A stretch of DNA of 64,000 nucleotides from a virus. The stretch is from positions 3,649 through 67,648 of IMG/VR virus record IMGVR_UViG_3300047333_000104; one strand, given 5' to 3'. Made by a program: the position numbers and the translations under genes. Shown piece after piece: positions 1 to 64,000 of this stretch. The notes under the pieces were generated by a model. It had not been told where the DNA came from. It was given only the letters and a program-made list of their open reading frames with translations, and did not search any database. Positions within the stretch are counted from its first letter, which is position 1; every line of letters begins with the position of its first letter.

Positions 1-155
1 TTCCCATTAACGTCGCGCGCACAGTTTTCCCAAAGGCCGGACAGATAACAGCCGGACTCCAGCTTGTCTGCCGTCTCGCGCAAGATCCGCGCCAGCTCCG
101 AGGCGGGGTTGTCGTCGAAGGCGGAGTTATCGGTTTCGATTTGCATCTCGAACAT
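1..155 (-). CDS. Small phage protein, 3' end truncated by window edge
   Basis: ATG at 155; MFEMQIETDNSAFDDNPASELARILRETADKL...RDVNG resembles a common small phage protein; follows the stop of 158..592. Confidence 0.7.
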   Translation of the reverse strand, partial: MFEMQIETDNSAFDDNPASELARILRETADKLESGCYLSGLWENCARDVNG

Positions 156-157
156 GA

Positions 158-592
158 TCAATAATCCTGAAAAGCTACGCGAAGATCGGCTTTACGACTG
201 TCGGTCCCACAACCGAGCGAATCAGCCCAACCCTCAAAGTTCGAATAGTCGATAACGTCACTATCCGTGACGAGCGAGTAAAGCACGTCTTCCGGTTTCG
301 GGAGGATCGGCACCGCCCGCTTGCCGAGATAGCGCTCGGGGTACGTCACGCCATTCTCGCACTCAGACCGGATAGCCGCGTCATAGGCCGTCGTCCAACG
401 AGCGTTTTGCTGGTAGTTCGGGCAATGCCCGATCCCGGCGCTGTAGTCGGTTGTCAGGATATCCCGGCCGTCTTTAACGAGCGTGACTTTCCAGTTCAAC
501 GACATATCTTTGGCGTTGCGCGAATGACTAAACGGAACGAACTCGGCGCGGACGGTAAGACCGTGGGCGGCCATGGCTTCGGAAGGACTCAT
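158..592 (-). CDS. Hypothetical phage protein (144 aa)
   Basis: GGAGTCAAAGATT-ATG leader at 592; WKVTL...DYSAGIGHCP...DVLYSLVTDSDVIDY..FE.WA motif. Confidence 0.75.
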   Translation of the reverse strand: MSPSEAMAAHGLTVRAEFVPFSHSRNAKDMSLNWKVTLVKDGRDILTTDYSAGIGHCPNYQQNARWTTAYDAAIRSECENGVTYPERYLGKRAVPILPKPEDVLYSLVTDSDVIDYSNFEGWADSLGCGTDSRKADLRVAFQDY

Positions 593-671
593 AATCTTTG
601 ACTCCTCGTTAACTTTCAACACTGTAACACCGCAGCGTTACACTAGCAAGCGTAAATCAATCCATCGTCGC
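588..671. repeat. 84-bp direct repeat, copy 1 (gene end + promoter + RBS + start)
   Basis: 82/84 identical to 2322..2405. Confidence 0.95.
621..649 (-). promoter_or_regulatory. Class I early promoter TTGCTA-17-TACAGT with TGTAAC-N8-GTTACA palindrome
   Basis: -35 at 649-644, -10 at 626-621, palindrome 623-642; recurs at 2355-2383 and 5040-5069. Confidence 0.7.
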
Positions 672-1284
672 CCATATACAAATCGACCTGGCCGTAACAC
701 CGCGCTGCGTCCTGAAGCTTGTCGCCAAGCTCGCCGCAACCGCGATCGAAGAACCCGGCACCGTGACCGTTACGGGACAGCCAGAAGTCATGCCCGGCTT
801 GCTCAATGCTCAGACCCGCGGCCTCAACCGTCACGGACCACTCGGACAGGAACGACTCGCAGTCGGACTCGGCGGCCGCCCAAACGTCATCGGACAATTC
901 CGCCTCGGTCTGATCAAGCGGCGTTCCGTCGTCCGCGCTGGAAGCCCATAGGGCGCATTCGACGTAAGCCGACACGAACGAACCTAGCTCGGCGCTATCG
1001 GTGAGCTCGGCGCGCGGGAAAGTCTCCCGGACCGCGGCTTTAGCGGCCGTCAACGAACGGGCGCGCACGAAGCATTCGTTATCGTGGACCGTGTCGGTGG
1101 CGCGGTATATCCATTCGCCCGAGGCATGTCCCCAATATGCGCCGCCTTCGTCGTAATCGCCGTCAACCCAGCGGAGGCGGGTTATCTCGAACAGACCCGT
1201 CGACTCGACGTCAGTGATCGTATTACGCCGGCCCATGTCCGCGCCGTAACGTGATCTGACGGAGGGAAGCGAGGGAACGGTCAT
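643..1284 (-). CDS. Hypothetical phage protein (213 aa)
   Basis: Long ORF, ATGA-coupled to upstream gene; YDEGGAYWG and [19 protein letters not shown] motifs typical of phage hypotheticals. Confidence 0.8.
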
Positions 1285-1844
1285 GACGCCGACTCCTCGG
1301 TAACACGAGATTGATGTGCCTTGGCCAGCGCCAGAATCGCCGGCTTAAACAGCTTCCACTCGGCCGGATCGCCGCCGAACGCTTCGATATCGGACGGCTT
1401 GAACGCGCGCCATTCGGCCGAAAGATGAACTTGGCAACCGATCTTAATATGAGCATCGGTAATCATCACGTCGTACGAACCGCCTAGGAAGAAAACGGGC
1501 GGGATTGAGCATTTCTGATTACTGCGCAGATTGGCGCCGCGCAGATTGGCGCCGCGCAGATTGGCGCCGCGCAGATCGGCGCCGTACAGATTGGCGCCGC
1601 CCAGATCGGCGCCGTACAGATTGGCGCCGCGCAGATCGGCGCCGCCCAGATTGGCGCCGCGCAGATCGGCGCCGCGCAGATCGGCGCCGCGCAGATCGGC
1701 GCCGCCCAGATCGGCGCACTCCTTTATTGCCCATTTGACGGCAAGCTCAAGCTTGAGTGAAGGCGACGCGTCGAGAGGGCAATCAATCTCTGCCGTGAAC
1801 TGAACAGCGCCAGAGAACCGGTTGAAAACGTCGAATTTAATCAT
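1281..1844 (-). CDS. Pentapeptide repeat protein
   Basis: About 14 A(D/N)LxG repeats ([15 protein letters not shown]...) at about 1520-1720; GGAGTCAC leader. Confidence 0.92.
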
Positions 1845-1865
1845 AATCGTGACTCCAACAGAATG

Positions 1866-1955
1866 TTAGCGGCGAAGCGTGGCATAACCTCGCTTGATGA
1901 AAAGGATACGGTAACCGGCGGCAAGGAAGCGCCGGCAGTTTTTGCAGTTGCACAT
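1866..1955 (-). CDS. Possible 29-aa basic peptide with CxCxxC
   Basis: MCNCKNCRRFLAAGYRILFIKRGYATLRR exactly fills the intergenic gap; no clear RBS. Confidence 0.4.
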   Translation of the reverse strand: MCNCKNCRRFLAAGYRILFIKRGYATLRR

Positions 1956-1957
1956 GA

Positions 1958-2326
1958 CTAAACCGCCTGAAAAACGGTGAACCCTGCCTCGCGCAAATGC
2001 CAGTCCCAGTGATGACCGTCATCGTGCGAAAGCGTGGCCTTAAACTTAATCACCCCCAAAACAGTTTCGACGGGCGGCGCGAATTGATCAGAGGCCGGAG
2101 TCTGGATCTTCGACACTGCGTGCCCGATAGCCGCCGATACGCGGTCATACCCGCCGCCTCCGGCAAAGCCTTGGACCATCTCCAAGCCGATCCAATGGAC
2201 GTACGCGGTCACGCGGGCGCCGTACTTAACGGCGATGGTGGCAACGCGCTCACCGCCCTTGCAGATGACATAAGCGTCCACATTGGCGAACGTTGCATCG
2301 TGCTTTTCGTAAATCGACTTGCTCAT
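1958..2326 (-). CDS. Hypothetical phage protein (122 aa)
   Basis: GGAGTCAAAGATT-ATG; G.AGGGGYDR.SAA motif. Confidence 0.8.
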   Translation of the reverse strand: MSKSIYEKHDATFANVDAYVICKGGERVATIAVKYGARVTAYVHWIGLEMVQGFAGGGGYDRVSAAIGHAVSKIQTPASDQFAPPVETVLGVIKFKATLSHDDGHHWDWHLREAGFTVFQAV

Positions 2327-2405
2327 AATCTTTGACTCCTCGTTAACTCTCAACACTGTAACACCGTAGCGTTACACTAGCAAGCGTAAATCAATCCATC
2401 GTCGC
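2322..2405. repeat. 84-bp direct repeat, copy 2
   Basis: 82/84 identical to 588..671; contains the same promoter (2355-2383). Confidence 0.95.
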
Positions 2406-2461
2406 GGGTGTCCGAAGAGGACCAAAGCGCGCGGCGTTGAAGATGCTCATTTGTGCCCAGG

Positions 2462-3136
2462 TCAGCATGACACCAGTAGATCCGTGAGCTTGTCCGCCAT
2501 GCGATCATGGCATTCCGCTTTGGCGTCGGCGGCGTCGGCGGCGTAGGTGGCGGCGTAGGTGGCGTAAGCGGCGTAGGCGGCGGCGGCGGCGGCGGCGTCG
2601 GCGGCGCGGGTGGCGCGGGTGGCGCGGGTGGCGCGGGTGGCGCGGGTGGCGCGGGTGGCGCGGGTGGCGCGGGTGGCGGCGCTCTTACGCGCGGAAACCC
2701 ATTCATCGCGGGCGGGCTTGTCTCCGGCGACCCAGCGGCGATAGAGTCCTCCGACTTCAGAGAGCGCAGAATTCGCTCCAGCCGATTTTGTGCGTTGCGG
2801 CATTTCTTCGGTTAGCAGCCATAAGGCGAAGCGGGGCCACACCATGGCGAGGTCAGCACCTGGGCGGATGGCGCCCATGAACCGCGCGGGCCACTCCATG
2901 GCGGCGGCATTCGGAAGCCCCTCAAACAGGCGGTCTTCCAGATGGGCCAGCACGCGCGGAATACCGAAGCGGCTTTCGTACTCGGCATGGTTTCCGCTAT
3001 GCAGAGTGCAGCCGACGGCGCACCCCTTGCCCTCTTGCCAGTAACGGTCTTTGACGAGTTGGTCCGCAGCACGATGCGCGTCGAGCTGGGCGAGGATATC
3101 GGCCTTGATCTGCGGGTCGGAATGATATGCAAGCAT
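2462..3136 (-). CDS. Hypothetical phage protein with Ala-rich repeat C-terminus
   Basis: 224 aa; GGAG RBS; KGCAVGCTLH...GIP motif; (ATR)8 and AAY repeats. Confidence 0.85.
   Translation of the reverse strand: MLAYHSDPQIKADILAQLDAHRAADQLVKDRYWQEGKGCAVGCTLHSGNHAEYESRFGIPRVLAHLEDRLFEGLPNAAAMEWPARFMGAIRPGADLAMVWPRFALWLLTEEMPQRTKSAGANSALSEVGGLYRRWVAGDKPARDEWVSARKSAATRATRATRATRATRATRATRATRAADAAAAAAAYAAYATYAATYAADAADAKAECHDRMADKLTDLLVSC
2604..2675. repeat. Perfect 9-bp x8 tandem repeat (GCGCGGGTG) encoding (Ala-Thr-Arg)8
   Basis: Eight identical units read directly. Confidence 0.95.
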
Positions 3137-3150
3137 GTGATTGTCTCCAT

Positions 3151-3204
3151 AGGCTCATCAGTGTCGGCTTATACCGACAGACGGCGCGGTGCGCCGTTTC
3201 GCCT
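3151..3204 (-). ncRNA. Type II hammerhead self-cleaving ribozyme
   Basis: Minus strand reads AGGC GAAAC GGCGC ACC GCGCC GUC UGUCGG UAUAAG CCGACA CUGAUGA GCCU. Core CUGAUGA, GAAA and GUC triplet are intact. Stems I (6 bp), II (4 bp, open) and III (7 bp) are fully Watson-Crick. Confidence 0.93.
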
Positions 3205-3245
3205 TACGCCCAGCAACGCGTGAAAACGCGGATCATTGAGGATGC

Positions 3246-3539
3246 TTATTCGTCCCTCCAGTACTGCAAGCCGTCATTGCAGGAGTAGCCAATCTTTCCC
3301 GGTAGGTAGACTGGCGTGACGACGACTTGCCCGTTTGACGATATGCCTACCGAAGAGGTAGACGAGCCAGTCATGTGCCCGATTACGCGGCATTCGTGCG
3401 CAGCGGCGAACGCTTCCCACTTGCGGTTTTCTTGTGCGGCGGCGTAGAAGATTAAACCGATAACTGCGACGGTGCCGGCGCTAATACCCCAAATCGGCCA
3501 GTCGTAGCGCAGGTGGTCCCAGAAGCGAGCGAGCATCAT
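3246..3539 (-). CDS. Small membrane protein
   Basis: One TM segment (WPIWGISAGTVAVIGLIFYAAA); paired Cys. Confidence 0.75.
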   Translation of the reverse strand: MMLARFWDHLRYDWPIWGISAGTVAVIGLIFYAAAQENRKWEAFAAAHECRVIGHMTGSSTSSVGISSNGQVVVTPVYLPGKIGYSCNDGLQYWRDE

Positions 3540-3784
3540 GCAATCTCCAATTCAGCGGCTTCCAGCTTAGACCGGCTTTGGCCGATCCAATCACCGCAGA
3601 AGCGCGCGACCACGCCAATGCCTTGCAACGATCCGTTGTTCCACGCGTCCCGCCGCGCCTCCGCGATAGCCTGTTGTTCGTCAAACTGATGGGGCGAGAC
3701 GTGTCCGAAGCCTTCGTCATTTTCCCAAGGGGGCGGAGCGGACTCGTCGACGATGATGACACGGGAAATGGTGACTTTAGTCAT
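3536..3784 (-). CDS. Hypothetical protein (82 aa)
   Basis: TAGGAGTCAACATC-ATG leader; PPPWEN.EGFG.VS motif. Confidence 0.75.
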   Translation of the reverse strand: MTKVTISRVIIVDESAPPPWENDEGFGHVSPHQFDEQQAIAEARRDAWNNGSLQGIGVVARFCGDWIGQSRSKLEAAELEIA

Positions 3785-3806
3785 GATGTTGACTCCTAGT
3801 TAGCGA

Positions 3807-4313
3807 TCAGACAACTGACCAAATCTCAGTCAGGCGGCCCTTGCCGTCCGCGACGTACAGGCTAGCGTTCCCGTGATCGTTGATATGCAGCACTTCGCCT
3901 GAATAGTCCGCCGGAACCTCGCTGGTATCGCTCACGCGCAACCCATCGAAGTCGTCCAGCGCGCCATCCGACAGCCAGAAGCCGAAGTCCGCGCCGTCAC
4001 CTTCCAACGTGCCGAAGTAGCCATAGGGCGGCGCGAAGTACGAGCTGAGGCAGTCAATCATCTCGTCGACCAGCGCGGAACCCGACTCCTCATCCGAGTC
4101 GCTATCGTCATCGTAAGCGTCCAGCCAAGCGTCCGCTTCCGCCAGCACGGCGAGCAACCTAGCGCCCTCTTCGTAATAGGCGTCATTGGGGGGCAGGTTG
4201 GCGTAGTTCGCGGACACAAGGGTGCGCAGTTCGCTCGCGAAGGCGTCCAGCAAGTCGGATGTGCGAAGCGTGCCGGAAGAGACGGAACCGAAGGAAGCGT
4301 ATTTGAAGGGCAT
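3807..4313 (-). CDS. Acidic hypothetical phage protein (paralog of N-terminal part of 10053..10898)
   Basis: GSVSSGTLRT.DLL, APPYGYFG, DFGFW motifs; GGAGTCAC leader. Confidence 0.8.
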   Translation of the reverse strand: MPFKYASFGSVSSGTLRTSDLLDAFASELRTLVSANYANLPPNDAYYEEGARLLAVLAEADAWLDAYDDDSDSDEESGSALVDEMIDCLSSYFAPPYGYFGTLEGDGADFGFWLSDGALDDFDGLRVSDTSEVPADYSGEVLHINDHGNASLYVADGKGRLTEIWSVV

Positions 4314-4406
4314 AATGGTGACTCCCAGTTAGCGTTGAAATGATCCTAGGTAAGAGGCGGGTACCTGTTCCGCCCCTTGGCTAGAGCCATCGCCTGTCCT
4401 CGCCTG

Positions 4407-4733
4407 TCACGGATGCATAAAGAACCCCCTGTCCCCACACGCTTCCATGCCAGCGGTGTTAGACCGTTTCGGATGCTTCGGCAGATAGGTGCAAAGGTAC
4501 TGGCCGAACCGATCCTTGGTGCACTCGTAACCGCCGTTGGCCCAATAGACTGCCTTGCCGGCGTCGATAGCCGCTTTAGCCTCTTCCAGCGTCAGGGCGG
4601 TGCCAAAGTCGCACACTTCGATCTTATGCGAACCGCACTTGGGGCAAGGGAGTGAGCCATCGTTGGGGACAGCCACGGATTGACCAGTAAAGTCACGGCG
4701 GCAAGCTTCGCAACGGGCTACGTAGTGGAACAT
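4407..4733 (-). CDS. Zn-ribbon-containing hypothetical protein
   Basis: CEAC...CPKC; GGAGTCAC leader. Confidence 0.7.
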   Translation of the reverse strand: MFHYVARCEACRRDFTGQSVAVPNDGSLPCPKCGSHKIEVCDFGTALTLEEAKAAIDAGKAVYWANGGYECTKDRFGQYLCTYLPKHPKRSNTAGMEACGDRGFFMHP

Positions 4734-4763
4734 TTGGGTGACTCCTAATTAGCGTTGATCGAC

Positions 4764-5012
4764 TTAGCATTCCCCGTAGATATAGCCTTCGGGTTCCCGC
4801 CACACTTGCCAGCAGCCCCTGCCGGAATTGTCTAGCGTATGCACTTCGCAAACCCAGTCAGAGTCCAGCTGGCGGACAAAGGAGTACGCGACAATCTCGT
4901 CACGTTGTCCCCACTTGGCCTCGATTTCCTTCACATAGGCGATAGCCTCTTCCGCGGTTAGGGTAGGCTTATCGCGACGGAGAAGAGAACGGAGGGAAGA
5001 GAAGAGGCGCAT
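4764..5012 (-). CDS. Hypothetical protein (82 aa)
   Basis: AAGGAGTCAAACAA-ATG; ends in VW.E..G.IYGEC. Confidence 0.75.
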   Translation of the reverse strand: MRLFSSLRSLLRRDKPTLTAEEAIAYVKEIEAKWGQRDEIVAYSFVRQLDSDWVCEVHTLDNSGRGCWQVWREPEGYIYGEC

Positions 5013-5039
5013 TTGTTTGACTCCTTGTTCGATTTCAGT

Positions 5040-5069
5040 AGTGTAACATCGATGCGTTACGGATAGCAA
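5040..5069 (-). promoter_or_regulatory. Class I early promoter, third copy (TTGCTA-18-TACACT)
   Basis: Same TGTAAC-N8-GTTAC arrangement as 621-649. Confidence 0.65.
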
Positions 5070-5119
5070 TGGCTATTTCGCACCAGGCGCCGACTATTTT
5101 GTTCATGTTCTATTCCTGT

Positions 5120-5175
5120 CATATCGCCGGGTTATTCGGGCATATCGCCAGGTTATTCGGGCATATCGGTAGGTA
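5120..5175. repeat. 21-bp tandem repeat (about 2.7 copies, CATATCGCCRGGTTATTCGGG)
   Basis: Units at 5120-5140, 5141-5161 and degenerate 5162-; flanked by 9-bp inverted repeat 5101-5109/5184-5192. Confidence 0.85.
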
Positions 5176-5259
5176 TTACATGCAACATGAACCGACTAAC
5201 AATTGCCTGTGATACCAGCAATAGCGTATCGTTCCCGCCATGACGGAAAGGGGTTAATC

Positions 5260-5718
5260 ATGCCAGATGGACAAGGGAAAGCCGTGTCGGGATGGAGAGG
5301 GCCGGAAGGATCTAGACACCCGGGATTTACGCCCGGAACGAGCGGAAACCCTAGTGGGCGGTCGAAACATGATTTGAATCTCGCGAAAATTGCGCGTGAG
5401 CATACGCAAGAGGCAATCGACGTGATTCTTGAGGTCCTGCGGGACCCGGACGCCAAGCACTCCGCCAGGTTGACGGCGGCAGACATGCTTCTCAATCGGG
5501 GCTATGGCCGCGCGCCCGTCACCGTGCAAGTCGGGGATAGCTCCGACCAGCTCGACGCTTTCCGGGAGACGTTGCTAGAGGCGGTACAGCACGCGTCCAG
5601 CGGGTTGTCTAGCGTGACTGTCATCGATCAGGAGCCGGCCGTTGTGATCGTCCAGCCAGCTCCGGCGCCTTCAGCAGCCCCCGGTCTTATCCCGAAAGAC
5701 ATCACTCCCAAGAAATAA
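5260..5718 (+). CDS. Probable terminase small subunit (DUF5681-like)
   Basis: FTPGTSGNPSGRSK motif followed by helical RLTAADMLLNRGYGRAP; RBS GAAAGGGG. Confidence 0.7.
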   Translation: MPDGQGKAVSGWRGPEGSRHPGFTPGTSGNPSGRSKHDLNLAKIAREHTQEAIDVILEVLRDPDAKHSARLTAADMLLNRGYGRAPVTVQVGDSSDQLDAFRETLLEAVQHASSGLSSVTVIDQEPAVVIVQPAPAPSAAPGLIPKDITPKK

Positions 5719-5719
5719 G

Positions 5720-6460
5720 CGCTTGACAACAACGCTGTGTTGTGTCATACGCGCGTGCGCGCGTAACGGAGCTTTAGCAACGTTACACCCAAATGCGCCC
5801 TACCCCCGTGAAACAGCCTGCGCGGCTCGCTGGTAAGAGTCGACCACGTTTGGCTAGGGGGGTAGCTTAAAGGGTCCTTCTGCCGCTTCCTTGACGATCT
5901 CGCCGCCCGCTTGCCGGTATGCCCGGTAGGGGGTGAGGGCGAAGCCGCGGAAAAGGGAGACTCACGGCCCACCCCCTAGCGCGGATCGCAACTTTTCGAA
6001 ATCCGGGGTTCGATTAGGTTCGGGGCGTTATTGGCCGCTGCCGTTGCTGGTGATTGATTCGGAGGGCTACCGATCGAGAGGAGGACGGTCGAGCGTTTCC
6101 AATCGTCACGTCCCGTCCCCGTCGCTGGGCCCACTTCCACAGGTTTGACGATTTCTGCCGTTTTCCGGTTTCGGGTGAGGGTTTCTGCGGGTTTGACCTG
6201 CCGGCACCAGTTTTTCACCAGTTTTTCCTCCCTGTTTTGGAAGCGTATTTTTCAACAAAATCAACGCTCTGCTGTTTTATAACTCTCTTAACTAGCTATA
6301 GAAATTGATAGAAAGAGAGAATATATGTTGCATACCATATTACGCTGAGATACAGTCTGTTTAGGAATAAGAGTACCTATACATGTTTTAGTAGGCCGTA
6401 GTGGAATCAAACCAGTCATGTTTTCAGCGGCCGAAATCCTTTACGTTTTCAGCACCTTAT
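5720..6460. other. Non-coding structured and AT-rich block (candidate packaging site, genome end or origin)
   Basis: No credible ORF; palindrome 5748-5765; G/C-run hairpin 5927-5979; about 33% GC over 6241-6360. Confidence 0.45.
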
Positions 6461-6530
6461 GGACCCTTGGAGCATTTCTGGTACCGGGGCACCGTTCATG
6501 AAATGTTCTCCAAAAAAAAAGGACGGTACA

Positions 6531-6761
6531 ATGCGAGTAATTATAGACCTCCCGGAGGCCATCGATGATCACTTGAGCTATTTAATTAACGAGAGAGAGC
6601 GGGAGCGCCGGATCAGCACCTCTCCTTTGGCGGGAGCGCCTAAATTATCTCGTTCCGCGCTGCTCAAGGCGATTATTGAGATCGGGTTTGAGGGATTCAT
6701 AATGACCTATCCGACCGCCCAATCTCTGCTCCCCCTCCGTGGATGGGACCGCCGGAAATGA
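6531..6761 (+). CDS. Ribbon-helix-helix-like DNA-binding protein
   Basis: MRVIIDLPEAIDDHL...SRSALLKAII pattern. Confidence 0.55.
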   Translation: MRVIIDLPEAIDDHLSYLINERERERRISTSPLAGAPKLSRSALLKAIIEIGFEGFIMTYPTAQSLLPLRGWDRRK

Positions 6762-7366
6762 TCGTCTACGAGGTCGAGGCCCTTCGAAAGGGTCGTCGGA
6801 TTGGGATCGGGCGGAACGGGGATTTCGATAAAGCGTGGGGGCGGGCTTGCGAGATCGCACGCCTGGACCCTAACGAGCACTTTGTCGCCTTAGCCTATCT
6901 CACGATCTTGGAGCATTTTATCAGCAGGCCGAGAGGATATACCGCAAAAGCGTGTTTGTTCGAGGTTGACGGTCATGAGATAACTCTACGGTCGGAGCGG
7001 TTCGACGCGAAACACGGCGATCGGTTTCTCCGACAGCGGGAAAGACCGAAGCCACCTTTGCTTGTACTGCGAAAATCTCAAGTCGGACCGGGTCGAATGG
7101 CTCGCACGGTGGAAGAGTGGACACGGGCTGCGAGGGTTGAAGCGGGGTTGCCGGATAAGATGCTGGAACACCCGCTGCTGATCGAGCGAGAGAAGCGTGA
7201 GCATGGGACGCCTGCTTGGAGGCAATGCTGCATTCGCTATGCGGAAAAGAACGGGCGGGCAGTGGTTCTGAGGTCGAGTGATCGAGCGACGGTCATCACT
7301 TGGTTGCCGGGTTCCTCGAGCCCCGGAGAAGGCCCTCGGCGGCCATATGTGATTGAGAAAGACTGA
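6758..7366 (+). CDS. Hypothetical protein (202 aa)
   Basis: Long ORF, ATGA-coupled. Confidence 0.7.
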   Translation: MIVYEVEALRKGRRIGIGRNGDFDKAWGRACEIARLDPNEHFVALAYLTILEHFISRPRGYTAKACLFEVDGHEITLRSERFDAKHGDRFLRQRERPKPPLLVLRKSQVGPGRMARTVEEWTRAARVEAGLPDKMLEHPLLIEREKREHGTPAWRQCCIRYAEKNGRAVVLRSSDRATVITWLPGSSSPGEGPRRPYVIEKD

Positions 7367-7388
7367 ACCCTACGAACGGAGTCACATC

Positions 7389-7591
7389 ATGACCGAGATC
7401 TATCGCTACACTGCGGGCCGCTTGCTTGCTTGCTTGCTGACGACACCTAGAAGTATGAGGAGTTCGATCTCATGGAGAGCGCGCACTGGTTCACGACCGG
7501 CTATCCTGTCAGCACCATTCAGCTCAACGTGGCCGTTAGCGGCGATGCGATCATCCGGGCGTTGGCCGCCCAATCCGATAAGGAGTCATAA
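7389..7591 (+). pseudogene. Probable disrupted small gene
   Basis: (GCTT)4 at 7420-7435 shifts frame; the alternative frame has TAG at 7448 and then a plausible ORF ending at 7591. Confidence 0.4.
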
Positions 7592-7594
7592 GTC

Positions 7595-8236
7595 ATGGTC
7601 ATCGAATTGAGAGACTTTACCATCTACCTCGAGGACGAACTGCCGGTCACCGTCATGGGACGGATCGTGCTTCGCGAGGACGGCAAAGTCGAGTTCCCCG
7701 CGTCCTTTCCGCCTGAGAGCGCCGACAAGATCCTCGCCGCGTTCATGAGGTTTGTGGCGGCCCGTACGGTCGGCGGGGACGTCGATGCGCGCCGGGCGCT
7801 GTTCACCGAGGCGACCGGGCTTCACGGCTGCTTCACCCCGCGAAGCCGGCCCGAGATGTGGGAGACGATGTGCATCCAGCGCGACAAGATCAACGGCCTG
7901 AAGCAGCAGATGCGTGAGATGAAGCGGGGCTACGAGCGTAAGATCGCGCGCTTGGAGAAAGAATCCCCTGCGATCCGCTTCGCCCTCGCTAACTCCGTTC
8001 CGAAGACTTACTCGTATAAGATTACCGCTGAAGGTGCGGGCGAGAGCGGCATGGGTGGTGCTAGCGGAGGCCCTGGCGGCGACAGTCACCCGATGACCGC
8101 TAGTGAGAAGATGGGATTTGACGCGCAGCGGGCCGGAGTCCCACCGTGGGGTTGGTCGCCGTTGCGGGGGTCAGAGAATCGTAAGGAGTGGCTTAGAGGT
8201 TGGGATCGCGCGGCTGCTACGCCTAAGGAGTTGTGA
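7595..8236 (+). CDS. Hypothetical protein with coiled coil
   Basis: 213 aa, AAGGAG RBS. Confidence 0.75.
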   Translation: MVIELRDFTIYLEDELPVTVMGRIVLREDGKVEFPASFPPESADKILAAFMRFVAARTVGGDVDARRALFTEATGLHGCFTPRSRPEMWETMCIQRDKINGLKQQMREMKRGYERKIARLEKESPAIRFALANSVPKTYSYKITAEGAGESGMGGASGGPGGDSHPMTASEKMGFDAQRAGVPPWGWSPLRGSENRKEWLRGWDRAAATPKEL

Positions 8237-8239
8237 GTC

Positions 8240-8848
8240 ATGGAAGCTTACCTCGTCCCTGGTCCGGCCGTCTGCGCCGCCTATGCCACTCTCGCCCGCG
8301 AGCACAACGCCGCGCCGATCGGTAGCGACGAGCGCAGACGGGTTTGGAACGAAGCGCAAGGCTTCCTCTTGGCCCTGAAGACCCTTTACTCCGACGCACC
8401 CATGTATGTCGGCCATCTATTGACCGAGACGGACAAGGCGATCATGCGCGAGGTCGGCGAGGATGCGGAGATGCGCGGCGGGTTCCTGCTCGACCGTGTC
8501 GTGAGCGTCGACACCGCGGTCCTGCAGCTGCGGATCTCGGATATCGTAGAGAGCGAGATGGAACCGCAGGAGCATTGGGTGGTGGGACTTGATGCTGCAG
8601 ACCCTGTCGCCGAGATGCGAGAGCGATTGTCAGAGAGCTTCGAGGACACTCGGCTGCAAGAACCGCCGCGCAAAGTGCGCGCTGATCTTGAGCCTGACGA
8701 GTCGTACCGAAACCGCCTCATTGCGGCTAGTAAGGAGTACGCCGCTCAAACGCTTCCATCGACGATTGCCGTAGCGCTTCTTTACGGGCACGGGTCGGAC
8801 CTTGACGATATTGGTCGTCAGATGGGCGTTGAGAGGGCGCCGTTTTGA
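8240..8848 (+). CDS. Hypothetical protein (202 aa)
   Basis: AAGGAG RBS; ESYRNRL...HGSDLDDIG. Confidence 0.75.
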   Translation: MEAYLVPGPAVCAAYATLAREHNAAPIGSDERRRVWNEAQGFLLALKTLYSDAPMYVGHLLTETDKAIMREVGEDAEMRGGFLLDRVVSVDTAVLQLRISDIVESEMEPQEHWVVGLDAADPVAEMRERLSESFEDTRLQEPPRKVRADLEPDESYRNRLIAASKEYAAQTLPSTIAVALLYGHGSDLDDIGRQMGVERAPF

Positions 8849-8970
8849 CCTCGCGAGCCGAGCGCACCGCCGAGTTAGCCGAGGTCGACGCGATGATCCG
8901 GCGGGCTATCGCTTATGCTCGGGCCGGGAAGCGGGTGCCGGTTGAACAGTTATTAGGAGAAGAAAGATGA
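8845..8970 (+). CDS. Small hypothetical protein (41 aa)
   Basis: TTGA overlap at start and ATGA overlap at end; helical sequence. Confidence 0.55.
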   Translation: MTSRAERTAELAEVDAMIRRAIAYARAGKRVPVEQLLGEER

Positions 8971-9458
8971 GCGAGGTACACGACTATCACATCCGACCGC
9001 GGCCCTCGGAGACGAGTTTTACGGTCAAGGTCGATGCGGCGGGAAGCCACATCGTGGTTGATACGTTCTCCAATTTCAATGGCGTGTCGCATCGACTCTT
9101 TCGCGACGTATTGGATGCGCGAGAGAAGGCGACACGCGAAGCATTGATTGCTCTGGGCTGGACGCCGCCCGGCAATGGCTGGCGGCCAATCCCGAAAGAT
9201 CCTTATGCTCGGTTCGAAGGCACGGGGGTGTTGTGGGTCGCGATGTTCCGCGCGGACGATCCATCCACCACGTATGTTATCCATGCGCGGGCAGGGGAGC
9301 ACGGCGCGCTATTCTTTACCGATGGCAGCATGCTTTCGGTAAACGAGCAAGGGTGGGTGCCCTTCGCTTGGAGAGTCGCGGACGCGCCCGCGAGAGACGA
9401 CGAGGCATTCCCGCCCATGTGGACGGACTATCTCACGGAGTCACACCCGTGTCCGTAA
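8967..9458 (+). CDS. Hypothetical protein (163 aa)
   Basis: AGGAG RBS; A.REALI.LGWTPP motif. Confidence 0.75.
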   Translation: MSEVHDYHIRPRPSETSFTVKVDAAGSHIVVDTFSNFNGVSHRLFRDVLDAREKATREALIALGWTPPGNGWRPIPKDPYARFEGTGVLWVAMFRADDPSTTYVIHARAGEHGALFFTDGSMLSVNEQGWVPFAWRVADAPARDDEAFPPMWTDYLTESHPCP

Positions 9459-9970
9459 TCCCTCACGAAACCCTCCTCTCCCTCCGCGAGACCGCCGCAA
9501 CGACCCCACCCGGCGATATCGTCGAGGTCGGCGTGTACCGCGGCGGCAGTGCGTCGGTTCTGGCCGAGGTCTCCCGGTCGAAGGGTTGCCGGCTGCATTT
9601 GTTCGATACGTTCCTCGGCATGCCGTTCGCAGGCGCCGACGACAAGCACCAGGTCGGGGACTTCGGTGACACGTCGTTGCGGGCGGTCAGCGAGTTGGTG
9701 CCGGATGCGCTTATCTACCCCGGCGTCTTTCCGAGCACGCTGCCGGCGACCTGGACCGAGCCGTTCCTGGCGTTCGTGCATTGCGACGTTGATCAGTATG
9801 AGAGCACGCGGTCGGTCATCGAGCACCTATGGCCGATGCTCGTGCCGGGCGGGGTCATGTGGTTTGACGATTGCGAGCTGGCCCCGGCGATGCGGGCGAT
9901 CGAGGAGATGCTGCCGGGCGTTGAGTTGCTCGACGCGCCGGGAGGACGGAGGTGGGCAAAGCGCGATTGA
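9449..9970 (+). CDS. TylF/MycF/NovP-family sugar O-methyltransferase
   Basis: GDIVEVGVYRGGS, LFDTF.GMP, G.F..TL, FVHCDVDQYEST, L.PGGV.WFDD; GTG start after GGAGTCAC. Confidence 0.88.
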   Translation: MSVIPHETLLSLRETAATTPPGDIVEVGVYRGGSASVLAEVSRSKGCRLHLFDTFLGMPFAGADDKHQVGDFGDTSLRAVSELVPDALIYPGVFPSTLPATWTEPFLAFVHCDVDQYESTRSVIEHLWPMLVPGGVMWFDDCELAPAMRAIEEMLPGVELLDAPGGRRWAKRD

Positions 9971-9990
9971 CCTACCGCCCATATCTAGGG

Positions 9991-10019
9991 TTGACGCGAG
10001 CCGCGCAACGTAATACGTT
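9991..10019 (+). promoter_or_regulatory. Class II promoter TTGACG-17-TACGTT overlapped by palindrome AACGTA-A-TACGTT
   Basis: Identical architecture at 39270-39298. Confidence 0.75.
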
Positions 10020-10052
10020 TCGGTAATTGCGGGTGCAAGGAGTCAAATTATC

Positions 10053-10898
10053 ATGCGAGTCTATGCGAAGCTCGGTTCGTTAAATCACCATTACGCACCG
10101 GACGGTACTTATGCGCCAATCCCTAACCTCGACCTGTTTGCCGTTTGCTTGGCGGAATTGGCGGTGCTGTCGGAAGCGGACGGAGACCGCCATGCGGCGA
10201 GTCTGGGAACCGAATCGTTCGCGGAGATCGTTAAGCTGCTTGGTACCTACGCGCCCCCGTTTGCCTATTTCGGGTTCTCCACGTCGCACCCGACCGATCT
10301 TGGGTTCCATCTAAAATCCCGCCCCCACGTACTGGCGATTCAGGGAGGCGTGTCGGTCGTCGACGGCGAAGACTTCACGGGCGTTTCGGATTCCCTGGCT
10401 TTGGCGGACGAGGGGTACGGAGAGTGGAGTCTCTATTGGGTTGGAGACCAGGGCCGCGTCCGACTCTGGGATTTTCGTAGCCCTAGTGACGGGTCTCTAA
10501 TTCGCTGCGAAGGGATGCCGAGCGACGAGGACTTGATCCTCGACGCGGCGGCCGATGCGCAGCGAATGCTTGACGCCGCGCCGCTATGCTTCGGCTACGT
10601 TAATTACCGCGGCGAGTTCGCCAACCGCGTCGTCCAGCCGATATCGGTCGAATGGGGCGAGACTCTTTATCACCATGACGCTGGCTGGCATTTGAAGGCG
10701 CACGATCTCGAAAAGGGGGCGGAGCGGTCTTTCCTGATGCGCGATATCGTCACGCCTTTCTGGGACGTCCCGCGCGATCCTGGAGAGATGCGCCCCTACG
10801 CCACACCCGTGGGTTTGGGCGACCCCCTCAAGCGCGGCGACGTGCTGCGTTGCATCGACGACCACGGAACGCTGGCTGTAATTTGGAGCCCATCATGA
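10053..10898 (+). CDS. Fusion of 3807-like acidic domain and WYL-like domain
   Basis: F.YVNYRGE...R.V.P...WG....H...W.L.AHD.EK...RSF.M.DI. Confidence 0.75.
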   Translation: MRVYAKLGSLNHHYAPDGTYAPIPNLDLFAVCLAELAVLSEADGDRHAASLGTESFAEIVKLLGTYAPPFAYFGFSTSHPTDLGFHLKSRPHVLAIQGGVSVVDGEDFTGVSDSLALADEGYGEWSLYWVGDQGRVRLWDFRSPSDGSLIRCEGMPSDEDLILDAAADAQRMLDAAPLCFGYVNYRGEFANRVVQPISVEWGETLYHHDAGWHLKAHDLEKGAERSFLMRDIVTPFWDVPRDPGEMRPYATPVGLGDPLKRGDVLRCIDDHGTLAVIWSPS

Positions 10899-11204
10899 GC
10901 TCCCGCGTCATTCAGGTCATCGAGACAACGCTAACTCGGCGCGGCAAAGGCAAGAAGGGCAGCCCGGTTCGCGTCGTGCGCCAGTATTGGTCGTTTGATG
11001 GGACGTTGCTGGCCGAGGTCGATTCGTTTCCCGAGAGGAGGGTCCCGCCCATGCCGCCGGATGAGTGCCTAATAGAAGCGGGTATCGAGGCCGCTCTCTC
11101 GGCATCCGGATTTCAACCTGTGGGCGCGGACCGCCCAGAAACAACTGGTCGAGGCGATCCTGGAAGTTTTCCGGGACCCGCTCGGGAAGAAGGATGCGCT
11201 ATGA
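10895..11204 (+). CDS. Small phage protein, apparently frameshifted at (CT)n near 11094-11100
   Basis: MSSRVIQVIETTLTRRG...QYWSFDG.LLAEVD; the +1 frame continues RHPDFNLW...KKDAL* and stops in an ATGA overlap at 11201. Confidence 0.55.
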
Positions 11205-11659
11205 CGACATCTCCGGCCCGGTTCACCGAGCTTCACCGGGAAGCCAGGCAGATAGCCCGGTGGCTTCAAGAGCATCCTTGGATTGAAGGGGCGTCCTTTC
11301 GGTTCAGCGTCGAGCAGAACAAACGGCATGTGATGCACCGTGATAGACTCCGGAAGATTCAAGCGGAAATAGGTGTGACGACCGATGAGATCGTCGGCAC
11401 CTACGGCTCGGCGTACTGGTCAGGCACTGCCTGGGTCGAAAGTTGTCCCGAGTGCAGGGGAGAGTTCTTAGGCTGCACTATGCCCGGATGCGTCGACGGA
11501 GAGATTTCGGTTGACGAGGCGCGCCTCCGTTTCCGTCTTCGGCGCGGTGGCCGGCAGTGGCTGGTGATCGACAGTAGGGAAAACACGATCGTCGAGCAGC
11601 ATGATACCCGGGGGCAAGCTATTGTTGCCCTCGGCCGGCTGCGGGGGGCTGCGCCATGA
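11201..11659 (+). CDS. Hypothetical protein with CxxC motif
   Basis: ATG at 11201 with AAGGA RBS; CPEC...C..PGC.DG. Confidence 0.65.
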   Translation: MTTSPARFTELHREARQIARWLQEHPWIEGASFRFSVEQNKRHVMHRDRLRKIQAEIGVTTDEIVGTYGSAYWSGTAWVESCPECRGEFLGCTMPGCVDGEISVDEARLRFRLRRGGRQWLVIDSRENTIVEQHDTRGQAIVALGRLRGAAP

Positions 11660-12216
11660 CAATGACTCCCGAACAGATCGACCACATGGAGCGCGCCACG
11701 GAGCGAGCGCGGGCGGTTCTGAAGCCCGGCGACTGGCTGACCGTGCGTAACTGTGGCGACAGCCGAAGCCGTGTTCGCATGACGGGCTGGGATGGCGACT
11801 GGATCTGCAGCCGGACGCGGAGCGACATTCACGCATTGCACGTCCTGAAGGTGAACGGGGATTGGATCGGGTTCGACGATTTATCGCACCAAGCGAACGA
11901 GTGCATCCGTTTCGGCGATCCGACCCTCGTGCCTGATGTGTTCGGCGGGATAGCGGTTCGGGTTGCCGGGTTAACGGACTATGACCCGGCAGATCCCCGC
12001 GCGCTGATCGAGAAGCAAGAACGCGTCAAATTGAGGTTTACCGAGTCCCCCATGCTGCGCACTCAAATCGGTTCGCCCCGGAAGTTTCGGATCTTCGAGT
12101 TAGCCGGGGGATACTGCGGAGTGATAGATATCGACGCGAATACGATCGTCGAGATCCATCTCAGCCGAAGAGATGCGCGAGTGGCAATAATCCGGCTAGA
12201 GGAAGATGCGCTATGA
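11656..12216 (+). CDS. Hypothetical protein (186 aa)
   Basis: ATGA-coupled ORF. Confidence 0.7.
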   Translation: MTMTPEQIDHMERATERARAVLKPGDWLTVRNCGDSRSRVRMTGWDGDWICSRTRSDIHALHVLKVNGDWIGFDDLSHQANECIRFGDPTLVPDVFGGIAVRVAGLTDYDPADPRALIEKQERVKLRFTESPMLRTQIGSPRKFRIFELAGGYCGVIDIDANTIVEIHLSRRDARVAIIRLEEDAL

Positions 12217-12518
12217 CGGTCTACGTCGACTCGATGAAGGCCGCCTATGGCCGAATGGTGATGTGTCACCTTATCGCGGACTCGGACGAGGAGTTGCATG
12301 CGATGGCCGACAAGATCGGCGTCGCGAGGAAGTGGCACCAGGCACCCCCGAAGCACGACAGCCACTATGACATAGCGCTATCGAAACGTGCGCTCGCAGT
12401 GACGGCCGGCGCCGTTGAGATAACCTGGAAGCAGGCGGGTTGCATGATCATGCGCCGCCGTGTGACAGGAGAACTCGGTAAGCCAGAGGAGGCTATCCAA
12501 TGGGTGCAAAGTCGATAA
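12213..12518 (+). CDS. DUF4031 family protein
   Basis: MTVYVD...YGRM.MCHLIADS.EELH.MA..IG..R.W.Q...HYDI. Confidence 0.85.
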   Translation: MTVYVDSMKAAYGRMVMCHLIADSDEELHAMADKIGVARKWHQAPPKHDSHYDIALSKRALAVTAGAVEITWKQAGCMIMRRRVTGELGKPEEAIQWVQSR

Positions 12519-12784
12519 TTGCCACGATAGCCGTCGGCGCTTTGCTCGCAGGCTGCGATCCCGGCCAAGAAGCAGACCCGTGGATGCCCGATCAGTGCAA
12601 GCGGGAAGAGGTGTTTCAGGCGTGCCTCTCGCATACCCCGGCTGGCCCGCAGACGACGAAGTACAACCCGTGGGACGAAGTGATTAACGCATGCGAGACC
12701 GCGGCTTATCGTATAAGTCTCCGACCCAAGAGCCAAATCGCGTCGGCCTGCCGATCGGACAACCGTATGACGAACAGGGGTTAA
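12500..12784 (+). CDS. Lipoprotein
   Basis: Lipobox LLAGC after hydrophobic stretch; four further Cys. Confidence 0.75.
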   Translation: MGAKSIIATIAVGALLAGCDPGQEADPWMPDQCKREEVFQACLSHTPAGPQTTKYNPWDEVINACETAAYRISLRPKSQIASACRSDNRMTNRG

Positions 12785-12790
12785 TCGCAG

Positions 12791-12921
12791 CGCCCGTTTA
12801 GGTGGGTCGAAAGTTCCTACTCGTTGGTGTGTTAGGGGTTTCGGAAAAGCTCTTTTTAACATTCAGCAACAGCAGTGTTTTGGTTTCTGCCAGACAAACT
12901 TTCGATCCTCCTAAGCGGGCG
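12791..12921 (+). ncRNA. Candidate structured RNA or long inverted-repeat element
   Basis: 24-bp basal stem 12791-12814/12898-12921 (21 WC, 2 G-U, 1 mismatch) enclosing further hairpins. Confidence 0.55.
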
Positions 12922-12937
12922 GTACTTGGAGCTAACT

Positions 12938-13231
12938 ATGGTCATAAAACCCCTCTCGAAACGCGGTGAGACCGTATTAAAATGGGTCCTATCGCCGCTC
13001 TGGCTGCCGCTCGTTGCGCTGCTCTACATCGACCATGGCGTTCGCTGGATCGCCGCGCGCATCGGTCGCCGCCTCTGGCCCGATCGCAGCGACTGGTCCC
13101 CATGTTTCGCGTGGTGGCCGACATATTGCGACGATCCCGATGACGAAGCATGGCGTCCCGTAACGGTTTGGCTGGAACCGATTGAGCGGTGCGAGATCGA
13201 CCGCCGCACGGTCTGTAGGCTGCCTCAATGA
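12938..13231 (+). CDS. Membrane protein
   Basis: GGAG RBS; one TM; FAWWP...VWLE.IER motif. Confidence 0.7.
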   Translation: MVIKPLSKRGETVLKWVLSPLWLPLVALLYIDHGVRWIAARIGRRLWPDRSDWSPCFAWWPTYCDDPDDEAWRPVTVWLEPIERCEIDRRTVCRLPQ

Positions 13232-13737
13232 TCGTCGCCTTCACCGGCCATCGCCCCGACAAGCTTGGTGGCTACGGTCCCGTCGTCAGCGCCCGACTGG
13301 TCGAATTCGCCGCGGGCTTCATCTCGCGGTCGCCAGCGACCAGCTTCATCACGGGCATGGCGCTCGGATGGGACACGGCGGTCGCCGAGGCGTGCGTTCT
13401 GCTGCGTCGACCTTTCGTGGCGGCGATCCCGTTCAAAGGCCAGGAGTCGAAATGGCCGGCGGAGAGCCAACGCCGGTACGTTGAGTTGCTGTCGAAGGCC
13501 GCTGCGGTCGAGGTGATCTCGCCAGGCGCGTACTCGTCCGGTAAGATAATCCTTCGGGATCATTGGATGGTCGACCATTGCGATATTCTCGTGGCGCTAT
13601 GGGACGGATCGGCCAGTGGAACCCGCAAGACCGTAGAATACGCGAGAACACGGACGCCGCCAAAGCCGACAGTGAACCTGTGGTTGAACTGGCAGCAGGC
13701 GATGCATAAATTGGATTTGTTAGAGGGGGTGAAATGA
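13228..13737 (+). CDS. SLOG-superfamily (YspA/DUF1273-like) protein
   Basis: AFTGHRP.KLGGY, ITGMALG.DT..AE, A.PF.GQE.KW, R..WMVD..D.LVALWDG..SGT. Confidence 0.88.
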   Translation: MIVAFTGHRPDKLGGYGPVVSARLVEFAAGFISRSPATSFITGMALGWDTAVAEACVLLRRPFVAAIPFKGQESKWPAESQRRYVELLSKAAAVEVISPGAYSSGKIILRDHWMVDHCDILVALWDGSASGTRKTVEYARTRTPPKPTVNLWLNWQQAMHKLDLLEGVK

Positions 13738-13838
13738 GTCCCGTTGCGTTAGTCGCTTTTCTCGTTTTCCTAGCATTGATTTCCGTCGCGGCTGGTTTTT
13801 ACGACCTCCAAACGATTTGGGAGTTGGTGAACAAGTGA
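13734..13838 (+). CDS. 34-aa single-TM peptide
   Basis: ATGA overlap; hydrophobic N-terminus. Confidence 0.55.
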   Translation: MSPVALVAFLVFLALISVAAGFYDLQTIWELVNK

Positions 13839-14068
13839 TCGACCCGGACTTGGACGGCAATTTTGCGAAGAACATATGGCTCCGCGGCGTGGTCGAGAAC
13901 CAGAGCGCGAAGATCGCTTGGCTAAAGGTCAACCGGCTCTCGGTTCGCCTGCAGTGGTTCCTCGGCGGCATCTCCCTGGCCTACTTCGTTCTCACGGTAG
14001 CGCTGGCTCACGCGATCGGAGTATGGGTCTGGGGTTGGCCGATTTATCTAATCTTTAACGAAATGTGA
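13835..14068 (+). CDS. Small two-TM membrane protein
   Basis: GTGA overlap; two hydrophobic segments. Confidence 0.65.
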   Translation: MIDPDLDGNFAKNIWLRGVVENQSAKIAWLKVNRLSVRLQWFLGGISLAYFVLTVALAHAIGVWVWGWPIYLIFNEM

Positions 14069-14250
14069 ATCAAATGCCCCCGCTCCCCAATACGTCAATT
14101 CGCATTGACCCCGAGCAGCGCCCGACGCTCAATCAATTCCTTCGGATATGTCGGGAGCGGCCGGACGATCTACCCTTTGTGGATGCGGTGCTGGAAGCGT
14201 TGCTGCGGGGCGCGAAAGTCAACGCGTCGGTTGAGGAGCCCGAGGCGTGA
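14065..14250 (+). CDS. Hypothetical protein (61 aa)
   Basis: Coupled overlap. Confidence 0.55.
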   Translation: MNQMPPLPNTSIRIDPEQRPTLNQFLRICRERPDDLPFVDAVLEALLRGAKVNASVEEPEA

Positions 14251-14444
14251 CCCGCGTTGAACGTTTGCTTGCCGAGTACCCGGCGTTGTCCCGCGAAGAA
14301 GCTGAGATGGTCCTCGAGGCGGAGCGGATCGTCGCAAGCCAGGAGCTAGAACGTTTGGAGCACGACCTTATCCTTATCACTTTGGAAAACGCTTCTCGCT
14401 ATGACGCCCCCTTCATAGCGGCGTTGAAGGCGGTAGCCACGTGA
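14247..14444 (+). CDS. Hypothetical protein (65 aa)
   Basis: GTGA overlaps at both ends. Confidence 0.6.
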   Translation: MTRVERLLAEYPALSREEAEMVLEAERIVASQELERLEHDLILITLENASRYDAPFIAALKAVAT

Positions 14445-15316
14445 GCGGCCTCTTGCCGCCAGGCCCGGTCCGCGTTGAGGCGCCCTCGGAGCCGGCGCCG
14501 TTCGTCGTACCGGACTTCGCGGCGCGCGGGCGAGCGGTGCTGGAAGAGTACGTGCGGACGGGAGTGATCCCGTTTACGGCAGACGGCCTCGTCGTCTTCT
14601 ACAACCTGATGATGGCGGATCGCGGATTCAATTTCCCGCCGCACCTTTTCCCTGTGGCCATGGCGCTCATGGATGATCGTATTCCGAAGCTCATGATTAT
14701 CGTGGGACCAGGTAGTGGCAAGTCGAGTCTTCTATCGACGGTTTATCCCGCGTTCCGTCTCGGCCATGACCCGACTATGACGATCGTTGGCGTATCGGCC
14801 GGCGAGGCGCTTGTCCAAGGATTTATGGCCGCTGTGATGGAATGGGTGGAGAAGTCGAAGACATGGGCGCGGCTATTCCCCCATGTGCGACCCGATAAGG
14901 ATCTCGGCTGGTCGACTGAGGCGGGCATGTTTGTGACCGGCCGCGCTCCGGGCGACCCTGATTCCAGTTACGCCGCATTCGGGCTTACCTCGACGAAGCT
15001 TACGGGTGTTCACGCAAGACTCATTATCTGCGACGACATCCACAATGAAGAGAACTCGTCCTCGGCATCCGCTTGCGAAGGGGTGCGATCCAAGTATTAT
15101 CGGACGGTTCTTGGGCGTGCAGATCCCCGAGGTGCCCGGTTCATTATCGCCGGCCGGCGCTGGCATGAGGAGGATCTTTACGGCCACCTCGCCAAGAGCG
15201 AAGATTGGGTCGTTATGTCTTTGCCGGCGGAGCGCGTCGGTGAGAAGCAGTTATATTGGACGGTCGAGGTTCCCGACGGCCTCGTTTGTTGTTTCACTGA
15301 AGGACGAAAATCATGA
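14441..15316 (+). CDS. terL: Terminase large subunit, N-terminal ATPase half
   Basis: Walker A region LMIIVGPGSGKSS; Walker B LIICDD; coupling motif IIAGRRWHEEDLYG; WVVMSLPA. Confidence 0.9.
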   Translation: MSGLLPPGPVRVEAPSEPAPFVVPDFAARGRAVLEEYVRTGVIPFTADGLVVFYNLMMADRGFNFPPHLFPVAMALMDDRIPKLMIIVGPGSGKSSLLSTVYPAFRLGHDPTMTIVGVSAGEALVQGFMAAVMEWVEKSKTWARLFPHVRPDKDLGWSTEAGMFVTGRAPGDPDSSYAAFGLTSTKLTGVHARLIICDDIHNEENSSSASACEGVRSKYYRTVLGRADPRGARFIIAGRRWHEEDLYGHLAKSEDWVVMSLPAERVGEKQLYWTVEVPDGLVCCFTEGRKS

Positions 15317-17028
15317 CCTCTGTTAAGCTCGGACGCCTTCCCCGCCTCAAGGGTTTCAACGCTCCGAAGCTCGGCCCCGCCATCGCCGCCGCGGTATCCT
15401 TGCCGCCGACGCCGCCCGCTTCGGTCGATTGGTACTCGGCGGTAGGTAATGCTTTCGGCACTGACGGCAATCTTACGGTTGGGGATTGCACGATCGCTTG
15501 CCAAGCCCATTTGATCCAAGCGTGGACGACCAACGCAGGCAAACCATTCGCTCCGTCGCAAGCGGACTGCCTCGCCAAGTACGCGGCGCTCTCGGGATGG
15601 GACGGAACGCCGGGGGACGCGAGCGACGTCGGCCTCGTGGTTACTAAGGTGCTCGCCGACTGGCAGACGAACGGGCTCGACGGGCATAAACTGTCGGCGT
15701 GGGCCGAGATCGACGTCAAGAACCGCACCGAGCTTATGAATGCGATCTCGTGGTTTGGCGGCGTCTATATCGGCCTGAACTTGCCGATCAGCCTGCAGTC
15801 GGTGATTGAAGGCAATCTTCAGCCGGCTCCGCTCACCGTGACATGGGACGTCGTGCCGGGCGTTGATAGCGCGGCGCGGTCTTGGGGCGGACATGCGGTT
15901 CCGATCCTTGGATTTAACGCAACCGGACCGGTCGTCGTGTCGTGGGGCGCGGTGTACCAGATGACTTGGCCGTTCTACGAGGCGTATGTCGACGAAGCTT
16001 ATGCCCCCATTAGCGCCGACTTTATCGAAGCGACCGGTAGCACGCCGGGCGGTCTGACCTTAGCGCAACTTCAAGCCGATCTGGCCGCCGTTGGTGAGCC
16101 CACGACCGGTCCTTCGAGCCCGTTGGTGCTGTTCCTCGACGCCGGCAACGCGCCGGAGCTCTCAGTGGGCGCAATGCTGTCTCCGGACGTCATCCTCGCC
16201 GCGCCCGGCACTTTGGCGATCGGCCTGATCGAGATCTCCGCCGTCGCACAATCCTACGCGCTGCAAGTTACCGCGATCGAGAACTATCCCGGGTTCAGCC
16301 TCGGCAAATTATCCGGCTCGGTCGCCTGCGATCACTACGCCGGTTACACCTCGACCTTTACGGGCGGCGTGGCGCAAATCGAGTACTACACGTCGGCAGC
16401 CGGCAGCAATGTGAGCGGCGCAGGTGCGGCGTATGAGAACTTTACTGTATCGGGCAACATCGGTACCTGCGCTACCGTTTCGGACGGGGCGCAAGGCATC
16501 GTTTACGAAGAGTCGCCAGAGGGCAATGGGATTACCCTCGTGGGTGTGATGACCAGCAATGGTGCGGCTTACGTTTTCACGAGCAGCGACATCAATAACC
16601 TCGAATACGGGATTGAACTGTTGTCGGATTGCTCGCCCGCTATTCAACGCCTATACCTCGGATTGCTCGGCCGTCCCGGTAGTGCTGCGGAACTCCAATG
16701 GTACAACGACAACGGATGGAAGGCTGCTTACGCCGCGTTGGCGGGAAGCGGCGTCCCGAGCGCGGCAGCGGTGTTGCTGGCCAACCCTCAGTTCGTAAGT
16801 TATTTCACGCAATCTTCCGAGTTCGTAGCGTTGAACACCGGCTACGGCACGAATCCGACGCTGTTCGTCAATTATGTGTACGAGACCGCGCTCGGACGTA
16901 CGGCGGCTCCCGTCGAAGTGACGTACTGGGTGAACGCGATTGGATCGATGGGATACCCCGCGGTTATCGCCAGCATTACGCAATCGGCCGAAGCGATTCA
17001 GTTCTTGTCGGTTCGGAACGTCGGGTAA
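15313..17028 (+). CDS. Papain-like cysteine peptidase fused to C-terminal DUF4214 (S-layer-anchor-like) repeats
   Basis: VGDCT (Cys), GGHAV (His), VVSWG; C-terminal RLYLGLLGRP...W and FVNYVYETALGR...YWV. Confidence 0.7.
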   Translation: MTSVKLGRLPRLKGFNAPKLGPAIAAAVSLPPTPPASVDWYSAVGNAFGTDGNLTVGDCTIACQAHLIQAWTTNAGKPFAPSQADCLAKYAALSGWDGTPGDASDVGLVVTKVLADWQTNGLDGHKLSAWAEIDVKNRTELMNAISWFGGVYIGLNLPISLQSVIEGNLQPAPLTVTWDVVPGVDSAARSWGGHAVPILGFNATGPVVVSWGAVYQMTWPFYEAYVDEAYAPISADFIEATGSTPGGLTLAQLQADLAAVGEPTTGPSSPLVLFLDAGNAPELSVGAMLSPDVILAAPGTLAIGLIEISAVAQSYALQVTAIENYPGFSLGKLSGSVACDHYAGYTSTFTGGVAQIEYYTSAAGSNVSGAGAAYENFTVSGNIGTCATVSDGAQGIVYEESPEGNGITLVGVMTSNGAAYVFTSSDINNLEYGIELLSDCSPAIQRLYLGLLGRPGSAAELQWYNDNGWKAAYAALAGSGVPSAAAVLLANPQFVSYFTQSSEFVALNTGYGTNPTLFVNYVYETALGRTAAPVEVTYWVNAIGSMGYPAVIASITQSAEAIQFLSVRNVG

Positions 17029-17207
17029 TGATCGTCCGGCTTAAACATGTAGATCTCGTCGGCCTGTCGACGTTCGCGGTTCAGCAGATGTTGATTGAAC
17101 GCGGGCTCGATTGGCGGACAGCCAAAGCACATGCGGATCACACGAGCGGGGAGATCGTCTATGAAGGGGAGCCGATGGCGGGGTCTACGCCGCCGGCCGC
17201 CCCCTAA
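17028..17207 (+). CDS. Small hypothetical protein (59 aa)
   Basis: TAATG overlap. Confidence 0.55.
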   Translation: MIVRLKHVDLVGLSTFAVQQMLIERGLDWRTAKAHADHTSGEIVYEGEPMAGSTPPAAP

Positions 17208-17973
17208 AGGTCTGCCCGTGCAGGATGAAAGTGATCGTCTTGTCCTTTGCGGCAGGCGCCCAGCACAGCCCGCACGTTCCGCAGCAATCCGTCTTGTTCG
17301 TTTGTACAGGGCAAATGATGGACCCCGGAGGGGGCGCAGCCGGCGTAAAGTCAACCGTGGTGGCGCGCATAGGGCCGACCTGGCTCCCCGAGAAACGGAC
17401 AACCCAACGATCTGGGTATAGGTCGTTAATTGATGCGACGATCGTGCCGATTTCGGTGTCCGGTTGTCGTGCCGTATATCCGAATACCCGAAGGGCCGGG
17501 AATTGGTTCATCGCCTGCTTCCACAGAAGGGCGTAATCGGCGCTGTAAAAGTCACCGAGGATATGGAGCCGAACCGCGAAACCTTTAGGGTGCTTGGCGT
17601 TTTTCTCGGCTAGTTCTTTCAGCAGTCGGCGTTCTAAATCCTCGCCCGATCGGTGCCGCCGGCTATAGGGCATGCCGTTCCCATAACAGTTCGCCCAGTG
17701 CCCGCAAGAGGTCGGGCAAGTCGCGCGTTCCTCCAGCGTCAGAGTATAGAGGGGCATGCCCGCCCATGCGCCCTTCACTATCTTGTTGCCGAGTTTTCGT
17801 TGATTGATGCCGGACACAAGCAAACGCGGCGAGTCCTGAACGTCGGCCACCGTGGTGGGGAAGATCGTACGGGCTTCACGTAGCGCGGGGTGATCGGTAG
17901 ACAGGCCCCGGACTCTCTGCGGCGACAGTTCCGCATGCTCGGTGAACCGCCGCAGGGGTTTGGACATTCTCAT
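17185..17973 (-). CDS. GP88-like (radical-SAM-related) Fe-S protein
   Basis: TCP.SC...NCY; VRLHILGDF; F.YT; C-terminal CP.Q....CGTCGLCW. Confidence 0.7.
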   Translation of the reverse strand: MRMSKPLRRFTEHAELSPQRVRGLSTDHPALREARTIFPTTVADVQDSPRLLVSGINQRKLGNKIVKGAWAGMPLYTLTLEERATCPTSCGHWANCYGNGMPYSRRHRSGEDLERRLLKELAEKNAKHPKGFAVRLHILGDFYSADYALLWKQAMNQFPALRVFGYTARQPDTEIGTIVASINDLYPDRWVVRFSGSQVGPMRATTVDFTPAAPPPGSIICPVQTNKTDCCGTCGLCWAPAAKDKTITFILHGQTFRGRPAA

Positions 17974-18488
17974 AGCATTTCTCCTAGATCCTCACCACCT
18001 TCCGCGCCCCGATAGTGAACGCACAGTTCCGTCGATCCCGGCTCGAACGATTTGCACAGTTGTGGGCGGTCTTGATAGATCCCGCAGCGCCCGTTCGGCA
18101 GTAGCTTTGTGCAAACGAACTCCGCATAACCGTATTGACGCCCCGTTTCGTCAGATAAGAGCGGTTCTCTAAAGCTCGCCAGGACAGAGGGTGTCTCCCC
18201 GTCCGTCATCTGCGTGTAGGGCTCATCGCGAACATTCCACAGTGGGTCGTCGACCCAATGCGTCAGCCATTCGTCGTTCTTTATGAACTGGATTGTCTTA
18301 CAGCAAGCTCCGGGCGAGTAGCATTGGTCGCAGAGGCTCACAGGAAAGCCCATACTATGATCAAAACCCCGAGCATGAGTACGTAGGTGGTGCCGCGGAT
18401 TAATCCCAGCGCGCGGGTCTGCCGCGGGAGGCTTAGTGAGCGCCACCAAGTTTTCATCGCCGCGCCCGTTCCTCAGCGTTCTGCGCAT
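17970..18488 (-). CDS. YkgJ/CxxCxxCC-family cysteine-cluster protein
   Basis: CDQC..PGACC...C..L..NGRCGIY.DRP.LC..F; true start may be downstream. Confidence 0.8.
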   Translation of the reverse strand: MRRTLRNGRGDENLVALTKPPAADPRAGINPRHHLRTHARGFDHSMGFPVSLCDQCYSPGACCKTIQFIKNDEWLTHWVDDPLWNVRDEPYTQMTDGETPSVLASFREPLLSDETGRQYGYAEFVCTKLLPNGRCGIYQDRPQLCKSFEPGSTELCVHYRGAEGGEDLGEML

Positions 18489-18648
18489 AGAAGGCCAACT
18501 GCTCGAGGCACTCCTCGATCCGCGTCTGCCGATCCCAGAATTCGACGATAGTCTCGGAGATTAGCGCGACGACGCGTTGGTCCGCATCGGGTGCGTCCTT
18601 ATTGGCGAAGAGGTCCGCAAAGCGGGCGGCGAGTTCAGCCCCGGTCAT
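18454..18648 (-). CDS. Small hypothetical protein (64 aa)
   Basis: Overlap-coupled helical ORF. Confidence 0.55.
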   Translation of the reverse strand: MTGAELAARFADLFANKDAPDADQRVVALISETIVEFWDRQTRIEECLEQLAFYAQNAEERARR

Positions 18649-19501
18649 CGATCATCTCCTGAACAGCATCGGCCACGACATCGGGCCGGAACGCATAAAT
18701 GCAAGCGTCCGTACCATAGCGGCAGGACAGGTTCGTGGCGGGCGCCGGCAGCGTTTCCAGGCATCCCTGGCACGGCACGTCGGCCTCCATCTCCTTGACG
18801 CGCCAGCCGCGCTCACCGTGGCGGTACGGCACGCGGTATTTCGCCCGCACGGAGGTGAACAGACCGACGATCGGCGTATCGGTCGCCCCGGCGAGATGCA
18901 AGAGGGCGCTGTCGCTGCCGAGGAAGCAAAGACTGCTAGCGATCAGGTTCGCCGTCTCTCTAAGGCTCGTCTGGCCGACCGCCGAGCCCACGAACGGGCT
19001 TGTAACCCCGTCCGCTCGGAAGTCGGCCCCGCCGCCGACGAACAGCACGCGGTACTCCCGCGCGATCAGAAGCGACGACACTTCAACCCAGAAGTCAGCA
19101 GGCAGCGATCGGCTCGGCCAGGACCGGGCGGCGTGGATCGTAACGAGGCGGTCCTGCTCGCGGAGTTCGAACGGAGCAGGCGGATCAATGCCGAAAACGA
19201 CCCTCTTGTGCTTGTAGTCTCTGGGAGCCCCTGCATATTCGAGATAAGCGTCCACGACGTGCATCGTCGGTTTGCGCTCATACACGAGGTTGAGGTCGAT
19301 GACGCTTGTGAACCCGCCGCTCGCTCGGCCAGGCAGCAGAACCGTCGAGACGTGCGGGTTGTTGAGCAACACTTCGGGGCAGCCGGTCTCAAAGACGATC
19401 TCGGCCTCGGGGCCGTACCAGTCGCGGAGGTAGCGCAGGATCGGCGTAGCGCACAGAACATCACCCAAGGCACCGGTACGGCGGATTAGGATGCGAGTCA
19501 T
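18635..19501 (-). CDS. GT9 family glycosyltransferase (heptosyltransferase-like)
   Basis: R.GALGDVL.ATP.LR.L, L.NNPHV, SLRETA.LI.....FLG.DS..LHLAGA...P.VGLF, terminal Cys cluster. Confidence 0.9.
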   Translation of the reverse strand: MTRILIRRTGALGDVLCATPILRYLRDWYGPEAEIVFETGCPEVLLNNPHVSTVLLPGRASGGFTSVIDLNLVYERKPTMHVVDAYLEYAGAPRDYKHKRVVFGIDPPAPFELREQDRLVTIHAARSWPSRSLPADFWVEVSSLLIAREYRVLFVGGGADFRADGVTSPFVGSAVGQTSLRETANLIASSLCFLGSDSALLHLAGATDTPIVGLFTSVRAKYRVPYRHGERGWRVKEMEADVPCQGCLETLPAPATNLSCRYGTDACIYAFRPDVVADAVQEMIDDRG

Positions 19502-19746
19502 TTTGACTCCCTCACGATACGGTTGATATCGACCGCAACCGGTGGGTGGCCGGCGGCGACGACGGTCAGTTGGACCTTGGCGCCGAACAGCAGCGCGATC
19601 CGCTCGCGCCAAGTTGGCTTCCAGAACGAGATGAAGCTATCGCTGACGCGGAGCACCGGAAGGCCGAGGCATTTGCCCTGGGACTCGTCCCAACCCTCGG
19701 GTGCGCCGAGAACCGCTTGTTGGCCTTTGAAATGGATGGGGTTCAT
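19498..19746 (-). CDS. Small conserved phage protein (82 aa)
   Basis: LGAP.GWD....C..LPV....ISFW.PTWRER..L....V.L....HPPV. Confidence 0.75.
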   Translation of the reverse strand: MNPIHFKGQQAVLGAPEGWDESQGKCLGLPVLRVSDSFISFWKPTWRERIALLFGAKVQLTVVAAGHPPVAVDINRIVRESK

Positions 19747-19940
19747 TGACGACCCACCGAGTAAAGCCCGCATTTCGGGCAGTTGTCGGAGCCCCGCAAC
19801 GTTAGGCCGCCCAAGTGTCGGCCATTGACGGACCGAAGCCAGCCTTCGACCAGCACGGCGGCGGAAAGCACGTTATCGGGAATATTTATCGAACCGATCG
19901 GTTTTCCCGAATGGCCGTCGAATAATTGAAGCAAGGCCAT
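19743..19940 (-). CDS. Small hypothetical protein with C-terminal CxxC
   Basis: ATGA overlap; CPKCG. Confidence 0.55.
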   Translation of the reverse strand: MALLQLFDGHSGKPIGSINIPDNVLSAAVLVEGWLRSVNGRHLGGLTLRGSDNCPKCGLYSVGRQ

Positions 19941-19942
19941 TG

Positions 19943-20548
19943 TTAGAACCCCTTCGGCAGCGCCGAGATATACCCCTCGTGGGCATAGTCAATCGCGATC
20001 TCGTGCGTCTCTCCGAGCGCAGCATAAAGGAAGTCGAGATTGCGCTGCTCGGCACGCAGTGTTTGCGCCCAGTCGGGTAGGGTGCCGTAAGTGAACGGGC
20101 CGTCGACATAAATCCGCGCATCATCAATCAGGAAGATGTCGGGTACTCCGGGCCGTAACGAGCGGATCAATTCGATCTCTCGGGCGAGGGGCAGGCGGAG
20201 ATCGTCATCGGGCTCAACCGCGGCGTCGTTTGTCGTATAGCCGAGACCGGGGAAATGCGCGTCAAGCCAGAAGAGGACGGGATCGTCGCGCGATATGCCG
20301 CTGCCTAGGAGAACCTGCAGTCCTGCGAGGCTATCGGCCTGAAGGATAAGCACCTCTGGGCAGCGCGCGAACCGATCTCGGGCGGCGGCATGGATCTCTT
20401 CGATAAGCTCGATCGAGTAGATATTCGGGAAGCCGGCGGCGAGCGCCGCAGCCACACCTTCGCCCGCTCCGACTCCGGTTTCGACGAAGTGCTTGATACC
20501 GTGCGCGGCGCGCAACGCGGCGAGGTCGAAGTGATTGACGATTCCCAT
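19943..20548 (-). CDS. Class I SAM-dependent methyltransferase-like protein
   Basis: FVETG...GEG, IYSIE, ..DS, LFWLDAHF, IDDAR; TAATG overlap. Confidence 0.8.
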   Translation of the reverse strand: MGIVNHFDLAALRAAHGIKHFVETGVGAGEGVAAALAAGFPNIYSIELIEEIHAAARDRFARCPEVLILQADSLAGLQVLLGSGISRDDPVLFWLDAHFPGLGYTTNDAAVEPDDDLRLPLAREIELIRSLRPGVPDIFLIDDARIYVDGPFTYGTLPDWAQTLRAEQRNLDFLYAALGETHEIAIDYAHEGYISALPKGF

Positions 20549-21117
20549 TAAAGCCTCCGCAACACGAACTCGATCGACGACTCGACGTTCGGATTGAGCG
20601 TCTGGTCGCCCTGCAAACCTTCGACGAAGAAGTCGCGCACTACCACGATCCGTTCGACCGAAACACCGTCGATCTGGCGCAGCAAATCGAGCAGATTGAT
20701 CGACCGCGGCGACCAACTCTCCAGCTTGAACACCGTGAAGGTCCATTTGTGGTCTGCGTTGAACTGAGACGGCCAGAAGCCCTGCTCGTACATATCCTCG
20801 TCGGGGACGGTGATGACGAGATGGCCGCCCGGTCGGACGACGTTTATCCAGTTTTGGAGGGCGACGGCGGGGTCGGTCATGTGCTCAAGGCAATGGGCGG
20901 AATGGAGGAAATCATAAGGTGGGGCGCCTTCGAGGTATTGAGCATCCCCGTCTTCGACGTCCCAGCAGTCAACGTAGGTAATATGAGGGAAAGCCCCCAT
21001 GTGACGGCCGAGACCGTCTGATCCTGCGCCGACGTCGATCCCCGCGCCGACGAAATAGCGCGTCTGGAACGCGCCGTCATTGAAACGGCGCTTTGCCGCC
21101 TTCGATTGCTCATCCAA
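20548..21117 (-). CDS. Methyltransf_11-type SAM-dependent methyltransferase
   Basis: GIDVGAG.D, WD...GDAQ.L, YDF.HS.HCLEH, W..VVRPGG.L...VPD. Confidence 0.88.
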   Translation of the reverse strand: MDEQSKAAKRRFNDGAFQTRYFVGAGIDVGAGSDGLGRHMGAFPHITYVDCWDVEDGDAQYLEGAPPYDFLHSAHCLEHMTDPAVALQNWINVVRPGGHLVITVPDEDMYEQGFWPSQFNADHKWTFTVFKLESWSPRSINLLDLLRQIDGVSVERIVVVRDFFVEGLQGDQTLNPNVESSIEFVLRRL

Positions 21118-21144
21118 TTGATTGACTCCTCAAATCCCGCATAA

Positions 21145-21157
21145 AACGTAATACGTT
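21145..21157. promoter_or_regulatory. AACGTAATACGTT palindrome (third copy) in divergent intergenic region
   Basis: Exact 13-mer also at 10007-10019 and 39286-39298. Confidence 0.7.
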
Positions 21158-21202
21158 GTTTTAATGTCGAAAGCAACCACAATCTAGCCTATCTTCCTCG
21201 AC

Positions 21203-22285
21203 ATGCAAACGGTTCGCGTCGCATATGGGGAGGACCCAACGGGGCTCGGCTTCTACTGGCCGCAGAGCGCCCAGAAGCGTGCCGAAATGAACGCGATCAA
21301 GCGCGGCGATCCCTCGGCCTACGAGTCGGTCTATCAGTGTCGGCCCGGCAGCCGTGAAGGCCAGGTCTTTCTCGAATCGGACTTTGTCGAATATATCCCG
21401 CCGGTCGGCCTGGAGAACGGCGTGCTCGACGAGAGCATCCGCCGTTTCGTTTCCCGAGGAACGGTTGTTCAAGCGTGGGACACCGCGTCCTCAGTCGCGG
21501 CGCAGTCCGCCTACTCCGTGTGCGTAACCGCGCTTTTGATGCCGTGCAACAAGTATCATCGCGCCGAGGACCCCGCGGTCTACGGTCCCTGCGACGACCA
21601 TTACGACGTCCATCTGCTCGACCTCCATAGGGGGCGGTACGCGATCGGCGATCTCGTCGGCGCGTTCAAGATGCAGTACCACATCTGGCGGCCGGAACTG
21701 ATCCTCGTCGAGAAGAAGTCGTCTGGCATCACGCTTGTCCAGACGATGCCCGCGCTCGGGATGCCCGTTAAAGGGATCGAGCCGGAAGGCGGCAAGCGCG
21801 AGCGAGCGACTAGCAACGTCGGCGCCGGTTCCGCGCAGGGTTGGTTCCGTCAGCACCGGGTGCTTCATCCGAAAGACGCGGACTGGGTCGCACCGTGGAA
21901 GCGCGAACTCAAGGATTTCACGGGTAGCGACGAAGGCATCTCAGATCAGGTTGACGCCTCCGTGCATCTTATCCGCCACGCAATCATGTCCGGCGCGCAC
22001 ACCGCGCTTTTGCCAACGGATTGGAGCCCGGAGCGCGGTACGATGGCCGATTCGCAGATGGCGATGGGCGAAGGCGGGGTCTACGCGCCGTTCGCTGATC
22101 CGCGATTAGAATTACTGAACGCGCTTGACATGCTCGGGTCTATGTCGAACGATGCGTTTGAGGGGCTCTGCGGTCGTTGTATCAGCTATTCAGGTGATAC
22201 CTGCACGCTCCATCGCATGAAGAAGATCGCGTTGGACTCCTGCCTCATGTTCTCGGACGCAAACCCCGTAAGCTACTATGGGTGA
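21203..22285 (+). CDS. terL: Terminase large subunit, C-terminal RNase H-like nuclease half
   Basis: DP.G..FYWP, YESVYQCRP...G.VF, QAWDTAS, ILVEKKSSG.TL.Q, ELKDF.......DQVDA. Confidence 0.9.
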   Translation: MQTVRVAYGEDPTGLGFYWPQSAQKRAEMNAIKRGDPSAYESVYQCRPGSREGQVFLESDFVEYIPPVGLENGVLDESIRRFVSRGTVVQAWDTASSVAAQSAYSVCVTALLMPCNKYHRAEDPAVYGPCDDHYDVHLLDLHRGRYAIGDLVGAFKMQYHIWRPELILVEKKSSGITLVQTMPALGMPVKGIEPEGGKRERATSNVGAGSAQGWFRQHRVLHPKDADWVAPWKRELKDFTGSDEGISDQVDASVHLIRHAIMSGAHTALLPTDWSPERGTMADSQMAMGEGGVYAPFADPRLELLNALDMLGSMSNDAFEGLCGRCISYSGDTCTLHRMKKIALDSCLMFSDANPVSYYG

Positions 22286-23957
22286 CTTCGACATCAACGA
22301 AGGTGCGCCAGTCAAAGGGCGCGTCATGCTGCCATCTGCCGGGAGTGCCGCGATGGGCGCGGGCATGTCAGGCATGGTCAGCGACGTCGAGAGCTACGCT
22401 GCGATCTTCGAGACTCAGTACGCCAGAGCGATGGACGCGAGTGACGCAGCAGCGAAAAGTATTGCCGTCCCACCAGGTATGCTGTCGTTCGGCAAGATCA
22501 GCTACATGCCGGAGAGTTACAATTCCGGCGTGCTTCAGTGGCCGGGAATCGCCCCGGAGGCCCTCCGCAAGACCGTCCGCGAGAACCTCGCGCCGCAGCT
22601 CATCATCGGTATGCGTTGCGACGACGTCATTCGCTTCTCGCAGTATTCGACGCACCCCTGGAAGCCAGGCTGGCGCATCGAGCCGATGAATTCCGAAGCG
22701 GCCCCCAGCGTGTCCGACAAAAAGGACATTCAGGAGGTCATTCGGTTCCTGAGTAACTCCAGCATCGACACGACCTACGCGCAAGCTAACGAGCGGGACG
22801 AGCGAAAGCTGACGAATTTTCAGCGGTTCTTGTCGGCGATGACGCGGGATACGCTCACGTTCGACGGGATCGCGGTTTGGAAAGACGTCGACCAAAGCGG
22901 GAAGGTCAAAGCGTATAGCTTGTTGCCGGCCGGGAACATCCGGCTCGTCGGCCCGGACGGGTACCTCGGGAACAAAGACATCGCTTATGTCGCCGTGGAC
23001 GAAGGCAACAAGATCATCCATGAGTTCACACGAGAGGAACTGACGTTCTACATTCGCAACCCTCGGCCGGATGCAGAGTCGTTAGGCTACGGGTATCCGG
23101 AAATCGAAATAGCGATGCGTCTGGTGCAAGGAATACAGAACGCAATTGACCTAAATTGTGACACCTTTAACAAAAATTCCACACCCAACGGTATCCTCGT
23201 CCTCTCCGGTTCGTCCGTTACGCAGCGTCAACTTGATCTGCTCAACCGCATGTGGACGAACCTCAAGAAGGGCATCACGAAAGCGTGGGCTCTCCCGGTG
23301 ATGGGCCTCGCGGACGGCAGCAAGCTCGAAGTCGTCGATATGACCCGGCTCAAGGGCAACGAGGTCTACTACCGCGACTTTCTCAATATGTTCTTCGGCG
23401 CGTTTGCTACTGTTTACCGGTTCCCCGTCAAGCGGATCGGCTACAAGATCAGCGGCCAGGGCCGGGACAACGAGCCGAACCAAGACGCCGCGACCGAGAT
23501 GGACGATAGCGACGATCCGGGTCTTGCTCCGTTGCTCATCCACATCGAGAACGTTATCAACGAGTACCTCGTCTGGACGCGCTGGCCGCATCTGCGTTTC
23601 ACCTTCATCGGCAAGAACCCGAAAGAGGAGATGCGCGGCTTCGAGTTCCGTAAGAACGCCATGACTTTTGGGGAAGCCCGTTCGCTCGGCGATCTCGACG
23701 ACCTCGAGAACGAGGCGAAGGGCGAAGACGAGAAGCTGATCGCCCGCATCATGAACATGGCGCCGCTCGACCCGAATATGTCCGGCGTGTTCCAATCCGT
23801 GGCTGCCGCGTTTATCGCCGCCAAGTTTGGCGCGAAACCGGAGGGCGGCGACAAGGGCAACACGATGACCAGCAAGATCGATCCGGCTCGATCGGCCGAT
23901 CATGGAGCCGAAGCTGGAGTGCGGCGGGATTCAGCCGCGGAAACGAAGAAGGAATAG
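22278..23957 (+). CDS. Portal protein
   Basis: 559 aa; F..F...RD.LTFD, Y.RNPR.D....GYG.PE.E, F.....P.GIL, PLL..IE..IN; SPO1/Twort-type layout. Confidence 0.9.
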   Translation: MGDFDINEGAPVKGRVMLPSAGSAAMGAGMSGMVSDVESYAAIFETQYARAMDASDAAAKSIAVPPGMLSFGKISYMPESYNSGVLQWPGIAPEALRKTVRENLAPQLIIGMRCDDVIRFSQYSTHPWKPGWRIEPMNSEAAPSVSDKKDIQEVIRFLSNSSIDTTYAQANERDERKLTNFQRFLSAMTRDTLTFDGIAVWKDVDQSGKVKAYSLLPAGNIRLVGPDGYLGNKDIAYVAVDEGNKIIHEFTREELTFYIRNPRPDAESLGYGYPEIEIAMRLVQGIQNAIDLNCDTFNKNSTPNGILVLSGSSVTQRQLDLLNRMWTNLKKGITKAWALPVMGLADGSKLEVVDMTRLKGNEVYYRDFLNMFFGAFATVYRFPVKRIGYKISGQGRDNEPNQDAATEMDDSDDPGLAPLLIHIENVINEYLVWTRWPHLRFTFIGKNPKEEMRGFEFRKNAMTFGEARSLGDLDDLENEAKGEDEKLIARIMNMAPLDPNMSGVFQSVAAAFIAAKFGAKPEGGDKGNTMTSKIDPARSADHGAEAGVRRDSAAETKKE

Positions 23958-23962
23958 CCGTG
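23943..23962. repeat. 20-bp direct repeat (ACGAAGAAGGAATAGCCGTG), second copy 24179-24198
   Basis: Both copies comprise ETKKE-stop, RBS and GTG start. Confidence 0.9.
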
Positions 23963-24193
23963 CGGATTGACACGGAGTCAGTGGGGTCGATCGGCTACCG
24001 CACCTCGGGCGGGAAAGTGCAATTGGTCGTACAAGACGCGTGGGGCCGCTATATCCAGGTAGCGGAGGGCGCCGTATCTGAAGGGGCTTTCCAGTTCGTC
24101 TACCCCGTTGGCATCCGGCAGGCGAAATTGGAGGGGAAGACGCCGGAGGGGTTTGATGCCCGACCTGCCCCCGCTGAGACGAAGAAGGAATAG
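23960..24193 (+). CDS. Small hypothetical protein (77 aa)
   Basis: GTG start after AAGGA; flanked by the 20-bp repeat. Confidence 0.7.
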   Translation: MRIDTESVGSIGYRTSGGKVQLVVQDAWGRYIQVAEGAVSEGAFQFVYPVGIRQAKLEGKTPEGFDARPAPAETKKE

Positions 24194-24195
24194 CC

Positions 24196-24438
24196 GTGAA
24201 ACACGCCCACGCGATCGAGAGAGCGTGGGAGAGGCACGGGTTGGAGTTGTCGGAGTCAGATTTCGAAAATGTCATTGCGTCGATCAAGAAAGGTCAGTCC
24301 ATCTTGCAGGGGACCGTTGATCACGGCCTAGAGCGCCGGATAGTCCAAGTCAAAGGGAAAGTCCTTTCGGTTGTTTTCGCACCCGCCGATGGCTACATCG
24401 TTACCGTCCTATCCAATTTCAAAATGCGGAGACCCTAG
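24196..24438 (+). CDS. Small protein, DUF4258/RelE-like pattern
   Basis: HA.ER..ER.G......I...I...; VVF......IVTVL. Confidence 0.55.
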   Translation: MKHAHAIERAWERHGLELSESDFENVIASIKKGQSILQGTVDHGLERRIVQVKGKVLSVVFAPADGYIVTVLSNFKMRRP

Positions 24439-24439
24439 A

Positions 24440-27400
24440 ATGTCGAAACTTCAGTTTACCCGTCCCCCTTACGTCCTAGCCCACGCTGGCGATCAGGCAG
24501 GATGCGGTTGGTACAGAATCCAGTCGCCCCTCGAAACCCTGATCAAGAAGGGTTTGATCGCCGGCCGCATCGAGTATTCGTTTCTCTCCGACGACATGCT
24601 CCGCGCGTTGAAACCCGATATCGTGGTGTGGCAGCGCCAGTGCGAGGACTACCAGGTCGACGCGATGCGCCGATATAAAGAGGTTCTTCCGGATCTCTAT
24701 ATGGTCTTCGAGATCGACGATGCGCTCTCCAAAGTGCCTGACGCATCATACCACAAGGCGTTCATGCCGCCGAACATCGACGCCAATCTCGCCAATGCGA
24801 TTTCGCTTTGCGACGTGGTCACCGTTACGACGGCGGACCTCGCGGCGCACATGAAAACGGTCAGTGGCGGCGATACGCCGATCCGTATCGTGCCGAACAT
24901 GCTGGCGCAGGAAGACGTCTACAAAGCTGACGCAGCCCGCGTGGCCGCCCGCAAGTTCCGTTCGAAGCTGCGCGTCGGCTGGGGCGGCGGCATCGGCCAT
25001 ACGGGGGATCTTGCCATCCTCAACCGGGCTATCGCGGAACTTGGCGACGAGGTGGAATGGGCATGGGCCGGCATGCAGCCCGAGATGCCGGAGGGTACGA
25101 TCTCGAAATTCTACGGGGCGGTCGCACCGAAGGAATATCTCAGCCTGCTCGCGTCGATGGATCTCGACCTCATGATCGCCCCGATCGAGGACAACGAATT
25201 TAATCGGTGCAAGTCGAACCTGCGACTGATCGAGGGCGGCGCCTGCGGCTACCCCGTGATCGCCAGCCCGGTCGCGCCCTACCTCAACGCTCCGGTGTTC
25301 GCCTATGCCGCCGGCCCCGAGGATTGGGCCGCTAAGATCCGCGAGTTCGCTGCTCTTTCCGCCGAGGAGCGGGGCACCTGGTCTTCCAAAATGCGGAACT
25401 GGGTCGACCGTAAATGGATTCTCGAAGAGAACGCCGAGGCTCGCGCCAAAGCGTGGCTTCCGCCGAAATCCGAACTCTTCTATCCGAGCCCGAACGTCGT
25501 CGGCAAGATCAGCGGCAGCACGATCATCGTGAGCCGCACGCTCGAAGAGGCGGCGCTTGCCCCCTATAAGGTCGTCAAGACCCTGAAGGACGCGCTGACC
25601 AGCAAGGGCCAGTCCGACATTCTTTACGTCCGGCCGAACGTTGTCATGACCGTCGATCAGATCGAAAGGCTGACGAAGCAAGAGAACTTCGATATCGCTA
25701 CGATATCTACGATGAGCAATGACGGCGGTCCGTGCTCCTTTCCGCAGATCGGCCAATTTACCATGCTCGATCCCGGCGCAGCGGACGCGCTCGATCAATA
25801 CTGCGCGCAGCGGCCCGGTACGGCGGCACTGACCGCTTGCGCCGGACCGGCGGTTTTGCTCAAGCGCACCGCGCTTAATGCGATCGGTTGGCCCGACGAG
25901 GACGAAGTTCTCGATCTTGCGCTGATCGAATGGTCGGCAGCGGCGGCCGGTCGAGGGTTCCGCAACATCGTCGATTTCAGCGTGTATGTCGGATGCCCCT
26001 CTCCGACGACTTTTTCGCAAGATATCGCGCACAACATGGCGATGCGGATTAGCATGCGCTGGCCGCAAGTTCAGACCGAGCATGAGAAAATCGCGGAAGC
26101 GCGCAACTTCCTCGAACTTCGTTTTCACCGCGAGTCCTACCGCTACTTGCCGCCGCAGAACCAAGGCGACTACGCGACCTGGAGTCAGGTCATGGACACG
26201 CTCGGCCCGCGCTCGCTCGCGGCCATGAACGAGTGGGACGCGGCCGACATCCGTCCCCTGGTCGTCGCGCATTCTTATGCCAAGGCGCTCACGCTTCCCG
26301 AGACCGGCGATTGGGTGCTGATGCACAAGATGGGCAGCGTCCTTCCCGAGCAGGCGATCCCGCTTTTCGCGGACTTCATCGCCAAGAACCCCGAAGCGAA
26401 AGTGGTCTACGCTGATCACGATTACCTTGATCAGAACGGCGAGCGCCAGGGCCACGATTTTAAGCCGAACTTCGACCTGCATCTGCTCATGGGCCGCGAC
26501 TACGTTACCCCCGTGTTTGCTGCCCGACGCGCCGATCTCGAACAGATCTCGACGCTCGGTAACGTTCCGGCGGAATGCCTACTTTACGAATTCGTTTTGA
26601 GCGCGGTCGCCCAGTTCGGTCGACAGAGCGTCGTTCATCTTCCCTCCATTCTCGCGCACCTTCCGGTGCCCAGAGTCGACGACCTGGCGGAAGCGGCGCG
26701 GATCAAATCGGAGATGGCCACCAAGTTCGCCGCACATATCGGCATGGACGCCCAGGTCAAGCCGCATGCGATCGGCCTCGGCTTGATGGATGTGAGCTTC
26801 GGTCGCGGCAAAACACTCGACATCCCGCACGTCTCGATCATCATTCCGACGAAGAATCGGATCGACATGATCGCCCCATGTCTTGCGACCGTCTTGTCTT
26901 TGACGACCTACCCGAGTTTCGAGGTATTGGTCATCGACAACGGCAGCGACAAGCAGGATGTGCTCGACTATTTCGCGGGGGTTGCGGACAAGCGCGTTCG
27001 GATCATCCAGCATGACGTGCCGTTCAACTGGTCTGAGATCAACAATTTCGCGGTCAAGCAGGCCAAGGGCAGCATCTTGTGCTTTCTCAACGACGATACC
27101 CGCGTTTCGTCCGGAGATTGGCTGACCGAGATGGTCGGCGCCGCGCTCTACGAGGACGTGGGCGCGGTCGGCGCTCGGCTGGTCTACCCGAACGGGACGC
27201 TCCAGCATATCGGCGTCGTCGCACGAGGCGGCATCTGCGGCCACATCCACAAGGGGCTTGCGGCCAATCTGATCGGGTACCACGGCATCGCTATCCTGCC
27301 GCACGAGAACGCCGCTCAGACCGGAGCATGCATGGTCGTTCGCCGCGAAATATACGACCGGATCGGCGGTTTCGACGAATCTTTTTCGAATAACTACAAC

Positions 27401-28249
27401 GACGTGGCGTTTTGCCTAGAAGCGCGCCGTCTCGGCCTGGTTAACGTTTATGCGCCGCGCGCCGAGTTGCAGCATTTCGAGGGCGTATCGCGAGTGTCGG
27501 GCATGACGTCCGAGGGGCAGAAGCTCCTGCATGAGGAGGGCGTCTTGCTCGGCGATAAGTATCCCGAGGACGATCCCTACTGGAACCGCAATCTCGTATT
27601 CGCCGGCCAGAAGGGCGGCATGTACGTCGTCGGCACCAATTACGATATGCTCAATTGGATGCCGCCCGTGTACCCATGGGCCGGCGAACGCGGCGAACCG
27701 CGCCGTGTTCTCCTGGTCGGTCCGACTGAAACGGCGCTCTCCGAACGTCAGGACGGTTGCGCGGTCTTCACACTCGGCATCCGCGGCAACGAAGTGCGGA
27801 TCGTCGATCCGCCGATGGAGAACAGCAAGACGTTCGATCTTCGTTACCCGCAGGAGATGGTCGAGTCTCTCGCCGCCCTCGGGATCGACGAGGTTATCCT
27901 GACTTCGGCAGCCGGCGTCCCGTTGATCGTCTTATCATTCTTGAGCCGCCTCGGGCTTCCCGTCACCTATCGGCCGATCGACGCCGAGATGGTATGCCCG
28001 CGCCTCGACCTGACCGCTTCCGGCTCGCCGTGCGACCGGGGATGGGCGACAGGCGGCTGCCAATCGTGCCTTGACGAACACGGGTCGGCGAATGGTTACG
28101 TGAACCGCATCTCGTGGATGAGCGAATGGGTTCGGTTCACCAGCAACCCCTCGGTAACGATCGATCTCTCGGAGGTCGAAGAGGAACGGTTTGCCGACGC
28201 GATCATGGAAGTGTTTCGGCCGGACGAATTAGTGCGGGCGGCCGAATGA
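24440..28249 (+). CDS. Multidomain glycosyltransferase (GT4-like + degenerate GT2 + GT2), 1269 aa
   Basis: N-terminal GCG.YRI..P, EIDD, VGW.GG..H.GDL, APIEDN.FN.CKSNLRL.E.GACG.PV; later VSIIIPTKN, VIDNGS, FNWS.INN, LCFLNDD, G.FDE....YNDV.FCL. Confidence 0.9.
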   Translation: MSKLQFTRPPYVLAHAGDQAGCGWYRIQSPLETLIKKGLIAGRIEYSFLSDDMLRALKPDIVVWQRQCEDYQVDAMRRYKEVLPDLYMVFEIDDALSKVPDASYHKAFMPPNIDANLANAISLCDVVTVTTADLAAHMKTVSGGDTPIRIVPNMLAQEDVYKADAARVAARKFRSKLRVGWGGGIGHTGDLAILNRAIAELGDEVEWAWAGMQPEMPEGTISKFYGAVAPKEYLSLLASMDLDLMIAPIEDNEFNRCKSNLRLIEGGACGYPVIASPVAPYLNAPVFAYAAGPEDWAAKIREFAALSAEERGTWSSKMRNWVDRKWILEENAEARAKAWLPPKSELFYPSPNVVGKISGSTIIVSRTLEEAALAPYKVVKTLKDALTSKGQSDILYVRPNVVMTVDQIERLTKQENFDIATISTMSNDGGPCSFPQIGQFTMLDPGAADALDQYCAQRPGTAALTACAGPAVLLKRTALNAIGWPDEDEVLDLALIEWSAAAAGRGFRNIVDFSVYVGCPSPTTFSQDIAHNMAMRISMRWPQVQTEHEKIAEARNFLELRFHRESYRYLPPQNQGDYATWSQVMDTLGPRSLAAMNEWDAADIRPLVVAHSYAKALTLPETGDWVLMHKMGSVLPEQAIPLFADFIAKNPEAKVVYADHDYLDQNGERQGHDFKPNFDLHLLMGRDYVTPVFAARRADLEQISTLGNVPAECLLYEFVLSAVAQFGRQSVVHLPSILAHLPVPRVDDLAEAARIKSEMATKFAAHIGMDAQVKPHAIGLGLMDVSFGRGKTLDIPHVSIIIPTKNRIDMIAPCLATVLSLTTYPSFEVLVIDNGSDKQDVLDYFAGVADKRVRIIQHDVPFNWSEINNFAVKQAKGSILCFLNDDTRVSSGDWLTEMVGAALYEDVGAVGARLVYPNGTLQHIGVVARGGICGHIHKGLAANLIGYHGIAILPHENAAQTGACMVVRREIYDRIGGFDESFSNNYNDVAFCLEARRLGLVNVYAPRAELQHFEGVSRVSGMTSEGQKLLHEEGVLLGDKYPEDDPYWNRNLVFAGQKGGMYVVGTNYDMLNWMPPVYPWAGERGEPRRVLLVGPTETALSERQDGCAVFTLGIRGNEVRIVDPPMENSKTFDLRYPQEMVESLAALGIDEVILTSAAGVPLIVLSFLSRLGLPVTYRPIDAEMVCPRLDLTASGSPCDRGWATGGCQSCLDEHGSANGYVNRISWMSEWVRFTSNPSVTIDLSEVEEERFADAIMEVFRPDELVRAAE

Positions 28250-28671
28250 GTATCGACCGCATCTACGGGCCTCTCGAGCATTACGACTATGGCGTCCTCG
28301 ACAGGCATTGTCTCTGCGATCTGTGTCTGGAATGGCGGGCCGCGCAGCGTACCTGGCACGAGTACCAAGACAATAAGCGGAAAAATCCGCAGGATCGAAT
28401 TGCTCACCGCTCCACCTATCTCGCCGCAGTATCGCGGCGAGACCTCTATTGCGAGTCGTCTTGGCACGCATCGGAGAATAGGTGGGGCGAGGACTACATG
28501 GACTGGATCTCTCGGCAGATTACCGAGACAGCAGAGCGATCGAAATACTGGTGGCGGACGGAGGGACTTTCCTCTCCATTGCTTTACTGGTTTCGGCAGT
28601 TCAACGTCTATCGTCGTTCGAACGCTACGGCGGCTTTCGACCCTCCTCTGATCGACCTGCGCGGCGCGTAG
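28246..28671 (+). CDS. Hypothetical protein (141 aa, C.C..C motif)
   Basis: ATGA overlap with GT gene. Confidence 0.6.
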   Translation: MSIDRIYGPLEHYDYGVLDRHCLCDLCLEWRAAQRTWHEYQDNKRKNPQDRIAHRSTYLAAVSRRDLYCESSWHASENRWGEDYMDWISRQITETAERSKYWWRTEGLSSPLLYWFRQFNVYRRSNATAAFDPPLIDLRGA

Positions 28672-28725
28672 CATCTTATGTAACAGCCGGAGCGCGTGAT
28701 ATCCTCCACGCAACGGAGGATATCA

Positions 28726-29316
28726 ATGCTTGAAGCGCGCTGGGCAAAAGGGGTTCTGACGATCACGTCTCTCGCGGCGGACCCTGCATCTGCGGCGATC
28801 GAGATTGTCGGTGCGGACGGCAGCCGTGTTCCGTTCGTCAAAGCGTTTCCTGCCGGCGCGGCGCACATTAAGATCGCGATGGAGCGCCCGCATAGCGTAT
28901 TTTTATCCTCAATTGCGGCGAAAAGCGTTCCGGTACGGACACTTAAACCGATCGACGATACGTACTCGCACCCGCCGTTTCCCTACGACCCACAAGCATT
29001 CGACAAACTTCGCCCGGACCAAGTGCCTCGGTTCCTGGGAGCCTTGACCGATCCAGATCGTCTCGAACATCGCCGCATCAGGCTTAACGACCTTGTCGCG
29101 ATGCAGAACCGCGTCGATCGTGGGAAAGTCGAATCGGCCCGAACTCGCGAGGGCGGCAGACCGCCGGTCGTCGTTCGGATGGATGGACGATACTATATTG
29201 CGGACGGGCACCATCGGATGGCAGCCGCCTATCTAAATGGCGATCAAGATCACGAATGTCTGTTCCTCGACCTTACCCCCGTGAACAACGCAATGAAGGG
29301 CCGCAGCCATGCGTGA
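28726..29316 (+). CDS. ParB/Srx-like domain protein
   Basis: L.AMQ.RVD..KV, PVVVR..GRYYIADGHHR.AA; GGAGG RBS. Confidence 0.8.
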   Translation: MLEARWAKGVLTITSLAADPASAAIEIVGADGSRVPFVKAFPAGAAHIKIAMERPHSVFLSSIAAKSVPVRTLKPIDDTYSHPPFPYDPQAFDKLRPDQVPRFLGALTDPDRLEHRRIRLNDLVAMQNRVDRGKVESARTREGGRPPVVVRMDGRYYIADGHHRMAAAYLNGDQDHECLFLDLTPVNNAMKGRSHA

Positions 29317-30211
29317 AGCCGTACTCATCTCGATCCCCACGATCATCAAAGCGGTGTCTGACGACACGGGGCGGCGCCTGATCTCCGTGGAGGCCAGCAA
29401 CGAGGCCGTCGACAGCGAGGGCGACGTCATCCTGCAGTCTGCACTGATGGGCTCGGCGGCGTCCTTCGTGAAGACGGGTCACATCGACATCGACCACATC
29501 TCGGAACTGGGCGACCGTCTCGGCATCGCTAACCCGACGTCCTACATCATCGGCCGCCCGCTCGAAGTGAAAGACCTCGGCGGCAAACGGACTGGCGTCG
29601 TTGCGGAAATCTTCCGTTCGCATGACGGTAAGGTTGACCCGGCAGCGCATCGATACGACTCGTTCTGGGACAGCCTGCATACCGATCCCCCAGTAATGTG
29701 GCGGTCCTCGATCTACGGTTTCCCGCTTGAAGGTCAGACCGAAGATCACCGCGACAGAGGCGGCAATAAGCGCTTTGTCGTGAAGGGGATCGACTGGCGT
29801 TCTTTGGCCATGACCCGTAATCCGATCAACACTGATATCCGCGGTTACGCCAAGATCGTTACGGCCAAAGCCGCCATCGCTGAGATGATCAAGAGCGGAT
29901 CATTCGGCCCCGGGGTAGGGCAGTCTCCGTTCGATCAGACCAATCCGTTTGGTGTGGAGACGGTCAACTCCGGCTCGGCGCCGGGGGCATACGGGGCATC
30001 GCACACGATGGCGCATCCCCGTAACATGGATGACCTCGTCGGTCAGCACGCGCGCCACATCTCTAAGGACTGCCCTTGGTCGGGAGGCGCGGACACGCGG
30101 TCGGGATTTAAAGCCCACTTTGAAAAATGCTGCGGGTCGCATCCGGACGTCGCGGACATGATGGCGCACGCGTTGATGTACCACCGGCTACTCGAAAAGA
30201 AGCGGGCGTAA
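29309..30211 (+). CDS. Prohead (capsid maturation) protease
   Basis: ASNE.VD.EGD.I, G.IDIDH, IG.P, SIYG, A.T.NPIN; position before scaffold and MCP. Confidence 0.8.
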   Translation: MREAVLISIPTIIKAVSDDTGRRLISVEASNEAVDSEGDVILQSALMGSAASFVKTGHIDIDHISELGDRLGIANPTSYIIGRPLEVKDLGGKRTGVVAEIFRSHDGKVDPAAHRYDSFWDSLHTDPPVMWRSSIYGFPLEGQTEDHRDRGGNKRFVVKGIDWRSLAMTRNPINTDIRGYAKIVTAKAAIAEMIKSGSFGPGVGQSPFDQTNPFGVETVNSGSAPGAYGASHTMAHPRNMDDLVGQHARHISKDCPWSGGADTRSGFKAHFEKCCGSHPDVADMMAHALMYHRLLEKKRA

Positions 30212-30296
30212 CATACCTACTAGACGCCGAAAATAACGCTGTGTGATTATAGAGCGCAATTATCCACCTTCGGCGCTCCTGAAGAGAGGTCACGTC

Positions 30297-31520
30297 ATGA
30301 ATCCCAAACAGATCCTTGAGGCTATCGGCATCCTGGCTAAGGCTCCCGCCGCCGAAGTCGCCAAAATTCTGCAGGACAGCGCCCTCGACAAGGCCGCGCA
30401 GGATCTCACCCACTCGGAGATGGTCGAAAGCCGGTGGGAAGAAGGTCATATGCATGAGCATATCTCGCGTGAGGTCATTCGTACCGGCCCCGAGCAAAAG
30501 GCTTCGGGCGACGGCGCCGAGAAGATGATCCGCGACTATTCGAATGTCGCGACCCAGCAGGCCGGCATCATGCAGCAGGCCGAATCGCTGGCGCGCTTGA
30601 TCGCTCCGATCGCCGCCTCCTCGAAAGCCCAGACCGCCGCGGTCACCGCGCTCATCGAGAACGTCAAGTCGCTCAATGTAACGCTCGCCGCGCTCGTTAC
30701 GGCCAAAGCCGAAGGCGAAGACAAGATGGTCGAAGAAGACGACGAGGACGAAAAGGAAACCAAGGAGATGGCCGCTGAGAAGGCCAAGTCCCTGGTCGCT
30801 CGCGCCAAGATCCTGCTCACCAAAGCCAAGAAGGCCGAGGGTGACGCCATGATGGTCGAAGACGACGAGGAAGAAGAGAAAGCTTGCAAGAAGAAAGCCA
30901 AGGCTTTCCGCAAGCAGGCCGCTGTTCTCCTCGGCAAAGCCCGCACCGCCGCCTTCGTGGCCGGTGATCGCGAGACCCGCAAATCGATCGCCCAGATCGC
31001 CGCCAAGTCCGACATTACCGTCGTCGAGGACGACGAAGATGAGGATGACGACGAGAAGGAGAAGGCGAAAGCCGCCGCCGAGAAAGCCAAGGGCCATGAC
31101 GCCGCCGGCAACCAAGCCGATTTCTCGAACAAGGACGGCAATCAGGACAGCACCGCCGTCAAGGCAGTGAGCGAGATGTCCGGCAAGGTCGAAGAGGCGC
31201 TGAAAGGTTTTGGCATGCTCTCGATGGAACTGAAAGACATGATGAACGTCGTGTCCGGTCGTTCGAAGGGCACGGGCGCCGTTCCCGAGTTCACCAAGTC
31301 TGCCGTCGATCCGACGCTTGCGCTGGTCAACAAGATCGAAGAACTCGAAGACGCCGGACAATTGAGCGACACGGATGCGTTCGCCGCCCGCGACATTGTC
31401 TCGAAGATGACCGCCGCTCGTGCCGGCCAGTTGGACGCTTCGATCGTTCATGATCGGATCGCCAAGTCCACGCTGCCTGTGCAGATGTTGTTCAAGGCCG
31501 CTACCACGGCTGCCGCCTAA
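30297..31520 (+). CDS. Scaffolding-like acidic coiled-coil protein
   Basis: Repeated MVEEDDEDE/KAKA tracts; between protease and MCP. Confidence 0.7.
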   Translation: MNPKQILEAIGILAKAPAAEVAKILQDSALDKAAQDLTHSEMVESRWEEGHMHEHISREVIRTGPEQKASGDGAEKMIRDYSNVATQQAGIMQQAESLARLIAPIAASSKAQTAAVTALIENVKSLNVTLAALVTAKAEGEDKMVEEDDEDEKETKEMAAEKAKSLVARAKILLTKAKKAEGDAMMVEDDEEEEKACKKKAKAFRKQAAVLLGKARTAAFVAGDRETRKSIAQIAAKSDITVVEDDEDEDDDEKEKAKAAAEKAKGHDAAGNQADFSNKDGNQDSTAVKAVSEMSGKVEEALKGFGMLSMELKDMMNVVSGRSKGTGAVPEFTKSAVDPTLALVNKIEELEDAGQLSDTDAFAARDIVSKMTAARAGQLDASIVHDRIAKSTLPVQMLFKAATTAAA

Positions 31521-31551
31521 GCCCACCATGTGCCGAGAGAGGATTTGACAA

Positions 31552-33342
31552 ATGCCCGATGGTAACTTCAGCCACATGGTGCCCAAGGCGGAACGCGATT
31601 TCGCGATCTCCAAAGCCGTCGATACGATGGCTCGGTTCGTCAACCCGAATGACCCGCTGCGCGACTTCTATCTGAGCGTCGCGGGCTATCGTCCGGAACT
31701 GACCGAGCAGATCCAGGCGAAGACGGCGCCGGAGATCGCCAAGGCGAATGCGATCGCCAAGATCTTCCGTTCCAACACCCGCGCCGCTCGGTTCGCGACC
31801 AAGAAGGAACTCGTCGAGAAGGGCGCCCTCTCGAAGGCGCAGCTTGACGTCGGTTCGCTCACCAACTTCGCGCAGATTACCGGCGGCCAGTCGCTCGGCT
31901 ATGTCTCGCTCGATACTCAGATGGCCCGCGGCACGGTGCGCCCAAACAGCTTCACGCTGTATCAGGCGCTCCACAAGTCGGCCGCTTTCCAGGTCGTCGA
32001 CTACTGGCCGTACGCTTCCGATACCGGCGGCGGTCTGCCCGGCACGGCATTCAGCGGCTTCAGCAACGTGTCCTCGGGCACCCTGTCGACCTCGGCCGGC
32101 ATCTACTCGCTGAACAACATCACGCTGAAGCTGGCCGTCAACGGTCGCGCGATCACCACCGCCCTGGCCGCCCAGAATTCCTTCGTGGATGTCTCGGCCC
32201 AGGAGAACATCAACGCGGCGCTGACGGTGCTGGAATCGGTCAACTGGTCCTGCTACTGGGGCAACCCTGCGCTCTACCCGAACCAGTTCCAGGGTATCGC
32301 GGGCGTCATTCCCGCCACCAACATCTTCGACTACCAGGCGTTCTACAACAACTTCGCCACGGCGCAAGGCTGGAGCGCCGCGCAGGCGATGTTCAACCTG
32401 ATCTACGAAGCCTCGGCGAAGATCACCGGCTACCGTCAGTACGGTCGCATCACGCACGCTTTCATGTCCCCGGTTTGCGCCGGCAGCTTGCAGGGCCTCG
32501 TGACCACGCTGCTGAACAACATCACCAACAACATCACGCCCGCCCAAGAACGTCTGCACGGCGTGATCGTCGATGGCGATCTGCAGGGCATCCGGACCCG
32601 CTTCGGCGAGATCCAGTTCCCGATCGACTTCTACATCACCGCTCGTGACAAGCCGGCCCAGACCGTCGTGTACGGCAACGGCACGAACGCCGCGTTCACC
32701 AGCAGCCCGACTCCCCCGACGTCCGTCGCCGCCGCCCTGGTTACGGGCGTGGTTTCGGGGTCCGCGTGGACGTCCGCCTATGTCGCCAGCAGCGGTATTT
32801 ACAGCTACGCGGTCGCCGGCTGCGATCAGCTGATGAACGAATCGTACCTGACCTTCGTGTCCTCGGGCGGCGTCGCCGCTTCGGGTCTGGCGGTCTCCGG
32901 CGTCACCGTCGCCAGCGGCGCCTACCAGCTGACGATTACCCCGGCGGACACCTCGTGCCAGGCGTTCCGCGTTTACCGCAGCGGCCTCGGCTACGCTCCG
33001 GTTGGTTCGGGCAACGCGAACCCCGCTTCATACCGCTACATCGGTTCGGTGCTGGCGTCGGGTTCGTCTCCCGTCACCTTCACGGACCTGAACACGTACA
33101 TCCCCGGCAGCGAGACGGTCTTCCTGCTCGATCTCGACGAACAAGACAATGCGATCGATTTCCGCTTCCTGCTGCCGCTGACGCGCATAGAGCTGTTCGC
33201 TCAGTCGCTATACATGCCCTGGGCCGTAGCAGAAATTGGTAGCGTAAGAGTTCGCATCCCCAAGTTCAATGGGTATGTGAAGAACTATGTTCCGGATTCG
33301 ACGGACTTCAATCCCTTAGCTCCGAACGCTCTCGCGACCTAA
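31552..33342 (+). CDS. Major capsid protein (SPO1/Twort-type with inserted beta domain)
   Basis: Highly codon-biased 596-aa ORF; YSYAV...ES, LTI, FRVYR, FTD.N.YIPG..VF, LLPL..I.L; probable KA cleavage of an N-terminal propeptide. Confidence 0.88.
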   Translation: MPDGNFSHMVPKAERDFAISKAVDTMARFVNPNDPLRDFYLSVAGYRPELTEQIQAKTAPEIAKANAIAKIFRSNTRAARFATKKELVEKGALSKAQLDVGSLTNFAQITGGQSLGYVSLDTQMARGTVRPNSFTLYQALHKSAAFQVVDYWPYASDTGGGLPGTAFSGFSNVSSGTLSTSAGIYSLNNITLKLAVNGRAITTALAAQNSFVDVSAQENINAALTVLESVNWSCYWGNPALYPNQFQGIAGVIPATNIFDYQAFYNNFATAQGWSAAQAMFNLIYEASAKITGYRQYGRITHAFMSPVCAGSLQGLVTTLLNNITNNITPAQERLHGVIVDGDLQGIRTRFGEIQFPIDFYITARDKPAQTVVYGNGTNAAFTSSPTPPTSVAAALVTGVVSGSAWTSAYVASSGIYSYAVAGCDQLMNESYLTFVSSGGVAASGLAVSGVTVASGAYQLTITPADTSCQAFRVYRSGLGYAPVGSGNANPASYRYIGSVLASGSSPVTFTDLNTYIPGSETVFLLDLDEQDNAIDFRFLLPLTRIELFAQSLYMPWAVAEIGSVRVRIPKFNGYVKNYVPDSTDFNPLAPNALAT

Positions 33343-33366
33343 CTTTCTCGGTTGCTCTCGAGCACT

Positions 33367-33398
33367 AAAGGCCCGCTACGTAGCGGGCCTTTTCTTTT
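33367..33398 (+). terminator. Rho-independent terminator after MCP
   Basis: AAAGGCCCGCTA CG TAGCGGGCCTTT followed by TCTTTT. Confidence 0.9.
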
Positions 33399-33407
33399 GA
33401 ATAGCTA

Positions 33408-33500
33408 TTGCGCAAAAAGTTTCATCGTGGCATAACAGGCGTGCCCTTTCCTCCACAGAAGGGGCACGCCCTAACCTACCCGTGAGAAGAGACCTCACCG
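33408..33500 (+). promoter_or_regulatory. Promoter and hairpin leader of HNH gene
   Basis: TTGCGC-17-CATAAC; hairpin 33438-33470; SD hairpin GTGAG-AAGAGAC-CTCAC 2 nt before ATG. Confidence 0.6.
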
Positions 33501-35186
33501 ATGGCTGACCCCACCATACAAGATCCAGTTACTGACCTCAACGCTCCGCGGACCTGTCGGACGTGCGGAGAGACAAAGACCTATGCTGACTTCAGCAAGG
33601 ACAGCACTACGGCAGATAAGATCGCGTGGCACTGCAAAGCGTGCCAAAAAGCTAAGAACGCCGCGAGCTATGCCCGTAACGCGGATAAGCGGAGGGCGTA
33701 CGCCAACAAGCGGGCACTCGCTACGAAACCCGAGAAGGCGGCATACAACGCGGCGTACCGCGCTAAAAACCGCTCCGCGCTCGTCGAGTATGCGAAAGAG
33801 TGGCGCAAGACGCATAAGGTGGTTCGGTCGGAAGAGGCGAAGGCCCGACATCGGGAGCGCTCAAAGGAGCGGTACGCCAGCGACCCCGTCTATCGTCAGA
33901 GGATTCAAGAGCAGGCTAAGAGGTTCCGTCAAGGGAACCCCGAGAAAGTCAAAGCGTGGTTTAACGCTTGGCTCGCCAAAAACCGCAATCACATGCTGGA
34001 GTACCGCAGGGAATACCACCGCCGCACCTCGGAGGCCATGACGCAGGAAGAGAGACAGGAGCGCTGGCGGAAAAGCCGAGAAAGGAATTTCCTTCAACGG
34101 TCATTGGCGCAAGCGGCCCGTCGCTCTGAGCGCGCAGAGGTCCCCGGCGTGACGACAAACGCCGAACTCTTTTGGGTTCATAAGTGGCAGGACAACCGGT
34201 GCCTCTTTTGCTCTCGGGAGTTGCCGGAAGACCGACGCGGGAAACCGGTGGAACACATCATTCCGATCAAGCGCTTCGGGACTAACCACCCCTACAACGT
34301 CGTCCGCACTTGCGCGAACTGTAATTTTTCTCGGCAGGAAAAGATCTATAGCGTCGAGTGGAATCCTAAAGAACAATTGCCCGCGGATCGTTTCCATTCA
34401 GCCTATTGCACCGCGCAGCTTCGGAAAGCGCTTTCGGAAGCTGACGTTTCCTTTGAGAATAACGGCACCCATCTCTCGGTTGCAGGTCGGCCGGTCTTTA
34501 TCCTCTCCACCTTTTGGATGAGCAGTCGAACTGCACCGATCGAGACTCTCGAGACGTTGCGGGCGAAGCACCCCACCGCCGTGTTCTTCTTTGACCACGA
34601 GTGGCGGGCGCGGCCCGACTCCCTCAAATCCGTGGTCTTAGCTAAAGCGGGGTTGTCTCCGAGCTATGGCGCACGGCAGACGGAGGTCGAGGTCCCTTCG
34701 ATTGAGGAGGCGCGGGTTTTCCTGGATCAGTGGCACACGCAGGGGTTTGCCGGCGGTTCTTGGACGATCGGTTTGAAACACGCTGGTGAGTGGCAAGCGA
34801 TGGCGGTGTTTCAGGACACTAAGAAGGGTTATGACCTCGCGCGCATGGCGTTTCGCGGGCACGTCTCGGGCGGCATGAGCAAACTCATTCAGGCGTTTCT
34901 AAAGGTTGCCCCCGAGAAGAAGGACATTACCAGCTTTTGCGATCTTCGTTTCGGTGCGGGGTCTGGGTACGAGGCGACGGGGTTTCGATCGACTGGGGAT
35001 AGCCTGCCAGTCACTGCCTATGCGAACGTTCGCGAACTTTTTCATTGGTGGGTCGCCAAGAAGCAAAACCTTACGCGGTGGGACTACTACAACGAGAATT
35101 TGTCAGACGTGGAGAACCTTCGCGCGAACGGTGTTTTTAGGCTAACCTTGCTTCCTCGGAAAAAGTTCATCCTGACGGCTAAATAG
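33501..35186 (+). CDS. Free-standing homing endonuclease: HNH + Hef-like C-terminal domain
   Basis: N-terminal CRTC/CKAC finger; CLFC...VEHIIP..R.G.N...N.V.TC..CN; C-terminal YGAR....A..FL...H.QG...GL......YDL.R....V.GG.SKL...I.SFCDLR...G.GY...GF. Confidence 0.8.
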   Translation: MADPTIQDPVTDLNAPRTCRTCGETKTYADFSKDSTTADKIAWHCKACQKAKNAASYARNADKRRAYANKRALATKPEKAAYNAAYRAKNRSALVEYAKEWRKTHKVVRSEEAKARHRERSKERYASDPVYRQRIQEQAKRFRQGNPEKVKAWFNAWLAKNRNHMLEYRREYHRRTSEAMTQEERQERWRKSRERNFLQRSLAQAARRSERAEVPGVTTNAELFWVHKWQDNRCLFCSRELPEDRRGKPVEHIIPIKRFGTNHPYNVVRTCANCNFSRQEKIYSVEWNPKEQLPADRFHSAYCTAQLRKALSEADVSFENNGTHLSVAGRPVFILSTFWMSSRTAPIETLETLRAKHPTAVFFFDHEWRARPDSLKSVVLAKAGLSPSYGARQTEVEVPSIEEARVFLDQWHTQGFAGGSWTIGLKHAGEWQAMAVFQDTKKGYDLARMAFRGHVSGGMSKLIQAFLKVAPEKKDITSFCDLRFGAGSGYEATGFRSTGDSLPVTAYANVRELFHWWVAKKQNLTRWDYYNENLSDVENLRANGVFRLTLLPRKKFILTAK

Positions 35187-35199
35187 GAGTCTCACCCCA

Positions 35200-35310
35200 A
35201 TGCTCTACGCTATCCTCGTACCCTCTGTCCTCTACCTTCTCTGGCTTGGCTTCGAGCATCTTCGCGGTGCCTTACGCCCCCCGCCACCCCGTAAGCACCG
35301 CCCGTTCTAG
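35200..35310 (+). CDS. 36-aa single-TM peptide
   Basis: TAGGAG RBS; MLYAILVPSVLYLLWLGF. Confidence 0.55.
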   Translation: MLYAILVPSVLYLLWLGFEHLRGALRPPPPRKHRPF

Positions 35311-35368
35311 CCTTGTGCCTGCAATCGCGATATGCTGCCCGGTGCTCCCACAGTCAAGGAACAGCCTC

Positions 35369-35794
35369 ATGCGCTTCTTCGCTCTCCTCCGCCCGAACTG
35401 CCGCGTCGATAAAGCGTGGCGCGCAGCGCACCGTAACGGCGGCCAGATCGCGGGCGTTCAGTTCTCGGTGATCCCCGGCGCAGTCGTGAATGCGCTCGAC
35501 GCGTCGAGGGGGACGTACCGGACGGGCGAGCTGGACGGCGATCAGGTCGCGGCGCTGCAGGGCAATCTCAGCGTCGTGATCGAAGTCACGGGGCAGGAGC
35601 TTCCGGCGAGCGTTGAGGTGCTATCGGGCGATGCGAAGCCTGCGCCCACGCCCGTCCCGACGGAGCCCCCTGTCGTCACCCCGCCGCCCGCTCCTGCTCC
35701 CACCTTGGCCTCGAAACCAACCGTCACGACCCTCTCCAGCGCCAAGCCGTCGACCATTCTCAGCAGCGGCGGCAACCCCAAGAAGGGGCGCTAA
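35369..35794 (+). CDS. Hypothetical protein with Pro/Thr-rich tail (possibly virion-associated)
   Basis: AAGGA RBS; position after MCP. Confidence 0.65.
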   Translation: MRFFALLRPNCRVDKAWRAAHRNGGQIAGVQFSVIPGAVVNALDASRGTYRTGELDGDQVAALQGNLSVVIEVTGQELPASVEVLSGDAKPAPTPVPTEPPVVTPPPAPAPTLASKPTVTTLSSAKPSTILSSGGNPKKGR

Positions 35795-35797
35795 ATC

Positions 35798-36337
35798 GTG
35801 CCGGTCAGCGTCGCCGAGCGTGACGGGAAGTTCCGGATCGTCGGCCCCGACGGTAAGATTGAGGTGACGCCCGAGGGTCACGCCCGCGACGGCGGTGGTC
35901 ACGCCACGCACGAGGAGGCGGCGCGGCAGCAACGAGCGATCAATATGCACCTGGCCGAGAAAGCGCGGAAAGCCGTGCTCGACGTCGCCACCACATTAAA
36001 GGGGTCGAAGCGCATGAATGGATGGATCGGTGTTGACCTGGACGGAACGCTGGCGATTTATGACGGTTGGAGAGGGCCGGGGCATATCGGGGAACCGATC
36101 CCCCTAATGCTTGACCGCGTCAGAGAGTGGCTTGCGGCGGGTCAGGAAGTGCGGATCGTCACGGCGCGGGCGTCCATCAAGGAGCAGATCCCGCCGATCG
36201 AGCGCTGGCTGGAGGAGCACGGGATCGGCGGCCTCAAAGTCACGAATGAGAAAGATTTTGGCATGCACGAACTTTGGGACGATCGAGCGGTTCAAGTGAT
36301 CCCGAACACCGGACGTCGCGCCGACGGTGGTAAATAA
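35798..36337 (+). CDS. HAD-family phosphatase (PNKP-like) with N-terminal extra domain
   Basis: WIGVDLDGTLA, GEPIP.M, VRIVTAR, T..KD......DDRA; possible internal start at 36014. Confidence 0.8.
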   Translation: MPVSVAERDGKFRIVGPDGKIEVTPEGHARDGGGHATHEEAARQQRAINMHLAEKARKAVLDVATTLKGSKRMNGWIGVDLDGTLAIYDGWRGPGHIGEPIPLMLDRVREWLAAGQEVRIVTARASIKEQIPPIERWLEEHGIGGLKVTNEKDFGMHELWDDRAVQVIPNTGRRADGGK

Positions 36338-37344
36338 TGGCCCTCAACCCCGGTGGCGCCGCACCCCCGACAGTCCCGGACACAGCACTGTGGCTGTGGG
36401 ATACGAGCGGCCAGACGCCTGTCGTCAGCGGCTATCCGATTGGTAACGGCGTCTACGCGCCGACTAAGACGGGGCTGACGCCGCAGGATCTCCAGAACTT
36501 CGTCGGGGTGCCGCTCCAATACTACGGGAACCCGCCGGTTGCGGTCGCTTCGGGGGATATCCAGAATTGGATCAGGTACGCGGAGGATATGGTCGAGCAG
36601 GAGACATCGATCTTGCTGTGCCAGACATGGGTGGCGAGTCCGCCAGCGTTGTCTCCCGCTGACGTGCAGGCACAGGGGCTGATCGTCAATACGAACTCGG
36701 GGATACAGGAACTCGGTTTTGATTACGATTTGGAAGATTTTGGGTACGATTTCGTTTTTAATAGAGCACAGGATGAAGGTTGGAGCGCCCAAGTCCTTCG
36801 GTACCATCCTTTAAAATCGACCGCCTATAACACGGCAAGTGGCGCAGCAACCATGGGAACTACCGCAATAAAGAACTGGTGTTTTATCTATCCTTTGCTT
36901 AACACGTTTTTTCGAGTTCCACCGTCTTGGATAATTGAAGATCGCGATTTTTCATACTGCAGGCTGGTCCCGAGCACCAACGTGCAAATGCTTCCGTTGT
37001 TCGCTATGCAACTTGCCTTTATGGGATTCGCAGAATCGGTCCCAGGGTGCCACCATATCCAATACACTGCGGGTTTGACTCAAGTAGACTATCAAACTCG
37101 ATTTAGCTTCATGAAAGAGCTAGTGCTGGCGACGGCTTCGATTACTGCGTTGTCTTCCATTCAAGGAACTATTAATTTGGGTGCAGAGGGAGTAAACACG
37201 ATCGTTGACGGGCTACAAGTACAGTTTAAATATCCCTCCGCGGGTCCATTTGCGGGGCTGATTTCGCAACTTACCAAACGACGAGAACTCCTCCTAAAAA
37301 CTGCCAGAACCAAGGTGTCCGGGCCTATGATGAACACTCTGTAA
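36337..37344 (+). CDS. Head-tail adaptor (neck 1)
   Basis: I..WI..AE..VEQET.I.L, YTAG, ELV...A.I..L; TAATG overlap; position. Confidence 0.7.
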   Translation: MALNPGGAAPPTVPDTALWLWDTSGQTPVVSGYPIGNGVYAPTKTGLTPQDLQNFVGVPLQYYGNPPVAVASGDIQNWIRYAEDMVEQETSILLCQTWVASPPALSPADVQAQGLIVNTNSGIQELGFDYDLEDFGYDFVFNRAQDEGWSAQVLRYHPLKSTAYNTASGAATMGTTAIKNWCFIYPLLNTFFRVPPSWIIEDRDFSYCRLVPSTNVQMLPLFAMQLAFMGFAESVPGCHHIQYTAGLTQVDYQTRFSFMKELVLATASITALSSIQGTINLGAEGVNTIVDGLQVQFKYPSAGPFAGLISQLTKRRELLLKTARTKVSGPMMNTL

Positions 37345-38227
37345 GAGTTTTCTTCTTTCGGTTCAACGCGCCTTGTCGAATTCGCTCTACTTGCTCCGGT
37401 GTTCTCTTTCTCCCGATATTACAGACACGGAGAATCGCGGCATGCTCGGGGCTACGCGGCTGCCGGCTATAGAGACGGGGAACACCTTTTTGCTTTGCCG
37501 CAATCTTTTGTTTAGCTTCTTCGGTATGGTGCGATCCGCGCCAGGAGTCATGGAGTGCTTTCGCACGTTCTTCCCCGATCGGGCGCCCGGTGAGCTTCTG
37601 GCGCACGATCTCAAGGCAAGGGCGCCCCGTTAAGGCAACGCTGATCTTGGCGCGGTGCTCGGCGCTTTTTGGGACGCCTTTCTGCCAAGCGGATCTTTTA
37701 GCGCGTTCTTCGTCCGTTACTGTTCGTGCGCGAGCCGCTTCGAGCATTTTCTTCGCCCACGCAATCCGTTCGTCTAGCGGGACGCGGAGTCGAGCTTCTG
37801 AAAGCGCCGCCCGCCACTCAAGTGAAAGTTTTCGGCCTTTGCGCGCTGCCGATTGGCGTTGGCGCAATTCGAGTGGCGCTTTGAACCCGCTGATCCCTTC
37901 TCCGCCATCCGTCCCGTTCGTGAGCGGCCCGTTCGGGTAGCGCCCATACATCGCGATGTACGCTTTTTCAAGAGCGCAAGCATCTGCGTCAGAAATTCCT
38001 TCGATGAATTTCTTTTTGGGGAGGTGCCCGAGTTCCGCAACCACTAAATTTATGATGCGGTTCTTGTGGGGGTTTCCCGAGGCTCTCCGGGCTAGGCGCT
38101 CGTGCTTCTTCCAGCGGCCGCCGTACCCTTTGCCGACGTAAAAGATTTGAGTGCAGGCGGCATCCCGATAGAGGCCGTACACGTAATGGACTTTCGGTTC
38201 TTCGACGGGTAAGGTCACTTCAGCCAT
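37325..38227 (-). CDS. GIY-YIG homing endonuclease with NUMOD3-like repeats
   Basis: YVYGL...FYVGKG.G.R...H, E..A..LE...I...G.....LTN.TDGG.G; SAEHRAKIS, HTEEAK.KI repeats. Confidence 0.9.
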   Translation of the reverse strand: MAEVTLPVEEPKVHYVYGLYRDAACTQIFYVGKGYGGRWKKHERLARRASGNPHKNRIINLVVAELGHLPKKKFIEGISDADACALEKAYIAMYGRYPNGPLTNGTDGGEGISGFKAPLELRQRQSAARKGRKLSLEWRAALSEARLRVPLDERIAWAKKMLEAARARTVTDEERAKRSAWQKGVPKSAEHRAKISVALTGRPCLEIVRQKLTGRPIGEERAKALHDSWRGSHHTEEAKQKIAAKQKGVPRLYSRQPRSPEHAAILRVCNIGRKRTPEQVERIRQGALNRKKKTLTECSS

Positions 38228-38229
38228 TT

Positions 38230-38446
38230 CGAGACTGTCCTTCTCGTTAGCGGTCAGGGGCGGCGAGGTGTTGACGCATCTCGTCGTTCCGTCATCCCAT
38301 CAACCGTATTGCGCCGACACAAGAGCCCGTCTCCGCGAGTAGACAGGCGCTCCGCCCTGCGGTAATCTAAGATCTCGCGTCCCGCTGATTGACTCCCAGC
38401 GGTTGATGCTTGAGGCGGTCGAGTGCCCGCAACACTCGACCGCCTC
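38230..38446. other. Multi-hairpin intergenic region upstream of GIY-YIG gene
   Basis: Stems 38230-46, 38261-86, 38298-306/38400-08 and perfect 14-bp stem 38412-25/38433-46. Confidence 0.6.
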
Positions 38447-38480
38447 GCCCACTTCCCGCCGATAGAAGGATCGACGCCAG

Positions 38481-39263
38481 ATGACCGGTCCCCCGCAGCC
38501 CACGACCTACCTTCCGGCGCTGCAGAGCATGAACCCGTACATGCTTCCGCCGGCTGCTTTCGAAAACCTGATCAGCGCATACGGCATCCGCATCTCGTGG
38601 TGCCGCGCCCACGCGTGCCCCTGTGTCTACGGCGGACCCATCCCCGGTTCTCCCGATACGCAATGCCAAACCTGTGGCGGCCGCGGCGTCTATTGGGACC
38701 AACCGCTCGGCCCGTTCCAGGGCTTGATCACGCTCGTTCACCGCGGTCCGACGCCAGACGAGCCCGGCTCGATCGTCGACGAGAACCAGGGCCTGGTGGT
38801 CAATGGCGAGCCGACCTTGACGATCCCCCACAATGGGCCGTTCGCTGGCCAGAATACGATCTGGGCCGAGGCGGGGATTAACGACCTATTCATCGAGATC
38901 GACGCGGTCTCGCGGTTCAACGCGCAGCTCCAGGTCGGTGTGCGGACACAGGTGCCGTATCAGTCGAATTTGACGATCGCACCGAGCGGAGCCGTCCAGG
39001 TCTATGATGCTGTCAATCACGTGGTAGTAACGGGGGTCAGCTATACGGTAAGCGGGGCATCCGTTATTGTCTCGGGATACCCGACCGGCACCAATTTTAT
39101 TTGCGACTTCACCGCCGCGCCTTGTTACGTCGGTTACCGAGTCGCCGGCATGCCGGCGCACGTTCGGCCGTTCGGGCAGTTGACTTTGCCACGCCGGTTC
39201 CGTCTGCAAACCCTCGACCTGTGGACGCGCGCGACGGGGAATGGGAACGTGCCGCACGTTTGA
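38481..39263 (+). CDS. Head closure/stopper (neck 2)
   Basis: W.RA..CPC......D..C..CGGRG..W; SPO1/Twort-like position. Confidence 0.7.
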   Translation: MTGPPQPTTYLPALQSMNPYMLPPAAFENLISAYGIRISWCRAHACPCVYGGPIPGSPDTQCQTCGGRGVYWDQPLGPFQGLITLVHRGPTPDEPGSIVDENQGLVVNGEPTLTIPHNGPFAGQNTIWAEAGINDLFIEIDAVSRFNAQLQVGVRTQVPYQSNLTIAPSGAVQVYDAVNHVVVTGVSYTVSGASVIVSGYPTGTNFICDFTAAPCYVGYRVAGMPAHVRPFGQLTLPRRFRLQTLDLWTRATGNGNVPHV

Positions 39264-39269
39264 TCTCCG

Positions 39270-39298
39270 TTGACGGCCGTCGTGGAACGTAATACGTT
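39270..39298 (+). promoter_or_regulatory. Class II promoter TTGACG-17-TACGTT with AACGTAATACGTT palindrome
   Basis: Same layout as 9991-10019. Confidence 0.75.
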
Positions 39299-39329
39299 TG
39301 CGGGATTGAGGGAGATAGGAGTCAACATC

Positions 39330-39803
39330 ATGAATGAAGAAGCGGAGTTTTGGCGTTGCGCAGCCTTACAGTATGAAAGATCAATTGGCGAAGCGCTATT
39401 TCATTTAAAGGGCGATAGGCCGCTGCATGCGGCAGAAGTGCTGAAAGATCGGAAGATGATCGAAGCGGCGCTGATTAGGGCAGACGCGGGGCAGGATCTT
39501 ATTGAGAGGGCTAAATCCCTTGCTGAAAATATAAGTCCGGACTATCTAGGCAGAAAATGGTTGGAGTGCGTATCGCCTTTCGGGTACGGGGACCCGGAAT
39601 ATTCGGCCAAGCTCCTCGTGTTAGAGGGATCTCCCCTCCGGTCGTTTATTCTCTACAAACCGGCGAACGCGGGGTTCGGCACTGGTCCTGACGAGGCCGT
39701 CATACTCTCGATGACTTTTGAGGTAGTCGGACGCGTAGGGCGACAAGTCCTGAGCCCGCAATCGACCGGCCTGAAAGTGTGGTCGGCGAGACGGAAAGCT
39801 TAG
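39330..39803 (+). CDS. Accessory (moron-like) hypothetical protein
   Basis: TAGGAGTCAACATC-ATG leader identical to the leader at 3781-3798; lower GC. Confidence 0.7.
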   Translation: MNEEAEFWRCAALQYERSIGEALFHLKGDRPLHAAEVLKDRKMIEAALIRADAGQDLIERAKSLAENISPDYLGRKWLECVSPFGYGDPEYSAKLLVLEGSPLRSFILYKPANAGFGTGPDEAVILSMTFEVVGRVGRQVLSPQSTGLKVWSARRKA

Positions 39804-39806
39804 TCA

Positions 39807-39980
39807 ATGGGAGACATTGAAATCGTGCTAGCCCCCGACGTGTCGAGAGAGGACTTCCGAGAGTGGGTAACTCAGTTCCTGACGTGGGCCTCTAGTGACG
39901 AGAGGGTCCCGCCCGATCTGAGGGGATACTGCGCGCAGGCAGTCAGTAAGCGAATGGCGGAGGAGGGGCGTCTCAACTAG
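39807..39980 (+). CDS. Small hypothetical protein (57 aa)
   Basis: ATG just after upstream stop. Confidence 0.55.
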   Translation: MGDIEIVLAPDVSREDFREWVTQFLTWASSDERVPPDLRGYCAQAVSKRMAEEGRLN

Positions 39981-40058
39981 CGTAAATCGGTTGAGAGAGG
40001 TATCGTAGCTTCACCGACGCGGAATTGGCCGCGTTGAATCTTGCGCGGAGTCAATCCA

Positions 40059-40286
40059 GTGGCAGACCCCCTCCTGGCGCGGTTCACGGCGTTTTCCCGC
40101 TCCGAGAAGTATCAGGTTCGAAAAAGCCTAGCTGTGCTTCGTGAGATCATGGATTGCGCTGACGCTAAAACCGAAACGCGCTTGCACGCCGCCGAGTCCC
40201 TTTTGCCACGGGCACATCCCGATTCCGCTCACCACAAGGCGGCGGTGGCGTTTATCGCAACGGTGAAAGCGAGGTATGATGCCTAA
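40059..40286 (+). CDS. Small helical protein resembling the TerS core
   Basis: GGAGTCAA RBS; L..I....DAK...RL.AA..LL.R shared with 5260..5718. Confidence 0.6.
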   Translation: MADPLLARFTAFSRSEKYQVRKSLAVLREIMDCADAKTETRLHAAESLLPRAHPDSAHHKAAVAFIATVKARYDA

Positions 40287-40866
40287 CACCGTCTACACCG
40301 TCCACACGAACCTCGACCCGCAGGCTTTGAGTGCAGTCGGTCTCGAGGTTTTCCGCATGTGGATCGCCTTCGCCGCCGGCCAGGAAACCCTCAACGGCTT
40401 CCGCATCGAAAACCCGACCGGCCGTTACGCGGCGAGCATCGAGTACAAGCAGGTCGGCGAGGCCCAGGTCAGCATCGTGCAGCACGAGGACGTCGCCCCC
40501 GAAGGTGCCTTCCTCGAAGAGGGCACGAAGGAGATCGACATGCTCGCGGCAGGCTCCCCGTGGGTGGGACGCCGCATCCCGATGCACCGTGGACGACCAG
40601 GGCAGTTCGGCAGCCAAGGCAACTCGGTCCCGAAGAACTCTCCGGGCACGATCAAGCAAGCGCGCAAAATGAAGCATATCTGGGTCGAGGCACGAGGCGA
40701 CAGCGGCAGCGTGCTGGTTCCCCGATCGCGCGCCGAGGTGCGGCCCGGAGCGCGGAACACGAGCGGCACCGGGCCTGCCTGGACGATCCCCGCTATGCCT
40801 GCGTACTCGCCGGCCGGAACGCTGGCGGATCTCGCGGCTCGCTACGCCGCGTTCGGGGGCGGGTGA
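40276..40866 (+). CDS. Neck/virion morphogenesis protein
   Basis: TGRYAASI, FLE.G....DM, W.IPA.P; position. Confidence 0.65.
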   Translation: MMPNTVYTVHTNLDPQALSAVGLEVFRMWIAFAAGQETLNGFRIENPTGRYAASIEYKQVGEAQVSIVQHEDVAPEGAFLEEGTKEIDMLAAGSPWVGRRIPMHRGRPGQFGSQGNSVPKNSPGTIKQARKMKHIWVEARGDSGSVLVPRSRAEVRPGARNTSGTGPAWTIPAMPAYSPAGTLADLAARYAAFGGG

Positions 40867-41717
40867 TGAGCAGCATCAAGAGCTTGCTCGTTCCGACCGG
40901 CGGGGCCATCTCGTTTAGTATCGTCTCAAGCGGTACGACGACTTTCTCCCGCGCCGTGTCGGGCGTCGGCGGCCTTGGCTCTTTCACGCAGCTTTACAGC
41001 GGCGGCCCAATCCAGACGTACGTCGATACCGGTGATATGCTTCCCGCGCCGCTCGATCCGACGCAGCTTTACGTCTACCAGATGGTCGACGCGAACGGTA
41101 CGCTGACCACGCCGCCGATCCAGCCCTATGTGGCTTTGAACCTCCAGCAAGAGCCGCTTCTCGCTCTATTGATACGGCTCCTGCAGGCAGGCGTCACGAA
41201 CCTCATCACTCCGACCGGCGTCCAGCCGTGCCAAGTGCTTCAGGCGATGCCTCTCGTCGGCTTCCCGCCTATGCCGTTCATGGTCGTCAATATGGACCTC
41301 ATGCAGCAGGCGGAAATCCCGATCGGCCAGTCGGCGGAAGCGGTCGACATGAACGGCAATTGGACGATGACGGGATTTGCTCGCCGTGTCTTTCGCATCT
41401 CCGTGCTTGCCCAGAATACGACGGACCGGGATTTCTACCGTGATGCCTCGATCGGGATTTTCGAGAGCATCATTAAATCGGTGCTGACCCCTCTTGGCCT
41501 GGACGTCCGCCACCGCTACCAAGCGGCCGCCGGCCAAGTCGCGAATGATAACATGGGCCAGAGCCCCGGCTTTTATTATGCCGACGTCATGTGTACGTTT
41601 GAGGGCACATTTAACATCCTGATCACGCCTCAGTATGGCTTGATGAACACGATCACCTTCACCGGTACGCAAGCCAGCGACGGCAAGACCGTTATCTCGA
41701 CTACCGCGACGGCATAA
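40866..41717 (+). CDS. Tail completion/terminator-like protein
   Basis: ATG overlapping TGA; R.SVLA.NT..RD....D; position before sheath. Confidence 0.6.
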   Translation: MSSIKSLLVPTGGAISFSIVSSGTTTFSRAVSGVGGLGSFTQLYSGGPIQTYVDTGDMLPAPLDPTQLYVYQMVDANGTLTTPPIQPYVALNLQQEPLLALLIRLLQAGVTNLITPTGVQPCQVLQAMPLVGFPPMPFMVVNMDLMQQAEIPIGQSAEAVDMNGNWTMTGFARRVFRISVLAQNTTDRDFYRDASIGIFESIIKSVLTPLGLDVRHRYQAAAGQVANDNMGQSPGFYYADVMCTFEGTFNILITPQYGLMNTITFTGTQASDGKTVISTTATA

Positions 41718-41791
41718 CGTAGCTACTAGCCGCTTTTCCGAGCGCTATGTTACTGTGGGCCGAAATCACACAAAGCAAGGGTTTCGTCGCT

Positions 41792-41983
41792 ATGGCCGCC
41801 AAATCTGACATCCCTTCCGAGCCTGACGACTTCCCCGTTCCGCTCGGGGTGTTCCTGAACACGTTGGTCGGAACACATGACGAGATCTGGATCAAGGCTA
41901 TGCAGATCGCTCACGGCGACAAGAAGCGCACAATGGCGGAATTCGCCGCGCTGCTCGCCACCCTTCGTTCGACTCCGGTGTAA
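41792..41983 (+). CDS. Small protein preceding sheath (63 aa)
   Basis: Position typical of SPO1/Twort-like modules. Confidence 0.6.
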   Translation: MAAKSDIPSEPDDFPVPLGVFLNTLVGTHDEIWIKAMQIAHGDKKRTMAEFAALLATLRSTPV

Positions 41984-41996
41984 GGGATAGGTTCCG

Positions 41997-43778
41997 ATGC
42001 CCAATCTTGACATCCCTTTCCAGGGTCAAACGCTCGTTAAACCAGGTGCGTACTACGCCGACAACGTCTCGGCGGTCGCCTCTTCGAACGCCACGCCCGC
42101 GCCCCCGCTGATCTATCTCGGCAACGGGTACGGGCAGAAGCCGCAGACCGCCGTTACCTACGGCTCGTCCCAGGCCCTCCTCGCCGCCTTGCGTGGCGGT
42201 CCGGCCTCCGGATACGTTCCGTTCCTATACAGCCCCTCGGGGCAGTTGAGCGGCGCGCAGCAAGTCACCTTCGTGAATGTCAGCGAGAACACCCAATCGG
42301 CTTTGACGCTCTACTCAGGCACCTCGGGCCTGATCAATCTGACCTCGACGAATTATGGTCTGCCGTCGAACCTCCTTTCCGCGTCGGTCGCCGCGTCCCC
42401 TGTGTCCGGCAAGACGATCACGCTCTATGACAATTACGCCAACACGAGCCTCGTCGGCACGAACCTCGGCGTCCCGTTTGCGCTCGCGTACACGGGTGCC
42501 GCGACCGGCGTGACCTATACCGTGACGACGGTGAGCGGCTCGTCGACGCAATTGGCGATCACCAGTCCGAACGCGGGAGAGTCGCAGACGATCCCGCTCA
42601 GCGCCGGCACATTCGCGACGGTCGAGGCGGTCGTCAACTTCCTCAACGGGACGGGGTACTACTCGGCCTATACCTTCAGTAATGCGGCGTTGCCCTCGAC
42701 CAGTCTTGATGCCGCGTCGGCCGTCGCACTGTCCAAGCCCGTCTCCGGCGTTAATCAATATGTCGGCGTTACGGCGACCCTCGGCGACCCGATCTTCTGG
42801 GTTAACCAGTATGCCCAGCTTTATGCGACGGCGGCCCTCTATACCAGCGGAACAGTGTCAAGTCCGGCTTCGGGTTTGTCCACGTTGGCTCCGACGCTGT
42901 TCTCGGGCGCTGCGAACGTCCCTCCGGCGCTCTCCGACTATGCCTCCGGCTTCAACCTCGCGCTGACCTTGAACGGGTCGGTGATCTTCGCCGACAGCAA
43001 TGCCTCGGGCGTCGTCGCTCTCGGCTCGCAGCATTCCGTGACAGCCAGTAGCCCCGCGCAGGGGCATTGGCGCCGGTTCTTCTCGGGCTCGTCGATTGGC
43101 GACTCGGTCACGAACGCTATTACGGCCGCGCAGTCCTGCAACGCGATCTCGGCGACTTACGTGTACCCCGGCATCTACCGGACCAGCACGACGACCGGCC
43201 TCAACACGCTCTATGGTGGCGTCTATGCGGCAGCGGCTGCCGCGGGTATGGCGGCGGGAAACCAAGCGTCCCTCCCGCTGACCAATAAGGCGTTGACGGG
43301 TAATGGCGTGGAAGTCGCGCTGACGGTCACGCAGATCGATCAGCTTCAGCAGGGCGGCGTTATGCCCATCGGGCTCAGTTCGGCCGGCGTGCCTTCGATC
43401 ATCTCGGACTTTACGACTTGGCAGAATGACGCCAACCCCGAGAACGTCTTCAACCAGCAGGTCGCTTGCCGGTATTATGCCGCCTACACGTTGCAGGCTG
43501 CTCTGCAGCCCTACGTCGGCACCGTCTCGTCGCCGCTGAATGAGGTTCTTGTATTGCGCGCCGCGCAGACGGCCCTCAACGGTCTGGTCTATTCGCAGAA
43601 TAACGTCAATGGCGTGCTGGCGTCCTGGAACCCGGCGACCCTGCAGCTGGTCTATACCGGCGCGACGCAGACCGCCGCGGTCTCCGTCCAGGTGCAGTTG
43701 GTCGGCCAGAACCGGTTCATTACCATGCTGGTCGGGATTCAGCCGCTGAACTTCACTACCACGATTTCCACTCAGTGA
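41997..43778 (+). CDS. Tail sheath protein
   Basis: F.G....KPGAY, GIY, AAG.A......LT.K.L, QIDQL...GV, D.TT; 593 aa before tube. Confidence 0.9.
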   Translation: MPNLDIPFQGQTLVKPGAYYADNVSAVASSNATPAPPLIYLGNGYGQKPQTAVTYGSSQALLAALRGGPASGYVPFLYSPSGQLSGAQQVTFVNVSENTQSALTLYSGTSGLINLTSTNYGLPSNLLSASVAASPVSGKTITLYDNYANTSLVGTNLGVPFALAYTGAATGVTYTVTTVSGSSTQLAITSPNAGESQTIPLSAGTFATVEAVVNFLNGTGYYSAYTFSNAALPSTSLDAASAVALSKPVSGVNQYVGVTATLGDPIFWVNQYAQLYATAALYTSGTVSSPASGLSTLAPTLFSGAANVPPALSDYASGFNLALTLNGSVIFADSNASGVVALGSQHSVTASSPAQGHWRRFFSGSSIGDSVTNAITAAQSCNAISATYVYPGIYRTSTTTGLNTLYGGVYAAAAAAGMAAGNQASLPLTNKALTGNGVEVALTVTQIDQLQQGGVMPIGLSSAGVPSIISDFTTWQNDANPENVFNQQVACRYYAAYTLQAALQPYVGTVSSPLNEVLVLRAAQTALNGLVYSQNNVNGVLASWNPATLQLVYTGATQTAAVSVQVQLVGQNRFITMLVGIQPLNFTTTISTQ

Positions 43779-43800
43779 CAGCGTTCGGAGCGAGATAACC

Positions 43801-44283
43801 ATGCCCGCATTTAGCCCTACCCAGATAAATCCGAACAGCCGCACTGCGAACATGGCCCTGATTCTCGTGGGGGATCAGCCCATTGCGTTCGCGCAGACGG
43901 TCAACCACAGTCTCGAGTACGGCGCCGAAAGCTTTTACGGCATCGGCAGCGCGAAGCCGCAGGAGATCCAGCAGCTCCGCAACAGTATGCAGATCACGAT
44001 CGACAATTTCGATCTGACGACGAACGGCATGGCGCTGATCCAGGACAACGATACGCCGCTGAGTTCGATCCTCTCGAACAACTCTCTGAATATCTCCGTG
44101 GTCGACGGCATTACCAACGTCTCGCTGTTTACCTATGTCGGCTGCGTGTCGACGACGTTCAGCCAAGCGATCTCGGCCAACCAGCCGATTACCGACGCGT
44201 ACACCTTTCATGCCCTCGACGTGCTCGACCAGACCGGTCAGTCGATCCTCAACGGACCGAATGCGTTCTCCGTTACAAACTAA
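43801..44283 (+). CDS. Tail tube protein
   Basis: I..AQ......YG.E..Y.IG...P.E; 160 aa after sheath. Confidence 0.85.
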   Translation: MPAFSPTQINPNSRTANMALILVGDQPIAFAQTVNHSLEYGAESFYGIGSAKPQEIQQLRNSMQITIDNFDLTTNGMALIQDNDTPLSSILSNNSLNISVVDGITNVSLFTYVGCVSTTFSQAISANQPITDAYTFHALDVLDQTGQSILNGPNAFSVTN

Positions 44284-44307
44284 AGAGTTGAAGCCAGGAG
44301 TCATTAA

Positions 44308-44739
44308 ATGCCGGAACTTTTCCAAGATGAAATCACCGCCAGTTTCGGCGGCGACGACTTTATTTTCTCGATCCCCTCGCTCCATGACGAGATCCGCGTC
44401 GGTCTGCGTTCAAAAGCGCTTCGACAAGAGTTGGTCGGAGCGGGTGAGGACTCAAGCGAGTACGGCCTCGACGATTGGACAACCTACCTTCTCCGCGCCA
44501 GCGCGACTTTTGAGGTGCTTCTGAAAAAGGCATCCACGAAATGGCCGTTTACGCCAGGCGCGGCCGGCCCGGTCGTCGACTCCAGTAAGTTCCCGAAGAA
44601 TAAGGTCGGCGACGTGGTCGCGATTTACCGGAGGTATCTCGACGAACTAGCCACGTTTCGCGAGGGAGGGTCTCCCGCAAAGCCCGTTGGCGAGGAAGCT
44701 GTGGCGGATCAGTCGAATCCTCCAGAAGTCCCCGTTTGA
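44308..44739 (+). CDS. Tail assembly chaperone
   Basis: Position between tube and TMP; GGAGTCA RBS. Confidence 0.7.
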   Translation: MPELFQDEITASFGGDDFIFSIPSLHDEIRVGLRSKALRQELVGAGEDSSEYGLDDWTTYLLRASATFEVLLKKASTKWPFTPGAAGPVVDSSKFPKNKVGDVVAIYRRYLDELATFREGGSPAKPVGEEAVADQSNPPEVPV

Positions 44740-45016
44740 CCCCGAGATACTGGGTCTCAACGAGGCTCAACTCGACTTTATCCTAGAGAGCTACGCGCGG
44801 GATAACCCGGAAGAGGGTACGTTCGTGCGCGCTGGCTCGGTAACGCCGCTTACACAGGTTCAAGAGGCAGTGCGGTGGGAGTCGGTCTTGGTGGGTCGCG
44901 CGCACGATGCTATGATCGGCCCGATGATGCCGTCACGGGCAACTCTTGATGCGCTGAAGCGGCTGGAGCGGATGTCGAAGCCGCACTTGCAGGCCGGCCC
45001 TGGGAAGAAGGCGTAG
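44687..45016 (+). CDS. Second chaperone ORF (candidate frameshift extension)
   Basis: Overlaps previous ORF in +1 frame; LW.I......P.DP.I..L...Q..FI. Confidence 0.6.
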   Translation: MARKLWRISRILQKSPFDPEILGLNEAQLDFILESYARDNPEEGTFVRAGSVTPLTQVQEAVRWESVLVGRAHDAMIGPMMPSRATLDALKRLERMSKPHLQAGPGKKA

Positions 45017-45019
45017 ATC

Positions 45020-47488
45020 ATGCCGACAATCAACATCACGGGTTCGGGCGCGGGCGGCGGGAAACCTCCTTCCGGCAACGACGACACGAAAGCGCTTATC
45101 GCCGCGATCAAGAAGCTCGACGCCACGATCCAGAAGTCGATGACGGGTCGTACCGCGGGGTCAACTGTAAAGCCCCCTGCCCCCAGCGTGGTTGCCGCTT
45201 CAGCAGACGTCATAATGGCGGACCTTCGGCGACAAGCCGAGCAAGATAACAAACTCTTCAATATGCGTAAATCGGCCGCTCAGCGGGAGTCCGCCAAGAA
45301 GGAGGCCGACCAGCGCAAGACGGCAATGCAGGCGGAGAAGCTGGCTCAGCGGGAGTCCGCCAAGAAGGAGGCCGACCAGCGCAAGACGGCCGCCCGCGAG
45401 GAGCGGATGGCGCAGAAGGCAGCGGATCGTGCGGAGCGAGACAGCCAGCGCGCGTATTCGCGAGCATACCGATCGCGGAACGCAGGCGCCGCAGCGGCAA
45501 TGGCCGGCGAGATGGCACCCGAGGGCGCGTTCCGCTCCCCTCGCGCCCTACGTGCTTGGCAGAACTATCGGAGCATGGGTCGCGCCGGCCAACGCGCATT
45601 CGCACCAGGTCTCGGCGGCTCCCTTATGCGTGCGGGCGGCGTAGCGGGCGCGACTATCGGCGCGGCGATCGAGGCCCCACTACTGCCCGGTCAGATCATG
45701 AACGGCATTCTTTCGACCGCTCAGCCCGCTATCGATCTGACTAAAGGTACCTACGCGCTCGGTCGTGCCGGTGGCTTCTCAGGCGCTGGGCTATTTAACA
45801 CGCTCTATCCCGGCACTGGTACGACCCGAGGCACCGAATGGATGACCGACAACATGCTGACGGCGCCCAAGGTGCTGGAGAGTATGGCGCAGTTCGGCAT
45901 CGCCCCGCGTAGCGCTGGCCAGACCAAGGACATGGCGATTGCCTTGGCGCAAGCGGGGCTCTCGGGCGGCTTTTCGGGTATGGGCGCGGGCACGGTGGAG
46001 AAGCTTGCGCGCCAGGGCGTCGGTTATGGCGCGGCGCCGAATTCAGCGGCGGGGATCTCGGCATTCTTGGCCCCCGTGGAAGCGACTTTGTCTGACGCCG
46101 TGGCCAAGGGCATGGATCGGACTAAGGTGCTCGCCAGCATTCAAGACAGCCTGGATCTTATGGCGCGCGCGGGCGGTATCGGGGCGTCCTCTAACTCGGC
46201 GCTCGACTTGATCAACAAGCTGATGCAGTCGGGCACGGCGGGCGGTCGCACGGGGGAAACCGCTGTTGGTTTGCAGGCCACCGGGGCTGCGTTTGCGCGA
46301 AACCCTTCCTCGTCTCCTGTCGCTCAGTTGATGATCTACTCTCAATTGCATAAATACGGGATGCTCCAAGATGAGAAAGGCGTGCGAGCGTTCTGGGGTG
46401 ATAAAATTAACGCGGTACTGGATAAGACCCCCGCAGTTCGCGACCGGATGATTAAAGACATCACGCGCATAGCGCGCACGACTGGTGCAGGGGCAGCGAT
46501 GAATGCCGCGATAGAGGCGGGGGACGGGATAGACCCCTCCCGCCCTAAAGAAATCGCATATCAGGGCGTTCGCGAAGGGGGAACTCCTGAGGAGTGGCAA
46601 ACGACGGTACGGGCGCACATGTTCGGGGATGTAACCCCAGACATATACGCGCTAGATGCCGGGACCGCGGCAGGGCCGGCGACTCCCGAAGGCCGTAAGT
46701 CGTCTCCGCACTTCACCGAGACCGCCGCCATCTACAAAGCGCAATTGAAAAACGCGGGCGTCCCTGACGACGTGGCCGCGGCGTTGATTGCCGCCGGCCA
46801 AGCGAAGAACGTCAACCCGATGCTACTCGCTTCGATCGCTAAGACCGAGTCTGGGTTCCGTCAAACCGATGCGCTTGGAAATCCCCTTTACAACAAGCCT
46901 AAGAAAGGCCGGAAAAGCAGCGGGGCGGTCGGTCTCATGCAGGTCATGCCGATAAGCGGGTCGGGTCCGAGCGACTGGAAGTATGCGGCGGGGGCACGAG
47001 ACAACCTAGAGCTGAACGCGATGGAAGGGGCCGATATCTTCGCTAAGAAATTGGCGCGCAGGCACGATGACATTCGCGGAGCACTTCACGACTATGGCGG
47101 GTTTGACCGCGTTAGTGACGCCGACTACCAAAAGAAAGTTCTCCGAGATTTTCGCGGCAACGAGGACCGGGTGAACATCCCCTCTAAGATCGCTGACTAT
47201 GAAAACGGCGCGTCCCAGAAGACCATCGGGGGCGCTAATTTCGCATTAAATAATTTTGTACCTGCCGCTCAGAAGCTCACGGACGGTATGGAGCACGCGG
47301 GAGATGCGGTTTTGGCATTTGCTAAAAAAGTTGAATCAGCGACTAAGAGCTTCGACGCGTACCAAGCTACTCGTACTACGCGGGGGGGAATATTCGAGGA
47401 CGGGGACGTCGGCCGCGCTCAAGCAATGAAGTGGGGGTTGAATACCGGATCTCGCGCTAATGCGTCCCCCACCCCCGGTGGTCAGTAA
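45020..47488 (+). CDS. Tape measure protein with C-terminal SLT lytic transglycosylase domain
   Basis: Ala/Gly-rich helical body; V.P.LL.SI...ESGF, GA.GLMQVMP, N...G...F, AL..Y.G. Confidence 0.85.
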   Translation: MPTINITGSGAGGGKPPSGNDDTKALIAAIKKLDATIQKSMTGRTAGSTVKPPAPSVVAASADVIMADLRRQAEQDNKLFNMRKSAAQRESAKKEADQRKTAMQAEKLAQRESAKKEADQRKTAAREERMAQKAADRAERDSQRAYSRAYRSRNAGAAAAMAGEMAPEGAFRSPRALRAWQNYRSMGRAGQRAFAPGLGGSLMRAGGVAGATIGAAIEAPLLPGQIMNGILSTAQPAIDLTKGTYALGRAGGFSGAGLFNTLYPGTGTTRGTEWMTDNMLTAPKVLESMAQFGIAPRSAGQTKDMAIALAQAGLSGGFSGMGAGTVEKLARQGVGYGAAPNSAAGISAFLAPVEATLSDAVAKGMDRTKVLASIQDSLDLMARAGGIGASSNSALDLINKLMQSGTAGGRTGETAVGLQATGAAFARNPSSSPVAQLMIYSQLHKYGMLQDEKGVRAFWGDKINAVLDKTPAVRDRMIKDITRIARTTGAGAAMNAAIEAGDGIDPSRPKEIAYQGVREGGTPEEWQTTVRAHMFGDVTPDIYALDAGTAAGPATPEGRKSSPHFTETAAIYKAQLKNAGVPDDVAAALIAAGQAKNVNPMLLASIAKTESGFRQTDALGNPLYNKPKKGRKSSGAVGLMQVMPISGSGPSDWKYAAGARDNLELNAMEGADIFAKKLARRHDDIRGALHDYGGFDRVSDADYQKKVLRDFRGNEDRVNIPSKIADYENGASQKTIGGANFALNNFVPAAQKLTDGMEHAGDAVLAFAKKVESATKSFDAYQATRTTRGGIFEDGDVGRAQAMKWGLNTGSRANASPTPGGQ

Positions 47489-47490
47489 TC

Positions 47491-49158
47491 GTGGCCTCCT
47501 ATCCCGTCGCAATTCCGCAGTGCTTCGTCGACATCTATACCTACGAGGGCAATACTTACTCGCTGCAAGGCGCTCAGGTGAGGGCGGTCGTCGTGACTAA
47601 GAGCATCGACCCGCAAGCGGACACGGGGACGTTCGCGTTAACGCTAGCGCCGGGTGGCCCGAACGGGGCTAATCAGATACCGTCTTGGTCAGATGTCATC
47701 ACGCCTATGTCACTGGTCGTTATCGGGATGCGGCGGGGGACCAACGCGGCGATCACGATGTTGGGCGTCGTGCGAGCGGTTGGTGAAAACCAGGAGTGGC
47801 CGGTTGATCGCCCCGGCGCTCCAGTTGATCGGCAGATCCTGATCACCGGGTTCGACTTTTCCTACTTCTATACGATGTTTACCTACTACTCCCTTTGGTA
47901 TCTCGGCGCGACCGGAGTTGGAGTCTCCGCGCAGACCCCGTCTGAGGGTTTGCCTACACAGCTCGGCGCGTCATACCTCATCGGCGATCCGGGGCAAATC
48001 GCCGCCGCTTGGTTTGAAGGCATCATGGCGGGATCTATCGGCGTTCTGTCGCGTAGTTTCGTGCCGTTCCAAGGCGGAAAAATATTTTTCGGTACGGCGA
48101 TGGCGCGGGTCATAGAGACCTACGACGTGATGGTTCCCTACGGGGAGTATTTCGTCGGTACAGAGGGGTCGTGGATCGACAAGTACCGACTTATGCTGCC
48201 TTTCCCCTTTTACGAATTTTTCGTAACCACTTCGCCAACCACGGGGGGAACGACCTCTTACGAAGACCCGGAAGGTGTGAATTATGCCGACAATAGCTCG
48301 GGTTACGCCTTCACAAGTAAGGGTCTCGGCTCTTCTATTACGGCGTCTCCGGTAATGGTCGCTCGGCGCAACCCGGTGCCTGCGTTAACCGCGCAGATAG
48401 AAAACGGGGTTGCGAATTTCAACGGTATCGACGCAACAGCTTGGCGCAAACTCACAGTCAATCAGCTTGATCTCGGTGGGTTTGTTTCATCCCAAGTCAG
48501 TTTTGATGAAAGCCAAGTCCATAACCTGTACGTTATTAACCCAACGTTCGGGACGGCCTTAAACGGTGGCAGCAATTCTAGCATCATACCCTACGTTATG
48601 ACGGCGGGAGGAGCGGGAGACGCGGCGTCTATCCACAGGTATGGACTGCGGCCAGCGTCGATCGAGACGCATTGGCAGTGCGACCCGACCGGTCAGTTCG
48701 CCCAATTGAACGAGAGTAGTCCAGTCAATAACTTCATCCTTGGTGCTACTCTCCTGGCTCGATACGCGAGCTATTGGCATCCCACCCCTCTCATGGCCAA
48801 AGCTACCGTAACAACGTGGCTTCGGCCCGACATCCTTCCCGGAACGATCTTCCGTTACAGCCCGTTCAAAGGCGATGTGACGTGGGACTTCTACGTTACG
48901 GGCGTTACGCATCGGTGGGTATTCGGCGGCCCGTCCGTGACGCAACTCACGCTCGAACGCGGATTGCCGACGAGCGTCTATGCCGATAACAACCTGCTCT
49001 ACAATATCCATCTCGGCAACGCGACGAGGGTCGGTTCGACCTACACCGTTGGTCTGCCGTATGACTCGTCACCGACGCTACAAGCGATAGCGCTCGGTAA
49101 CTTCCAGGACTTCCTCTCGAACATCGCTTCAGTCTATTCCAAACCCCAGGCTCCTTGA
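47491..49158 (+). CDS. Baseplate hub protein
   Basis: K.I....GTF.L.L, L..E.FV, AR..P.P, I..YGLRP, A.V...LRP.I.PG..F, FYV.GV.H, TL.RGL. Confidence 0.75.
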   Translation: MASYPVAIPQCFVDIYTYEGNTYSLQGAQVRAVVVTKSIDPQADTGTFALTLAPGGPNGANQIPSWSDVITPMSLVVIGMRRGTNAAITMLGVVRAVGENQEWPVDRPGAPVDRQILITGFDFSYFYTMFTYYSLWYLGATGVGVSAQTPSEGLPTQLGASYLIGDPGQIAAAWFEGIMAGSIGVLSRSFVPFQGGKIFFGTAMARVIETYDVMVPYGEYFVGTEGSWIDKYRLMLPFPFYEFFVTTSPTTGGTTSYEDPEGVNYADNSSGYAFTSKGLGSSITASPVMVARRNPVPALTAQIENGVANFNGIDATAWRKLTVNQLDLGGFVSSQVSFDESQVHNLYVINPTFGTALNGGSNSSIIPYVMTAGGAGDAASIHRYGLRPASIETHWQCDPTGQFAQLNESSPVNNFILGATLLARYASYWHPTPLMAKATVTTWLRPDILPGTIFRYSPFKGDVTWDFYVTGVTHRWVFGGPSVTQLTLERGLPTSVYADNNLLYNIHLGNATRVGSTYTVGLPYDSSPTLQAIALGNFQDFLSNIASVYSKPQAP

Positions 49159-49214
49159 CGTTCGGATCGGCGGCGGACACAATAACTGTTCTGTCAGATT
49201 AAGGCGGGCATACA

Positions 49215-49700
49215 ATGAACTCCGAGTCACTCTCCCTTCCCGAAGTCATTCGCTTCACCCCCGATCAGGTCATCGACCCGCGCGGCCGCTCCTGCGAGGT
49301 GCGGATTCCCGACGTCTCGTTTTCTCAGTCGCGGGTGTTCAATTCGGTTCCTTGGTCGCTCCACGGCATTTACAGCAACGGCGCGGGGCGGTTGGTGCGC
49401 TGCTTGAGCGGCAGCATTTTCCTCGCCGCCGTCGATTTGCGCGACGACTCCGCCACCTACCTCCAGAGCACGAACTGCCGGATTGACGGCACTACGCAGC
49501 AAGCGGTGTGGGTGCCCCCCGGTTTCGGCTACGGCTTCCTGGCTGACGAGCAGGGCGTCACGGTGCTGGTCGAGCAGACCGAACCGAGCGTCGATCAGAT
49601 CACCAACTGGAATAGTCCGTCACTGAGCATCCCGTGGCCGCTGATGCGGAACATGAAAGTCATTACGCCTATTCTCTCCAACCAGGATCGGGCCGCGTGA
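49215..49700 (+). CDS. RmlC-like cupin (dTDP-sugar 3,5-epimerase fold), catalytic residues substituted
   Basis: [18 protein letters not shown]...[24 protein letters not shown]. Confidence 0.8.
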
Positions 49701-49918
49701 TGGTTACAGGTGTCGTCAAATGGTACAACGCCGCCAAAGGCTACGGCTTTATCCTGCCGGACCTTCGCGTTAACGGTGGCGGCGACGTGTTCGTGCATGC
49801 GTCGGCGGTCGAGGAGACCGGCCTCGATACGCTCGTCGAGGGCCAGAAGATCGGTTTCGACATCGGAACGTCTGCCCGCACCGGGCGTAGTTGCGCCGTC
49901 AACTTGAAAGCGATCTAG
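49700..49918 (+). CDS. Cold-shock domain protein
   Basis: [41 protein letters not shown]. Confidence 0.95.
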
Positions 49919-49920
49919 TT

Positions 49921-50853
49921 ATGGGGGGCATCCCGCTCCTGACGGTCGGGCAGGTTTACGCTCATGCGCCCGATAACGGCGGCGTGCGGGTAATCCTCCG
50001 GTCGTCAGGGCAGGACCCCGGCTACGTCGTCCGTATGGGGTACGTGGGACCGGCGGACACGCTGCGGATCAGGCAGCGCCCGTTGCCGACGCGCGGCTCC
50101 TGGGGGCTCATCGCGTTCCCCTACGGCGATATCCGCAACGGCGTGTGGATCTGCACGATCTTGCCGAGTTTGGCGGACGCGCTCACCTCTACGGCATCCG
50201 GCGTCTCAGATCTCGACCCCTTCATCGACTATGAGTCGCACTATAGCGGGTTCTGGAAAATGCTCGACGGGCTCGGCCAGTTGTCGATGCAGTTCCCGGA
50301 TGGCAGCAGCTTCGTGGTCGGATCTGGGACGGCGTTACCGACGACCTACCGCCACACGGTGACGTCAGGGAACGTTCGAGAGAAAATCCCCTTCGTGACA
50401 GCAGATCGGATACCGAACCCTCCGTCGCCCTACGCGCTGACGCTGGCGATGAAATCAGGTGCTACGATCTCGGTGGATGCCAGCGGGAACACCTCTGTTT
50501 CAACGGTTGGCAATATCTCGGCGATTGCCTCGGGTACCGCTTCGATTACGGCGTCCGGTAACGTAACGGCGGTATCCGCTTCCGGTTCCGTTTCTTTGAC
50601 AGACGGAAAAGGCTCCAATTTCACGCTGAGTAACGACACAAATGGGTCGGCAACAATGGCGGGAACCCTCACCTTGGCCTGCAATGTGGTTGTTACGAAG
50701 ACTCTTGCCGTGAGCGGGGCAGTGACCGGTAGTAGCACCGCAGTCTTCACCGGCAATGTGACGGGTCAGGGTACGTCACTTCACACGCACACCCATAATG
50801 TTTCGGGCGTTCAGACTGGTGGATCGACGCTTCCGACCACCTCGCCGAACTAA
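49921..50853 (+). CDS. Baseplate central spike (gpV/gp45-like)
   Basis: N-terminal OB-fold region, beta-helix xxG repeats, terminal SLHTHTHNVSGVQTG Fe-binding HxH. Confidence 0.85.
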   Translation: MGGIPLLTVGQVYAHAPDNGGVRVILRSSGQDPGYVVRMGYVGPADTLRIRQRPLPTRGSWGLIAFPYGDIRNGVWICTILPSLADALTSTASGVSDLDPFIDYESHYSGFWKMLDGLGQLSMQFPDGSSFVVGSGTALPTTYRHTVTSGNVREKIPFVTADRIPNPPSPYALTLAMKSGATISVDASGNTSVSTVGNISAIASGTASITASGNVTAVSASGSVSLTDGKGSNFTLSNDTNGSATMAGTLTLACNVVVTKTLAVSGAVTGSSTAVFTGNVTGQGTSLHTHTHNVSGVQTGGSTLPTTSPN

Positions 50854-50889
50854 TAGCTTGCCGCCGCCCTCCGATGCTAGGATACCGGC

Positions 50890-52689
50890 ATGAGCACCTA
50901 CCTCCGTCCTACGCCGAACACTAGCCTCAAATCCTCATCTCTGTCGGCTTATGCGACAGGGGTCGTGGTCAACGCGCGCTATGCACTCGACGCCTGGGCG
51001 ATCTCAGGATCGGCGATGGTGCAGACGCCAGTATCAGGTGCGGTCGGTGCGTCTGGCATCGGCAGTCTCGTCTCGTGCTCGGATGGCGCGTCGGGTGAAT
51101 GGATCGCTCAAATCGCCGGCTCGGTGGTCCGTTACGCTTCGGGCGGCGCGGTGACGGCATATTCGATGCCGACGTCCGCCGCGCTTACCGGGGCCGCTTA
51201 CAGCGCTACTCAAAGCGCCCCCTATTTTCTCAGCGCGAACGGAGCGCTCTCGACGATCTCGGGCGCTGTATCGGCCGCCGTAGGGAGCGGCTTCGGTGCG
51301 TCGGGCTTTGCGCTTGCCACCTCAGGGTCCACCCTATTCGCGCTGCTCCCTGGCACGCCCGCGCTCGGAACGTTCTTGTTCGCTACGGCGACGACGGGTA
51401 CGAGCGGTTCGATCGCGGCTCCTATCAGCGCGCCGTCCTGTCTGGCGGCAATCTCCGGTTTCGTCGCGGTTGGCGGCTGGAACTATGCCGGTCTCGGCTC
51501 CGGCTTCACCAGCATGGCGATTAGTCCGGCTACGTTTTCCTCCTTGATCGGCGCAACTCCTTCAACGGGCCGCGTAAGCGCGTGGGGCGTCACGACGGGT
51601 AATACGTGGGCGCTTACAAGCGTCGCTTCCGGTCTTGGCGCACCTAACTATGTCGCCTGGATGCCGAGCGGCCTCTACGCCCTAGCCTCCGACCCGACGA
51701 ATGGCACGCTCTATAATTTCTCCTATTCACTCGGGACGCTGACGCAGATCCAATCTTTGGCTATCGCGGGCGCCGGCCCCGTGGCGATGCTTCCCGACAA
51801 CATCCACGGGTTGCTATGCAGGACCGCGGCCAACCAAGCATTGGCGTTGACTTACGCCGGCAGCGCAGTGTCTTCCGGTACCGGGTTCGCGATCACGGCG
51901 CCTACCTCGATCGCTTATGCAGGAACGTCGGGCCAAATTCTAATCGGGTGCGCTTCGGGACTGGCTCTCGCCACTATCAATGTGAGCGGAGTCTGGTCCG
52001 TGACGGCCACCGGGTCGGTCGGCTTCACGCCGTCGTCGCTGTTCGTGGATGCGTCCGGCAACGCCTACTGCGCTGCCACGTCGGGGGCTTCCGGGCTTTA
52101 TGCCATCGCGACGTCGGGTCTCGCTCTGGTCGGCTCTGGGTCATTCGCGGGGTCGGCGGTGGGTATCGTTTACCAGCAAGGTCAAACCCTCGTAGCCGAC
52201 GGCGTCAACGCGGTCGTGCGGGGCTTCGGCCCCCGAGGGTCGGTCTACAGTCAATACGCTTCCGCTGCTGCGCCTGCCGGCCTCGCCTCGATCGTGCTGA
52301 ATGCTTTCGAAGGATCGGAGCAAGACATTTTTGCCTCCGGTACCTCGACGACCTACCAGCTTAGCCTCACCGCCCCCTATTACGCAGATCGCGTTCGACA
52401 AGGGGCGGTATCCGTCTACGCATCGGGCGCCTGGACGAATTATGTGCTGCCGGTCGATATCCTTCCCGAGGCAATTGCCTGGAACCCGTCAGGCAATTTG
52501 TCCGTCTATATGCTGACCAACACGCTCTATACCTTTTCATCGGGCTTGGCGCTCATCAGCTCCGGGACAGTCTTGCAACAGCCGAGTATCGCGCAGACGA
52601 CACCGATCGGCGTCTCCAACCTTCTGTGGCAGAACGGTTCGCTTTACGGCTCGACAGGGCTCAATGACTCGTTGGTGCAAATCCAATGA
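50890..52689 (+). CDS. Ser/Gly/Ala-rich beta-propeller-like tail/baseplate protein
   Basis: 599 aa, 28 SG dipeptides, repeated P..(I/V)A blade motifs. Confidence 0.65.
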   Translation: MSTYLRPTPNTSLKSSSLSAYATGVVVNARYALDAWAISGSAMVQTPVSGAVGASGIGSLVSCSDGASGEWIAQIAGSVVRYASGGAVTAYSMPTSAALTGAAYSATQSAPYFLSANGALSTISGAVSAAVGSGFGASGFALATSGSTLFALLPGTPALGTFLFATATTGTSGSIAAPISAPSCLAAISGFVAVGGWNYAGLGSGFTSMAISPATFSSLIGATPSTGRVSAWGVTTGNTWALTSVASGLGAPNYVAWMPSGLYALASDPTNGTLYNFSYSLGTLTQIQSLAIAGAGPVAMLPDNIHGLLCRTAANQALALTYAGSAVSSGTGFAITAPTSIAYAGTSGQILIGCASGLALATINVSGVWSVTATGSVGFTPSSLFVDASGNAYCAATSGASGLYAIATSGLALVGSGSFAGSAVGIVYQQGQTLVADGVNAVVRGFGPRGSVYSQYASAAAPAGLASIVLNAFEGSEQDIFASGTSTTYQLSLTAPYYADRVRQGAVSVYASGAWTNYVLPVDILPEAIAWNPSGNLSVYMLTNTLYTFSSGLALISSGTVLQQPSIAQTTPIGVSNLLWQNGSLYGSTGLNDSLVQIQ

Positions 52690-53420
52690 CGACCACCAGC
52701 AGCTTCCAGTCCTTCTCGACCCGCCCCGTGCTCAATACGCGGCTGGCTCTCTACGCCCTGTCGATCCGGTCGCCGGGCGGCGCCGCCTATCAAACCTATA
52801 CCTTTCCGATCTCCCCAGCGTCATTGGTCAAGGAGTATTCCGCCCTCACGAACTCGTTTGACGTGGCCGGCACGCCGCAGCAGAACGGTGTTCAGCGGAC
52901 AATTGATACTTACGGAATCACTCCGGTTTCGTACCACCTCGACGGAACGACGGGTTGGCAACAGCATTCGACGGATGGCTTCGTCGCGACGGGCATCGAG
53001 TCGATCCTCCAGCTCGAACAGATGCTTGCGCTTTATGCTCAGTTAAACGCAACTGCCGTCGCCGGTAATCAGCCGCTCTACACGCTGGAGTTCTTCGATT
53101 ACTTCCTGAACGATTTCTGGCAGATCGAACCGATGGGGCGCCAAGAGTTCCGTCAGTCTCGCGAGCGGCCGCTGGTCGTGAATTACTCGCTGCACTGGCA
53201 GGGAGTTCGCGACCTATCCGCGCCCGCCGGCCCGTCCTCGACGACTACGCTATTTGATTCGAGTTCAAGCAGCGTAGGCACCACTGCGGCCGCAACATCC
53301 TTCCTCGAGACCGGATACGCTGATAACACGCCGGGTGCGCAGGCGCTCCAAACCACCTATGGCGTCCCGAGTAGCCAAGCGGTGTCTGCCGGCGCATTTA
53401 CAGGAGCGGCGACCGGATGA
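52686..53420 (+). CDS. Tail tube initiator-like baseplate protein
   Basis: YTFPISP, ID.YG......L.GTTG, LEFFD, RPL..NY.L; SPO1/Twort-type order. Confidence 0.7.
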   Translation: MTTTSSFQSFSTRPVLNTRLALYALSIRSPGGAAYQTYTFPISPASLVKEYSALTNSFDVAGTPQQNGVQRTIDTYGITPVSYHLDGTTGWQQHSTDGFVATGIESILQLEQMLALYAQLNATAVAGNQPLYTLEFFDYFLNDFWQIEPMGRQEFRQSRERPLVVNYSLHWQGVRDLSAPAGPSSTTTLFDSSSSSVGTTAAATSFLETGYADNTPGAQALQTTYGVPSSQAVSAGAFTGAATG

Positions 53421-54868
53421 CCACCCCCATCTTCTCAGGATACTCCGGAGCCGTGTGGCAGTCGGTCTATGCGAGCATTTGCTACTACCAGGCTCAGTTG
53501 ACCGCTCCTCAAGCCTCAGCCAATCCCGCGTCCGTCATAAGCCTGTCGGAAGTCATGCTCCAGACTTTGCTCAACGCGGACGATGCGATCGTCGCCAGCG
53601 CGATGGCGGCCGCTTGGGCAGTTGAATCCACCCATCTCACTACCGTCTCGACTTTCCCTCTTGGCTCGATCTCGCCAGTCAACGCCTCTTTCTTCAACAA
53701 CCGTCTGGCCTCCTACGACGCAGCTACCCCGGCACTCACGGCCATCGTCCCAGCCACGAGTTCGTTCTTGAACCCGTTCCAGGGGATAGCTAACGGAATC
53801 CCCGCCATCCCGCCGTGCAATCTTCTCGGCTTCTTCGCGGCGTTTAATTACGAAACCCCGCCGGTCGGTCTGAACGCGGCGAACTTCGCGGCGCAGGCGC
53901 AGGGCGTGGCGAGCGCGTTCGCTGCGGTAGCGGTCGCCGTCCAAATTTTCCAAGGAGTGTTCCCTACCCAGGCGTACGATACCGTTACGCAGGAGGAGAA
54001 TGTCGCTAATGCCGCAGCTTACTTGATCTCGTCGTTTACGTCGGGGACGGTAGCTTCGGGTTCTGCGTCTGCGTGGAACCAGATCGTCGCCCTGCCCGCC
54101 ATGACCATGTCCGCCGATATCATAACCGGCGCCCCCGTAGCGGCATCGGCGCAGCAGCAAGCCACGATTCGTTACGCGATGCTCTCCCTGGCCGCTCAGA
54201 TAGCCGAGTTTCTCGCTACGGCCGCAATCCCGACTACAGGCCAAGTCAACACGGCCACACTCATGGTTGGACAGAACCTGCTCGACGTGGCGGCGCAGGC
54301 GCTCGGAAATTACGAACTGTGGCCGGAGATCGCGGCCCTCAATAACCTCCTCCCCCCCTACGTCGGGGCAGTGGCGGCCCCGGGGATCGCCGCGTGGGGA
54401 ACGCAGCTCCTCCTGCCGTCTCCCGGAACGCAGATGGCCGCCAATGGCGTTACGATCTCGTACGACAACAACGTGCTGGGAACCGATCTTTACGTCGGCC
54501 CGATCAACGGTGACATGCCGGCCTGGGAGGGGGACTTCCAGTCGATAACTGGCTATTCGAATCTCGCGTGGGCGCTCGGTCGGCGGTTGCAGACCGCTCT
54601 CGGGTCTTTAGTGTTCCATCCGGACTACGGCAGCCGAATCCCGCCAGAGGTAGGAATGGTGCTGGACGACTCGACGGCGGGGCATATCGCGGCGTACGGT
54701 AAATCGGCGCTGCTGAATGACCCCCGGGTACAAAGCGTTACCTCCGCCTTGTCCAATTTGATCGCGAACCAAGGCGTTTCTTTTAGCGCGACGGTCCAAC
54801 CGATCGGTATTGGTTCTACCCCCACGCAGGTAAATCAGGTTATCGTTTCGCCGAATCAGCAAGGATAG
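53417..54868 (+). CDS. Baseplate wedge protein with LysM-like and gp25-like domains
   Basis: L.D.AAQ.LG....W.EIA.LNNL; G..NL..AL..RL.T..GSL..HPDYGS, L..DPRV. Confidence 0.8.
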   Translation: MTTPIFSGYSGAVWQSVYASICYYQAQLTAPQASANPASVISLSEVMLQTLLNADDAIVASAMAAAWAVESTHLTTVSTFPLGSISPVNASFFNNRLASYDAATPALTAIVPATSSFLNPFQGIANGIPAIPPCNLLGFFAAFNYETPPVGLNAANFAAQAQGVASAFAAVAVAVQIFQGVFPTQAYDTVTQEENVANAAAYLISSFTSGTVASGSASAWNQIVALPAMTMSADIITGAPVAASAQQQATIRYAMLSLAAQIAEFLATAAIPTTGQVNTATLMVGQNLLDVAAQALGNYELWPEIAALNNLLPPYVGAVAAPGIAAWGTQLLLPSPGTQMAANGVTISYDNNVLGTDLYVGPINGDMPAWEGDFQSITGYSNLAWALGRRLQTALGSLVFHPDYGSRIPPEVGMVLDDSTAGHIAAYGKSALLNDPRVQSVTSALSNLIANQGVSFSATVQPIGIGSTPTQVNQVIVSPNQQG

Positions 54869-54871
54869 GCC

Positions 54872-56035
54872 ATGGCCCTCGAACCGACTGTCGCCGCCCC
54901 TCCCTCCACTCAAACCGTGGCATCGCAGTTCTTGGCGAGCATGGCGGCGCTGTCCGGGGTTTTGACCGACTACAATTCCGGATCGCAGGTTCGCACGATC
55001 GCCGAGAGCCTAGGTTCGGTGGTGGAGCAGCAGAGCATCTGGACGCAGGCGGAGGCGTTTCAAGCGCTCGCCTACGGCGCCATGACGGTTCTGGGGATAA
55101 CCCCGTACGCGGCGTTCCCTTCGGTCGGACAGCTTACCTTCGCCACGGCACCCGGCAGCCCGTACCCGACTGCGACCCAGAACGTCAACATCCCCGCCGG
55201 CACCCTTGCGCAGACGACGGGCGGCGTGCAGTTCGTCACGACCGCTAACGCGGTTCTCGCGAGCGGCACGACCAGTATCGTTATCCCGGCGACAGCGGTG
55301 CTGGGCGGGGTCGCAGGAAACGTTCCGGCCGGCGCGGTTACTCAGATCGTCACGGGGCTTCTCTACCCCCTATTCGTCACCAACGCGGCAGCTTTCACAG
55401 GGGGTACGAACGCGGAGCAGCTGGCCGCCACCTTGGCGAGGTTCTCCTCGGCGGTAGCGGCGATCGGTTTGGCCTCTCCCGTCGCCATCGCGAATGCGGC
55501 GATCGGTGTGACGAACCCGGCGACGAGTGAGGAGGTGCTTTTTAGCACCCTGTACGAACCCTTCGTGGCGGCGGGAAGCGGCGCGGGGTCGGGTGTCGCG
55601 GGTTGGACGCTCTATATCGATAACGGCACTGGCGCCGCCAGCTCAGGTCTCATCAACAACGTTATCAGCAAGTTGAACGGTAACGCCGCTTCAGGGCAAG
55701 TTGGATACCGAGATGCGGGCGTGCCCTACATCGTGTCCGGAGTAACCCCCACCTATGCCGTCGTCGGCGTATCGGGGACAGCGTCGAGCCTGACGACCGA
55801 CGCCGCGTTGCAAACCCTGATCAACCAGGCGGTCAGTGGGTACTTCATGCTGCCCTTTGGAGCGTCGGCGCAGCAGGCAGTGCTCGCGCAGAATGTCGGA
55901 AATGCGGTCCTCGGCTTAATGACCTCGCTGACGGTATCACTGTACGCTTCCGGGTCCGGGTCTCCGCTCACAGCTTTGACGCCAGCCGTGACTGGCCGAG
56001 TGGTGCTCGGGCAGATCAACTATGCGCTGAATTAG
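54872..56035 (+). CDS. Baseplate J-like protein
   Basis: LTDYN.GS..RT..E, IPAGT..QT..GV.F.TT, A...G..GNV..GA.T, N..AF.GG...E. Confidence 0.88.
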   Translation: MALEPTVAAPPSTQTVASQFLASMAALSGVLTDYNSGSQVRTIAESLGSVVEQQSIWTQAEAFQALAYGAMTVLGITPYAAFPSVGQLTFATAPGSPYPTATQNVNIPAGTLAQTTGGVQFVTTANAVLASGTTSIVIPATAVLGGVAGNVPAGAVTQIVTGLLYPLFVTNAAAFTGGTNAEQLAATLARFSSAVAAIGLASPVAIANAAIGVTNPATSEEVLFSTLYEPFVAAGSGAGSGVAGWTLYIDNGTGAASSGLINNVISKLNGNAASGQVGYRDAGVPYIVSGVTPTYAVVGVSGTASSLTTDAALQTLINQAVSGYFMLPFGASAQQAVLAQNVGNAVLGLMTSLTVSLYASGSGSPLTALTPAVTGRVVLGQINYALN

Positions 56036-56037
56036 CC

Positions 56038-56679
56038 ATGGATTTTCCGACCGTCCAAGCCTCGCTCAACGACCTTCCTCCGACATTCAAGCGGTCGAAC
56101 GCGCCATTCCTCCAGGTCGTCGATTCCGAGTCCGCGGCGTTATCGCGGCTGACAATGGCGGCCGACACCATACTGAGTATGGTGAGGAACATATCGAACG
56201 CGCAGTATGGCTGGCTTGACTTTTGGGGCCTGTTGTTCGGCATTGCGCGCAACAATAACGAATCCGACGCGACGTATCTCGCCCGCACTCTTTTCACCCT
56301 CCAGAACGGGGCCGGGCCGCCGCTCGCGATCGTTAATTGGATTCAACTCGTCTGGGGCGTCACGGCCACTTTTGCGGAGAACTTTCCCGCCCTTGGATAT
56401 AGCCTCTCTTTTCCGCCGGCCATCACGCCTGCCCAGCTTCAAGTGATCGTCCAGGGGCTCGTCCGCGTGCGTCCAGCCGGCGTCCCTTTCGCTACATACT
56501 CGGCCAGCGCGGGGCCGTACTTGGATACCGTTAATTTTCTCGACTGTCCGCGCATCTCCGGCGCATATGTCGGCGGGGGCGGAGCAACGCGGGTTTTTGT
56601 AACGCAATCCGCCGCCACTCCGAACAGCACGCCCGGATTGCCGACGCTATTCATGACTGACCCGACGTTGAACGCCTAG
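56038..56679 (+). CDS. Baseplate wedge I-like protein
   Basis: WLD.WG.LFGI.R...ESDA.Y..R, ...VRPAGV. Confidence 0.8.
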   Translation: MDFPTVQASLNDLPPTFKRSNAPFLQVVDSESAALSRLTMAADTILSMVRNISNAQYGWLDFWGLLFGIARNNNESDATYLARTLFTLQNGAGPPLAIVNWIQLVWGVTATFAENFPALGYSLSFPPAITPAQLQVIVQGLVRVRPAGVPFATYSASAGPYLDTVNFLDCPRISGAYVGGGGATRVFVTQSAATPNSTPGLPTLFMTDPTLNA

Positions 56680-56750
56680 TCCGCCTGCAACTAGCGCAAA
56701 ACCGGCGCTTGCCTTACACTCACGCGTAGATACCCTCTAGGAACCCGTGG

Positions 56751-57824
56751 ATGCCCCAAAACCCAAATTACACGGCGTACGAGTTTTTGAGCGCGGCAGC
56801 GCTGAACGCTGCGGCGGGTGTCGTATCTGGGTCTCTTGCGCAAATCGTTTCGGGCGTCTCAGCGCCCGGTCTCGTTCACCCAGAAGTTGTCGGGTTAACG
56901 GCAAGCGGTCTCGTCGTTACGGTAACCGCGCCGCTGCCATTCCAAACGCTTTTCGGTTCCGGCGTCCTGGCTTCCGCGTCTGGCGTAACGACGGGCGTAA
57001 CGTCGTCAACCTACTCCGTCAATTTCTCGGGCGTCGTGCCAGTCTCGGGCGCCGCAGTAACCGCATACCTCCTCGCGTCCTACGCCTCGATATTGGAAGG
57101 CGCGTACCAGGTTGTCGGCCCCCCGCAAGGCCACCCCGACTACAATCCTCTCTTCGTGCCTGCGACGGCCTATGCTTCCCAGCTTGACACGATCGCGTTG
57201 GCAGCCTCCCTGACGGCGCCGGACAACGTTACGACGTTCGAACTCGCGCGCTGCACGCTCGCATCCGGCGCGACGGGCGTAGGCAGTCTCAGCACGGCGT
57301 ACCAGCAGCGGGCTTCCGCCCTGCCGGCGACTCAGGGGTTGCAAGTCTCGGGCGCGATCACGCTCACGCCCGCCGCGCACGGCGGCAAGACGCTAGTGTT
57401 CGTCGGCAGCGGTACGGCAACCCTGTGGCCAGCGGCGTCCGGTAACGGGCTCGGCGTGACTTTTGTCTCGACGACCAGCGGCACGGTTGCGGTTCAGACG
57501 ACCGGTGCGGACCTCATTTATGGGTCGGCTAGCTATGGCGGCTCGGGCGGCGTATCGGGGATCACCGTTGCGCAAGGATCTCAGATCGAGTTGGGGTCGC
57601 TGTACGGGATCTGGCAGACGCAGAGTCTCTCCCCAAACGCCAAAGGCAGCGTTACGCCCTCCTCGAACCAGACATATGTGGCGGCGGTGTCAGGGGCGGT
57701 AGTCTCAGGGAATTATGCGATCTTTAACGACACCACCGGAACCGTCGAGGATAGTGGAACCTCCCCGGCGACGGTTAACTCCACAGGGTCCGCCGCCCTA
57801 TATCAACTCGGATATCTTCTCTAG
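56751..57824 (+). CDS. Tail fibre/baseplate protein, SG-rich
   Basis: 17 SG in 357 aa; position after wedge genes. Confidence 0.7.
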   Translation: MPQNPNYTAYEFLSAAALNAAAGVVSGSLAQIVSGVSAPGLVHPEVVGLTASGLVVTVTAPLPFQTLFGSGVLASASGVTTGVTSSTYSVNFSGVVPVSGAAVTAYLLASYASILEGAYQVVGPPQGHPDYNPLFVPATAYASQLDTIALAASLTAPDNVTTFELARCTLASGATGVGSLSTAYQQRASALPATQGLQVSGAITLTPAAHGGKTLVFVGSGTATLWPAASGNGLGVTFVSTTSGTVAVQTTGADLIYGSASYGGSGGVSGITVAQGSQIELGSLYGIWQTQSLSPNAKGSVTPSSNQTYVAAVSGAVVSGNYAIFNDTTGTVEDSGTSPATVNSTGSAALYQLGYLL

Positions 57825-57836
57825 GAGCCCAGAAGC

Positions 57837-58241
57837 ATGGCCACGACTCCCAATTACGCCTCTACACCCACTGTGGGCGTTGCGCTCCTCACCGCTGCGA
57901 ATAGTGGGTCCAGGGCTGCCCCCGCGGCGGGAACGACGATCTTCACTCCCGGCGCGTCTGGTGCGGAGATCGAGCGAATTGTCATTCAACCGGTCGCGAC
58001 GACGATTGCAGGTACGGTGCAGATCTATCGCGTCATCAGCGGCACCTATTACCTGTATGCCGAAGTACAATTGCCGATCCAGACGGCGGCTACCGGAACG
58101 GCGATTGCGAACCAAACCCTCGAAGCGGTCGACAATCCGAACTTGTTCCCAATCGCCATGCCGACAGGTTCGACTCTTTACGGCGTCCTGAGCGTGGCGC
58201 AGACGGGCGTCGTCGTGCAAGTCGAGGGGGGGAGTTACTGA
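57837..58241 (+). CDS. Small tail-fibre-associated protein
   Basis: MAT.PNYA.TP, T.FT.GA.G..IE.I; AGGAG RBS. Confidence 0.7.
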   Translation: MATTPNYASTPTVGVALLTAANSGSRAAPAAGTTIFTPGASGAEIERIVIQPVATTIAGTVQIYRVISGTYYLYAEVQLPIQTAATGTAIANQTLEAVDNPNLFPIAMPTGSTLYGVLSVAQTGVVVQVEGGSY

Positions 58242-58242
58242 T

Positions 58243-59180
<938 letters not shown>

Positions 59181-59184
<4 letters not shown>

Positions 59185-59633
59185 CCAATCTTTATGCTCG
59201 CGTCGTTGATGGCGTCGTTATCGAAGTTTGCGACGGGGAAACCCTCGCTACGCATGTGCCGTCGCTACAAGCGCAATTCCAAGAATGCCCAGACGACGTG
59301 GCGGCAAACTGGACCTTTGTTGCTCCGAGCACTTGGACCGCCCCCGTCGCTCCGACGCCTCCAGCCGCCCGTTATGCAAACCTTACGCCGATCCAATACT
59401 ACAACGCCTTCACCGCGGCAGAGGCGATTGCGATCAAGACTTCGAACGACCCGGTCGTTCAGGAGATCTGGTATCGTCTGCAAACCGCGATCACCGCGTC
59501 CGGTAACGTTCCGATCATCGACCCCAATTCAACGCCAGTCCAGGCGGGGTTAACTTACCTCAGTACCGCATCGCCGACGCCGTATATCCAACCATCACGC
59601 ATTCCGCAAATATGCGCGGGGGTCGCACAATGA
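59181..59633 (+). CDS. Tail fibre assembly-like protein
   Basis: YARVVDG.V.E, ..W.......WT.P, F.A.FT..E; follows Gly-rich fibre gene. Confidence 0.65.
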
Positions 59634-60106
59634 CGCCCGTCGCCCCCGAAGACCGACGCCGACGCAACGCCGACGTACAAGCGGCCCATCTTGAAGGACG
59701 CATGGATATGATCGAGCAACACCTTGAGATGATGGACAAGAAGATCGACGGCGTCGTCTTCAGCATCGACAAGGTGCTCCAGGAGATCAAAGCGACGTCT
59801 GATCGAATGCAGCGGATGGATATCGAAGCCACCGAACGAGACGGCCGCGTGCGTCTTCTTGAGCAACGGATCGGAGACCTTCTGTCACGTCCGGCGCCTG
59901 CGACGACGCAGACTACGACCACGACGACTTCCCCGACTCCGCCCCCGGAAGATGAGTTGGTACGCTACCGTAAGCGCGCGGTTGACGTCTTCGTTATCTC
60001 CATCTGCGTCCTAGGGATTTTCGGCGTCGTGATCTTCATCTCGAACAACATGCTCAACAAGCAAACTGCCGAGACGGCCGGGAAAATCATTGAGCACGTC
60101 CCGTGA
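59630..60106 (+). CDS. Coiled-coil protein with C-terminal TM (lysis-associated candidate)
   Basis: Heptad region, Thr/Pro linker, one TM; ATGA-coupled. Confidence 0.6.
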   Translation: MTPVAPEDRRRRNADVQAAHLEGRMDMIEQHLEMMDKKIDGVVFSIDKVLQEIKATSDRMQRMDIEATERDGRVRLLEQRIGDLLSRPAPATTQTTTTTTSPTPPPEDELVRYRKRAVDVFVISICVLGIFGVVIFISNNMLNKQTAETAGKIIEHVP

Positions 60107-60543
60107 CTCGGCAAGTCAACGCCGCCGGTATTGCGCTAATCCAAGGATTTGAGACCGATCAACCTGTCGGGATGTTACCGACCTCGCGGGACGTCCCGAC
60201 CGCCGGATGGGGGCATACCGGACCGGACGTGAAGCTCGGTGTGGCGTATCCCCTGGCGCAACGGCAAACTTGGTTCGCTCAGGATCTTAAATGGGCCTGC
60301 GATACGGTCGAGGAGCATTGCACAGTGCCGTTGACAGACAACCAATTCGCAGCGCTGGTCAGCATTTGCTTCAACATAGGAGCGGCGAATTTCGACCGAT
60401 CTACACTCTTGAAAGACCTTAACGCCTCTGACACGACGGACGCTGCGGCACAGTTCCTCGTATGGGATAAGCAGAGAGGCGTCAAACTGGCGGGCCTCGA
60501 CCGCCGTCGCGCCGCTGAAAAAGCGCTATTTGAAACACCGTAG
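60103..60543 (+). CDS. Endolysin, GH24 (phage lysozyme)
   Basis: LI..FE, D..T.GWGHTG, LT.NQF.ALVS..FNIG...F..STLL..LN, AA.QF..W, L.GL.RRR.AE..LF. Confidence 0.93.
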   Translation: MTRQVNAAGIALIQGFETDQPVGMLPTSRDVPTAGWGHTGPDVKLGVAYPLAQRQTWFAQDLKWACDTVEEHCTVPLTDNQFAALVSICFNIGAANFDRSTLLKDLNASDTTDAAAQFLVWDKQRGVKLAGLDRRRAAEKALFETP

Positions 60544-60600
60544 CGCTAGACCTCGGCGAACTAGCGTATTACTATCGTCGGGCCTACCAGGAGTCGCATC

Positions 60601-60870
60601 ATGAATCCGACAACCCTCAAGATGGTCTTTTCCGCTCTCGGAGTCGCGTCCCTGTTCGCGCTCGTTTTGATGGGCAAGATGGACGCGATCGAATATACTG
60701 ACCTCGTGGTGGCCGCCATATTTGGCGTTGCGGGACACTCGGCTGGCAAGAACGTCGCGGGCATCCCGATCTCGACCACGCTTGGTTATTCCACTTACGA
60801 GCCGCTTACCTCCGGTGCCACCCCAATACCTGCGCCCGCTACACCTACCGAGGGAGTCACTCAACCATGA
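60601..60870 (+). CDS. Holin candidate (two TM)
   Basis: Two hydrophobic segments; AGGAG RBS; next to endolysin. Confidence 0.6.
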   Translation: MNPTTLKMVFSALGVASLFALVLMGKMDAIEYTDLVVAAIFGVAGHSAGKNVAGIPISTTLGYSTYEPLTSGATPIPAPATPTEGVTQP

Positions 60871-61328
60871 TCAAAGCATTCTTCACTTCGCTGTTTCTCG
60901 TTGGCGTCACGCTCGCGATGTCCGGCTGCGCCGAGATGCAGGCGAGCTGGTCGGGCGTCAACACGGCGACGGCTACGTCGATCAAAGCCACGCAGAAGAA
61001 CCTCCAGGGCTCCAACGACAATATCGCGCAGGCGTGGGCCGACTCCGGGTGCGCGATTCCGTACGGCGAGGTCGTACGCAACGGTTCCGGCAACCCCAAT
61101 CTACCCGCCGCAATCATCACTCTCTGCGGTGCGCCGTCCGGTTTTACGATGATCCATTCGACGCCGACAGCGACGGCCACGACTACCATCCCGACGAACT
61201 CGACCGACGCTCCCGCGGCGCCGGTTCCGTCGAGTTCCGCAGCCCCTCTGAGCACGACGAAGAACACCGCGCAGACTTCGGTGAACGCACTGGCGGCGGA
61301 GATCGCCGCGCTGATGCAGCAGCACTGA
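60867..61328 (+). CDS. Lipoprotein (o-spanin candidate)
   Basis: Lipobox LAMSGC; two further Cys; Pro/Thr linker. Confidence 0.65.
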   Translation: MIKAFFTSLFLVGVTLAMSGCAEMQASWSGVNTATATSIKATQKNLQGSNDNIAQAWADSGCAIPYGEVVRNGSGNPNLPAAIITLCGAPSGFTMIHSTPTATATTTIPTNSTDAPAAPVPSSSAAPLSTTKNTAQTSVNALAAEIAALMQQH

Positions 61329-61329
61329 G

Positions 61330-61476
61330 ATGGCTCGGCGTATCGACCTATCCTTGATCGTCGCTTCTGCGTCGGCAGCGTCAGTCGCCTTCTGTGTTGA
61401 CCCGTTCGCTACCTTATGCACCGCCGCGTCGGTGGGGTTACTGTGGCTACGTCCGAGAGTCCGCAGATGGATTTAG
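61330..61476 (+). CDS. 48-aa hydrophobic peptide
   Basis: ATG after TGA; two short hydrophobic segments, basic tail. Confidence 0.45.
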   Translation: MARRIDLSLIVASASAASVAFCVDPFATLCTAASVGLLWLRPRVRRWI

Positions 61477-62228
61477 CCCAGAACTGGACGGACTTCTACC
61501 TCTCGATCCAGGCGTGCAACGCCGGCTATCTTATGGACGCCGACGCCGAGGCCGCCGCGTTCGACGAGATCGGCTGTTCGGTCGTTGCGCGGCTATCCGA
61601 CGCATCCGGGCAAGCAACGATATACCGAGATGCGCTTGGAACGCTTAACTTGCTCCCCTGCGGTACCCGTTTTTCGGAGGGTTCGCCGGACGAGCGCCTA
61701 GCGGACCTGCTGAAGGACCTGGAGATCGGGCTGACCTATCCATGGGCAGGCAGTGCGGCGGGAGTCTGGGATGGCGCGTTCAAAGACGCGCAGACAGTCG
61801 TTTCCTGGGCAACACCAGTCATTGGCTCGGAGCAGGTTCGCGTCCACGGGCATTCGCTCGGGGCGGGGGCGGCCACGCTGATCGCCAAGTGCGGGATGAT
61901 CCCCGAGGCGCAGATAATCGACTGCACCGTGTGGGAGAGCCCGAAGCAGGGAAACTCGGCGTTCTGGCGACGGACGGTCGGGGTCTGCACCGATAAGGTG
62001 CGGTACCTGGGGCATCAACTCGACGGGTTCTGGTTGAACTATCCGCCAGACCTCGTCTCGTCGTTACGCCACCCGCCGGATCTGGCGATTTGGTTGCATG
62101 ACGGAACGTGGAACCTGACGACTCCGGACACGATCGCCAACGATGGCTTGCTGATCGACCTGGCGGAACATTTCGGAGATCACGGGCCGACCTCGATCAT
62201 CCAGTCGGTCAAGGCGCTCTTAGCATGA
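61467..62228 (+). CDS. Class 3 lipase/esterase (alpha/beta hydrolase)
   Basis: GTR, VHGHSLGAG (GxSxG), WESPK.GN..F, D....YPP, terminal H. Confidence 0.82.
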   Translation: MDLAQNWTDFYLSIQACNAGYLMDADAEAAAFDEIGCSVVARLSDASGQATIYRDALGTLNLLPCGTRFSEGSPDERLADLLKDLEIGLTYPWAGSAAGVWDGAFKDAQTVVSWATPVIGSEQVRVHGHSLGAGAATLIAKCGMIPEAQIIDCTVWESPKQGNSAFWRRTVGVCTDKVRYLGHQLDGFWLNYPPDLVSSLRHPPDLAIWLHDGTWNLTTPDTIANDGLLIDLAEHFGDHGPTSIIQSVKALLA

Positions 62229-62416
62229 TGCCGACCGCGTGGCTACAGCACCAACGAGATTTAGCCATGGCGGCGTTCGTTGCCGGGCTGTCGATCGCGG
62301 ATTTCTGGGCGGCCATGACACTCAACATGCTTGACGCTGGAGTCCCGCGACCCGTCTTACGGCTCGTTGCTTGGCACGGCCATACTATCGACTCGGAGGG
62401 CTTCCAGAATGACTGA
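62225..62416 (+). CDS. Small hypothetical protein (63 aa)
   Basis: ATGA overlaps. Confidence 0.5.
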   Translation: MMPTAWLQHQRDLAMAAFVAGLSIADFWAAMTLNMLDAGVPRPVLRLVAWHGHTIDSEGFQND

Positions 62417-63020
62417 CACGACTTCCGTCCCGGCCCCTGCAGGCGAGCGCGAGATTAAGAGCACGATCATCGACGATACCTTCGATGAGATCCACACGCG
62501 GATTGATACGACGACGTTTCTCGCAACCAAACGGATGCTCGATGCGGCAGGGGTCCGCTGCTGCATCACGGGGCTTTCGCGCGAAGAGGCCAAAGAGTTC
62601 GGAGAGAACATCGAGGAGCACCATACGGGACTCGAATACAGCCTCCAGTTTGGCGTCAATTGGGACACCGTCAAAGCCGTCGCGCTCGGGCAGATCACTG
62701 AGTTACCGTGCCTGCATCCCAAGACGAGCTTGCCGCTGCCGGGGAAGACCGCACCCGCGAAAGGTTTCCTGTTCTTCTGGTTCCTAGAATGGACAAAAGC
62801 CCGAGGGTTCGACTGGAACGCTTTCGACCCGGCGAAACCCGAGACCTTCGTCGATAGCGTCCAGCAGATGATCCCGCTGATCACCAACGTCCATACTGGA
62901 GGGCACGGGGTGCACCGCCACAGTGCCCCCGTCTGGCTGTTCCTGATGTGGCCGCGGAAAGAGGGGTTCATTTACTTCCGCGACGAAGAGGGCACCCATG
63001 CAAGTAACGCCGCATCCTAA
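62409..63020 (+). CDS. HNH-like-fold hypothetical phage protein
   Basis: CCITG...IEEHH..LE, VDS...M..L...VH....GVH....PVW. Confidence 0.55.
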   Translation: MTDTTSVPAPAGEREIKSTIIDDTFDEIHTRIDTTTFLATKRMLDAAGVRCCITGLSREEAKEFGENIEEHHTGLEYSLQFGVNWDTVKAVALGQITELPCLHPKTSLPLPGKTAPAKGFLFFWFLEWTKARGFDWNAFDPAKPETFVDSVQQMIPLITNVHTGGHGVHRHSAPVWLFLMWPRKEGFIYFRDEEGTHASNAAS

Positions 63021-63714
63021 AACGGTCCAGAACCTAGATATGACAGCGGCAAAGTTAATCATCCCCGGAGAAAGATTTTATAAACTTTCGATTATCCGGG
63101 AGGTCTCCCCAGGCGTGAACAAACATCGCCGGGTTGAGGCAATCTGCGACTGCGGTAAAATAAAAACCTACGAGATGGCTGTTTTACGTGCGGGGAATAC
63201 GAAGTCCTGCGGATGCTACATAGGAAACAGGGGTCGCGCGACTAAGGGAAAAACCGCTTGGAATAAAGGAATACTCTTTTCCCAAGAATCTCGTACAAAA
63301 ATGGCGGCGGCCAAACAAGACAGAAAAAGACTACCATTCACTAGAGATACCCGAGAAAAATTAGCGGCGTCAAAAACCGGTTCCAAAAACCCCATGTTTG
63401 GGAAGACCGGAAACCAAAACCCTAACTGGCGCGGAGGATACCCTCCTCGGAAAATAGGCACGCGGTATCAAGAATGGCGCCTAGCCGTGCTGGCTAAAAA
63501 TATGAATACTTGCGTAGTATGCGGCAGCAACCAAAAATTACATGCGCACCATAGAAAGAGTTGGAGGGATTTTCCAAAGCTCCGGTACTTAGTTTGGAAC
63601 GGAGTTACTGTTTGCCAAACTTGCCACATTAAATACCACTCTCTTTTACCTAAGCCACCTCGCGGGACCAAGATTAGCGTGACTCACGCGCAGCAACAGC
63701 GGAAGGCTGCTTAA
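62998..63714 (+). CDS. HNH homing endonuclease with NUMOD-like repeats
   Basis: AT-rich; CDCG....L..G.TKSCGC, NPNWRGG, WR.AV.....TC..CG...LHAHH.K.W..FP.LR....NG.T.C..CH..YH; start may be 63040. Confidence 0.9.
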   Translation: MQVTPHPKTVQNLDMTAAKLIIPGERFYKLSIIREVSPGVNKHRRVEAICDCGKIKTYEMAVLRAGNTKSCGCYIGNRGRATKGKTAWNKGILFSQESRTKMAAAKQDRKRLPFTRDTREKLAASKTGSKNPMFGKTGNQNPNWRGGYPPRKIGTRYQEWRLAVLAKNMNTCVVCGSNQKLHAHHRKSWRDFPKLRYLVWNGVTVCQTCHIKYHSLLPKPPRGTKISVTHAQQQRKAA

Positions 63715-63730
63715 CGCGCAGTAGCCGCGA

Positions 63731-64000
63731 TCATGCGCCCGGCACCCGCCGATCCATACCGTCCCGCGAGACCCGATAAAGCACGTCGGTTATAAGCCCG
63801 AGCAACGACGCGGCCAGCGCACCCGGCTCGATGCTCTCCCGCGACAGGGCCGCGCTCAGCTGCTGCGGCGTCATCCCGTTCTGCAGGCAATGTGAGAGCA
63901 GCACGCACGCATCGTCGATTACGGCTTGATAGTCCGAACCAATCTTGGCGCCGTCCGCGAATACCTCAAGTGGCTTGCCGGATCGCGGGTCGAAGCCGAT
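63731..64000 (-). CDS. TSCPD/NrdJ-C-terminal-like small protein, 5' end outside window
   Basis: G.PLEVF..GAK.GSD......DA..LLS..LQ.G.....L...L.R. Confidence 0.55.
   Translation of the reverse strand: MGFDPRSGKPLEVFADGAKIGSDYQAVIDDACVLLSHCLQNGMTPQQLSAALSRESIEPGALAASLLGLITDVLYRVSRDGMDRRVPGA

Follow-up and report, generated by a model that had tools for sequence, protein, structure and literature searches.

The genome examined here is that of an uncultivated phage, represented by a viral contig in IMG/VR (87,337 bp, estimated completeness 93%), and the DNA of this contig is present in moss-metagenome runs. Positions refer to the window, the whole stretch of 64,000 nucleotides that was analyzed. 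Two minus-strand genes, 3246..3539 (97 aa, without a family match) and 2462..3136 (224 aa), are separated by a spacer of 109 nt, most of which is filled by a type II hammerhead ribozyme; 41 nt separate the ribozyme from the stop codon of the upstream gene. The two genes and the ribozyme share one strand, which agrees with the sense-strand location in a co-directional gene block given in an earlier note on this DNA. The leftward block of small genes starts near 5100-5200 and is divergent from the rest of the genome. Between 3246..3539 and 2462..3136, no terminator-like site was found, and the sole promoter-like match between the two genes (3149..3122, 9/12) ends inside the downstream coding sequence.

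The N-terminal 150 aa of the downstream protein belong to a family of more than 1000 unannotated phage-type proteins, for which neither a Pfam domain nor a name was found; they are followed by eight ATR repeats and an Ala/Tyr-rich tail. Homologues in other viral contigs (L005, L008, L009, and L013; about 3430-4760) carry much longer GCTGCT-type triplet-repeat tracts, which give rise to spurious isrG matches in Rfam. In one relative, the homologue is located upstream of HTH, exonuclease, DNA polymerase A, and PD-(D/E)XK genes. This context would fit an early or replication region, and the label "early" for the downstream gene, drawn purely from gene layout and homologue context, is tentative.

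The preferred ribosome-binding context of the phage, GGAGTCA[AC], occurs at 16 sites compared to 3.3 expected (minus strand 598-605, 1849-1856, 2332-2339, 3789-3796, 4318-4325, 4738-4745, 5017-5024, and nine further sites). A longer leader, CAACGCTAAnTnGGAGTCAC, is common to three genes of the leftward operon (4318-4337, 4738-4757, and, with three mismatches, 3789-3808) at a chance expectation of 0.03 sites, and may act in processing, as a promoter, or as a signal for translation. Directly upstream of the first gene of the operon, positions 5111-5170 on the minus strand contain about 2.5 direct repeats of CGATATGCCCGAATAACC, which adjoin a promoter-like stretch and look like operator or iteron sites.

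Read directly from the minus strand, positions 3204..3151 constitute a full type II hammerhead with a tail reaching to 3147. The whole element including this 3' tail (3147..3204) is matched by model positions 1-66 of 66 in RF02276, while a phage hammerhead model and a structural descriptor, both described below, place it at 3140-3204 and 3204-3151, respectively. From 5' to 3', the RNA starts with the 5'-side strand of stem II, AGGC (3201..3204), which ends in C11.1 and pairs with GCCU at 3154-3151. This is followed by GAAA (3197..3200), corresponding to G12, A13, A14, and A15.1 in both the direct reading and the Rfam alignment, and by the stem III hairpin (3181..3197), in which the A-U pair and CGGCGC/GCGCCG make up seven pairs around the loop ACC according to fold and descriptor. 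After C3180, the stem I hairpin (3162..3179) pairs UGUCGG(U) with (G)CCGACA, again with seven pairs in fold and descriptor, and its loop is AUAA or, with the closing pair open, UAUAAG. The core segment C3-A9, CUGAUGA (3155..3161), was likewise assigned by direct reading and Rfam alignment and leads into the 3'-side strand of stem II, GCCU (3151..3154), which starts with G10.1 in the direct reading and the descriptor.

All conserved core nucleotides are consensus, namely C3, U4, G5, A6, U7, G8, A9, G12, A13, A14, the pair A15.1-U16.1, and C17. The core-adjacent pairs are standard, with G10.1-C11.1 at G3154-C3201, U1.1-A2.1 at U3179-A3162, and A15.1-U16.1 at A3197-U3181; such standard pairs are the acceptance rule of Perreault et al. 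(PMC3088659). Stems I, II, and III comprise 7 (including the closing U.G), 4, and 7 bp, and the loops of stems I and III have 4 and 3 nt, respectively. As the 5' and 3' ends both exit via stem II, which is open, while loops close stems I and III, the element is assigned to type II. The complete hammerhead with CUGAUGA, GAAA, and three paired stems that the earlier note had described is borne out by the direct reading as well as by the Rfam model, the descriptor, the shuffled controls, and the phage model.

Hammerhead numbering identifies C3180 as H17 at the cleavage site and places the predicted scissile bond between C17 (3180) and U1.1 (3179). The same bond had been proposed before, and a cut 3' of C3180 is what the numbering predicts. 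The Shine-Dalgarno (SD) sequence of the downstream gene, GGAG at 3145..3148 by direct reading (GGAGACAA, a variation on GGAGTCA[AC], the context usual in this phage), lies two bases past stem II, and the ATG is at 3136. A position just before a ribosome-binding site (RBS), as the earlier note describes it for 2462..3136, is the norm of the class.

Model scores and placement in the class

The Infernal search with a type II model that had been suggested earlier yielded a full-length match to Rfam RF02276 (Hammerhead_II), while its score of 35.6 bits is 1.4 bits below the curated gathering score of 37. The corresponding E-values were 6e-6 locally, 5.2e-7 for the 87-kb genome, and 2e-4 when the 7-kb operon was searched with all families. 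Since 35.6 bits is less than the 37-bit gathering score, which is a curation threshold and not a biological feature, a default-threshold Rfam scan is silent at this locus. When calibrated on five viral records, RF02276 gave clear hammerheads between 30.9 and 68.7 bits, and several members of one tight phage hammerhead cluster scored below 37 bits under this model.

For an independent covariance model (R1), 38 further phage type II hammerheads were used and the present copy was left out. R1 assigned 49.4 bits to the present copy, with an E-value of about 6e-9 in a rough calibration, which is mid-range compared to ten independent positives (38.6-72.5 bits). With R1, no second match was found in the genome and none in 14 loci carrying homologues of the downstream gene. 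At the level of the family, double compensatory changes appear in 11 of the 13 predicted pairs of the R1 seed alignment. Eleven viral contigs have an identical stem I, and most of these are type II hammerheads with differing stem IIIs that are fully compensated.

The descriptor, consisting of the core and stems of at least 4, 3, and 5 pairs, matched the present site alone on both strands of the 64-kb window and had no match in 2000 dinucleotide-preserving shuffles. A chance look-alike, with neither hammerhead ancestry nor hammerhead function, could appeal to the Rfam score under the gathering cut-off but is extremely unlikely: 0 of the 2000 shuffles contained even a loose descriptor match, the Rfam E-value for the genome is 5e-7, the phage model reaches its score independently, and strand, location between genes, and spacing to the RBS each agree with the pattern of the class.

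No other ribozyme reached the threshold in the Rfam scan of the window or the remaining genome. A weak Twister-sister match was recorded at 5457-5573 on the plus strand (22.9 bits, where the gathering score is 34, and E 0.2); it is on the strand opposite to the operon genes and is probably due to chance. A weak match to the HgcC-family RNA lies beyond the window, at contig positions of about 82117-82222 on the minus strand (26.5 bits, where the gathering score is 50, and E 0.016).

Of the 92 reference hammerheads that the descriptor confirmed, 58% are followed within 30 nt by an SD sequence and start codon, compared to 10% of random positions, with start codons counted for ORFs of at least 50 aa. 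The mode of the distance between ribozyme end and start codon in the class is 20-29 nt. The present copy ends 14 nt before the start codon of 2462..3136 and is a compact version of the usual phage layout. Its 3' side is shorter than that of the RF02276 class (PMC3088659), with 14 nt versus the mode of 20-29 nt, and it is because of this compactness that the pseudoknot tail touches the SD sequence. In other respects, the present copy resembles the class closely, as it has the identical catalytic core, a pseudoknot between loop I and the bases after stem II, and an intergenic position on the sense strand of a small phage-gene block, where it ends just before an RBS.

When the viral collection was scanned by pattern, type II hammerheads sharing this stem II and core were detected in at least 119 viral contig stretches and, among the matches listed, many contigs carry 2-6 copies. 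The densest arrays among these listed matches are found in L089, with six copies in 14.6 kb, and in L024 and L036 with five copies each, followed by L022, L033, L073, L091, and L093 with four copies each. Such dense arrays would lend themselves to a class-wide study of gene cassettes delimited by ribozymes. Unlike these members, the present copy is single and has no flanking pair or array. Type II hammerheads in phage operons are common and have already been described, and the present copy is an ordinary further example and no new system.

Probable loop-tail pseudoknot and candidate competing folds

In type II hammerheads, loop I pairs over 4 or more bp with the nucleotides that directly follow stem II (Perreault et al. 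2011, PMC3088659); this pseudoknot is found in most but not all members. The pairing of loop I UAUA with UAUG that the earlier note had pointed out is present at 3173-3170/3151-3148, in the register of the family, so that the tail UAUG (3148..3151) can form a 4-bp pseudoknot according to the in-register test. It consists of three A-U pairs and one G.U, with no G-C pair. The pseudoknot takes U3151 from the fourth pair of stem II as well as G3148, the first base of the SD sequence, and the closing stem I pair U3173.G3168 must open because U3173 is needed.

The in-register test used tail 4-mers starting after the third or the fourth stem II pair. Loop I and tail can form 4 bp in 34-47% of 68 non-redundant members, compared to 11-13% of permuted controls. 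The present copy pairs in the register after three pairs, and the expectation for a random 4-mer of the window is about 2%; given this in-register match, the contact between loop I and the tail is probably real. When any register within 12 nt was allowed, the outcome was uninformative (66% versus 45%), and the in-register test was used instead.

The present pseudoknot is A-U rich and would be much weaker than the G-C rich ones of most members, which makes activity at low Mg2+ uncertain. Cleavage at cellular Mg2+ could be slow because the pseudoknot contains A-U and G.U pairs only and competes with the fourth pair of stem II. One alternative reading builds on this weakness. The element would be a hammerhead by descent that is weak or decaying and arrived with a gene cassette, its poor tertiary contact would render cleavage too slow to have an effect, and its hairpins would act at most as passive elements for RNA stability or spacing. 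Perreault et al. regard the tertiary contact as critical for high-speed activity (PMC3088659), and a pseudoknot of three A-U pairs and one G.U is in line with such decay, as is the lack of a second hammerhead in the genome. However, none of the core positions or core-adjacent pairs has decayed, the stems are long and G-C rich, and the pseudoknot is kept in the correct register. Together with the comparison to a relative given below, these points make a decaying copy unlikely, though it is the alternative that carries the most weight.

In a further reading, the element would be a regulated switch, in which the ribozyme fold competes with other pairings, and cleavage and downstream translation would be coupled or conditional. 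The candidate competitors are an upstream GGGC, which could act as a stem II decoy, and a hairpin in which the core UGAUG pairs with codons 4-5 and the SD sequence with the AUG. Thermodynamic folds favor both of them, at -26.8 kcal/mol for the decoy and -30.2 kcal/mol for the alternative hairpin compared to -26.0 kcal/mol for the ribozyme fold, although such nearest-neighbor energies ignore the tertiary stabilization of a hammerhead core. The one-base overlap of the pseudoknot tail with the SD sequence also suits a switch. However, 88% of synonymous recodings are more structured than the native coding start, and in 33% the core is masked no less well than in the native sequence, which leaves the alternative hairpin within the range of chance. 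As a selected feature masking core, SD sequence, and AUG, this hairpin was ruled out by the synonymous-recoding null. The GGGC decoy pairs over 4-5 bp with an energy about equal to that of stem II and is absent from the relative X3, as far as a 30-nt loose end of X3 shows; it was treated as chance. With both competitors weakened in this way, a regulated switch is very unlikely.

Homologues of the downstream gene and the relative X3

No hammerhead was found before the homologues of the downstream gene at any of the 14 loci examined, which comprise 11 viral loci and three contigs of the closest proteins. The 11 viral loci, together with their whole records, contained just one weak and unrelated match of 20.8 bits, and the three contigs of the closest proteins (64-69% identity) contained no hammerhead. 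The closest homologues either overlap the gene upstream of them or follow it at a distance of 33 nt. This leaves no room for a ribozyme and indicates that the downstream gene does not need one. Since the homologues examined elsewhere are without a ribozyme and the closest ones lack the room for it, the ribozyme is a lineage-specific addition.

Searches for further relatives included a metagenome pattern scan for the ribozyme lineage with stem I left free, which gave no match, and a metagenome scan for the hammerhead core, GGAG, and an M-x-A-Y-H/Q start, which gave six matches, all due to chance. With the upstream gene and the portal as probes, no relative of the phage was found in the viral collection, and blastn of positions 2400-4400 against the phage database gave no match.

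One related sequence was obtained from a freshwater metagenome of a different study. This 282-nt contig, X3, matches 3014..3207 with 16 differences and no gaps before it diverges, and shares the ribozyme, the leader, and the gene start at about 92% identity. Differences less than 31 nt from the aligned ends were not listed in the alignment, which hides three of the 16. In the visible coding part (3044-3136), 12 differences occur in 93 nt, compared to one difference in 41 nt in the visible ribozyme and leader part (3137-3177). The one-sided Fisher test for this contrast gave p = 0.05, with a range of 0.005-0.10 depending on the location of the three hidden differences, and significance is lost if all three are inside the ribozyme (p = 0.10). 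The sole visible change within the ribozyme, G3165 to A, breaks C3176-G3165 to an uncompensated C.A, and for this reason X3 does not support selection on stem I.

These observations bear on the decaying copy from both sides. The C.A mismatch in stem I of X3 and the fact that homologues of the gene manage without a ribozyme speak for decay, while the ribozyme and leader of X3 look more conserved than the neighboring coding sequence, which speaks against it.

The homology to X3 ends within about 3-12 nt of the 5' edge of the ribozyme. As judged from this alignment, the ribozyme, leader, and gene are inherited together in X3, where the sequence preceding them is a different one. Upstream of the ribozyme, the 30-nt loose end of X3 (3204-3237, minus strand), when translated by eye, looks like the last part of a hydrophobic ORF (..MLVALAILAG), whose stop codon UAA would correspond to bases 3206-3204 and touch the first base of the ribozyme. 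Such packing of stop codon, ribozyme, and RBS would resemble the tight packing of other phage hammerheads.

That the homology, covering gene start, leader, and ribozyme, stops near the 5' end of the ribozyme in this one relative also suggests a broader reading, in which the ribozyme and the gene would move as one cassette. The 5' edge of the ribozyme would then be a recombination boundary, the cassette would carry its own message start along to any new location, and in this compact copy the overlap of pseudoknot tail and SD sequence would additionally tie folding to translation initiation. The absence of the ribozyme before all other homologues examined fits as well, and we consider this reading quite unlikely.

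Proposed message separation and comparison with known hammerheads

The explanation we favor, with a probability of roughly 0.7, is that of a genuine and probably active type II hammerhead, which would be transcribed within the leftward small-gene operon, cleave, and thereby separate two messages. The three-way junction would fold once the last ribozyme base, 3151, has been made, about 15 nt before the start codon, aided by the short pseudoknot between loop I and the tail, and the RNA would cut itself after C3180. The stem III hairpin, carrying a 2',3'-cyclic phosphate, would then form the 3' end of the upstream message, while the downstream message would open with a flush and fully paired stem I hairpin bearing a 5'-OH. 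With the short stem II released, stem I would be followed by about 13 unpaired bases, GGAG, eight bases, and the AUG. The likely effect would be an uncoupling of 2462..3136 from the preceding genes in stability and translation, for which no host RNase would be needed. Since the ribozyme is single and has no flanking pair, just one message boundary would be defined.

In bacteria, 5'-OH ends and 5'-terminal hairpins slow 5'-end-dependent decay, and synthetic ribozyme insulators exploit the same principle of a 5'-OH and a 5'-terminal hairpin. A literature search on the stability of 5'-OH mRNA returned nothing directly usable. RiboJ is a synthetic insulator that was engineered from a satellite-RNA hammerhead and an added hairpin. 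The action proposed for the present element is the same as in RiboJ, where a hammerhead removes upstream RNA and leaves a hairpin with a 5'-OH before the RBS, whereas the present element is natural and has type II topology.

The splitting of a polycistron, as put forward in the earlier note, corresponds to the published hypothesis for phage hammerheads (PMC3088659). Hammerheads that flank genes have been described in prophages, and a processing of polycistrons has been proposed (Perreault et al. 2011, PMC3088659). Hammerheads of phages and prophages cleave in vitro and in vivo (PMC3088659). The HHphage of the haloviruses HF1/HF2 is located 13 nt upstream of the start codon of an early-region gene, and the mapped 5' end of the major transcript is within three nucleotides of its cleavage site (PMC3088659). 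While the leader position is alike, HHphage is a structural variant from an archaeal virus, analogous to HHmeta, which needs very high Mg2+ (PMC3088659), and the present element differs from it in its canonical core and ordinary type II topology. In Desulfovibrio vulgaris, cleavage of the type II hammerheads loc 1-3 has been shown both in vivo and in the course of in vitro transcription (cyPhyRNA-seq; PMC8782182). They share with the present copy the type II fold and the vicinity of hypothetical and phage-like genes. In contrast, they are located in the chromosome of a cultivated bacterium and their cleavage is proven, whereas the present one is located on an uncultivated phage contig.

Hammerheads are abundant in phages and their role is still a matter of deduction, and to these the present copy adds one well-formed example. 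Being single, tight against the RBS, and equipped with an unusually weak pseudoknot, it may serve as a simple test case for the class.

Follow-up and report, generated by a model that had tools for sequence, protein, structure and literature searches.

The terminase large subunit (TerL) of this phage is encoded by two genes in the window, that is, the whole stretch of 64,000 nucleotides analysed here. We assign a probability of roughly 0.8 to the reading that the products are two separately translated polypeptides forming one functional enzyme non-covalently, with the split placed in a hairpin of the ATPase domain and the gap used as a slot for accessory genes. TerL is the hallmark gene common to all tailed phages, and it drives a molecular motor that is among the strongest known. 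The two halves, termed the N half and the C half, and their main features were located as follows.

14441..15316, + strand: TerL N chain, 291 aa, P-loop ATPase core (phrog_38 match, stand-alone homologues, invariant motifs)
14705..14725, + strand: Walker A motif GPGSGKS, residues 89-95 (invariant columns in the alignment)
21203..22285, + strand: TerL C half, 360 aa (phrog_38 match)
22169..22243, + strand: C-terminal four-cysteine module of the C chain (C323, C326, C334, C347)
22278..23957, + strand: portal gene (phrog_15361, E 2.5e-22; phrog_12, E 6.6e-21)

The N half starts with GTG and terminates in WVVMSLPAERVGEKQLYWTVEVPDGLVCCFTEGRKS at the stop codon 15314-15316, and a new start at 21203 opens the C half with MQTVRVAYGEDPTGLGFYWP; the two TerL domains are thus not on a single polypeptide. 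The separation of 5,886 nt (15317-21202) contains about nine genes, one on the + strand and about eight on the minus strand. Using the PHROG profile for terminase large subunits (phrog_38), the N half was matched at profile positions 276-479 of 760 (E 2.8e-40) and the C half at positions 487-713 (E 5.7e-17). Since these are successive segments of the same profile, the halves represent adjoining parts of a single TerL, well outside what chance would produce. The ORFs were as described in the first-pass annotation, which had proposed a terL gene split in two with 5.9 kb between the parts.

The N half carries the Walker A and Walker B motifs of a P-loop ATPase, and the C half an RNase H-like nuclease with conserved acidic residues; its end (22285) overlaps the portal start (22278) by 8 nt, giving the portal adjacency expected of TerL. 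Among 28 sequences, the positions G89-P-G..K94-S95 (Walker A), D198-D199 (Walker B), and R239-R240 of the N half were invariant. In the C half, D93, E170, D248, and D251 were invariant. C323, C326, C334, and C347 were invariant in 25 split forms, and four equivalent cysteines in 18 fused forms; the model confidence for this module was low. Neither half gave any match in Pfam, and HMMER detected no sequence similarity to any solved TerL. A search of PDB sequences with a C-half profile also returned no TerL match, and the likeness emerged from fold comparison. In tblastn searches of 50,697 phage records, the C half had no match and the N half matched only ordinary TerLs at no more than 31% identity. 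Most halves of the clade are annotated as 'hypothetical', and pipelines for virus detection or TerL phylogeny that expect one TerL of 450-700 aa would therefore miss or mishandle the clade.

As the source is a short-read metagenome assembly, the 5.9-kb block could have been misjoined into terL. We regard such an artefact as practically negligible. An independent assembly, a 40.7-kb Logan contig made by a second assembler, probably from the same source sample and reads, showed 0 differences and no joints over 13500-23500, and the order N half-cassette-C half-portal was found on contigs from other samples or projects (L002, L003, L006, L007, L009, L013, and L018). The source phage is uncultured and comes from moss. 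Its best match in GTDB genomes had 31% identity, indicating no prophage relative and giving no clue to the host, and a freshwater run (X3) contained only short 95-99% fragments, too little for naming a habitat.

Relatives were collected by an alignment-based scan of viral contigs, a single-protein scan having given nothing. Stand-alone N halves of about 250-300 aa and stand-alone C halves each numbered more than 100 in metagenomes. Among close C-half homologues, 112 of the 150 collected were stand-alone, a count biased by a length filter in the collection; an unbiased search at the level of 50% clusters returned 22 stand-alone and 28 fused forms, and the fused relatives measured about 610-680 aa. 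These counts indicate that stand-alone halves are the common form in a large clade. We compared 25 genomic contexts, namely the window and 24 distinct related loci, of which 7 were fused and 18 split (17 loci and the window). The distance between the halves varied widely: the N and C ORFs overlapped by 44 nt in L016 and by a 1- or 4-nt stop/start overlap in L008, L012, L019, and L021, a single inserted gene lay between them in L010 (Mom), L011 (GT9), and L025, and the widest gaps were cassettes of 2.4-9.3 kb. The window itself belongs to a 16-row clade in which all members are split (SH-aLRT 97), with gaps from the 1-nt stop/start overlap of L012 up to 9.3 kb. A single origin of the split forms was rejected by the AU test (p 4e-28), and in more than 100 clusters the split persisted at identities as low as 37%. 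The split recurs and is old within the clade, and is not peculiar to this genome.

A disrupted essential gene in a lone genome would by default be viewed as decaying, for instance in a defective or satellite-like element that uses the packaging enzyme of another phage. This is very improbable here, as the contig is 87 kb long and 93% complete according to CheckV, with portal and head genes, and the split form recurs in more than 100 clusters, its catalytic residues being invariant. In addition, both halves are under selection: dN/dS relative to the closest relative, L002, was 0.14 for the N half and 0.14 for the C half, values that are rough because dS was saturated (1.7-2.5).

We also looked for elements that could join the halves after transcription or translation. 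With permissive filters, an Rfam cmscan covering all 4,227 families found nothing at E<=1 in 14000-22600, whichever strand was read, and Pfam detected no Hint or intein domain in either half. These scans revealed no group I or II intron RNA on the coding strand between the two parts, and neither an N-intein nor a C-intein part. Only 4 residues follow the CCFTE motif in the N half, and 7 precede YG.DP in the C half; such tails are too short for split inteins, whose parts were reported to be 88-105 and 33-54 residues long (PMC2677866). The stop/start overlaps of 1-4 nt in relatives leave no room for an intron or intein there. Inteins do occur in the clade, as in-frame intein-type inserts in L010, L012, and L015, but these are located at Walker A. 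A single-chain enzyme produced by a group I or II intron, trans-splicing, or split-intein ligation is hence highly unlikely, all the more as about eight of the inserted genes run antisense; the absence of a visible intron or intein, noted earlier from the DNA, was borne out.

The locus differs in this respect from previously described interrupted terminase genes. In the 'fractured genes' of Dassa et al. 2009 (PMC2677866), which include a gp17-like terminase, an essential phage gene likewise occupies two ORFs separated by foreign gene(s), but intein halves and a homing endonuclease are present and the protein is re-ligated; none of these was found here, and the insert is multi-gene and on both strands. 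The terL genes of Jug phages (PMC12880540) and Staphylococcus phage Twort (PMC13729910), split by group I introns, are annotated as two or three CDS fragments, but are co-transcribed and RNA-spliced according to metatranscriptome reads, whereas no intron model matches here and the intervening genes are antisense.

The position of the break was analysed with structure models of the C half, of a fused homologue, and of the N-C complex. The features concerned are the following.

15248..15271, + strand: final N-chain beta-strand, residues about 270-277 (pairing with the first C-chain strand predicted)
21203..21352, + strand: first 50 residues of the C chain, which supply the final strand and helices of the ATPase domain and the predicted N-chain interface
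21359..22000, + strand: RNase H-like terminase nuclease domain, C-chain residues 53-266

The C-half model resembled the nuclease domains of RB49, T4, G20c, and P74-26 (Z 15-16); the values were Z 16.2 for RB49 gp17 (VIA, rmsd 3.3 Å, 171 aligned) and Z 16.0 for G20c TerL. Foldseek gave a probability of 1.00 for this domain. The fused-homologue model was similar to the ATPase domains of P74-26 and T4 (Z 17.7-19.1; for P74-26, Z 19.1, rmsd 2.7 Å, 217 aligned), to the nuclease domains of G20c and RB49 (Z 15.6-15.7), and to PhiV-1 TerL (PDB 8DGC; Z 24.0, 454 aligned). Solved nuclease domains begin at residue 50-53 of the C-half model; crystal structures of the ATPase domain alone can be aligned as far as about residues 316-323 of the fused homologue, whose split-equivalent point is at 252-271. 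By these models, the chain is interrupted some 50 residues ahead of the canonical ATPase/nuclease boundary, at a beta-hairpin loop that still belongs to the ATPase domain. The first-pass annotation had divided the enzyme into an ATPase gene and a nuclease gene; two TerL genes are indeed present, but the cut lies about 50 residues upstream of the domain boundary, so the C gene would encode the ATPase tail, the hinge, and the nuclease.

In the complex model, the two chains were predicted to bind each other, with an ipSAE of 0.82 (0.83, 0.82, and 0.80 in the runs) against 0.00 for the best control; for comparison, 58 of 80 solved complexes attained this mark, as did 2 of 110 mismatched pairs. At least 61% of the contacts agreed between runs, and the partner pLDDT was at least 70. 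The expected errors for contacts between N271-277 and C3-9 were 0.9-1.3 Å, the last strand of the N chain corresponding to E233-241 in the fused-homologue model. N-chain residues 87-92 contacted C-chain residues 40-49, and the C-chain interface comprised residues 1-22, 25, 28-29, 40, and 42-49. When a protein has been solved as a single chain, models of its two halves often come out positive; solved TerLs are single chains, and the score here owes something to resemblance to a known fold. The two-chain TerL proposed at first reading is strongly supported by the comparison of relatives and by modelling, with binding of the chains a prediction.

TerL ATPase and nuclease activities are separable in vitro, and the halves appear to lie in different transcription units. 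Both genes could hence be functional without a stable complex, the ATPase chain acting as the translocating ring and the nuclease chain being recruited transiently for the initiation and termination cuts, in a manner resembling phages that use a separate HNH nuclease. We consider this unlikely, because the break falls inside the ATPase fold and the N chain alone would expose the edge of its beta-sheet. Moreover, solved structures assign the first 50 C-chain residues to the ATPase domain, and the model puts them in contact with Walker A; the contacts were predicted confidently (errors of about 1 Å).

In the heterodimer that we favour, the split in the gene would fall late in the ATPase domain, where a beta-hairpin forms a surface loop. 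The 291-aa N chain would then be the P-loop ATPase core, and the C chain (360 aa) would contribute the last ATPase strand and helices, the hinge, the RNase H-like nuclease, and the Cys4 tail. Strand-to-strand complementation may rebuild the ATPase domain, with a C-chain segment predicted to lie against the Walker A loop, and since the C chain carries an intact hinge, the nuclease would remain covalently tethered. Canonical single-chain TerLs (T7-type PhiV-1, P74-26, G20c, T4, RB49 gp17, D6E, and HK97) have the same two folds in the same order and are portal-adjacent. In contrast, two genes and two polypeptides 5.9 kb apart are found here, the break is inside the ATPase domain and not at the hinge, and a Cys4 C-terminal module is additional. 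Models of force generation hinge on the relative motion of the ATPase domain, lid, and nuclease. A widespread natural two-chain TerL would provide a ready-made dissection of the enzyme, cut in the hairpin loop of the ATPase domain with the hinge intact, and predicts that ATPase activity needs both chains.

The genes located between the halves in the window are listed below.

15313..17028, + strand: cargo gene 1, 571 aa, C-terminal DUF4214, phrog_19005
17185..21117, minus strand: cargo cassette (Pfam)
17185-17973, minus strand: GP88-like (GP88/DUF7227) gene (Pfam)
17970-18488, minus strand: CxxCxxCC protein gene (Pfam)
18635-19612, minus strand: GT9 glycosyltransferase gene (Pfam)
19943-20746, minus strand: 267-aa ORF
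20548-21117, minus strand: SAM methyltransferase gene (Pfam)

The start ATG of cargo gene 1 overlaps the N-half stop (ATGA), and the minus-strand cassette also holds three small ORFs. GT9 and methyltransferase genes were found at the same place in the relatives L002, L003, L007, L009, L011, and L013, and the inter-half slot is a hotspot for the swapping of glycosylation, Mom, RNR, and ThyX genes. No endonuclease was found by Pfam and PHROG among the insert genes of the window (DUF4214, GP88/DUF7227, CxxCxxCC, GT9, and methyltransferase) or in the inserts examined in L002, L003, L007, L009, L010, L011, L013, and L018. There was no Pfam match for a 204-aa insert ORF of L025 or for a 286-aa ORF of L006, the sole one scanned in that insert. 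A search for direct or inverted repeats flanking the insert, such as att-like or excision sites, returned only short chance matches, none at both junctions, and the RNA fold of the convergent gap 17020-17190 was unremarkable (z -0.73). After the split, the gap probably became a permissive slot for accessory genes, in the window the DUF4214 protein and the antisense cassette (GT9, methyltransferases, and Fe/Cys proteins).

The best functional analogue is NrdA of Aeromonas phage Aeh1, split by the homing endonuclease gene mobE (Friedrich et al. 2007; Crona et al. 2011, PMC3045599), an essential enzyme interrupted by inserted DNA whose two polypeptides are reported to reassemble without splicing. 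The enzyme differs, and the Aeh1 insert is one homing endonuclease gene, whereas variable cargo without a free-standing homing endonuclease gene lies here; the inserts examined gave no sign that the split was made by such a gene in the Aeh1 manner. In addition, fission here appears to be old and to have occurred repeatedly. The RNAP1 and RNAP2 genes of N4-like phages, separated by zero to eight spacer genes (PMC5418858), likewise specify a two-chain enzyme with variable unrelated genes between, but the enzyme is another and a fused ancestral form is not found in the N4-like clade. A full-text literature search returned no account of a two-gene TerL lacking both intron and intein, and none is reported in the paper on thaumarchaeal iMGEs. 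A possible cultured case, with terL as two genes and about five genes between, appears as a one-sentence mention in its source, where the halves are not stated to be complementary.

A more specific scheme can be drawn, which we hold only tentatively. TerL in this clade would be an obligate heterodimer whose ATPase site is composite: the N chain would stay inactive until the late C chain supplies the strand and lid helices, so that division of the gene between two transcription units would act as a timing or safety switch for packaging and DNA cutting. The break, with three or more origins at that one hairpin loop, would also be a recombination slot through which phages exchange virion-glycosylation and DNA-modification cargo. 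As part of the reading favoured above and not of this scheme, the N half would end the upstream rightward operon, and the C half would head a late operon of portal, giant glycosyltransferase, and head genes with its own regulatory region. The features upstream of the C half are given below.

21118..21202, no strand assigned: divergent intergenic region, 85 nt, between the cassette and the C half
21145-21157: 13-mer AACGTAATACGTT, in this 85-nt region
21167-21195: hexamers TCGAAA-17 nt-TATCTT, ending 7 nt before the C-half ATG

The absence of an SD-like run before the C half and the position of the hexamers were as first described. The sigma-70-like promoter and leaderless start read into them did not hold up well: the pair has 8/12 consensus matches, under the threshold of the promoter scan, and is not conserved in relatives, so that it is a weak candidate for the promoter of the C half. 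Promoter-like sites were not enriched in a sigma-70 scan (2 against 2.3 in shuffles), and the upstream regions of C halves from 15 relatives showed no common promoter or SD pattern. No RNA run was listed among the sequencing runs carrying the sequence. Separate transcription of the halves, which had been proposed with that promoter, nevertheless seems plausible from the gene geometry and the repeated 13-mer. A terminator scan placed one terminator-like hairpin inside the 3' end of the N half. The 87-kb genome contains AACGTAATACGTT exactly 3 times, in every case upstream of a gene on the + strand, and a one-letter variant, the sole copy in 18 kb, was found 43 nt upstream of the C half of L002.

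A TerL (large terminase) divided over two genes, with genes on both strands between them, had been described by the first-pass annotation, and both ORFs were found exactly so. The two ORFs are separated by 5,886 nt, and the region is laid out as follows.

14441-15316, + strand: N half of TerL, 291 aa
Adjoining the N half, + strand: 571-aa cargo gene, its ATG overlapping the stop of the N half
17185-21117, minus strand: cassette block of a GP88-like protein, a CxxCxxCC protein, a GT9 glycosyltransferase, a 267-aa protein, a SAM methyltransferase and three small ORFs
21203-22285, + strand: C half of TerL, 360 aa, overlapping the portal gene

Neither half matched any family in a Pfam search. Against phrog_38, the large terminase profile of PHROGs, the N half aligned to positions 276-479 (E 2.8e-40) and the C half to positions 487-713 (E 5.7e-17). 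Since successive stretches of one profile were matched, the two halves are consecutive pieces of one TerL, and the split was confirmed. The N half also matched phrog_4758 and the C half phrog_5573, profiles of 243 and 250 positions that are both named 'terminase large subunit'; being of half length, they indicate that half-length TerL entries are already present in reference phage collections. The parent viral contig (IMG/VR) is 87,337 bp long with a CheckV completeness of 93%, and sequencing-run look-ups linked it to a moss metagenome. Misassembly was excluded, as the same architecture occurs on independent contigs from other samples; a 40.7-kb Logan contig was also identical over 13500-23500, though it was probably assembled from the same reads. 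Within the cassette, the 267-aa ORF as listed (19943-20746, minus strand) overlaps the upstream methyltransferase ORF (20548-21117, minus strand) by approximately 200 nt, and its true start is therefore probably further downstream. It had no match in the Pfam search; at the equivalent position the related locus L002 carries a TylF/Methyltransf_24 gene.

Stand-alone halves were found to be common. The C-half search, which was blind to proteins longer than 630 aa, gave 103 homologues, approximately 95 of them stand-alone (330-410 aa, 37-74% identity) and four of approximately 613-627 aa. When the representatives of 50%-identity clusters were searched exhaustively, with no length limit and a threshold of E<1e-30, 54 clusters were obtained, of which 22 are stand-alone, 28 fused, and 4 ambiguous. 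For the N half, the stand-alone homologues (approximately 250-300 aa) numbered more than 100, nearly all annotated as 'hypothetical'. We then fetched 24 distinct related loci from other contigs and placed both TerL halves by tblastn. Seven were fused and 17 were split, the split ones forming a continuous series of gap sizes, and the content of the slot between the halves varied widely from relative to relative.

Arrangement of the TerL halves in split relatives and in the window (L, related locus)
Overlapping or near-abutting halves: L016 (44-nt ORF overlap); L008, L012, L019 and L021 (1- or 4-nt stop/start overlap)
18 nt between the matched stretches: L022
Single inserted gene: L010 (Mom-family DNA-modification gene, 7424-8083); L011 (reversed GT9); L025 (204-aa ORF with no Pfam match)
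Gap of 2.4-3.7 kb: L002, L009 and L013 (GT9 and methyltransferases); L018 (6562-10001, ribonucleotide reductase large and small subunits, Dam methylase); L006
Gap of 4.8 kb: L007 (GT9, UDP-galactopyranose mutase, methyltransferase, epimerase)
Gap of 5.9 kb: the window
Gap of 9.3 kb: L003 (2719-9953, ThyX, transketolase halves, epimerase, DegT aminotransferase, GT9, methyltransferase)

The published interruptions of terL found in the literature comprise group I introns, as in Jug phages, where splicing was shown by RNA reads (PMC12880540), and in Twort (PMC13729910), in-frame inteins, e.g. in Mic1 (PMC7156551), and one split-intein 'fractured' gp17-like gene (PMC2677866). An intron or trans-splicing could in principle join the halves of the window, but an Rfam search of both strands gave zero families at E<=1, the insert is mostly antisense coding sequence, and relatives whose stop and start overlap offer no space for an intron. 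A split intein would ligate the two proteins instead; however, the halves extend only 4 and 7 residues past the conserved extein motifs, against 88-105 and 33-54 residues in known parts (PMC2677866), and the Pfam search gave no Hint domain. Inteins of this clade are located elsewhere, in-frame at Walker A, between residues corresponding to 94 and 95 of the window N half and apart from the split point. The Walker A inserts of L012 (4036-5055, 340 aa, with LAGLIDADG and Hom_end matches), L010 (6176-6637) and L015 (8023-8484; 154 aa each) are intein-type elements, and LAGLIDADG domains were also present in long 'fused' homologues of 886-993 aa, such as P0109. Restoration of an intact gene by DNA excision is opposed by the insert itself, which has neither flanking repeats nor a recombinase.

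The halves might also be remnants of a pseudogene, a reading at odds with the conservation of both. Walker A, Walker B and the RR pair were invariant among 28 N halves, as were D93, E170, D248 and D251 among 25 C halves. The dN/dS values were 0.14 (N) and 0.14 (C) against L002, and 0.14 and 0.18 against L009, all rough as dS was saturated. Judging from these sequence comparisons, purifying selection acts on both halves.

The break was placed alike throughout the split forms: the N chain stops 2-35 residues past the conserved motif P.GL.CCF[TN][DE], and the C chain begins 4-28 residues ahead of the conserved motif [KR].YG.DP...GFYWP. In the fused forms, the two motifs are bridged by a linker that is variable, charged and 16-36 residues long. 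The fused homologue P0077 (627 aa) was folded with a mean pLDDT of 82.5; in the model, each motif forms a long beta-strand (E233-241 and E268-277), the two strands lie side by side, and the linker makes an excursion between them. ATPase-only crystal structures aligned to this model as far as residue ~316-323 (P74-26 residues 3-254 to model residues 10-317, Z 19.1, rmsd 2.7 A, 217 aligned; T4 gp17 residues 101-357 to 1-316, Z 17.7), and nuclease-only structures aligned from residue 318-322 on. On the model of the window C half (pLDDT 78), all aligned nuclease domains (RB49 and T4 gp17, G20c, P74-26, Sf6, SPP1, and HK97) began at residue 50-53, with Z of 12.5-16.2. Because the ATPase-only structures run past the break and the nuclease domains begin ~50 residues after it, the break is not at the ATPase/nuclease hinge; on these models it is ~50 residues before the hinge, within the crystallised ATPase domain. 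The earlier description as separate ATPase and nuclease genes was thus right about the two genes, but the cut does not coincide with the boundary between the two domains. The modelled C chain consists of the last ATPase-domain strand and the following helices, an intact hinge, the nuclease, and a conserved Cys4 tail. This tail (22169-22243, C-half residues 323-347) has four invariant cysteines spaced C..C, C, C and resembles a zinc ribbon; it is conserved in split and fused relatives, has low model confidence, and aligned with no counterpart in solved TerLs.

That the two chains act independently is less likely, as it fits poorly with a break within the ATPase fold. Complex modelling of the halves, a check proposed at the outset, with alignments for both chains, gave an ipSAE of 0.82 (runs 0.83, 0.82 and 0.80) against 0.00 for the best control, a score that in part reflects recognition of a known fold because single-chain TerLs are already solved. 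Of 80 solved complexes, 58 attain this ipSAE mark, as do 2 of 110 mismatched pairs. At least 61% of contacts were common to the runs, with partner pLDDT of at least 70. In the predicted complex, N residues 259-279 lie against C residues 1-22, with an expected error of ~1 A for the N271-277/C3-9 contacts, and C residues 40-49, around the conserved YQCRP, contact the Walker A loop (N87-92) and the RRW segment (N239-243). The models thus indicate that the two chains can rebuild the TerL fold, which is not in itself evidence of binding in a cell. A two-chain packaging enzyme formed without splicing, as suggested by the first-pass annotation, is well supported by the comparative evidence (stand-alone halves and relatives with overlapping halves) together with these models.

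For the history of the split, a maximum-likelihood tree was built from the C-domain region of 74 rows. The split/fused label needed 7 changes on this tree, at least 3 of them forced by well-supported branches, and the AU test rejected a tree with all stand-alone forms as one clade (delta lnL 207, p 4.3e-28). On this evidence, the gene was split, or re-fused, more than once at the same loop. The window fell within an all-split group of 16 rows (SH-aLRT 97), in which the spacing of the halves varies from a 1-nt stop/start overlap in L012 to 9.3 kb in L003; the most economical reading of these sequences is that the gene was split first and the gap later became a cargo slot. The genes-in-pieces NrdA of phage Aeh1 (PMC3045599) is the best functional analogue. 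A homing endonuclease is present in Aeh1 nrdA/mobE, whereas none was found in any TerL insert examined. The layout of the halves is also similar to that of RNAP1 and RNAP2 in N4-like phages, whose spacing is variable (PMC5418858). Three points are new here: that the break falls within the ATPase domain, that relatives form a continuum from fused to cassette-split, and that the split originated repeatedly.

The N half stands next to last in a long rightward run of genes, and the C half is the first gene of a long rightward late run, following an 85-nt divergent intergenic region common with the antisense cassette. As the halves lie in different runs and the C half behind a divergent region, separate transcription is the natural reading of the gene layout. 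The promoter proposed for the C half, TCGAAA-17-TATCTT, was not supported: it has 8/12 consensus matches, was unreported by the promoter scan, and is not conserved in relatives, occurring once in the window. The suggested leaderless start of the C half likewise gained no support. SD-like runs were seen in several relatives and none at the equivalent site of the window. A more convincing signal is the exact near-palindromic 13-mer AACGTAATACGTT, present in only three copies in the whole 87-kb genome, every one upstream of a + strand gene start: 10007-10019 (~33 nt before the start at 10053), 21145-21157 (45 nt before the C half), and 39286-39298. Chance expectation was 0.78 matches even with two mismatches tolerated. 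In L002, the closest relative, a one-letter variant is located 43 nt ahead of the C half and nowhere else in 18 kb. Two of the sites are preceded by GTTGACG and followed by a GGAGTCAA-type SD. From its sequence context, the 13-mer looks like a candidate phage-specific promoter or operator at the starts of transcription units. The final 50 nt of N-half coding sequence contain a terminator-like hairpin (15265-15294, 7-bp stem then TTTGTTGTTT), which may be coincidental because it overlaps the conserved PDGLVCCF motif.

Downstream of the portal, directly or after 1-3 short ORFs, lies a giant GT2 glycosyltransferase of 1,230-1,300 aa (window 24371-28249; L002:10577-14311; L004:13565-17257). It is kept in split and fused relatives, and the virion-glycosylation theme is therefore independent of the terL split. 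Short contig pieces from the freshwater metagenome run X3 matched scattered parts of 13865-22104 at 95-99% identity, and these pieces, too sparse for a firm reading, hint that a close relative may occur outside moss.

Follow-up and report, generated by a model that had tools for sequence, protein, structure and literature searches.

Why would a phage keep a giant glycosyltransferase (GT) gene among the genes of its head, and what might such an enzyme modify? The question is raised by an uncultured soil/moss phage recovered from a moss metagenome, a myovirus whose 87-kb genome is 93% complete. The stretch analysed here, hereafter the window, comprises 64,000 nucleotides of this phage.

A giant glycosyltransferase gene among the head genes

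The original prediction placed a 1269-aa GT between the portal and prohead protease genes, and this placement was confirmed by PHROG matches and by the identity of the protease to that of Pseudomonas phage Dolphis. The genes and signals of the region are as follows.

22278..23957, + strand: portal protein (phrog_15361, E 2.5e-22; phrog_12, E 6.6e-21)
23960..24438, + strand: two small ORFs of 77 and 80 aa in the portal-GT gap, without family match
24440..28249, + strand: giant multidomain GT, 1269 aa (P0001); ATG start, GGAG-type SD upstream, no internal stops
28246..28671, + strand: 141-aa Cys/Trp-rich protein, ATGA overlap with the GT stop; homologue in the related contig L002
28696..29316, + strand: 206-aa protein, weak ParB-like-nuclease/VapB-like match; homologue in L002
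29309..30211, + strand: prohead (capsid maturation) protease (phrog_1028, E 3.6e-5, weak)
30243..31520, + strand: probable scaffold protein, from its position and acidic, Ala/Glu/Lys-rich composition
31552..33342, + strand: MCP with an insertion domain at about aa 380-510 (phrog_752, E 3.4e-36)
33367..33392, + strand: strong intrinsic-terminator-like hairpin with an 11-bp stem and a T tail, directly 3' of the MCP gene
35369..35794, + strand: small post-MCP protein with a Pro/Thr/Ser-rich C-terminal tail, read from its sequence

The protease shares 33% identity (E 9e-22) with the annotated capsid maturation protease of Dolphis, and the MCP is 27% identical to the Dolphis MCP over an alignment that includes the insertion domain. 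The candidate scaffold gave no match in the family searches. A same-frame ORF at 28289-28651 was considered as the gene downstream of the GT and rejected in favour of 28246-28671, since the ATGA overlap of the latter is kept in relatives. From portal to MCP the genes are closely packed or overlapping, and the hairpin 3' of the MCP gene is the only strong terminator of the block. For these two reasons the co-transcription of the GT with the head genes, which had been proposed from the outset, is plausible, and we infer that the enzyme would be expressed late.

Four domains in one soluble polypeptide

The giant GT consists of four parts, and about 45 full-length homologues with 39-65% identity were found.

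24440..25474, + strand: domain 1, aa 1-345, complete GT-B fold, GT4-like (AF2 pLDDT 95.7)
25475..26299, + strand: domain 2, aa 346-620, conserved middle domain, with similarity to GT-A only as a lead
26300..27499, + strand: domain 3, aa 621-1020, GT2 module (Pfam and BLASTP)
27542..28246, + strand: domain 4, aa 1035-1269, Rossmann domain (AF2 pLDDT 86.9)

Neither a signal peptide nor a convincing TM segment was found in the protein; in the AF2 model, the 19 residues of highest hydrophobicity (1151-1169) form a buried strand/helix. The enzyme is thus predicted to be soluble and cytoplasmic.

The AF2 model and Foldseek bore out the GT4-like, GT-B nature of domain 1. The domain has two Rossmann halves, with K258 and E265 of the nucleotide-sugar motif in the C-half (EX7E region) invariant, and its best Foldseek matches were MshA, BshA and PglA (E about 1e-10 to 1e-11), PimB' also being matched; TM values across the four were 0.6-0.73. 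By sequence, it matches PHROG 7162 (E 4e-38) and, weakly, Pfam Glyco_trans_1_2 at 223-326. All the motifs from which the domain had been recognized are present: GCGWYRI (21-27), WQRQ (64-67), EIDD (91-94), RVGWGGG (178-184), HTGDL (187-191), KSNLRLIE (258-265), GACGYPV (267-273) and AWLP (338-341). Most of them are invariant over 53 homologues, in which E91, D93, D94, H105, N153, G180, G183, G184, H187, D190, K258, S259 and E265 never vary.

Domain 3 is made of a canonical GT2 domain at 796-1015, carrying the DXD motif as NDD (884-886), preceded by a conserved region at 621-790 with ADHD at 658-661. The GT2 assignment (GT-A fold) lies above the Pfam gathering threshold (PF00535, E 7.8e-22, 78.4 bits against a cut-off of 23.3), and residues D659, D661, N884, D885, D886 and Q922 are invariant. 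The pre-domain co-aligns with the flagellin glycosyltransferase Fgt1. For the middle domain, Atlas feature matches to GT2-like clusters (score 0.90-0.94) provide a language-model lead; no match was obtained against PDB sequences, and a profile comparison with the first of the Fgt1 GT2 domains was likewise negative. Its conserved residues are D393, N427, D428, G469, P470 and R476. The plural "GT2 domains" of the original prediction can therefore be kept in part: one canonical GT2 with its Fgt1-aligned pre-domain stands, and the middle domain is GT-A-like by lead only.

A fourth, C-terminal domain, whose Rossmann fold covers about 1085-1269, had been missed in the first reading of the sequence. 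It looks like the acceptor-side, N-terminal half of a GT4 enzyme that lacks its donor half, and has four near-invariant cysteines (1186, 1198, 1207 and 1210). Foldseek gave no match against the PDB at E <= 1e-3; AFDB clusters returned "Glycosyltransferase subfamily 4-like N-terminal domain" (E 1e-8), and VIA-align returned WbnH 1-158 (Z 7.6) and BshA (Z 7.2). On the structural model, domain 4 would be a half-GT-B/Cys4 domain of non-catalytic appearance. Elsewhere in the protein the catalytic signatures, namely EIDD, the GWGGG..H..D loop, K258/E265 and NDD (DXD), are kept in 45-53 homologues.

A permuted relative of bacterial flagellin glycosyltransferases

Both GT modules have bacterial counterparts joined in one protein. 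By BLASTP, domain 1 aligns with residues 864-1189 of a 1190-aa Pseudomonas chlororaphis protein, P0065 (36% identity, E 9e-50), and domain 3 with residues 404-795 of the same protein (29% identity, E 3e-41). The P0065 locus reads flgK-flgL-[GT]-dTDP-sugar/methyltransferase genes-second GT, and the kinship to a GT-B domain of Fgt1/FgtA type that had been proposed from the motif series is borne out by this flgL-adjacent match. Over the Fgt1/FgtA-type proteins, identity was 34-39% for the GT-B domain (E about 1e-46 to 1e-52) and 24-29% for the GT2 module, and matches to both modules were obtained with about 40 further bacterial proteins. The genes fliC, flaG, fliD and fliS lie within 2-6 kb of the two-module homologue in Erwinia and in two more bacteria, so that flagellin genes adjoin all four of the inspected bacterial homologues with both modules. 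O-antigen polymer enzymes, named at the outset as the homologues that would speak against glycosylation of the virion, are not the closest relatives. Fgt1 of P. syringae puts rhamnose on Ser of flagellin (PMC3927599). The name FgtA is also borne by an unrelated C. difficile enzyme. We take PA1091 to be the P. aeruginosa name for an enzyme of the Fgt1/FgtA type.

The bacterial enzymes (about 1190 aa, encoded in the flgL-fliC interval) and the phage enzyme are both soluble multi-GT polypeptides, each uniting the homologous GT2 and GT-B parts in a single chain. They have in common the motifs ELDD/EIDD, RVGWGGG..HTGDL, CKSNLRL.E.GACGYPVI and WLP, and sugar O-methyltransferases occur along with both. 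They differ in order, as predicted: the GT-B domain follows directly on the GT2 module at the extreme C-terminus of the Fgt1/FgtA enzymes, whereas it is N-terminal in the giant GT. BLASTP and the domain positions of representatives agree on this, with the GT-B domain C-terminal in 138 bacterial-type representatives and N-terminal in 68. The 68 form one clade (SH-like support 99), and the permuted form is essentially a single lineage. Furthermore, the giant GT has no detectable counterpart of the first Fgt1 GT2 domain, and it has two domains that Fgt1 lacks (346-620 and 1035-1269). This replacement, together with the gain of two domains, suggests retargeting. The phage gene also stands in the portal-protease interval of a head operon and not in a flagellin glycosylation island, and a Flagellin_N search of the 87-kb phage genome gave no match.

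Conserved linkage to the portal gene and accessory sugar genes

In all related phage contigs with enough sequence (about 16), the portal gene is followed by the giant GT gene and then by the gene of the Cys/Trp-rich protein of about 140 aa. This order was seen in the present genome, in L002, L003, L004, L014, L015 and L016, and in all 12 of the IMG/VR loci that include upstream DNA; in L014 the portal-GT order is kept though baseplate genes replace the downstream head genes. The 141-aa protein was detected 3' of the GT by tblastn or HMM in the same six related contigs and in 11 IMG/VR loci, and it matched nothing in Pfam, PHROG or NCBIfam. Among the related contigs and IMG/VR loci we found no close relative lacking the giant GT. 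No virion protein feature tracks the presence of the GT: only slight differences separate the sheath and tube from those of Dolphis, which has no such GT. The proposal that SG-rich virion surfaces, or the MCP insert, point to glycosylation has become weak, since GT-less Dolphis has the same MCP insertion domain.

Three further genes of the window are relevant to sugar metabolism or are co-conserved.

9233..9970, + strand: TylF/Methyltransf_24-type sugar O-methyltransferase (PF05711, E 1e-15; PF13578, E 2e-11)
17970..18488, - strand: CxxCxxCC (putative Zn/Fe-chelating) protein (Pfam PF03692, E 7e-6), co-conserved
18635..19504, - strand: GT9-family (heptosyltransferase-like) GT (Pfam PF01075, E 6e-14), probable ATG at 19504

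Homologues of the GT9 gene occur in L002, L003, L004 and L016; in L002 it adjoins the O-methyltransferase homologue, and in L003 the CxxCxxCC protein is encoded directly upstream of the giant GT. The GT9 protein matched the NCBIfam models for LPS heptosyltransferase I/II (E 1e-13 and 8e-11), all below cut-off. Its assignment as a protein heptosyltransferase (TibC/Aah, BAHT) was rejected: TIGR04414 gave E 2e-4 and 20 bits against a cut-off of 200, weaker than the LPS heptosyltransferase I/II models, and the PDB match to TibC had an E of 0.2. No sugar-nucleotide genes were found in this phage genome, in contrast to some relatives, among them L004, which additionally carries GLF and an epimerase.

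Comparison with other phage glycosyltransferases

The closest parallel in gene placement is mycobacteriophage Corndog, in which an O-methyltransferase, two GTs and a GlcNAc-transferase are encoded between portal and protease (PMC4351075), the interval that the giant GT occupies here. Mycobacteriophages with virion glycosylation systems (Corndog gp35-38, Che8 and Myrna) and the present phage all carry GT or O-methyltransferase genes inside a virion structural operon. Corndog gp35 and the phage O-methyltransferase are homologous (30% identity, E 3e-14), but gp36-38 are not homologous to the giant GT, the best family HMM value being 0.0015 for gp37, at the generic GT2 level. The parallel between the GTs is therefore positional. 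Corndog is a siphovirus of Actinobacteria hosts with several small separate GTs, whereas a myovirus here has one giant fused enzyme of flagellin-GT descent. Glycans on mycobacteriophage capsid and tail tube are reported by Freeman (2023), as cited in PMC12619734. Virion glycosylation has been demonstrated for mycobacteriophages, whereas for the present phage it is a proposal.

The GT-B family of domain 1 is also common to stand-alone phage enzymes of phrog_7162, such as gp073 and gp074 of Escherichia phage phAPEC8, which matched the domain 1 family profile with E values of 1e-33 and 2e-27. This GT-B domain was found in 431 viral stretches in IMG/VR. The stand-alone enzymes are single-domain proteins of 320-430 aa, about 25% identical to the corresponding domain of the giant GT, and those of phAPEC8 belong to a four-GT cluster that adjoins replication genes and not the head module.

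What does the giant glycosyltransferase modify?

Since the ancestry of the enzyme is that of a protein GT, its gene lies in a terminator-free head operon and Corndog offers a parallel, we infer that the acceptor would be protein rather than lipid or DNA, and that the phage may use the giant GT on its own virion proteins, a reading to which we give an even chance. It is also favoured by the kept catalytic signatures, the constant portal-GT linkage, the co-conserved GT9 and O-methyltransferase genes, and the negative searches for a thymidylate-synthase/hydroxymethylase homologue, a TM segment and a flagellin gene. Against it count the purely positional nature of the Corndog parallel, the MCP insertion domain shared with Dolphis, the occurrence of the GT2 module alone in non-flagellar loci too, and the fact that enzymes of family GT9 usually build the LPS core. 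If the ancestral kind of substrate had been retained, the enzyme would modify host flagellin or a different surface protein, for example pilin, and mask a receptor, leading to superinfection exclusion or keeping progeny from sticking to debris. The flagellin loci that house the four inspected two-module enzymes favour this, as does the cytoplasmic nature of the GT, which it has in common with flagellin GTs that act before export. We nevertheless consider it unlikely, because already assembled external filaments are out of reach of a cytoplasmic enzyme, the terminator scan gave no sign of separate early expression from within the head operon, and the domain changes relative to Fgt1 suggest retargeting. 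Quite unlikely, in our estimate, is the remodelling of host LPS, capsule or exopolysaccharide by the GT, the GT9 enzyme and the O-methyltransferase through a lipid-linked or LPS-core glycan, in the manner of seroconversion. In its favour, GT9 is the family of the LPS heptosyltransferases, such GT2 modules are also found fused to GT9 and in non-flagellar, polysaccharide-like loci, and one homologue is labelled "O-antigen biosynthesis protein" by JGI. However, the both-module homologues were flagellar in every case inspected, the giant GT has no membrane segments, and flippase, polymerase or Gtr-type genes were not found; a place in the late operon of an apparently lytic myovirus is also unusual for seroconversion, though this is a weak argument.

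The strict portal-GT linkage over about 16 contigs, even with a rearranged head module, could also mean that the GT is a virion-internal, portal-associated cargo, packaged and injected with the DNA to glycosylate a target of the host or of the phage as infection begins. Minor head proteins or ejected proteins are frequently encoded in the slot 3' of the portal gene, and in Dolphis that slot is occupied by an unrelated 384-aa protein. On the other hand, no MuF/gp7-like or capsid-targeting region is detectable in the giant GT, and the Corndog GTs of the same slot went undetected in virions (PMC4351075); we consider this role improbable. Least probable is the glycosylation of phage DNA bases as protection against restriction. 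Phage GT-B and GT-A enzymes that glycosylate hydroxymethylated bases are known, and the two GT-B-domain paralogues of phAPEC8 adjoin replication genes, but the 93%-complete genome yielded no thymidylate-synthase-like hydroxymethylase, the GT gene sits with head genes instead of in a replication module, and the nearest cellular relatives of the enzyme are protein GTs.

A proposed model for glycosylation of the phage particle

On our reading, the GT2 and GT-B cassette descends from a bacterial flagellin O-glycosyltransferase of Fgt1/FgtA type and was permuted within one clade of myoviruses with genomes of roughly 80-115 kb, the GT-B domain being shifted to the N-terminus. The phage enzyme also acquired its middle domain and its C-terminal half-GT-B/Cys4 domain, and its gene became fixed directly 3' of the portal gene. 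The domain architecture, homology, permutation and gene order on which this reading draws are shown by the comparisons above. If virion proteins are the acceptor, the GT, transcribed late along with the head genes and supplied with host nucleotide-sugars, may glycosylate Ser/Thr residues of the phage's structural proteins while these are in the cytoplasm, either ahead of assembly or in the course of it, and extend the glycan, which the GT9 enzyme and the TylF-type O-methyltransferase could elaborate or cap. Substrate recognition might come from the extra domains of the GT, from the coupled 141-aa protein, or from both. The full scenario, in which a myovirus clade with probably Gram-negative hosts captured and permuted a flagellin O-GT, locked to the portal gene along with a small Cys-rich partner, to glycosylate its own capsid or tail proteins, with the GT9 enzyme and the O-methyltransferase elaborating the glycan, is put forward tentatively, at slightly under an even chance. 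If true, it would extend virion glycosylation for the first time beyond the actinobacteriophages, and provide a case of a host protein-glycosylation enzyme retargeted onto a viral particle. It is tempting to speculate that the protein encoded at 35369..35794 is a candidate substrate, its L003 counterpart having a P/S-rich tail too.

A multi-domain GT plus methyltransferase that builds an MCP glycan is known from chlorovirus PBCV-1, in the form of A064R. This concerns a eukaryotic giant virus with atypical N-linked glycans, unlike the present case, and a sequence relationship is not expected. The role proposed for the giant GT is similar to that of A064R in that a virus-encoded, cytoplasmic, multi-domain enzyme would act on the virus's own capsid protein, with methylation of the sugar.

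Position of the giant glycosyltransferase gene

The window derives from an 87,337-bp IMG/VR record, 93% complete, that originates from a moss metagenome. The gene for the giant glycosyltransferase (GT) stands among the head genes, between those for the portal and the prohead protease. The block from the portal to the major capsid protein (MCP) contains a single strong terminator-like hairpin, directly after the MCP gene. A search for expression evidence found no RNA runs that contain the sequence.

Features of the window around the giant GT gene
9233-9970 (+), TylF-type O-methyltransferase
14441-15316 (+), ATPase half of the large terminase (phrog_38 positions 276-479)
15313-17028 (+), 571-aa protein ending in DUF4214 (Pfam E 7e-8; phrog_19005 match), between the terminase halves
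18635-19504 (-), GT9 enzyme
21203-22285 (+), nuclease half of the large terminase (phrog_38 positions 487-713)
22278-23957 (+), portal
Between portal and giant GT, two small ORFs
24440-28249 (+), giant GT, 1269 residues, ATG start, GGAG-type Shine-Dalgarno sequence upstream
28246-28671 (+), 141-aa gene whose own ATG overlaps the giant GT stop
Between the 141-aa gene and the protease, 206-aa gene
29309-30211 (+), prohead protease
Between protease and MCP, acidic scaffold-like protein
31552-33342 (+), MCP
33367-33392, strong terminator-like hairpin

PHROG matches indicate that the large terminase is split, with its ATPase and nuclease halves 5.9 kb apart. The intervening DNA carries a minus-strand cassette (GT9, a CxxCxxCC protein and a GP88/DUF7227-like protein) and the DUF4214 protein; in relatives the terminase ORF before the portal is likewise just 354-390 aa long. 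An Arg/Gly/Ser-rich ORF of 120 aa in the frame of the giant GT (28289-28651, +) looks spurious, the conserved gene being the one at 28246-28671 in another frame. Just past the MCP terminator, a 561-aa homing endonuclease of the HNH/endonuclease VII type is inserted (33501-35186, +), and HNH genes occupy the same spot, on either strand, in the related contigs L002, L004 and L015.

Since tail sheath, tube and baseplate genes lie 3' of the head genes, the phage is a myovirus. Its tail/baseplate region encodes a 313-aa protein with 38% glycine (58243-59184, +) that might form a fibre of collagen-like or Gly-rich type. A nucleotide search of 50,697 phage records gave zero matches; no close relative of the phage has been sequenced. 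Among isolates, Dolphis, Touem01, PHB04 and Thermus phage Lalka come nearest, with just ~25-29% MCP identity, and all are devoid of the giant GT; Dolphis gp6, which occupies the same post-portal slot, is unrelated to it.

Domain organization of the giant GT

Metagenomic contigs, the longest of 117 kb, yielded about 45 full-length homologues (39-65% identity, 1216-1321 aa), whose alignment revealed four conserved regions. Domain 1 (residues 1-345) is predicted to form a complete GT-B fold (pLDDT 95.7), and its nearest solved structures are the retaining GT4 transferases MshA, BshA, PglA and PimB' (Foldseek E ~1e-10, TM 0.6-0.73). All the motifs listed in the original prediction were found, at residues 21-341, and invariant positions include E91, D93, D94, H105, the G180-G184 loop, H187, D190, K258, S259 and E265. 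Domain 2 (346-620) is conserved, and a language-model search led to GT-A-like clusters, which we treat as a lead; searches of PDB sequences with profiles of domains 1 and 2 gave no useful match. Domain 3 (621-1020) consists of a conserved pre-domain (ADHD at 658-661) and, after it, a canonical GT2 domain, which matches Pfam at E 7.8e-22 and has an invariant NDD motif.

Domain 4 (1035-1269) is a predicted Rossmann domain (pLDDT 87) with four near-invariant cysteines. The resemblance to GT4 enzymes is confined to their acceptor-side, N-terminal half (AFDB cluster E 1e-8; WbnH 1-158 Z 7.6). As the donor-binding half is absent, catalysis by this domain is unlikely, and a role in binding or regulation would fit it better. 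Complex prediction for domain 4 with the 141-aa partner scored 0.00, which speaks neither for nor against binding. A sequence scan of the whole protein detected neither a signal peptide nor a credible membrane segment.

Descent from flagellin glycosyltransferases

The predicted resemblance to FgtA-type flagellin GTs was borne out by a 1190-aa Pseudomonas chlororaphis protein, which aligns with the giant GT through both the GT-B domain (residues 864-1189 against 10-341, 36% identity, E 9e-50) and the GT2 module (404-795 against 621-1010, 29% identity, E 3e-41). Its gene directly follows flgK-flgL, and after it come genes of dTDP-sugar, methyltransferase and CmcI type as well as another large GT; this is the layout of an fgt1/fgt2 flagellin glycosylation island. 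Fgt1 of P. syringae places rhamnose on flagellin serines (PMC3927599). Three more bacterial homologues, picked as the best named match (Erwinia) or the best profile matches (P0123, P0126), are encoded within a few kb of flagellin, flaG, fliD and fliS genes. The locus of a GT2-GT9 fusion without the GT-B domain is non-flagellar, so the flagellar association is a property of the two-module cassette and not of the GT2 module alone.

In essentially all two-module bacterial proteins the GT-B domain comes after the GT2 module, at the end of the protein, whereas in the phage family it comes first. The permuted order that had been predicted is thus real insofar as the GT-B domain has moved from the C-terminus to the N-terminus, but the two modules are all that is common to Fgt1. 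The data do not support simple circular permutation of an entire Fgt1 protein, since domain 2 showed no similarity to the first GT2 domain of Fgt1 in profile-profile comparison (probability 0.5%). With 1,976 representative clusters at E <= 1e-30, the GT-B family is a large one. In a FastTree phylogeny of 226 GT-B domains, the 68 representatives of the N-terminal type formed one clade (SH-like support 99), and only two architecture changes were needed, one of them via a long-branch outlier. Altogether, the earlier account of the gene holds, for architecture and homology alike.

A conserved portal-GT-partner block

The giant GT gene follows the portal gene, with 0-2 small ORFs between them, in the window and in all six contigs compared with it (L002, L003, L004, L014, L015 and L016), which had been fetched by protein identity or portal similarity. 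The most divergent member, L014 (26% identity), has baseplate genes on the opposite strand after the block; portal, giant GT and small protein remain together despite these changed downstream genes. When IMG/VR was scanned with the GT-B profile, 431 viral stretches were recovered. Thirteen loci were of the giant N-terminal type; all 12 that have upstream DNA carry a portal homologue directly before the GT gene, and the 141-aa protein family is found downstream in 11 of the 13. Portal-based IMG/VR searches for close relatives without the GT returned only GT-carrying contigs. The CxxCxxCC protein travels with the block.

The other 66 loci mostly encode stand-alone GT-B homologues of 320-430 aa, with a few longer ORFs, and represent the family of phrog_7162 and phAPEC8 gp073/gp074, the latter two being paralogues of domain 1 (E 1e-33 and 2e-27). 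Phage phAPEC8 has four consecutive annotated glycosyltransferases beside primase/helicase genes (5717-8864). A further IMG/VR locus, L033, shows the bacterial-type arrangement, with GT-B at the C-terminus of a 1178-aa ORF (268-3801), and lacks a portal in its vicinity. Independent uptake by a phage may explain it, or the contig may be bacterial DNA that was mis-binned. Portal ORFs of 953-1012 aa, compared to ~560-600 aa elsewhere, were noted in the relatives L023/L024 (267-3125 and 4614-7472) and L030 (3951-6986). The portal HMM covers only part of each, and an intein or other insertion may be present. In L003, an ORF with a Pfam match to the anti-CBASS phosphodiesterase Acb1 (14533-15234) separates the gene of the GT partner from that of the protease.

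Possible targets of the giant GT

The proposal that the giant GT glycosylates the phage's own structural proteins is a reasonable one, and we would give it about an even chance. These proteins are favoured as the target because of the ancestry of the enzyme among cytoplasmic protein O-glycosyltransferases, its solubility and the terminator-free head operon, together with a positional precedent in phage Corndog, and because the window phage genome yielded neither a flagellin gene nor a thymidylate-synthase-like hydroxymethylase for DNA-base glycosylation. This last result also argues against glycosylation of phage DNA, which we consider very improbable. Action on host flagellin or another host protein would preserve the ancestral logic of flagellin GTs; it is hard to square with the inferred late co-expression or with the domains gained, and is in our opinion unlikely. 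Slightly less probable still is remodelling of LPS or polysaccharide, to which the presence of GT9 and the broader occurrence of the GT2 module point. The strict portal linkage is the sole hint that the enzyme might be packaged in the virion and injected, and we hold this to be improbable. A small share of the probability is assigned to none of these targets.

Virus-encoded virion glycosylation is known from mycobacteriophages and chloroviruses. To our knowledge, among tailed phages it has so far been shown in a few mycobacteriophages only, where it shields the particles from antibodies. The closest functional precedent for the structural-protein target is mycobacteriophage Corndog, which carries an O-methyltransferase, two GTs and a GlcNAc-transferase between its portal and capsid maturation protease genes (PMC4351075), a layout that we also saw ourselves. 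The precedent is positional: the O-methyltransferases are homologous (30% identity between the window protein and Corndog gp35, E 3e-14), but the GTs are not. PMC12619734, where it cites Freeman et al. (2023), places glycans on mycobacteriophage capsid and tail-tube subunits. Compared to the mycobacteriophage and chlorovirus systems, the giant GT belongs to another lineage, the flagellin-GT type, and is one permuted, fused polypeptide with two added domains. It is also paired with a conserved small protein and fixed beside the portal in a clade of ~70 representatives from environmental myoviruses.

If such a clade retargets a flagellin GT to its particles, particle glycosylation would be a broader phage strategy, with consequences for adsorption, for stability in soil, moss and water, and for recognition by defences or grazers. 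The giant GT family would be a natural case of a protein O-glycosyltransferase changing its acceptor, by a route in which domains are permuted and both a half-GT-B/Cys4 domain and a partner protein are gained, and would be useful for understanding Fgt1/FgtA enzymes and for glyco-engineering. Even with some other target, the portal-GT-partner block, being invariant, lends itself to clean testing as a unit.

Candidate substrates and accessory sugar genes

The S/G/A-rich insertion domain of the MCP aligns with that of the GT-less Dolphis, which rules it out as evidence of a GT-specific substrate. The tail tube and sheath show small differences from those of Dolphis, with minor extensions. A small protein encoded after the MCP (35369-35794, +) has a Pro/Thr/Ser-rich, mucin-like C-terminal tail; its counterparts have a poly-Pro/Ser tail in L003 and a charged low-complexity tail in Dolphis (gp11). 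One might speculate that this protein is a substrate.

The GT9 enzyme is also present in L002, L003, L004 and L016, and in L002 the O-methyltransferase gene adjoins it. PDB and family-model searches gave no support for GT9 as a TibC-like protein heptosyltransferase. In the minus-strand cassette region, the ORF at 19943-20746 has no family match, and that at 17185-17973 matches GP88/DUF7227. No nucleotide-sugar epimerase was found in the window phage genome, and the phage must therefore draw on host nucleotide-sugars; L004 carries two extra sugar genes, encoding a UDP-galactopyranose mutase and an epimerase.
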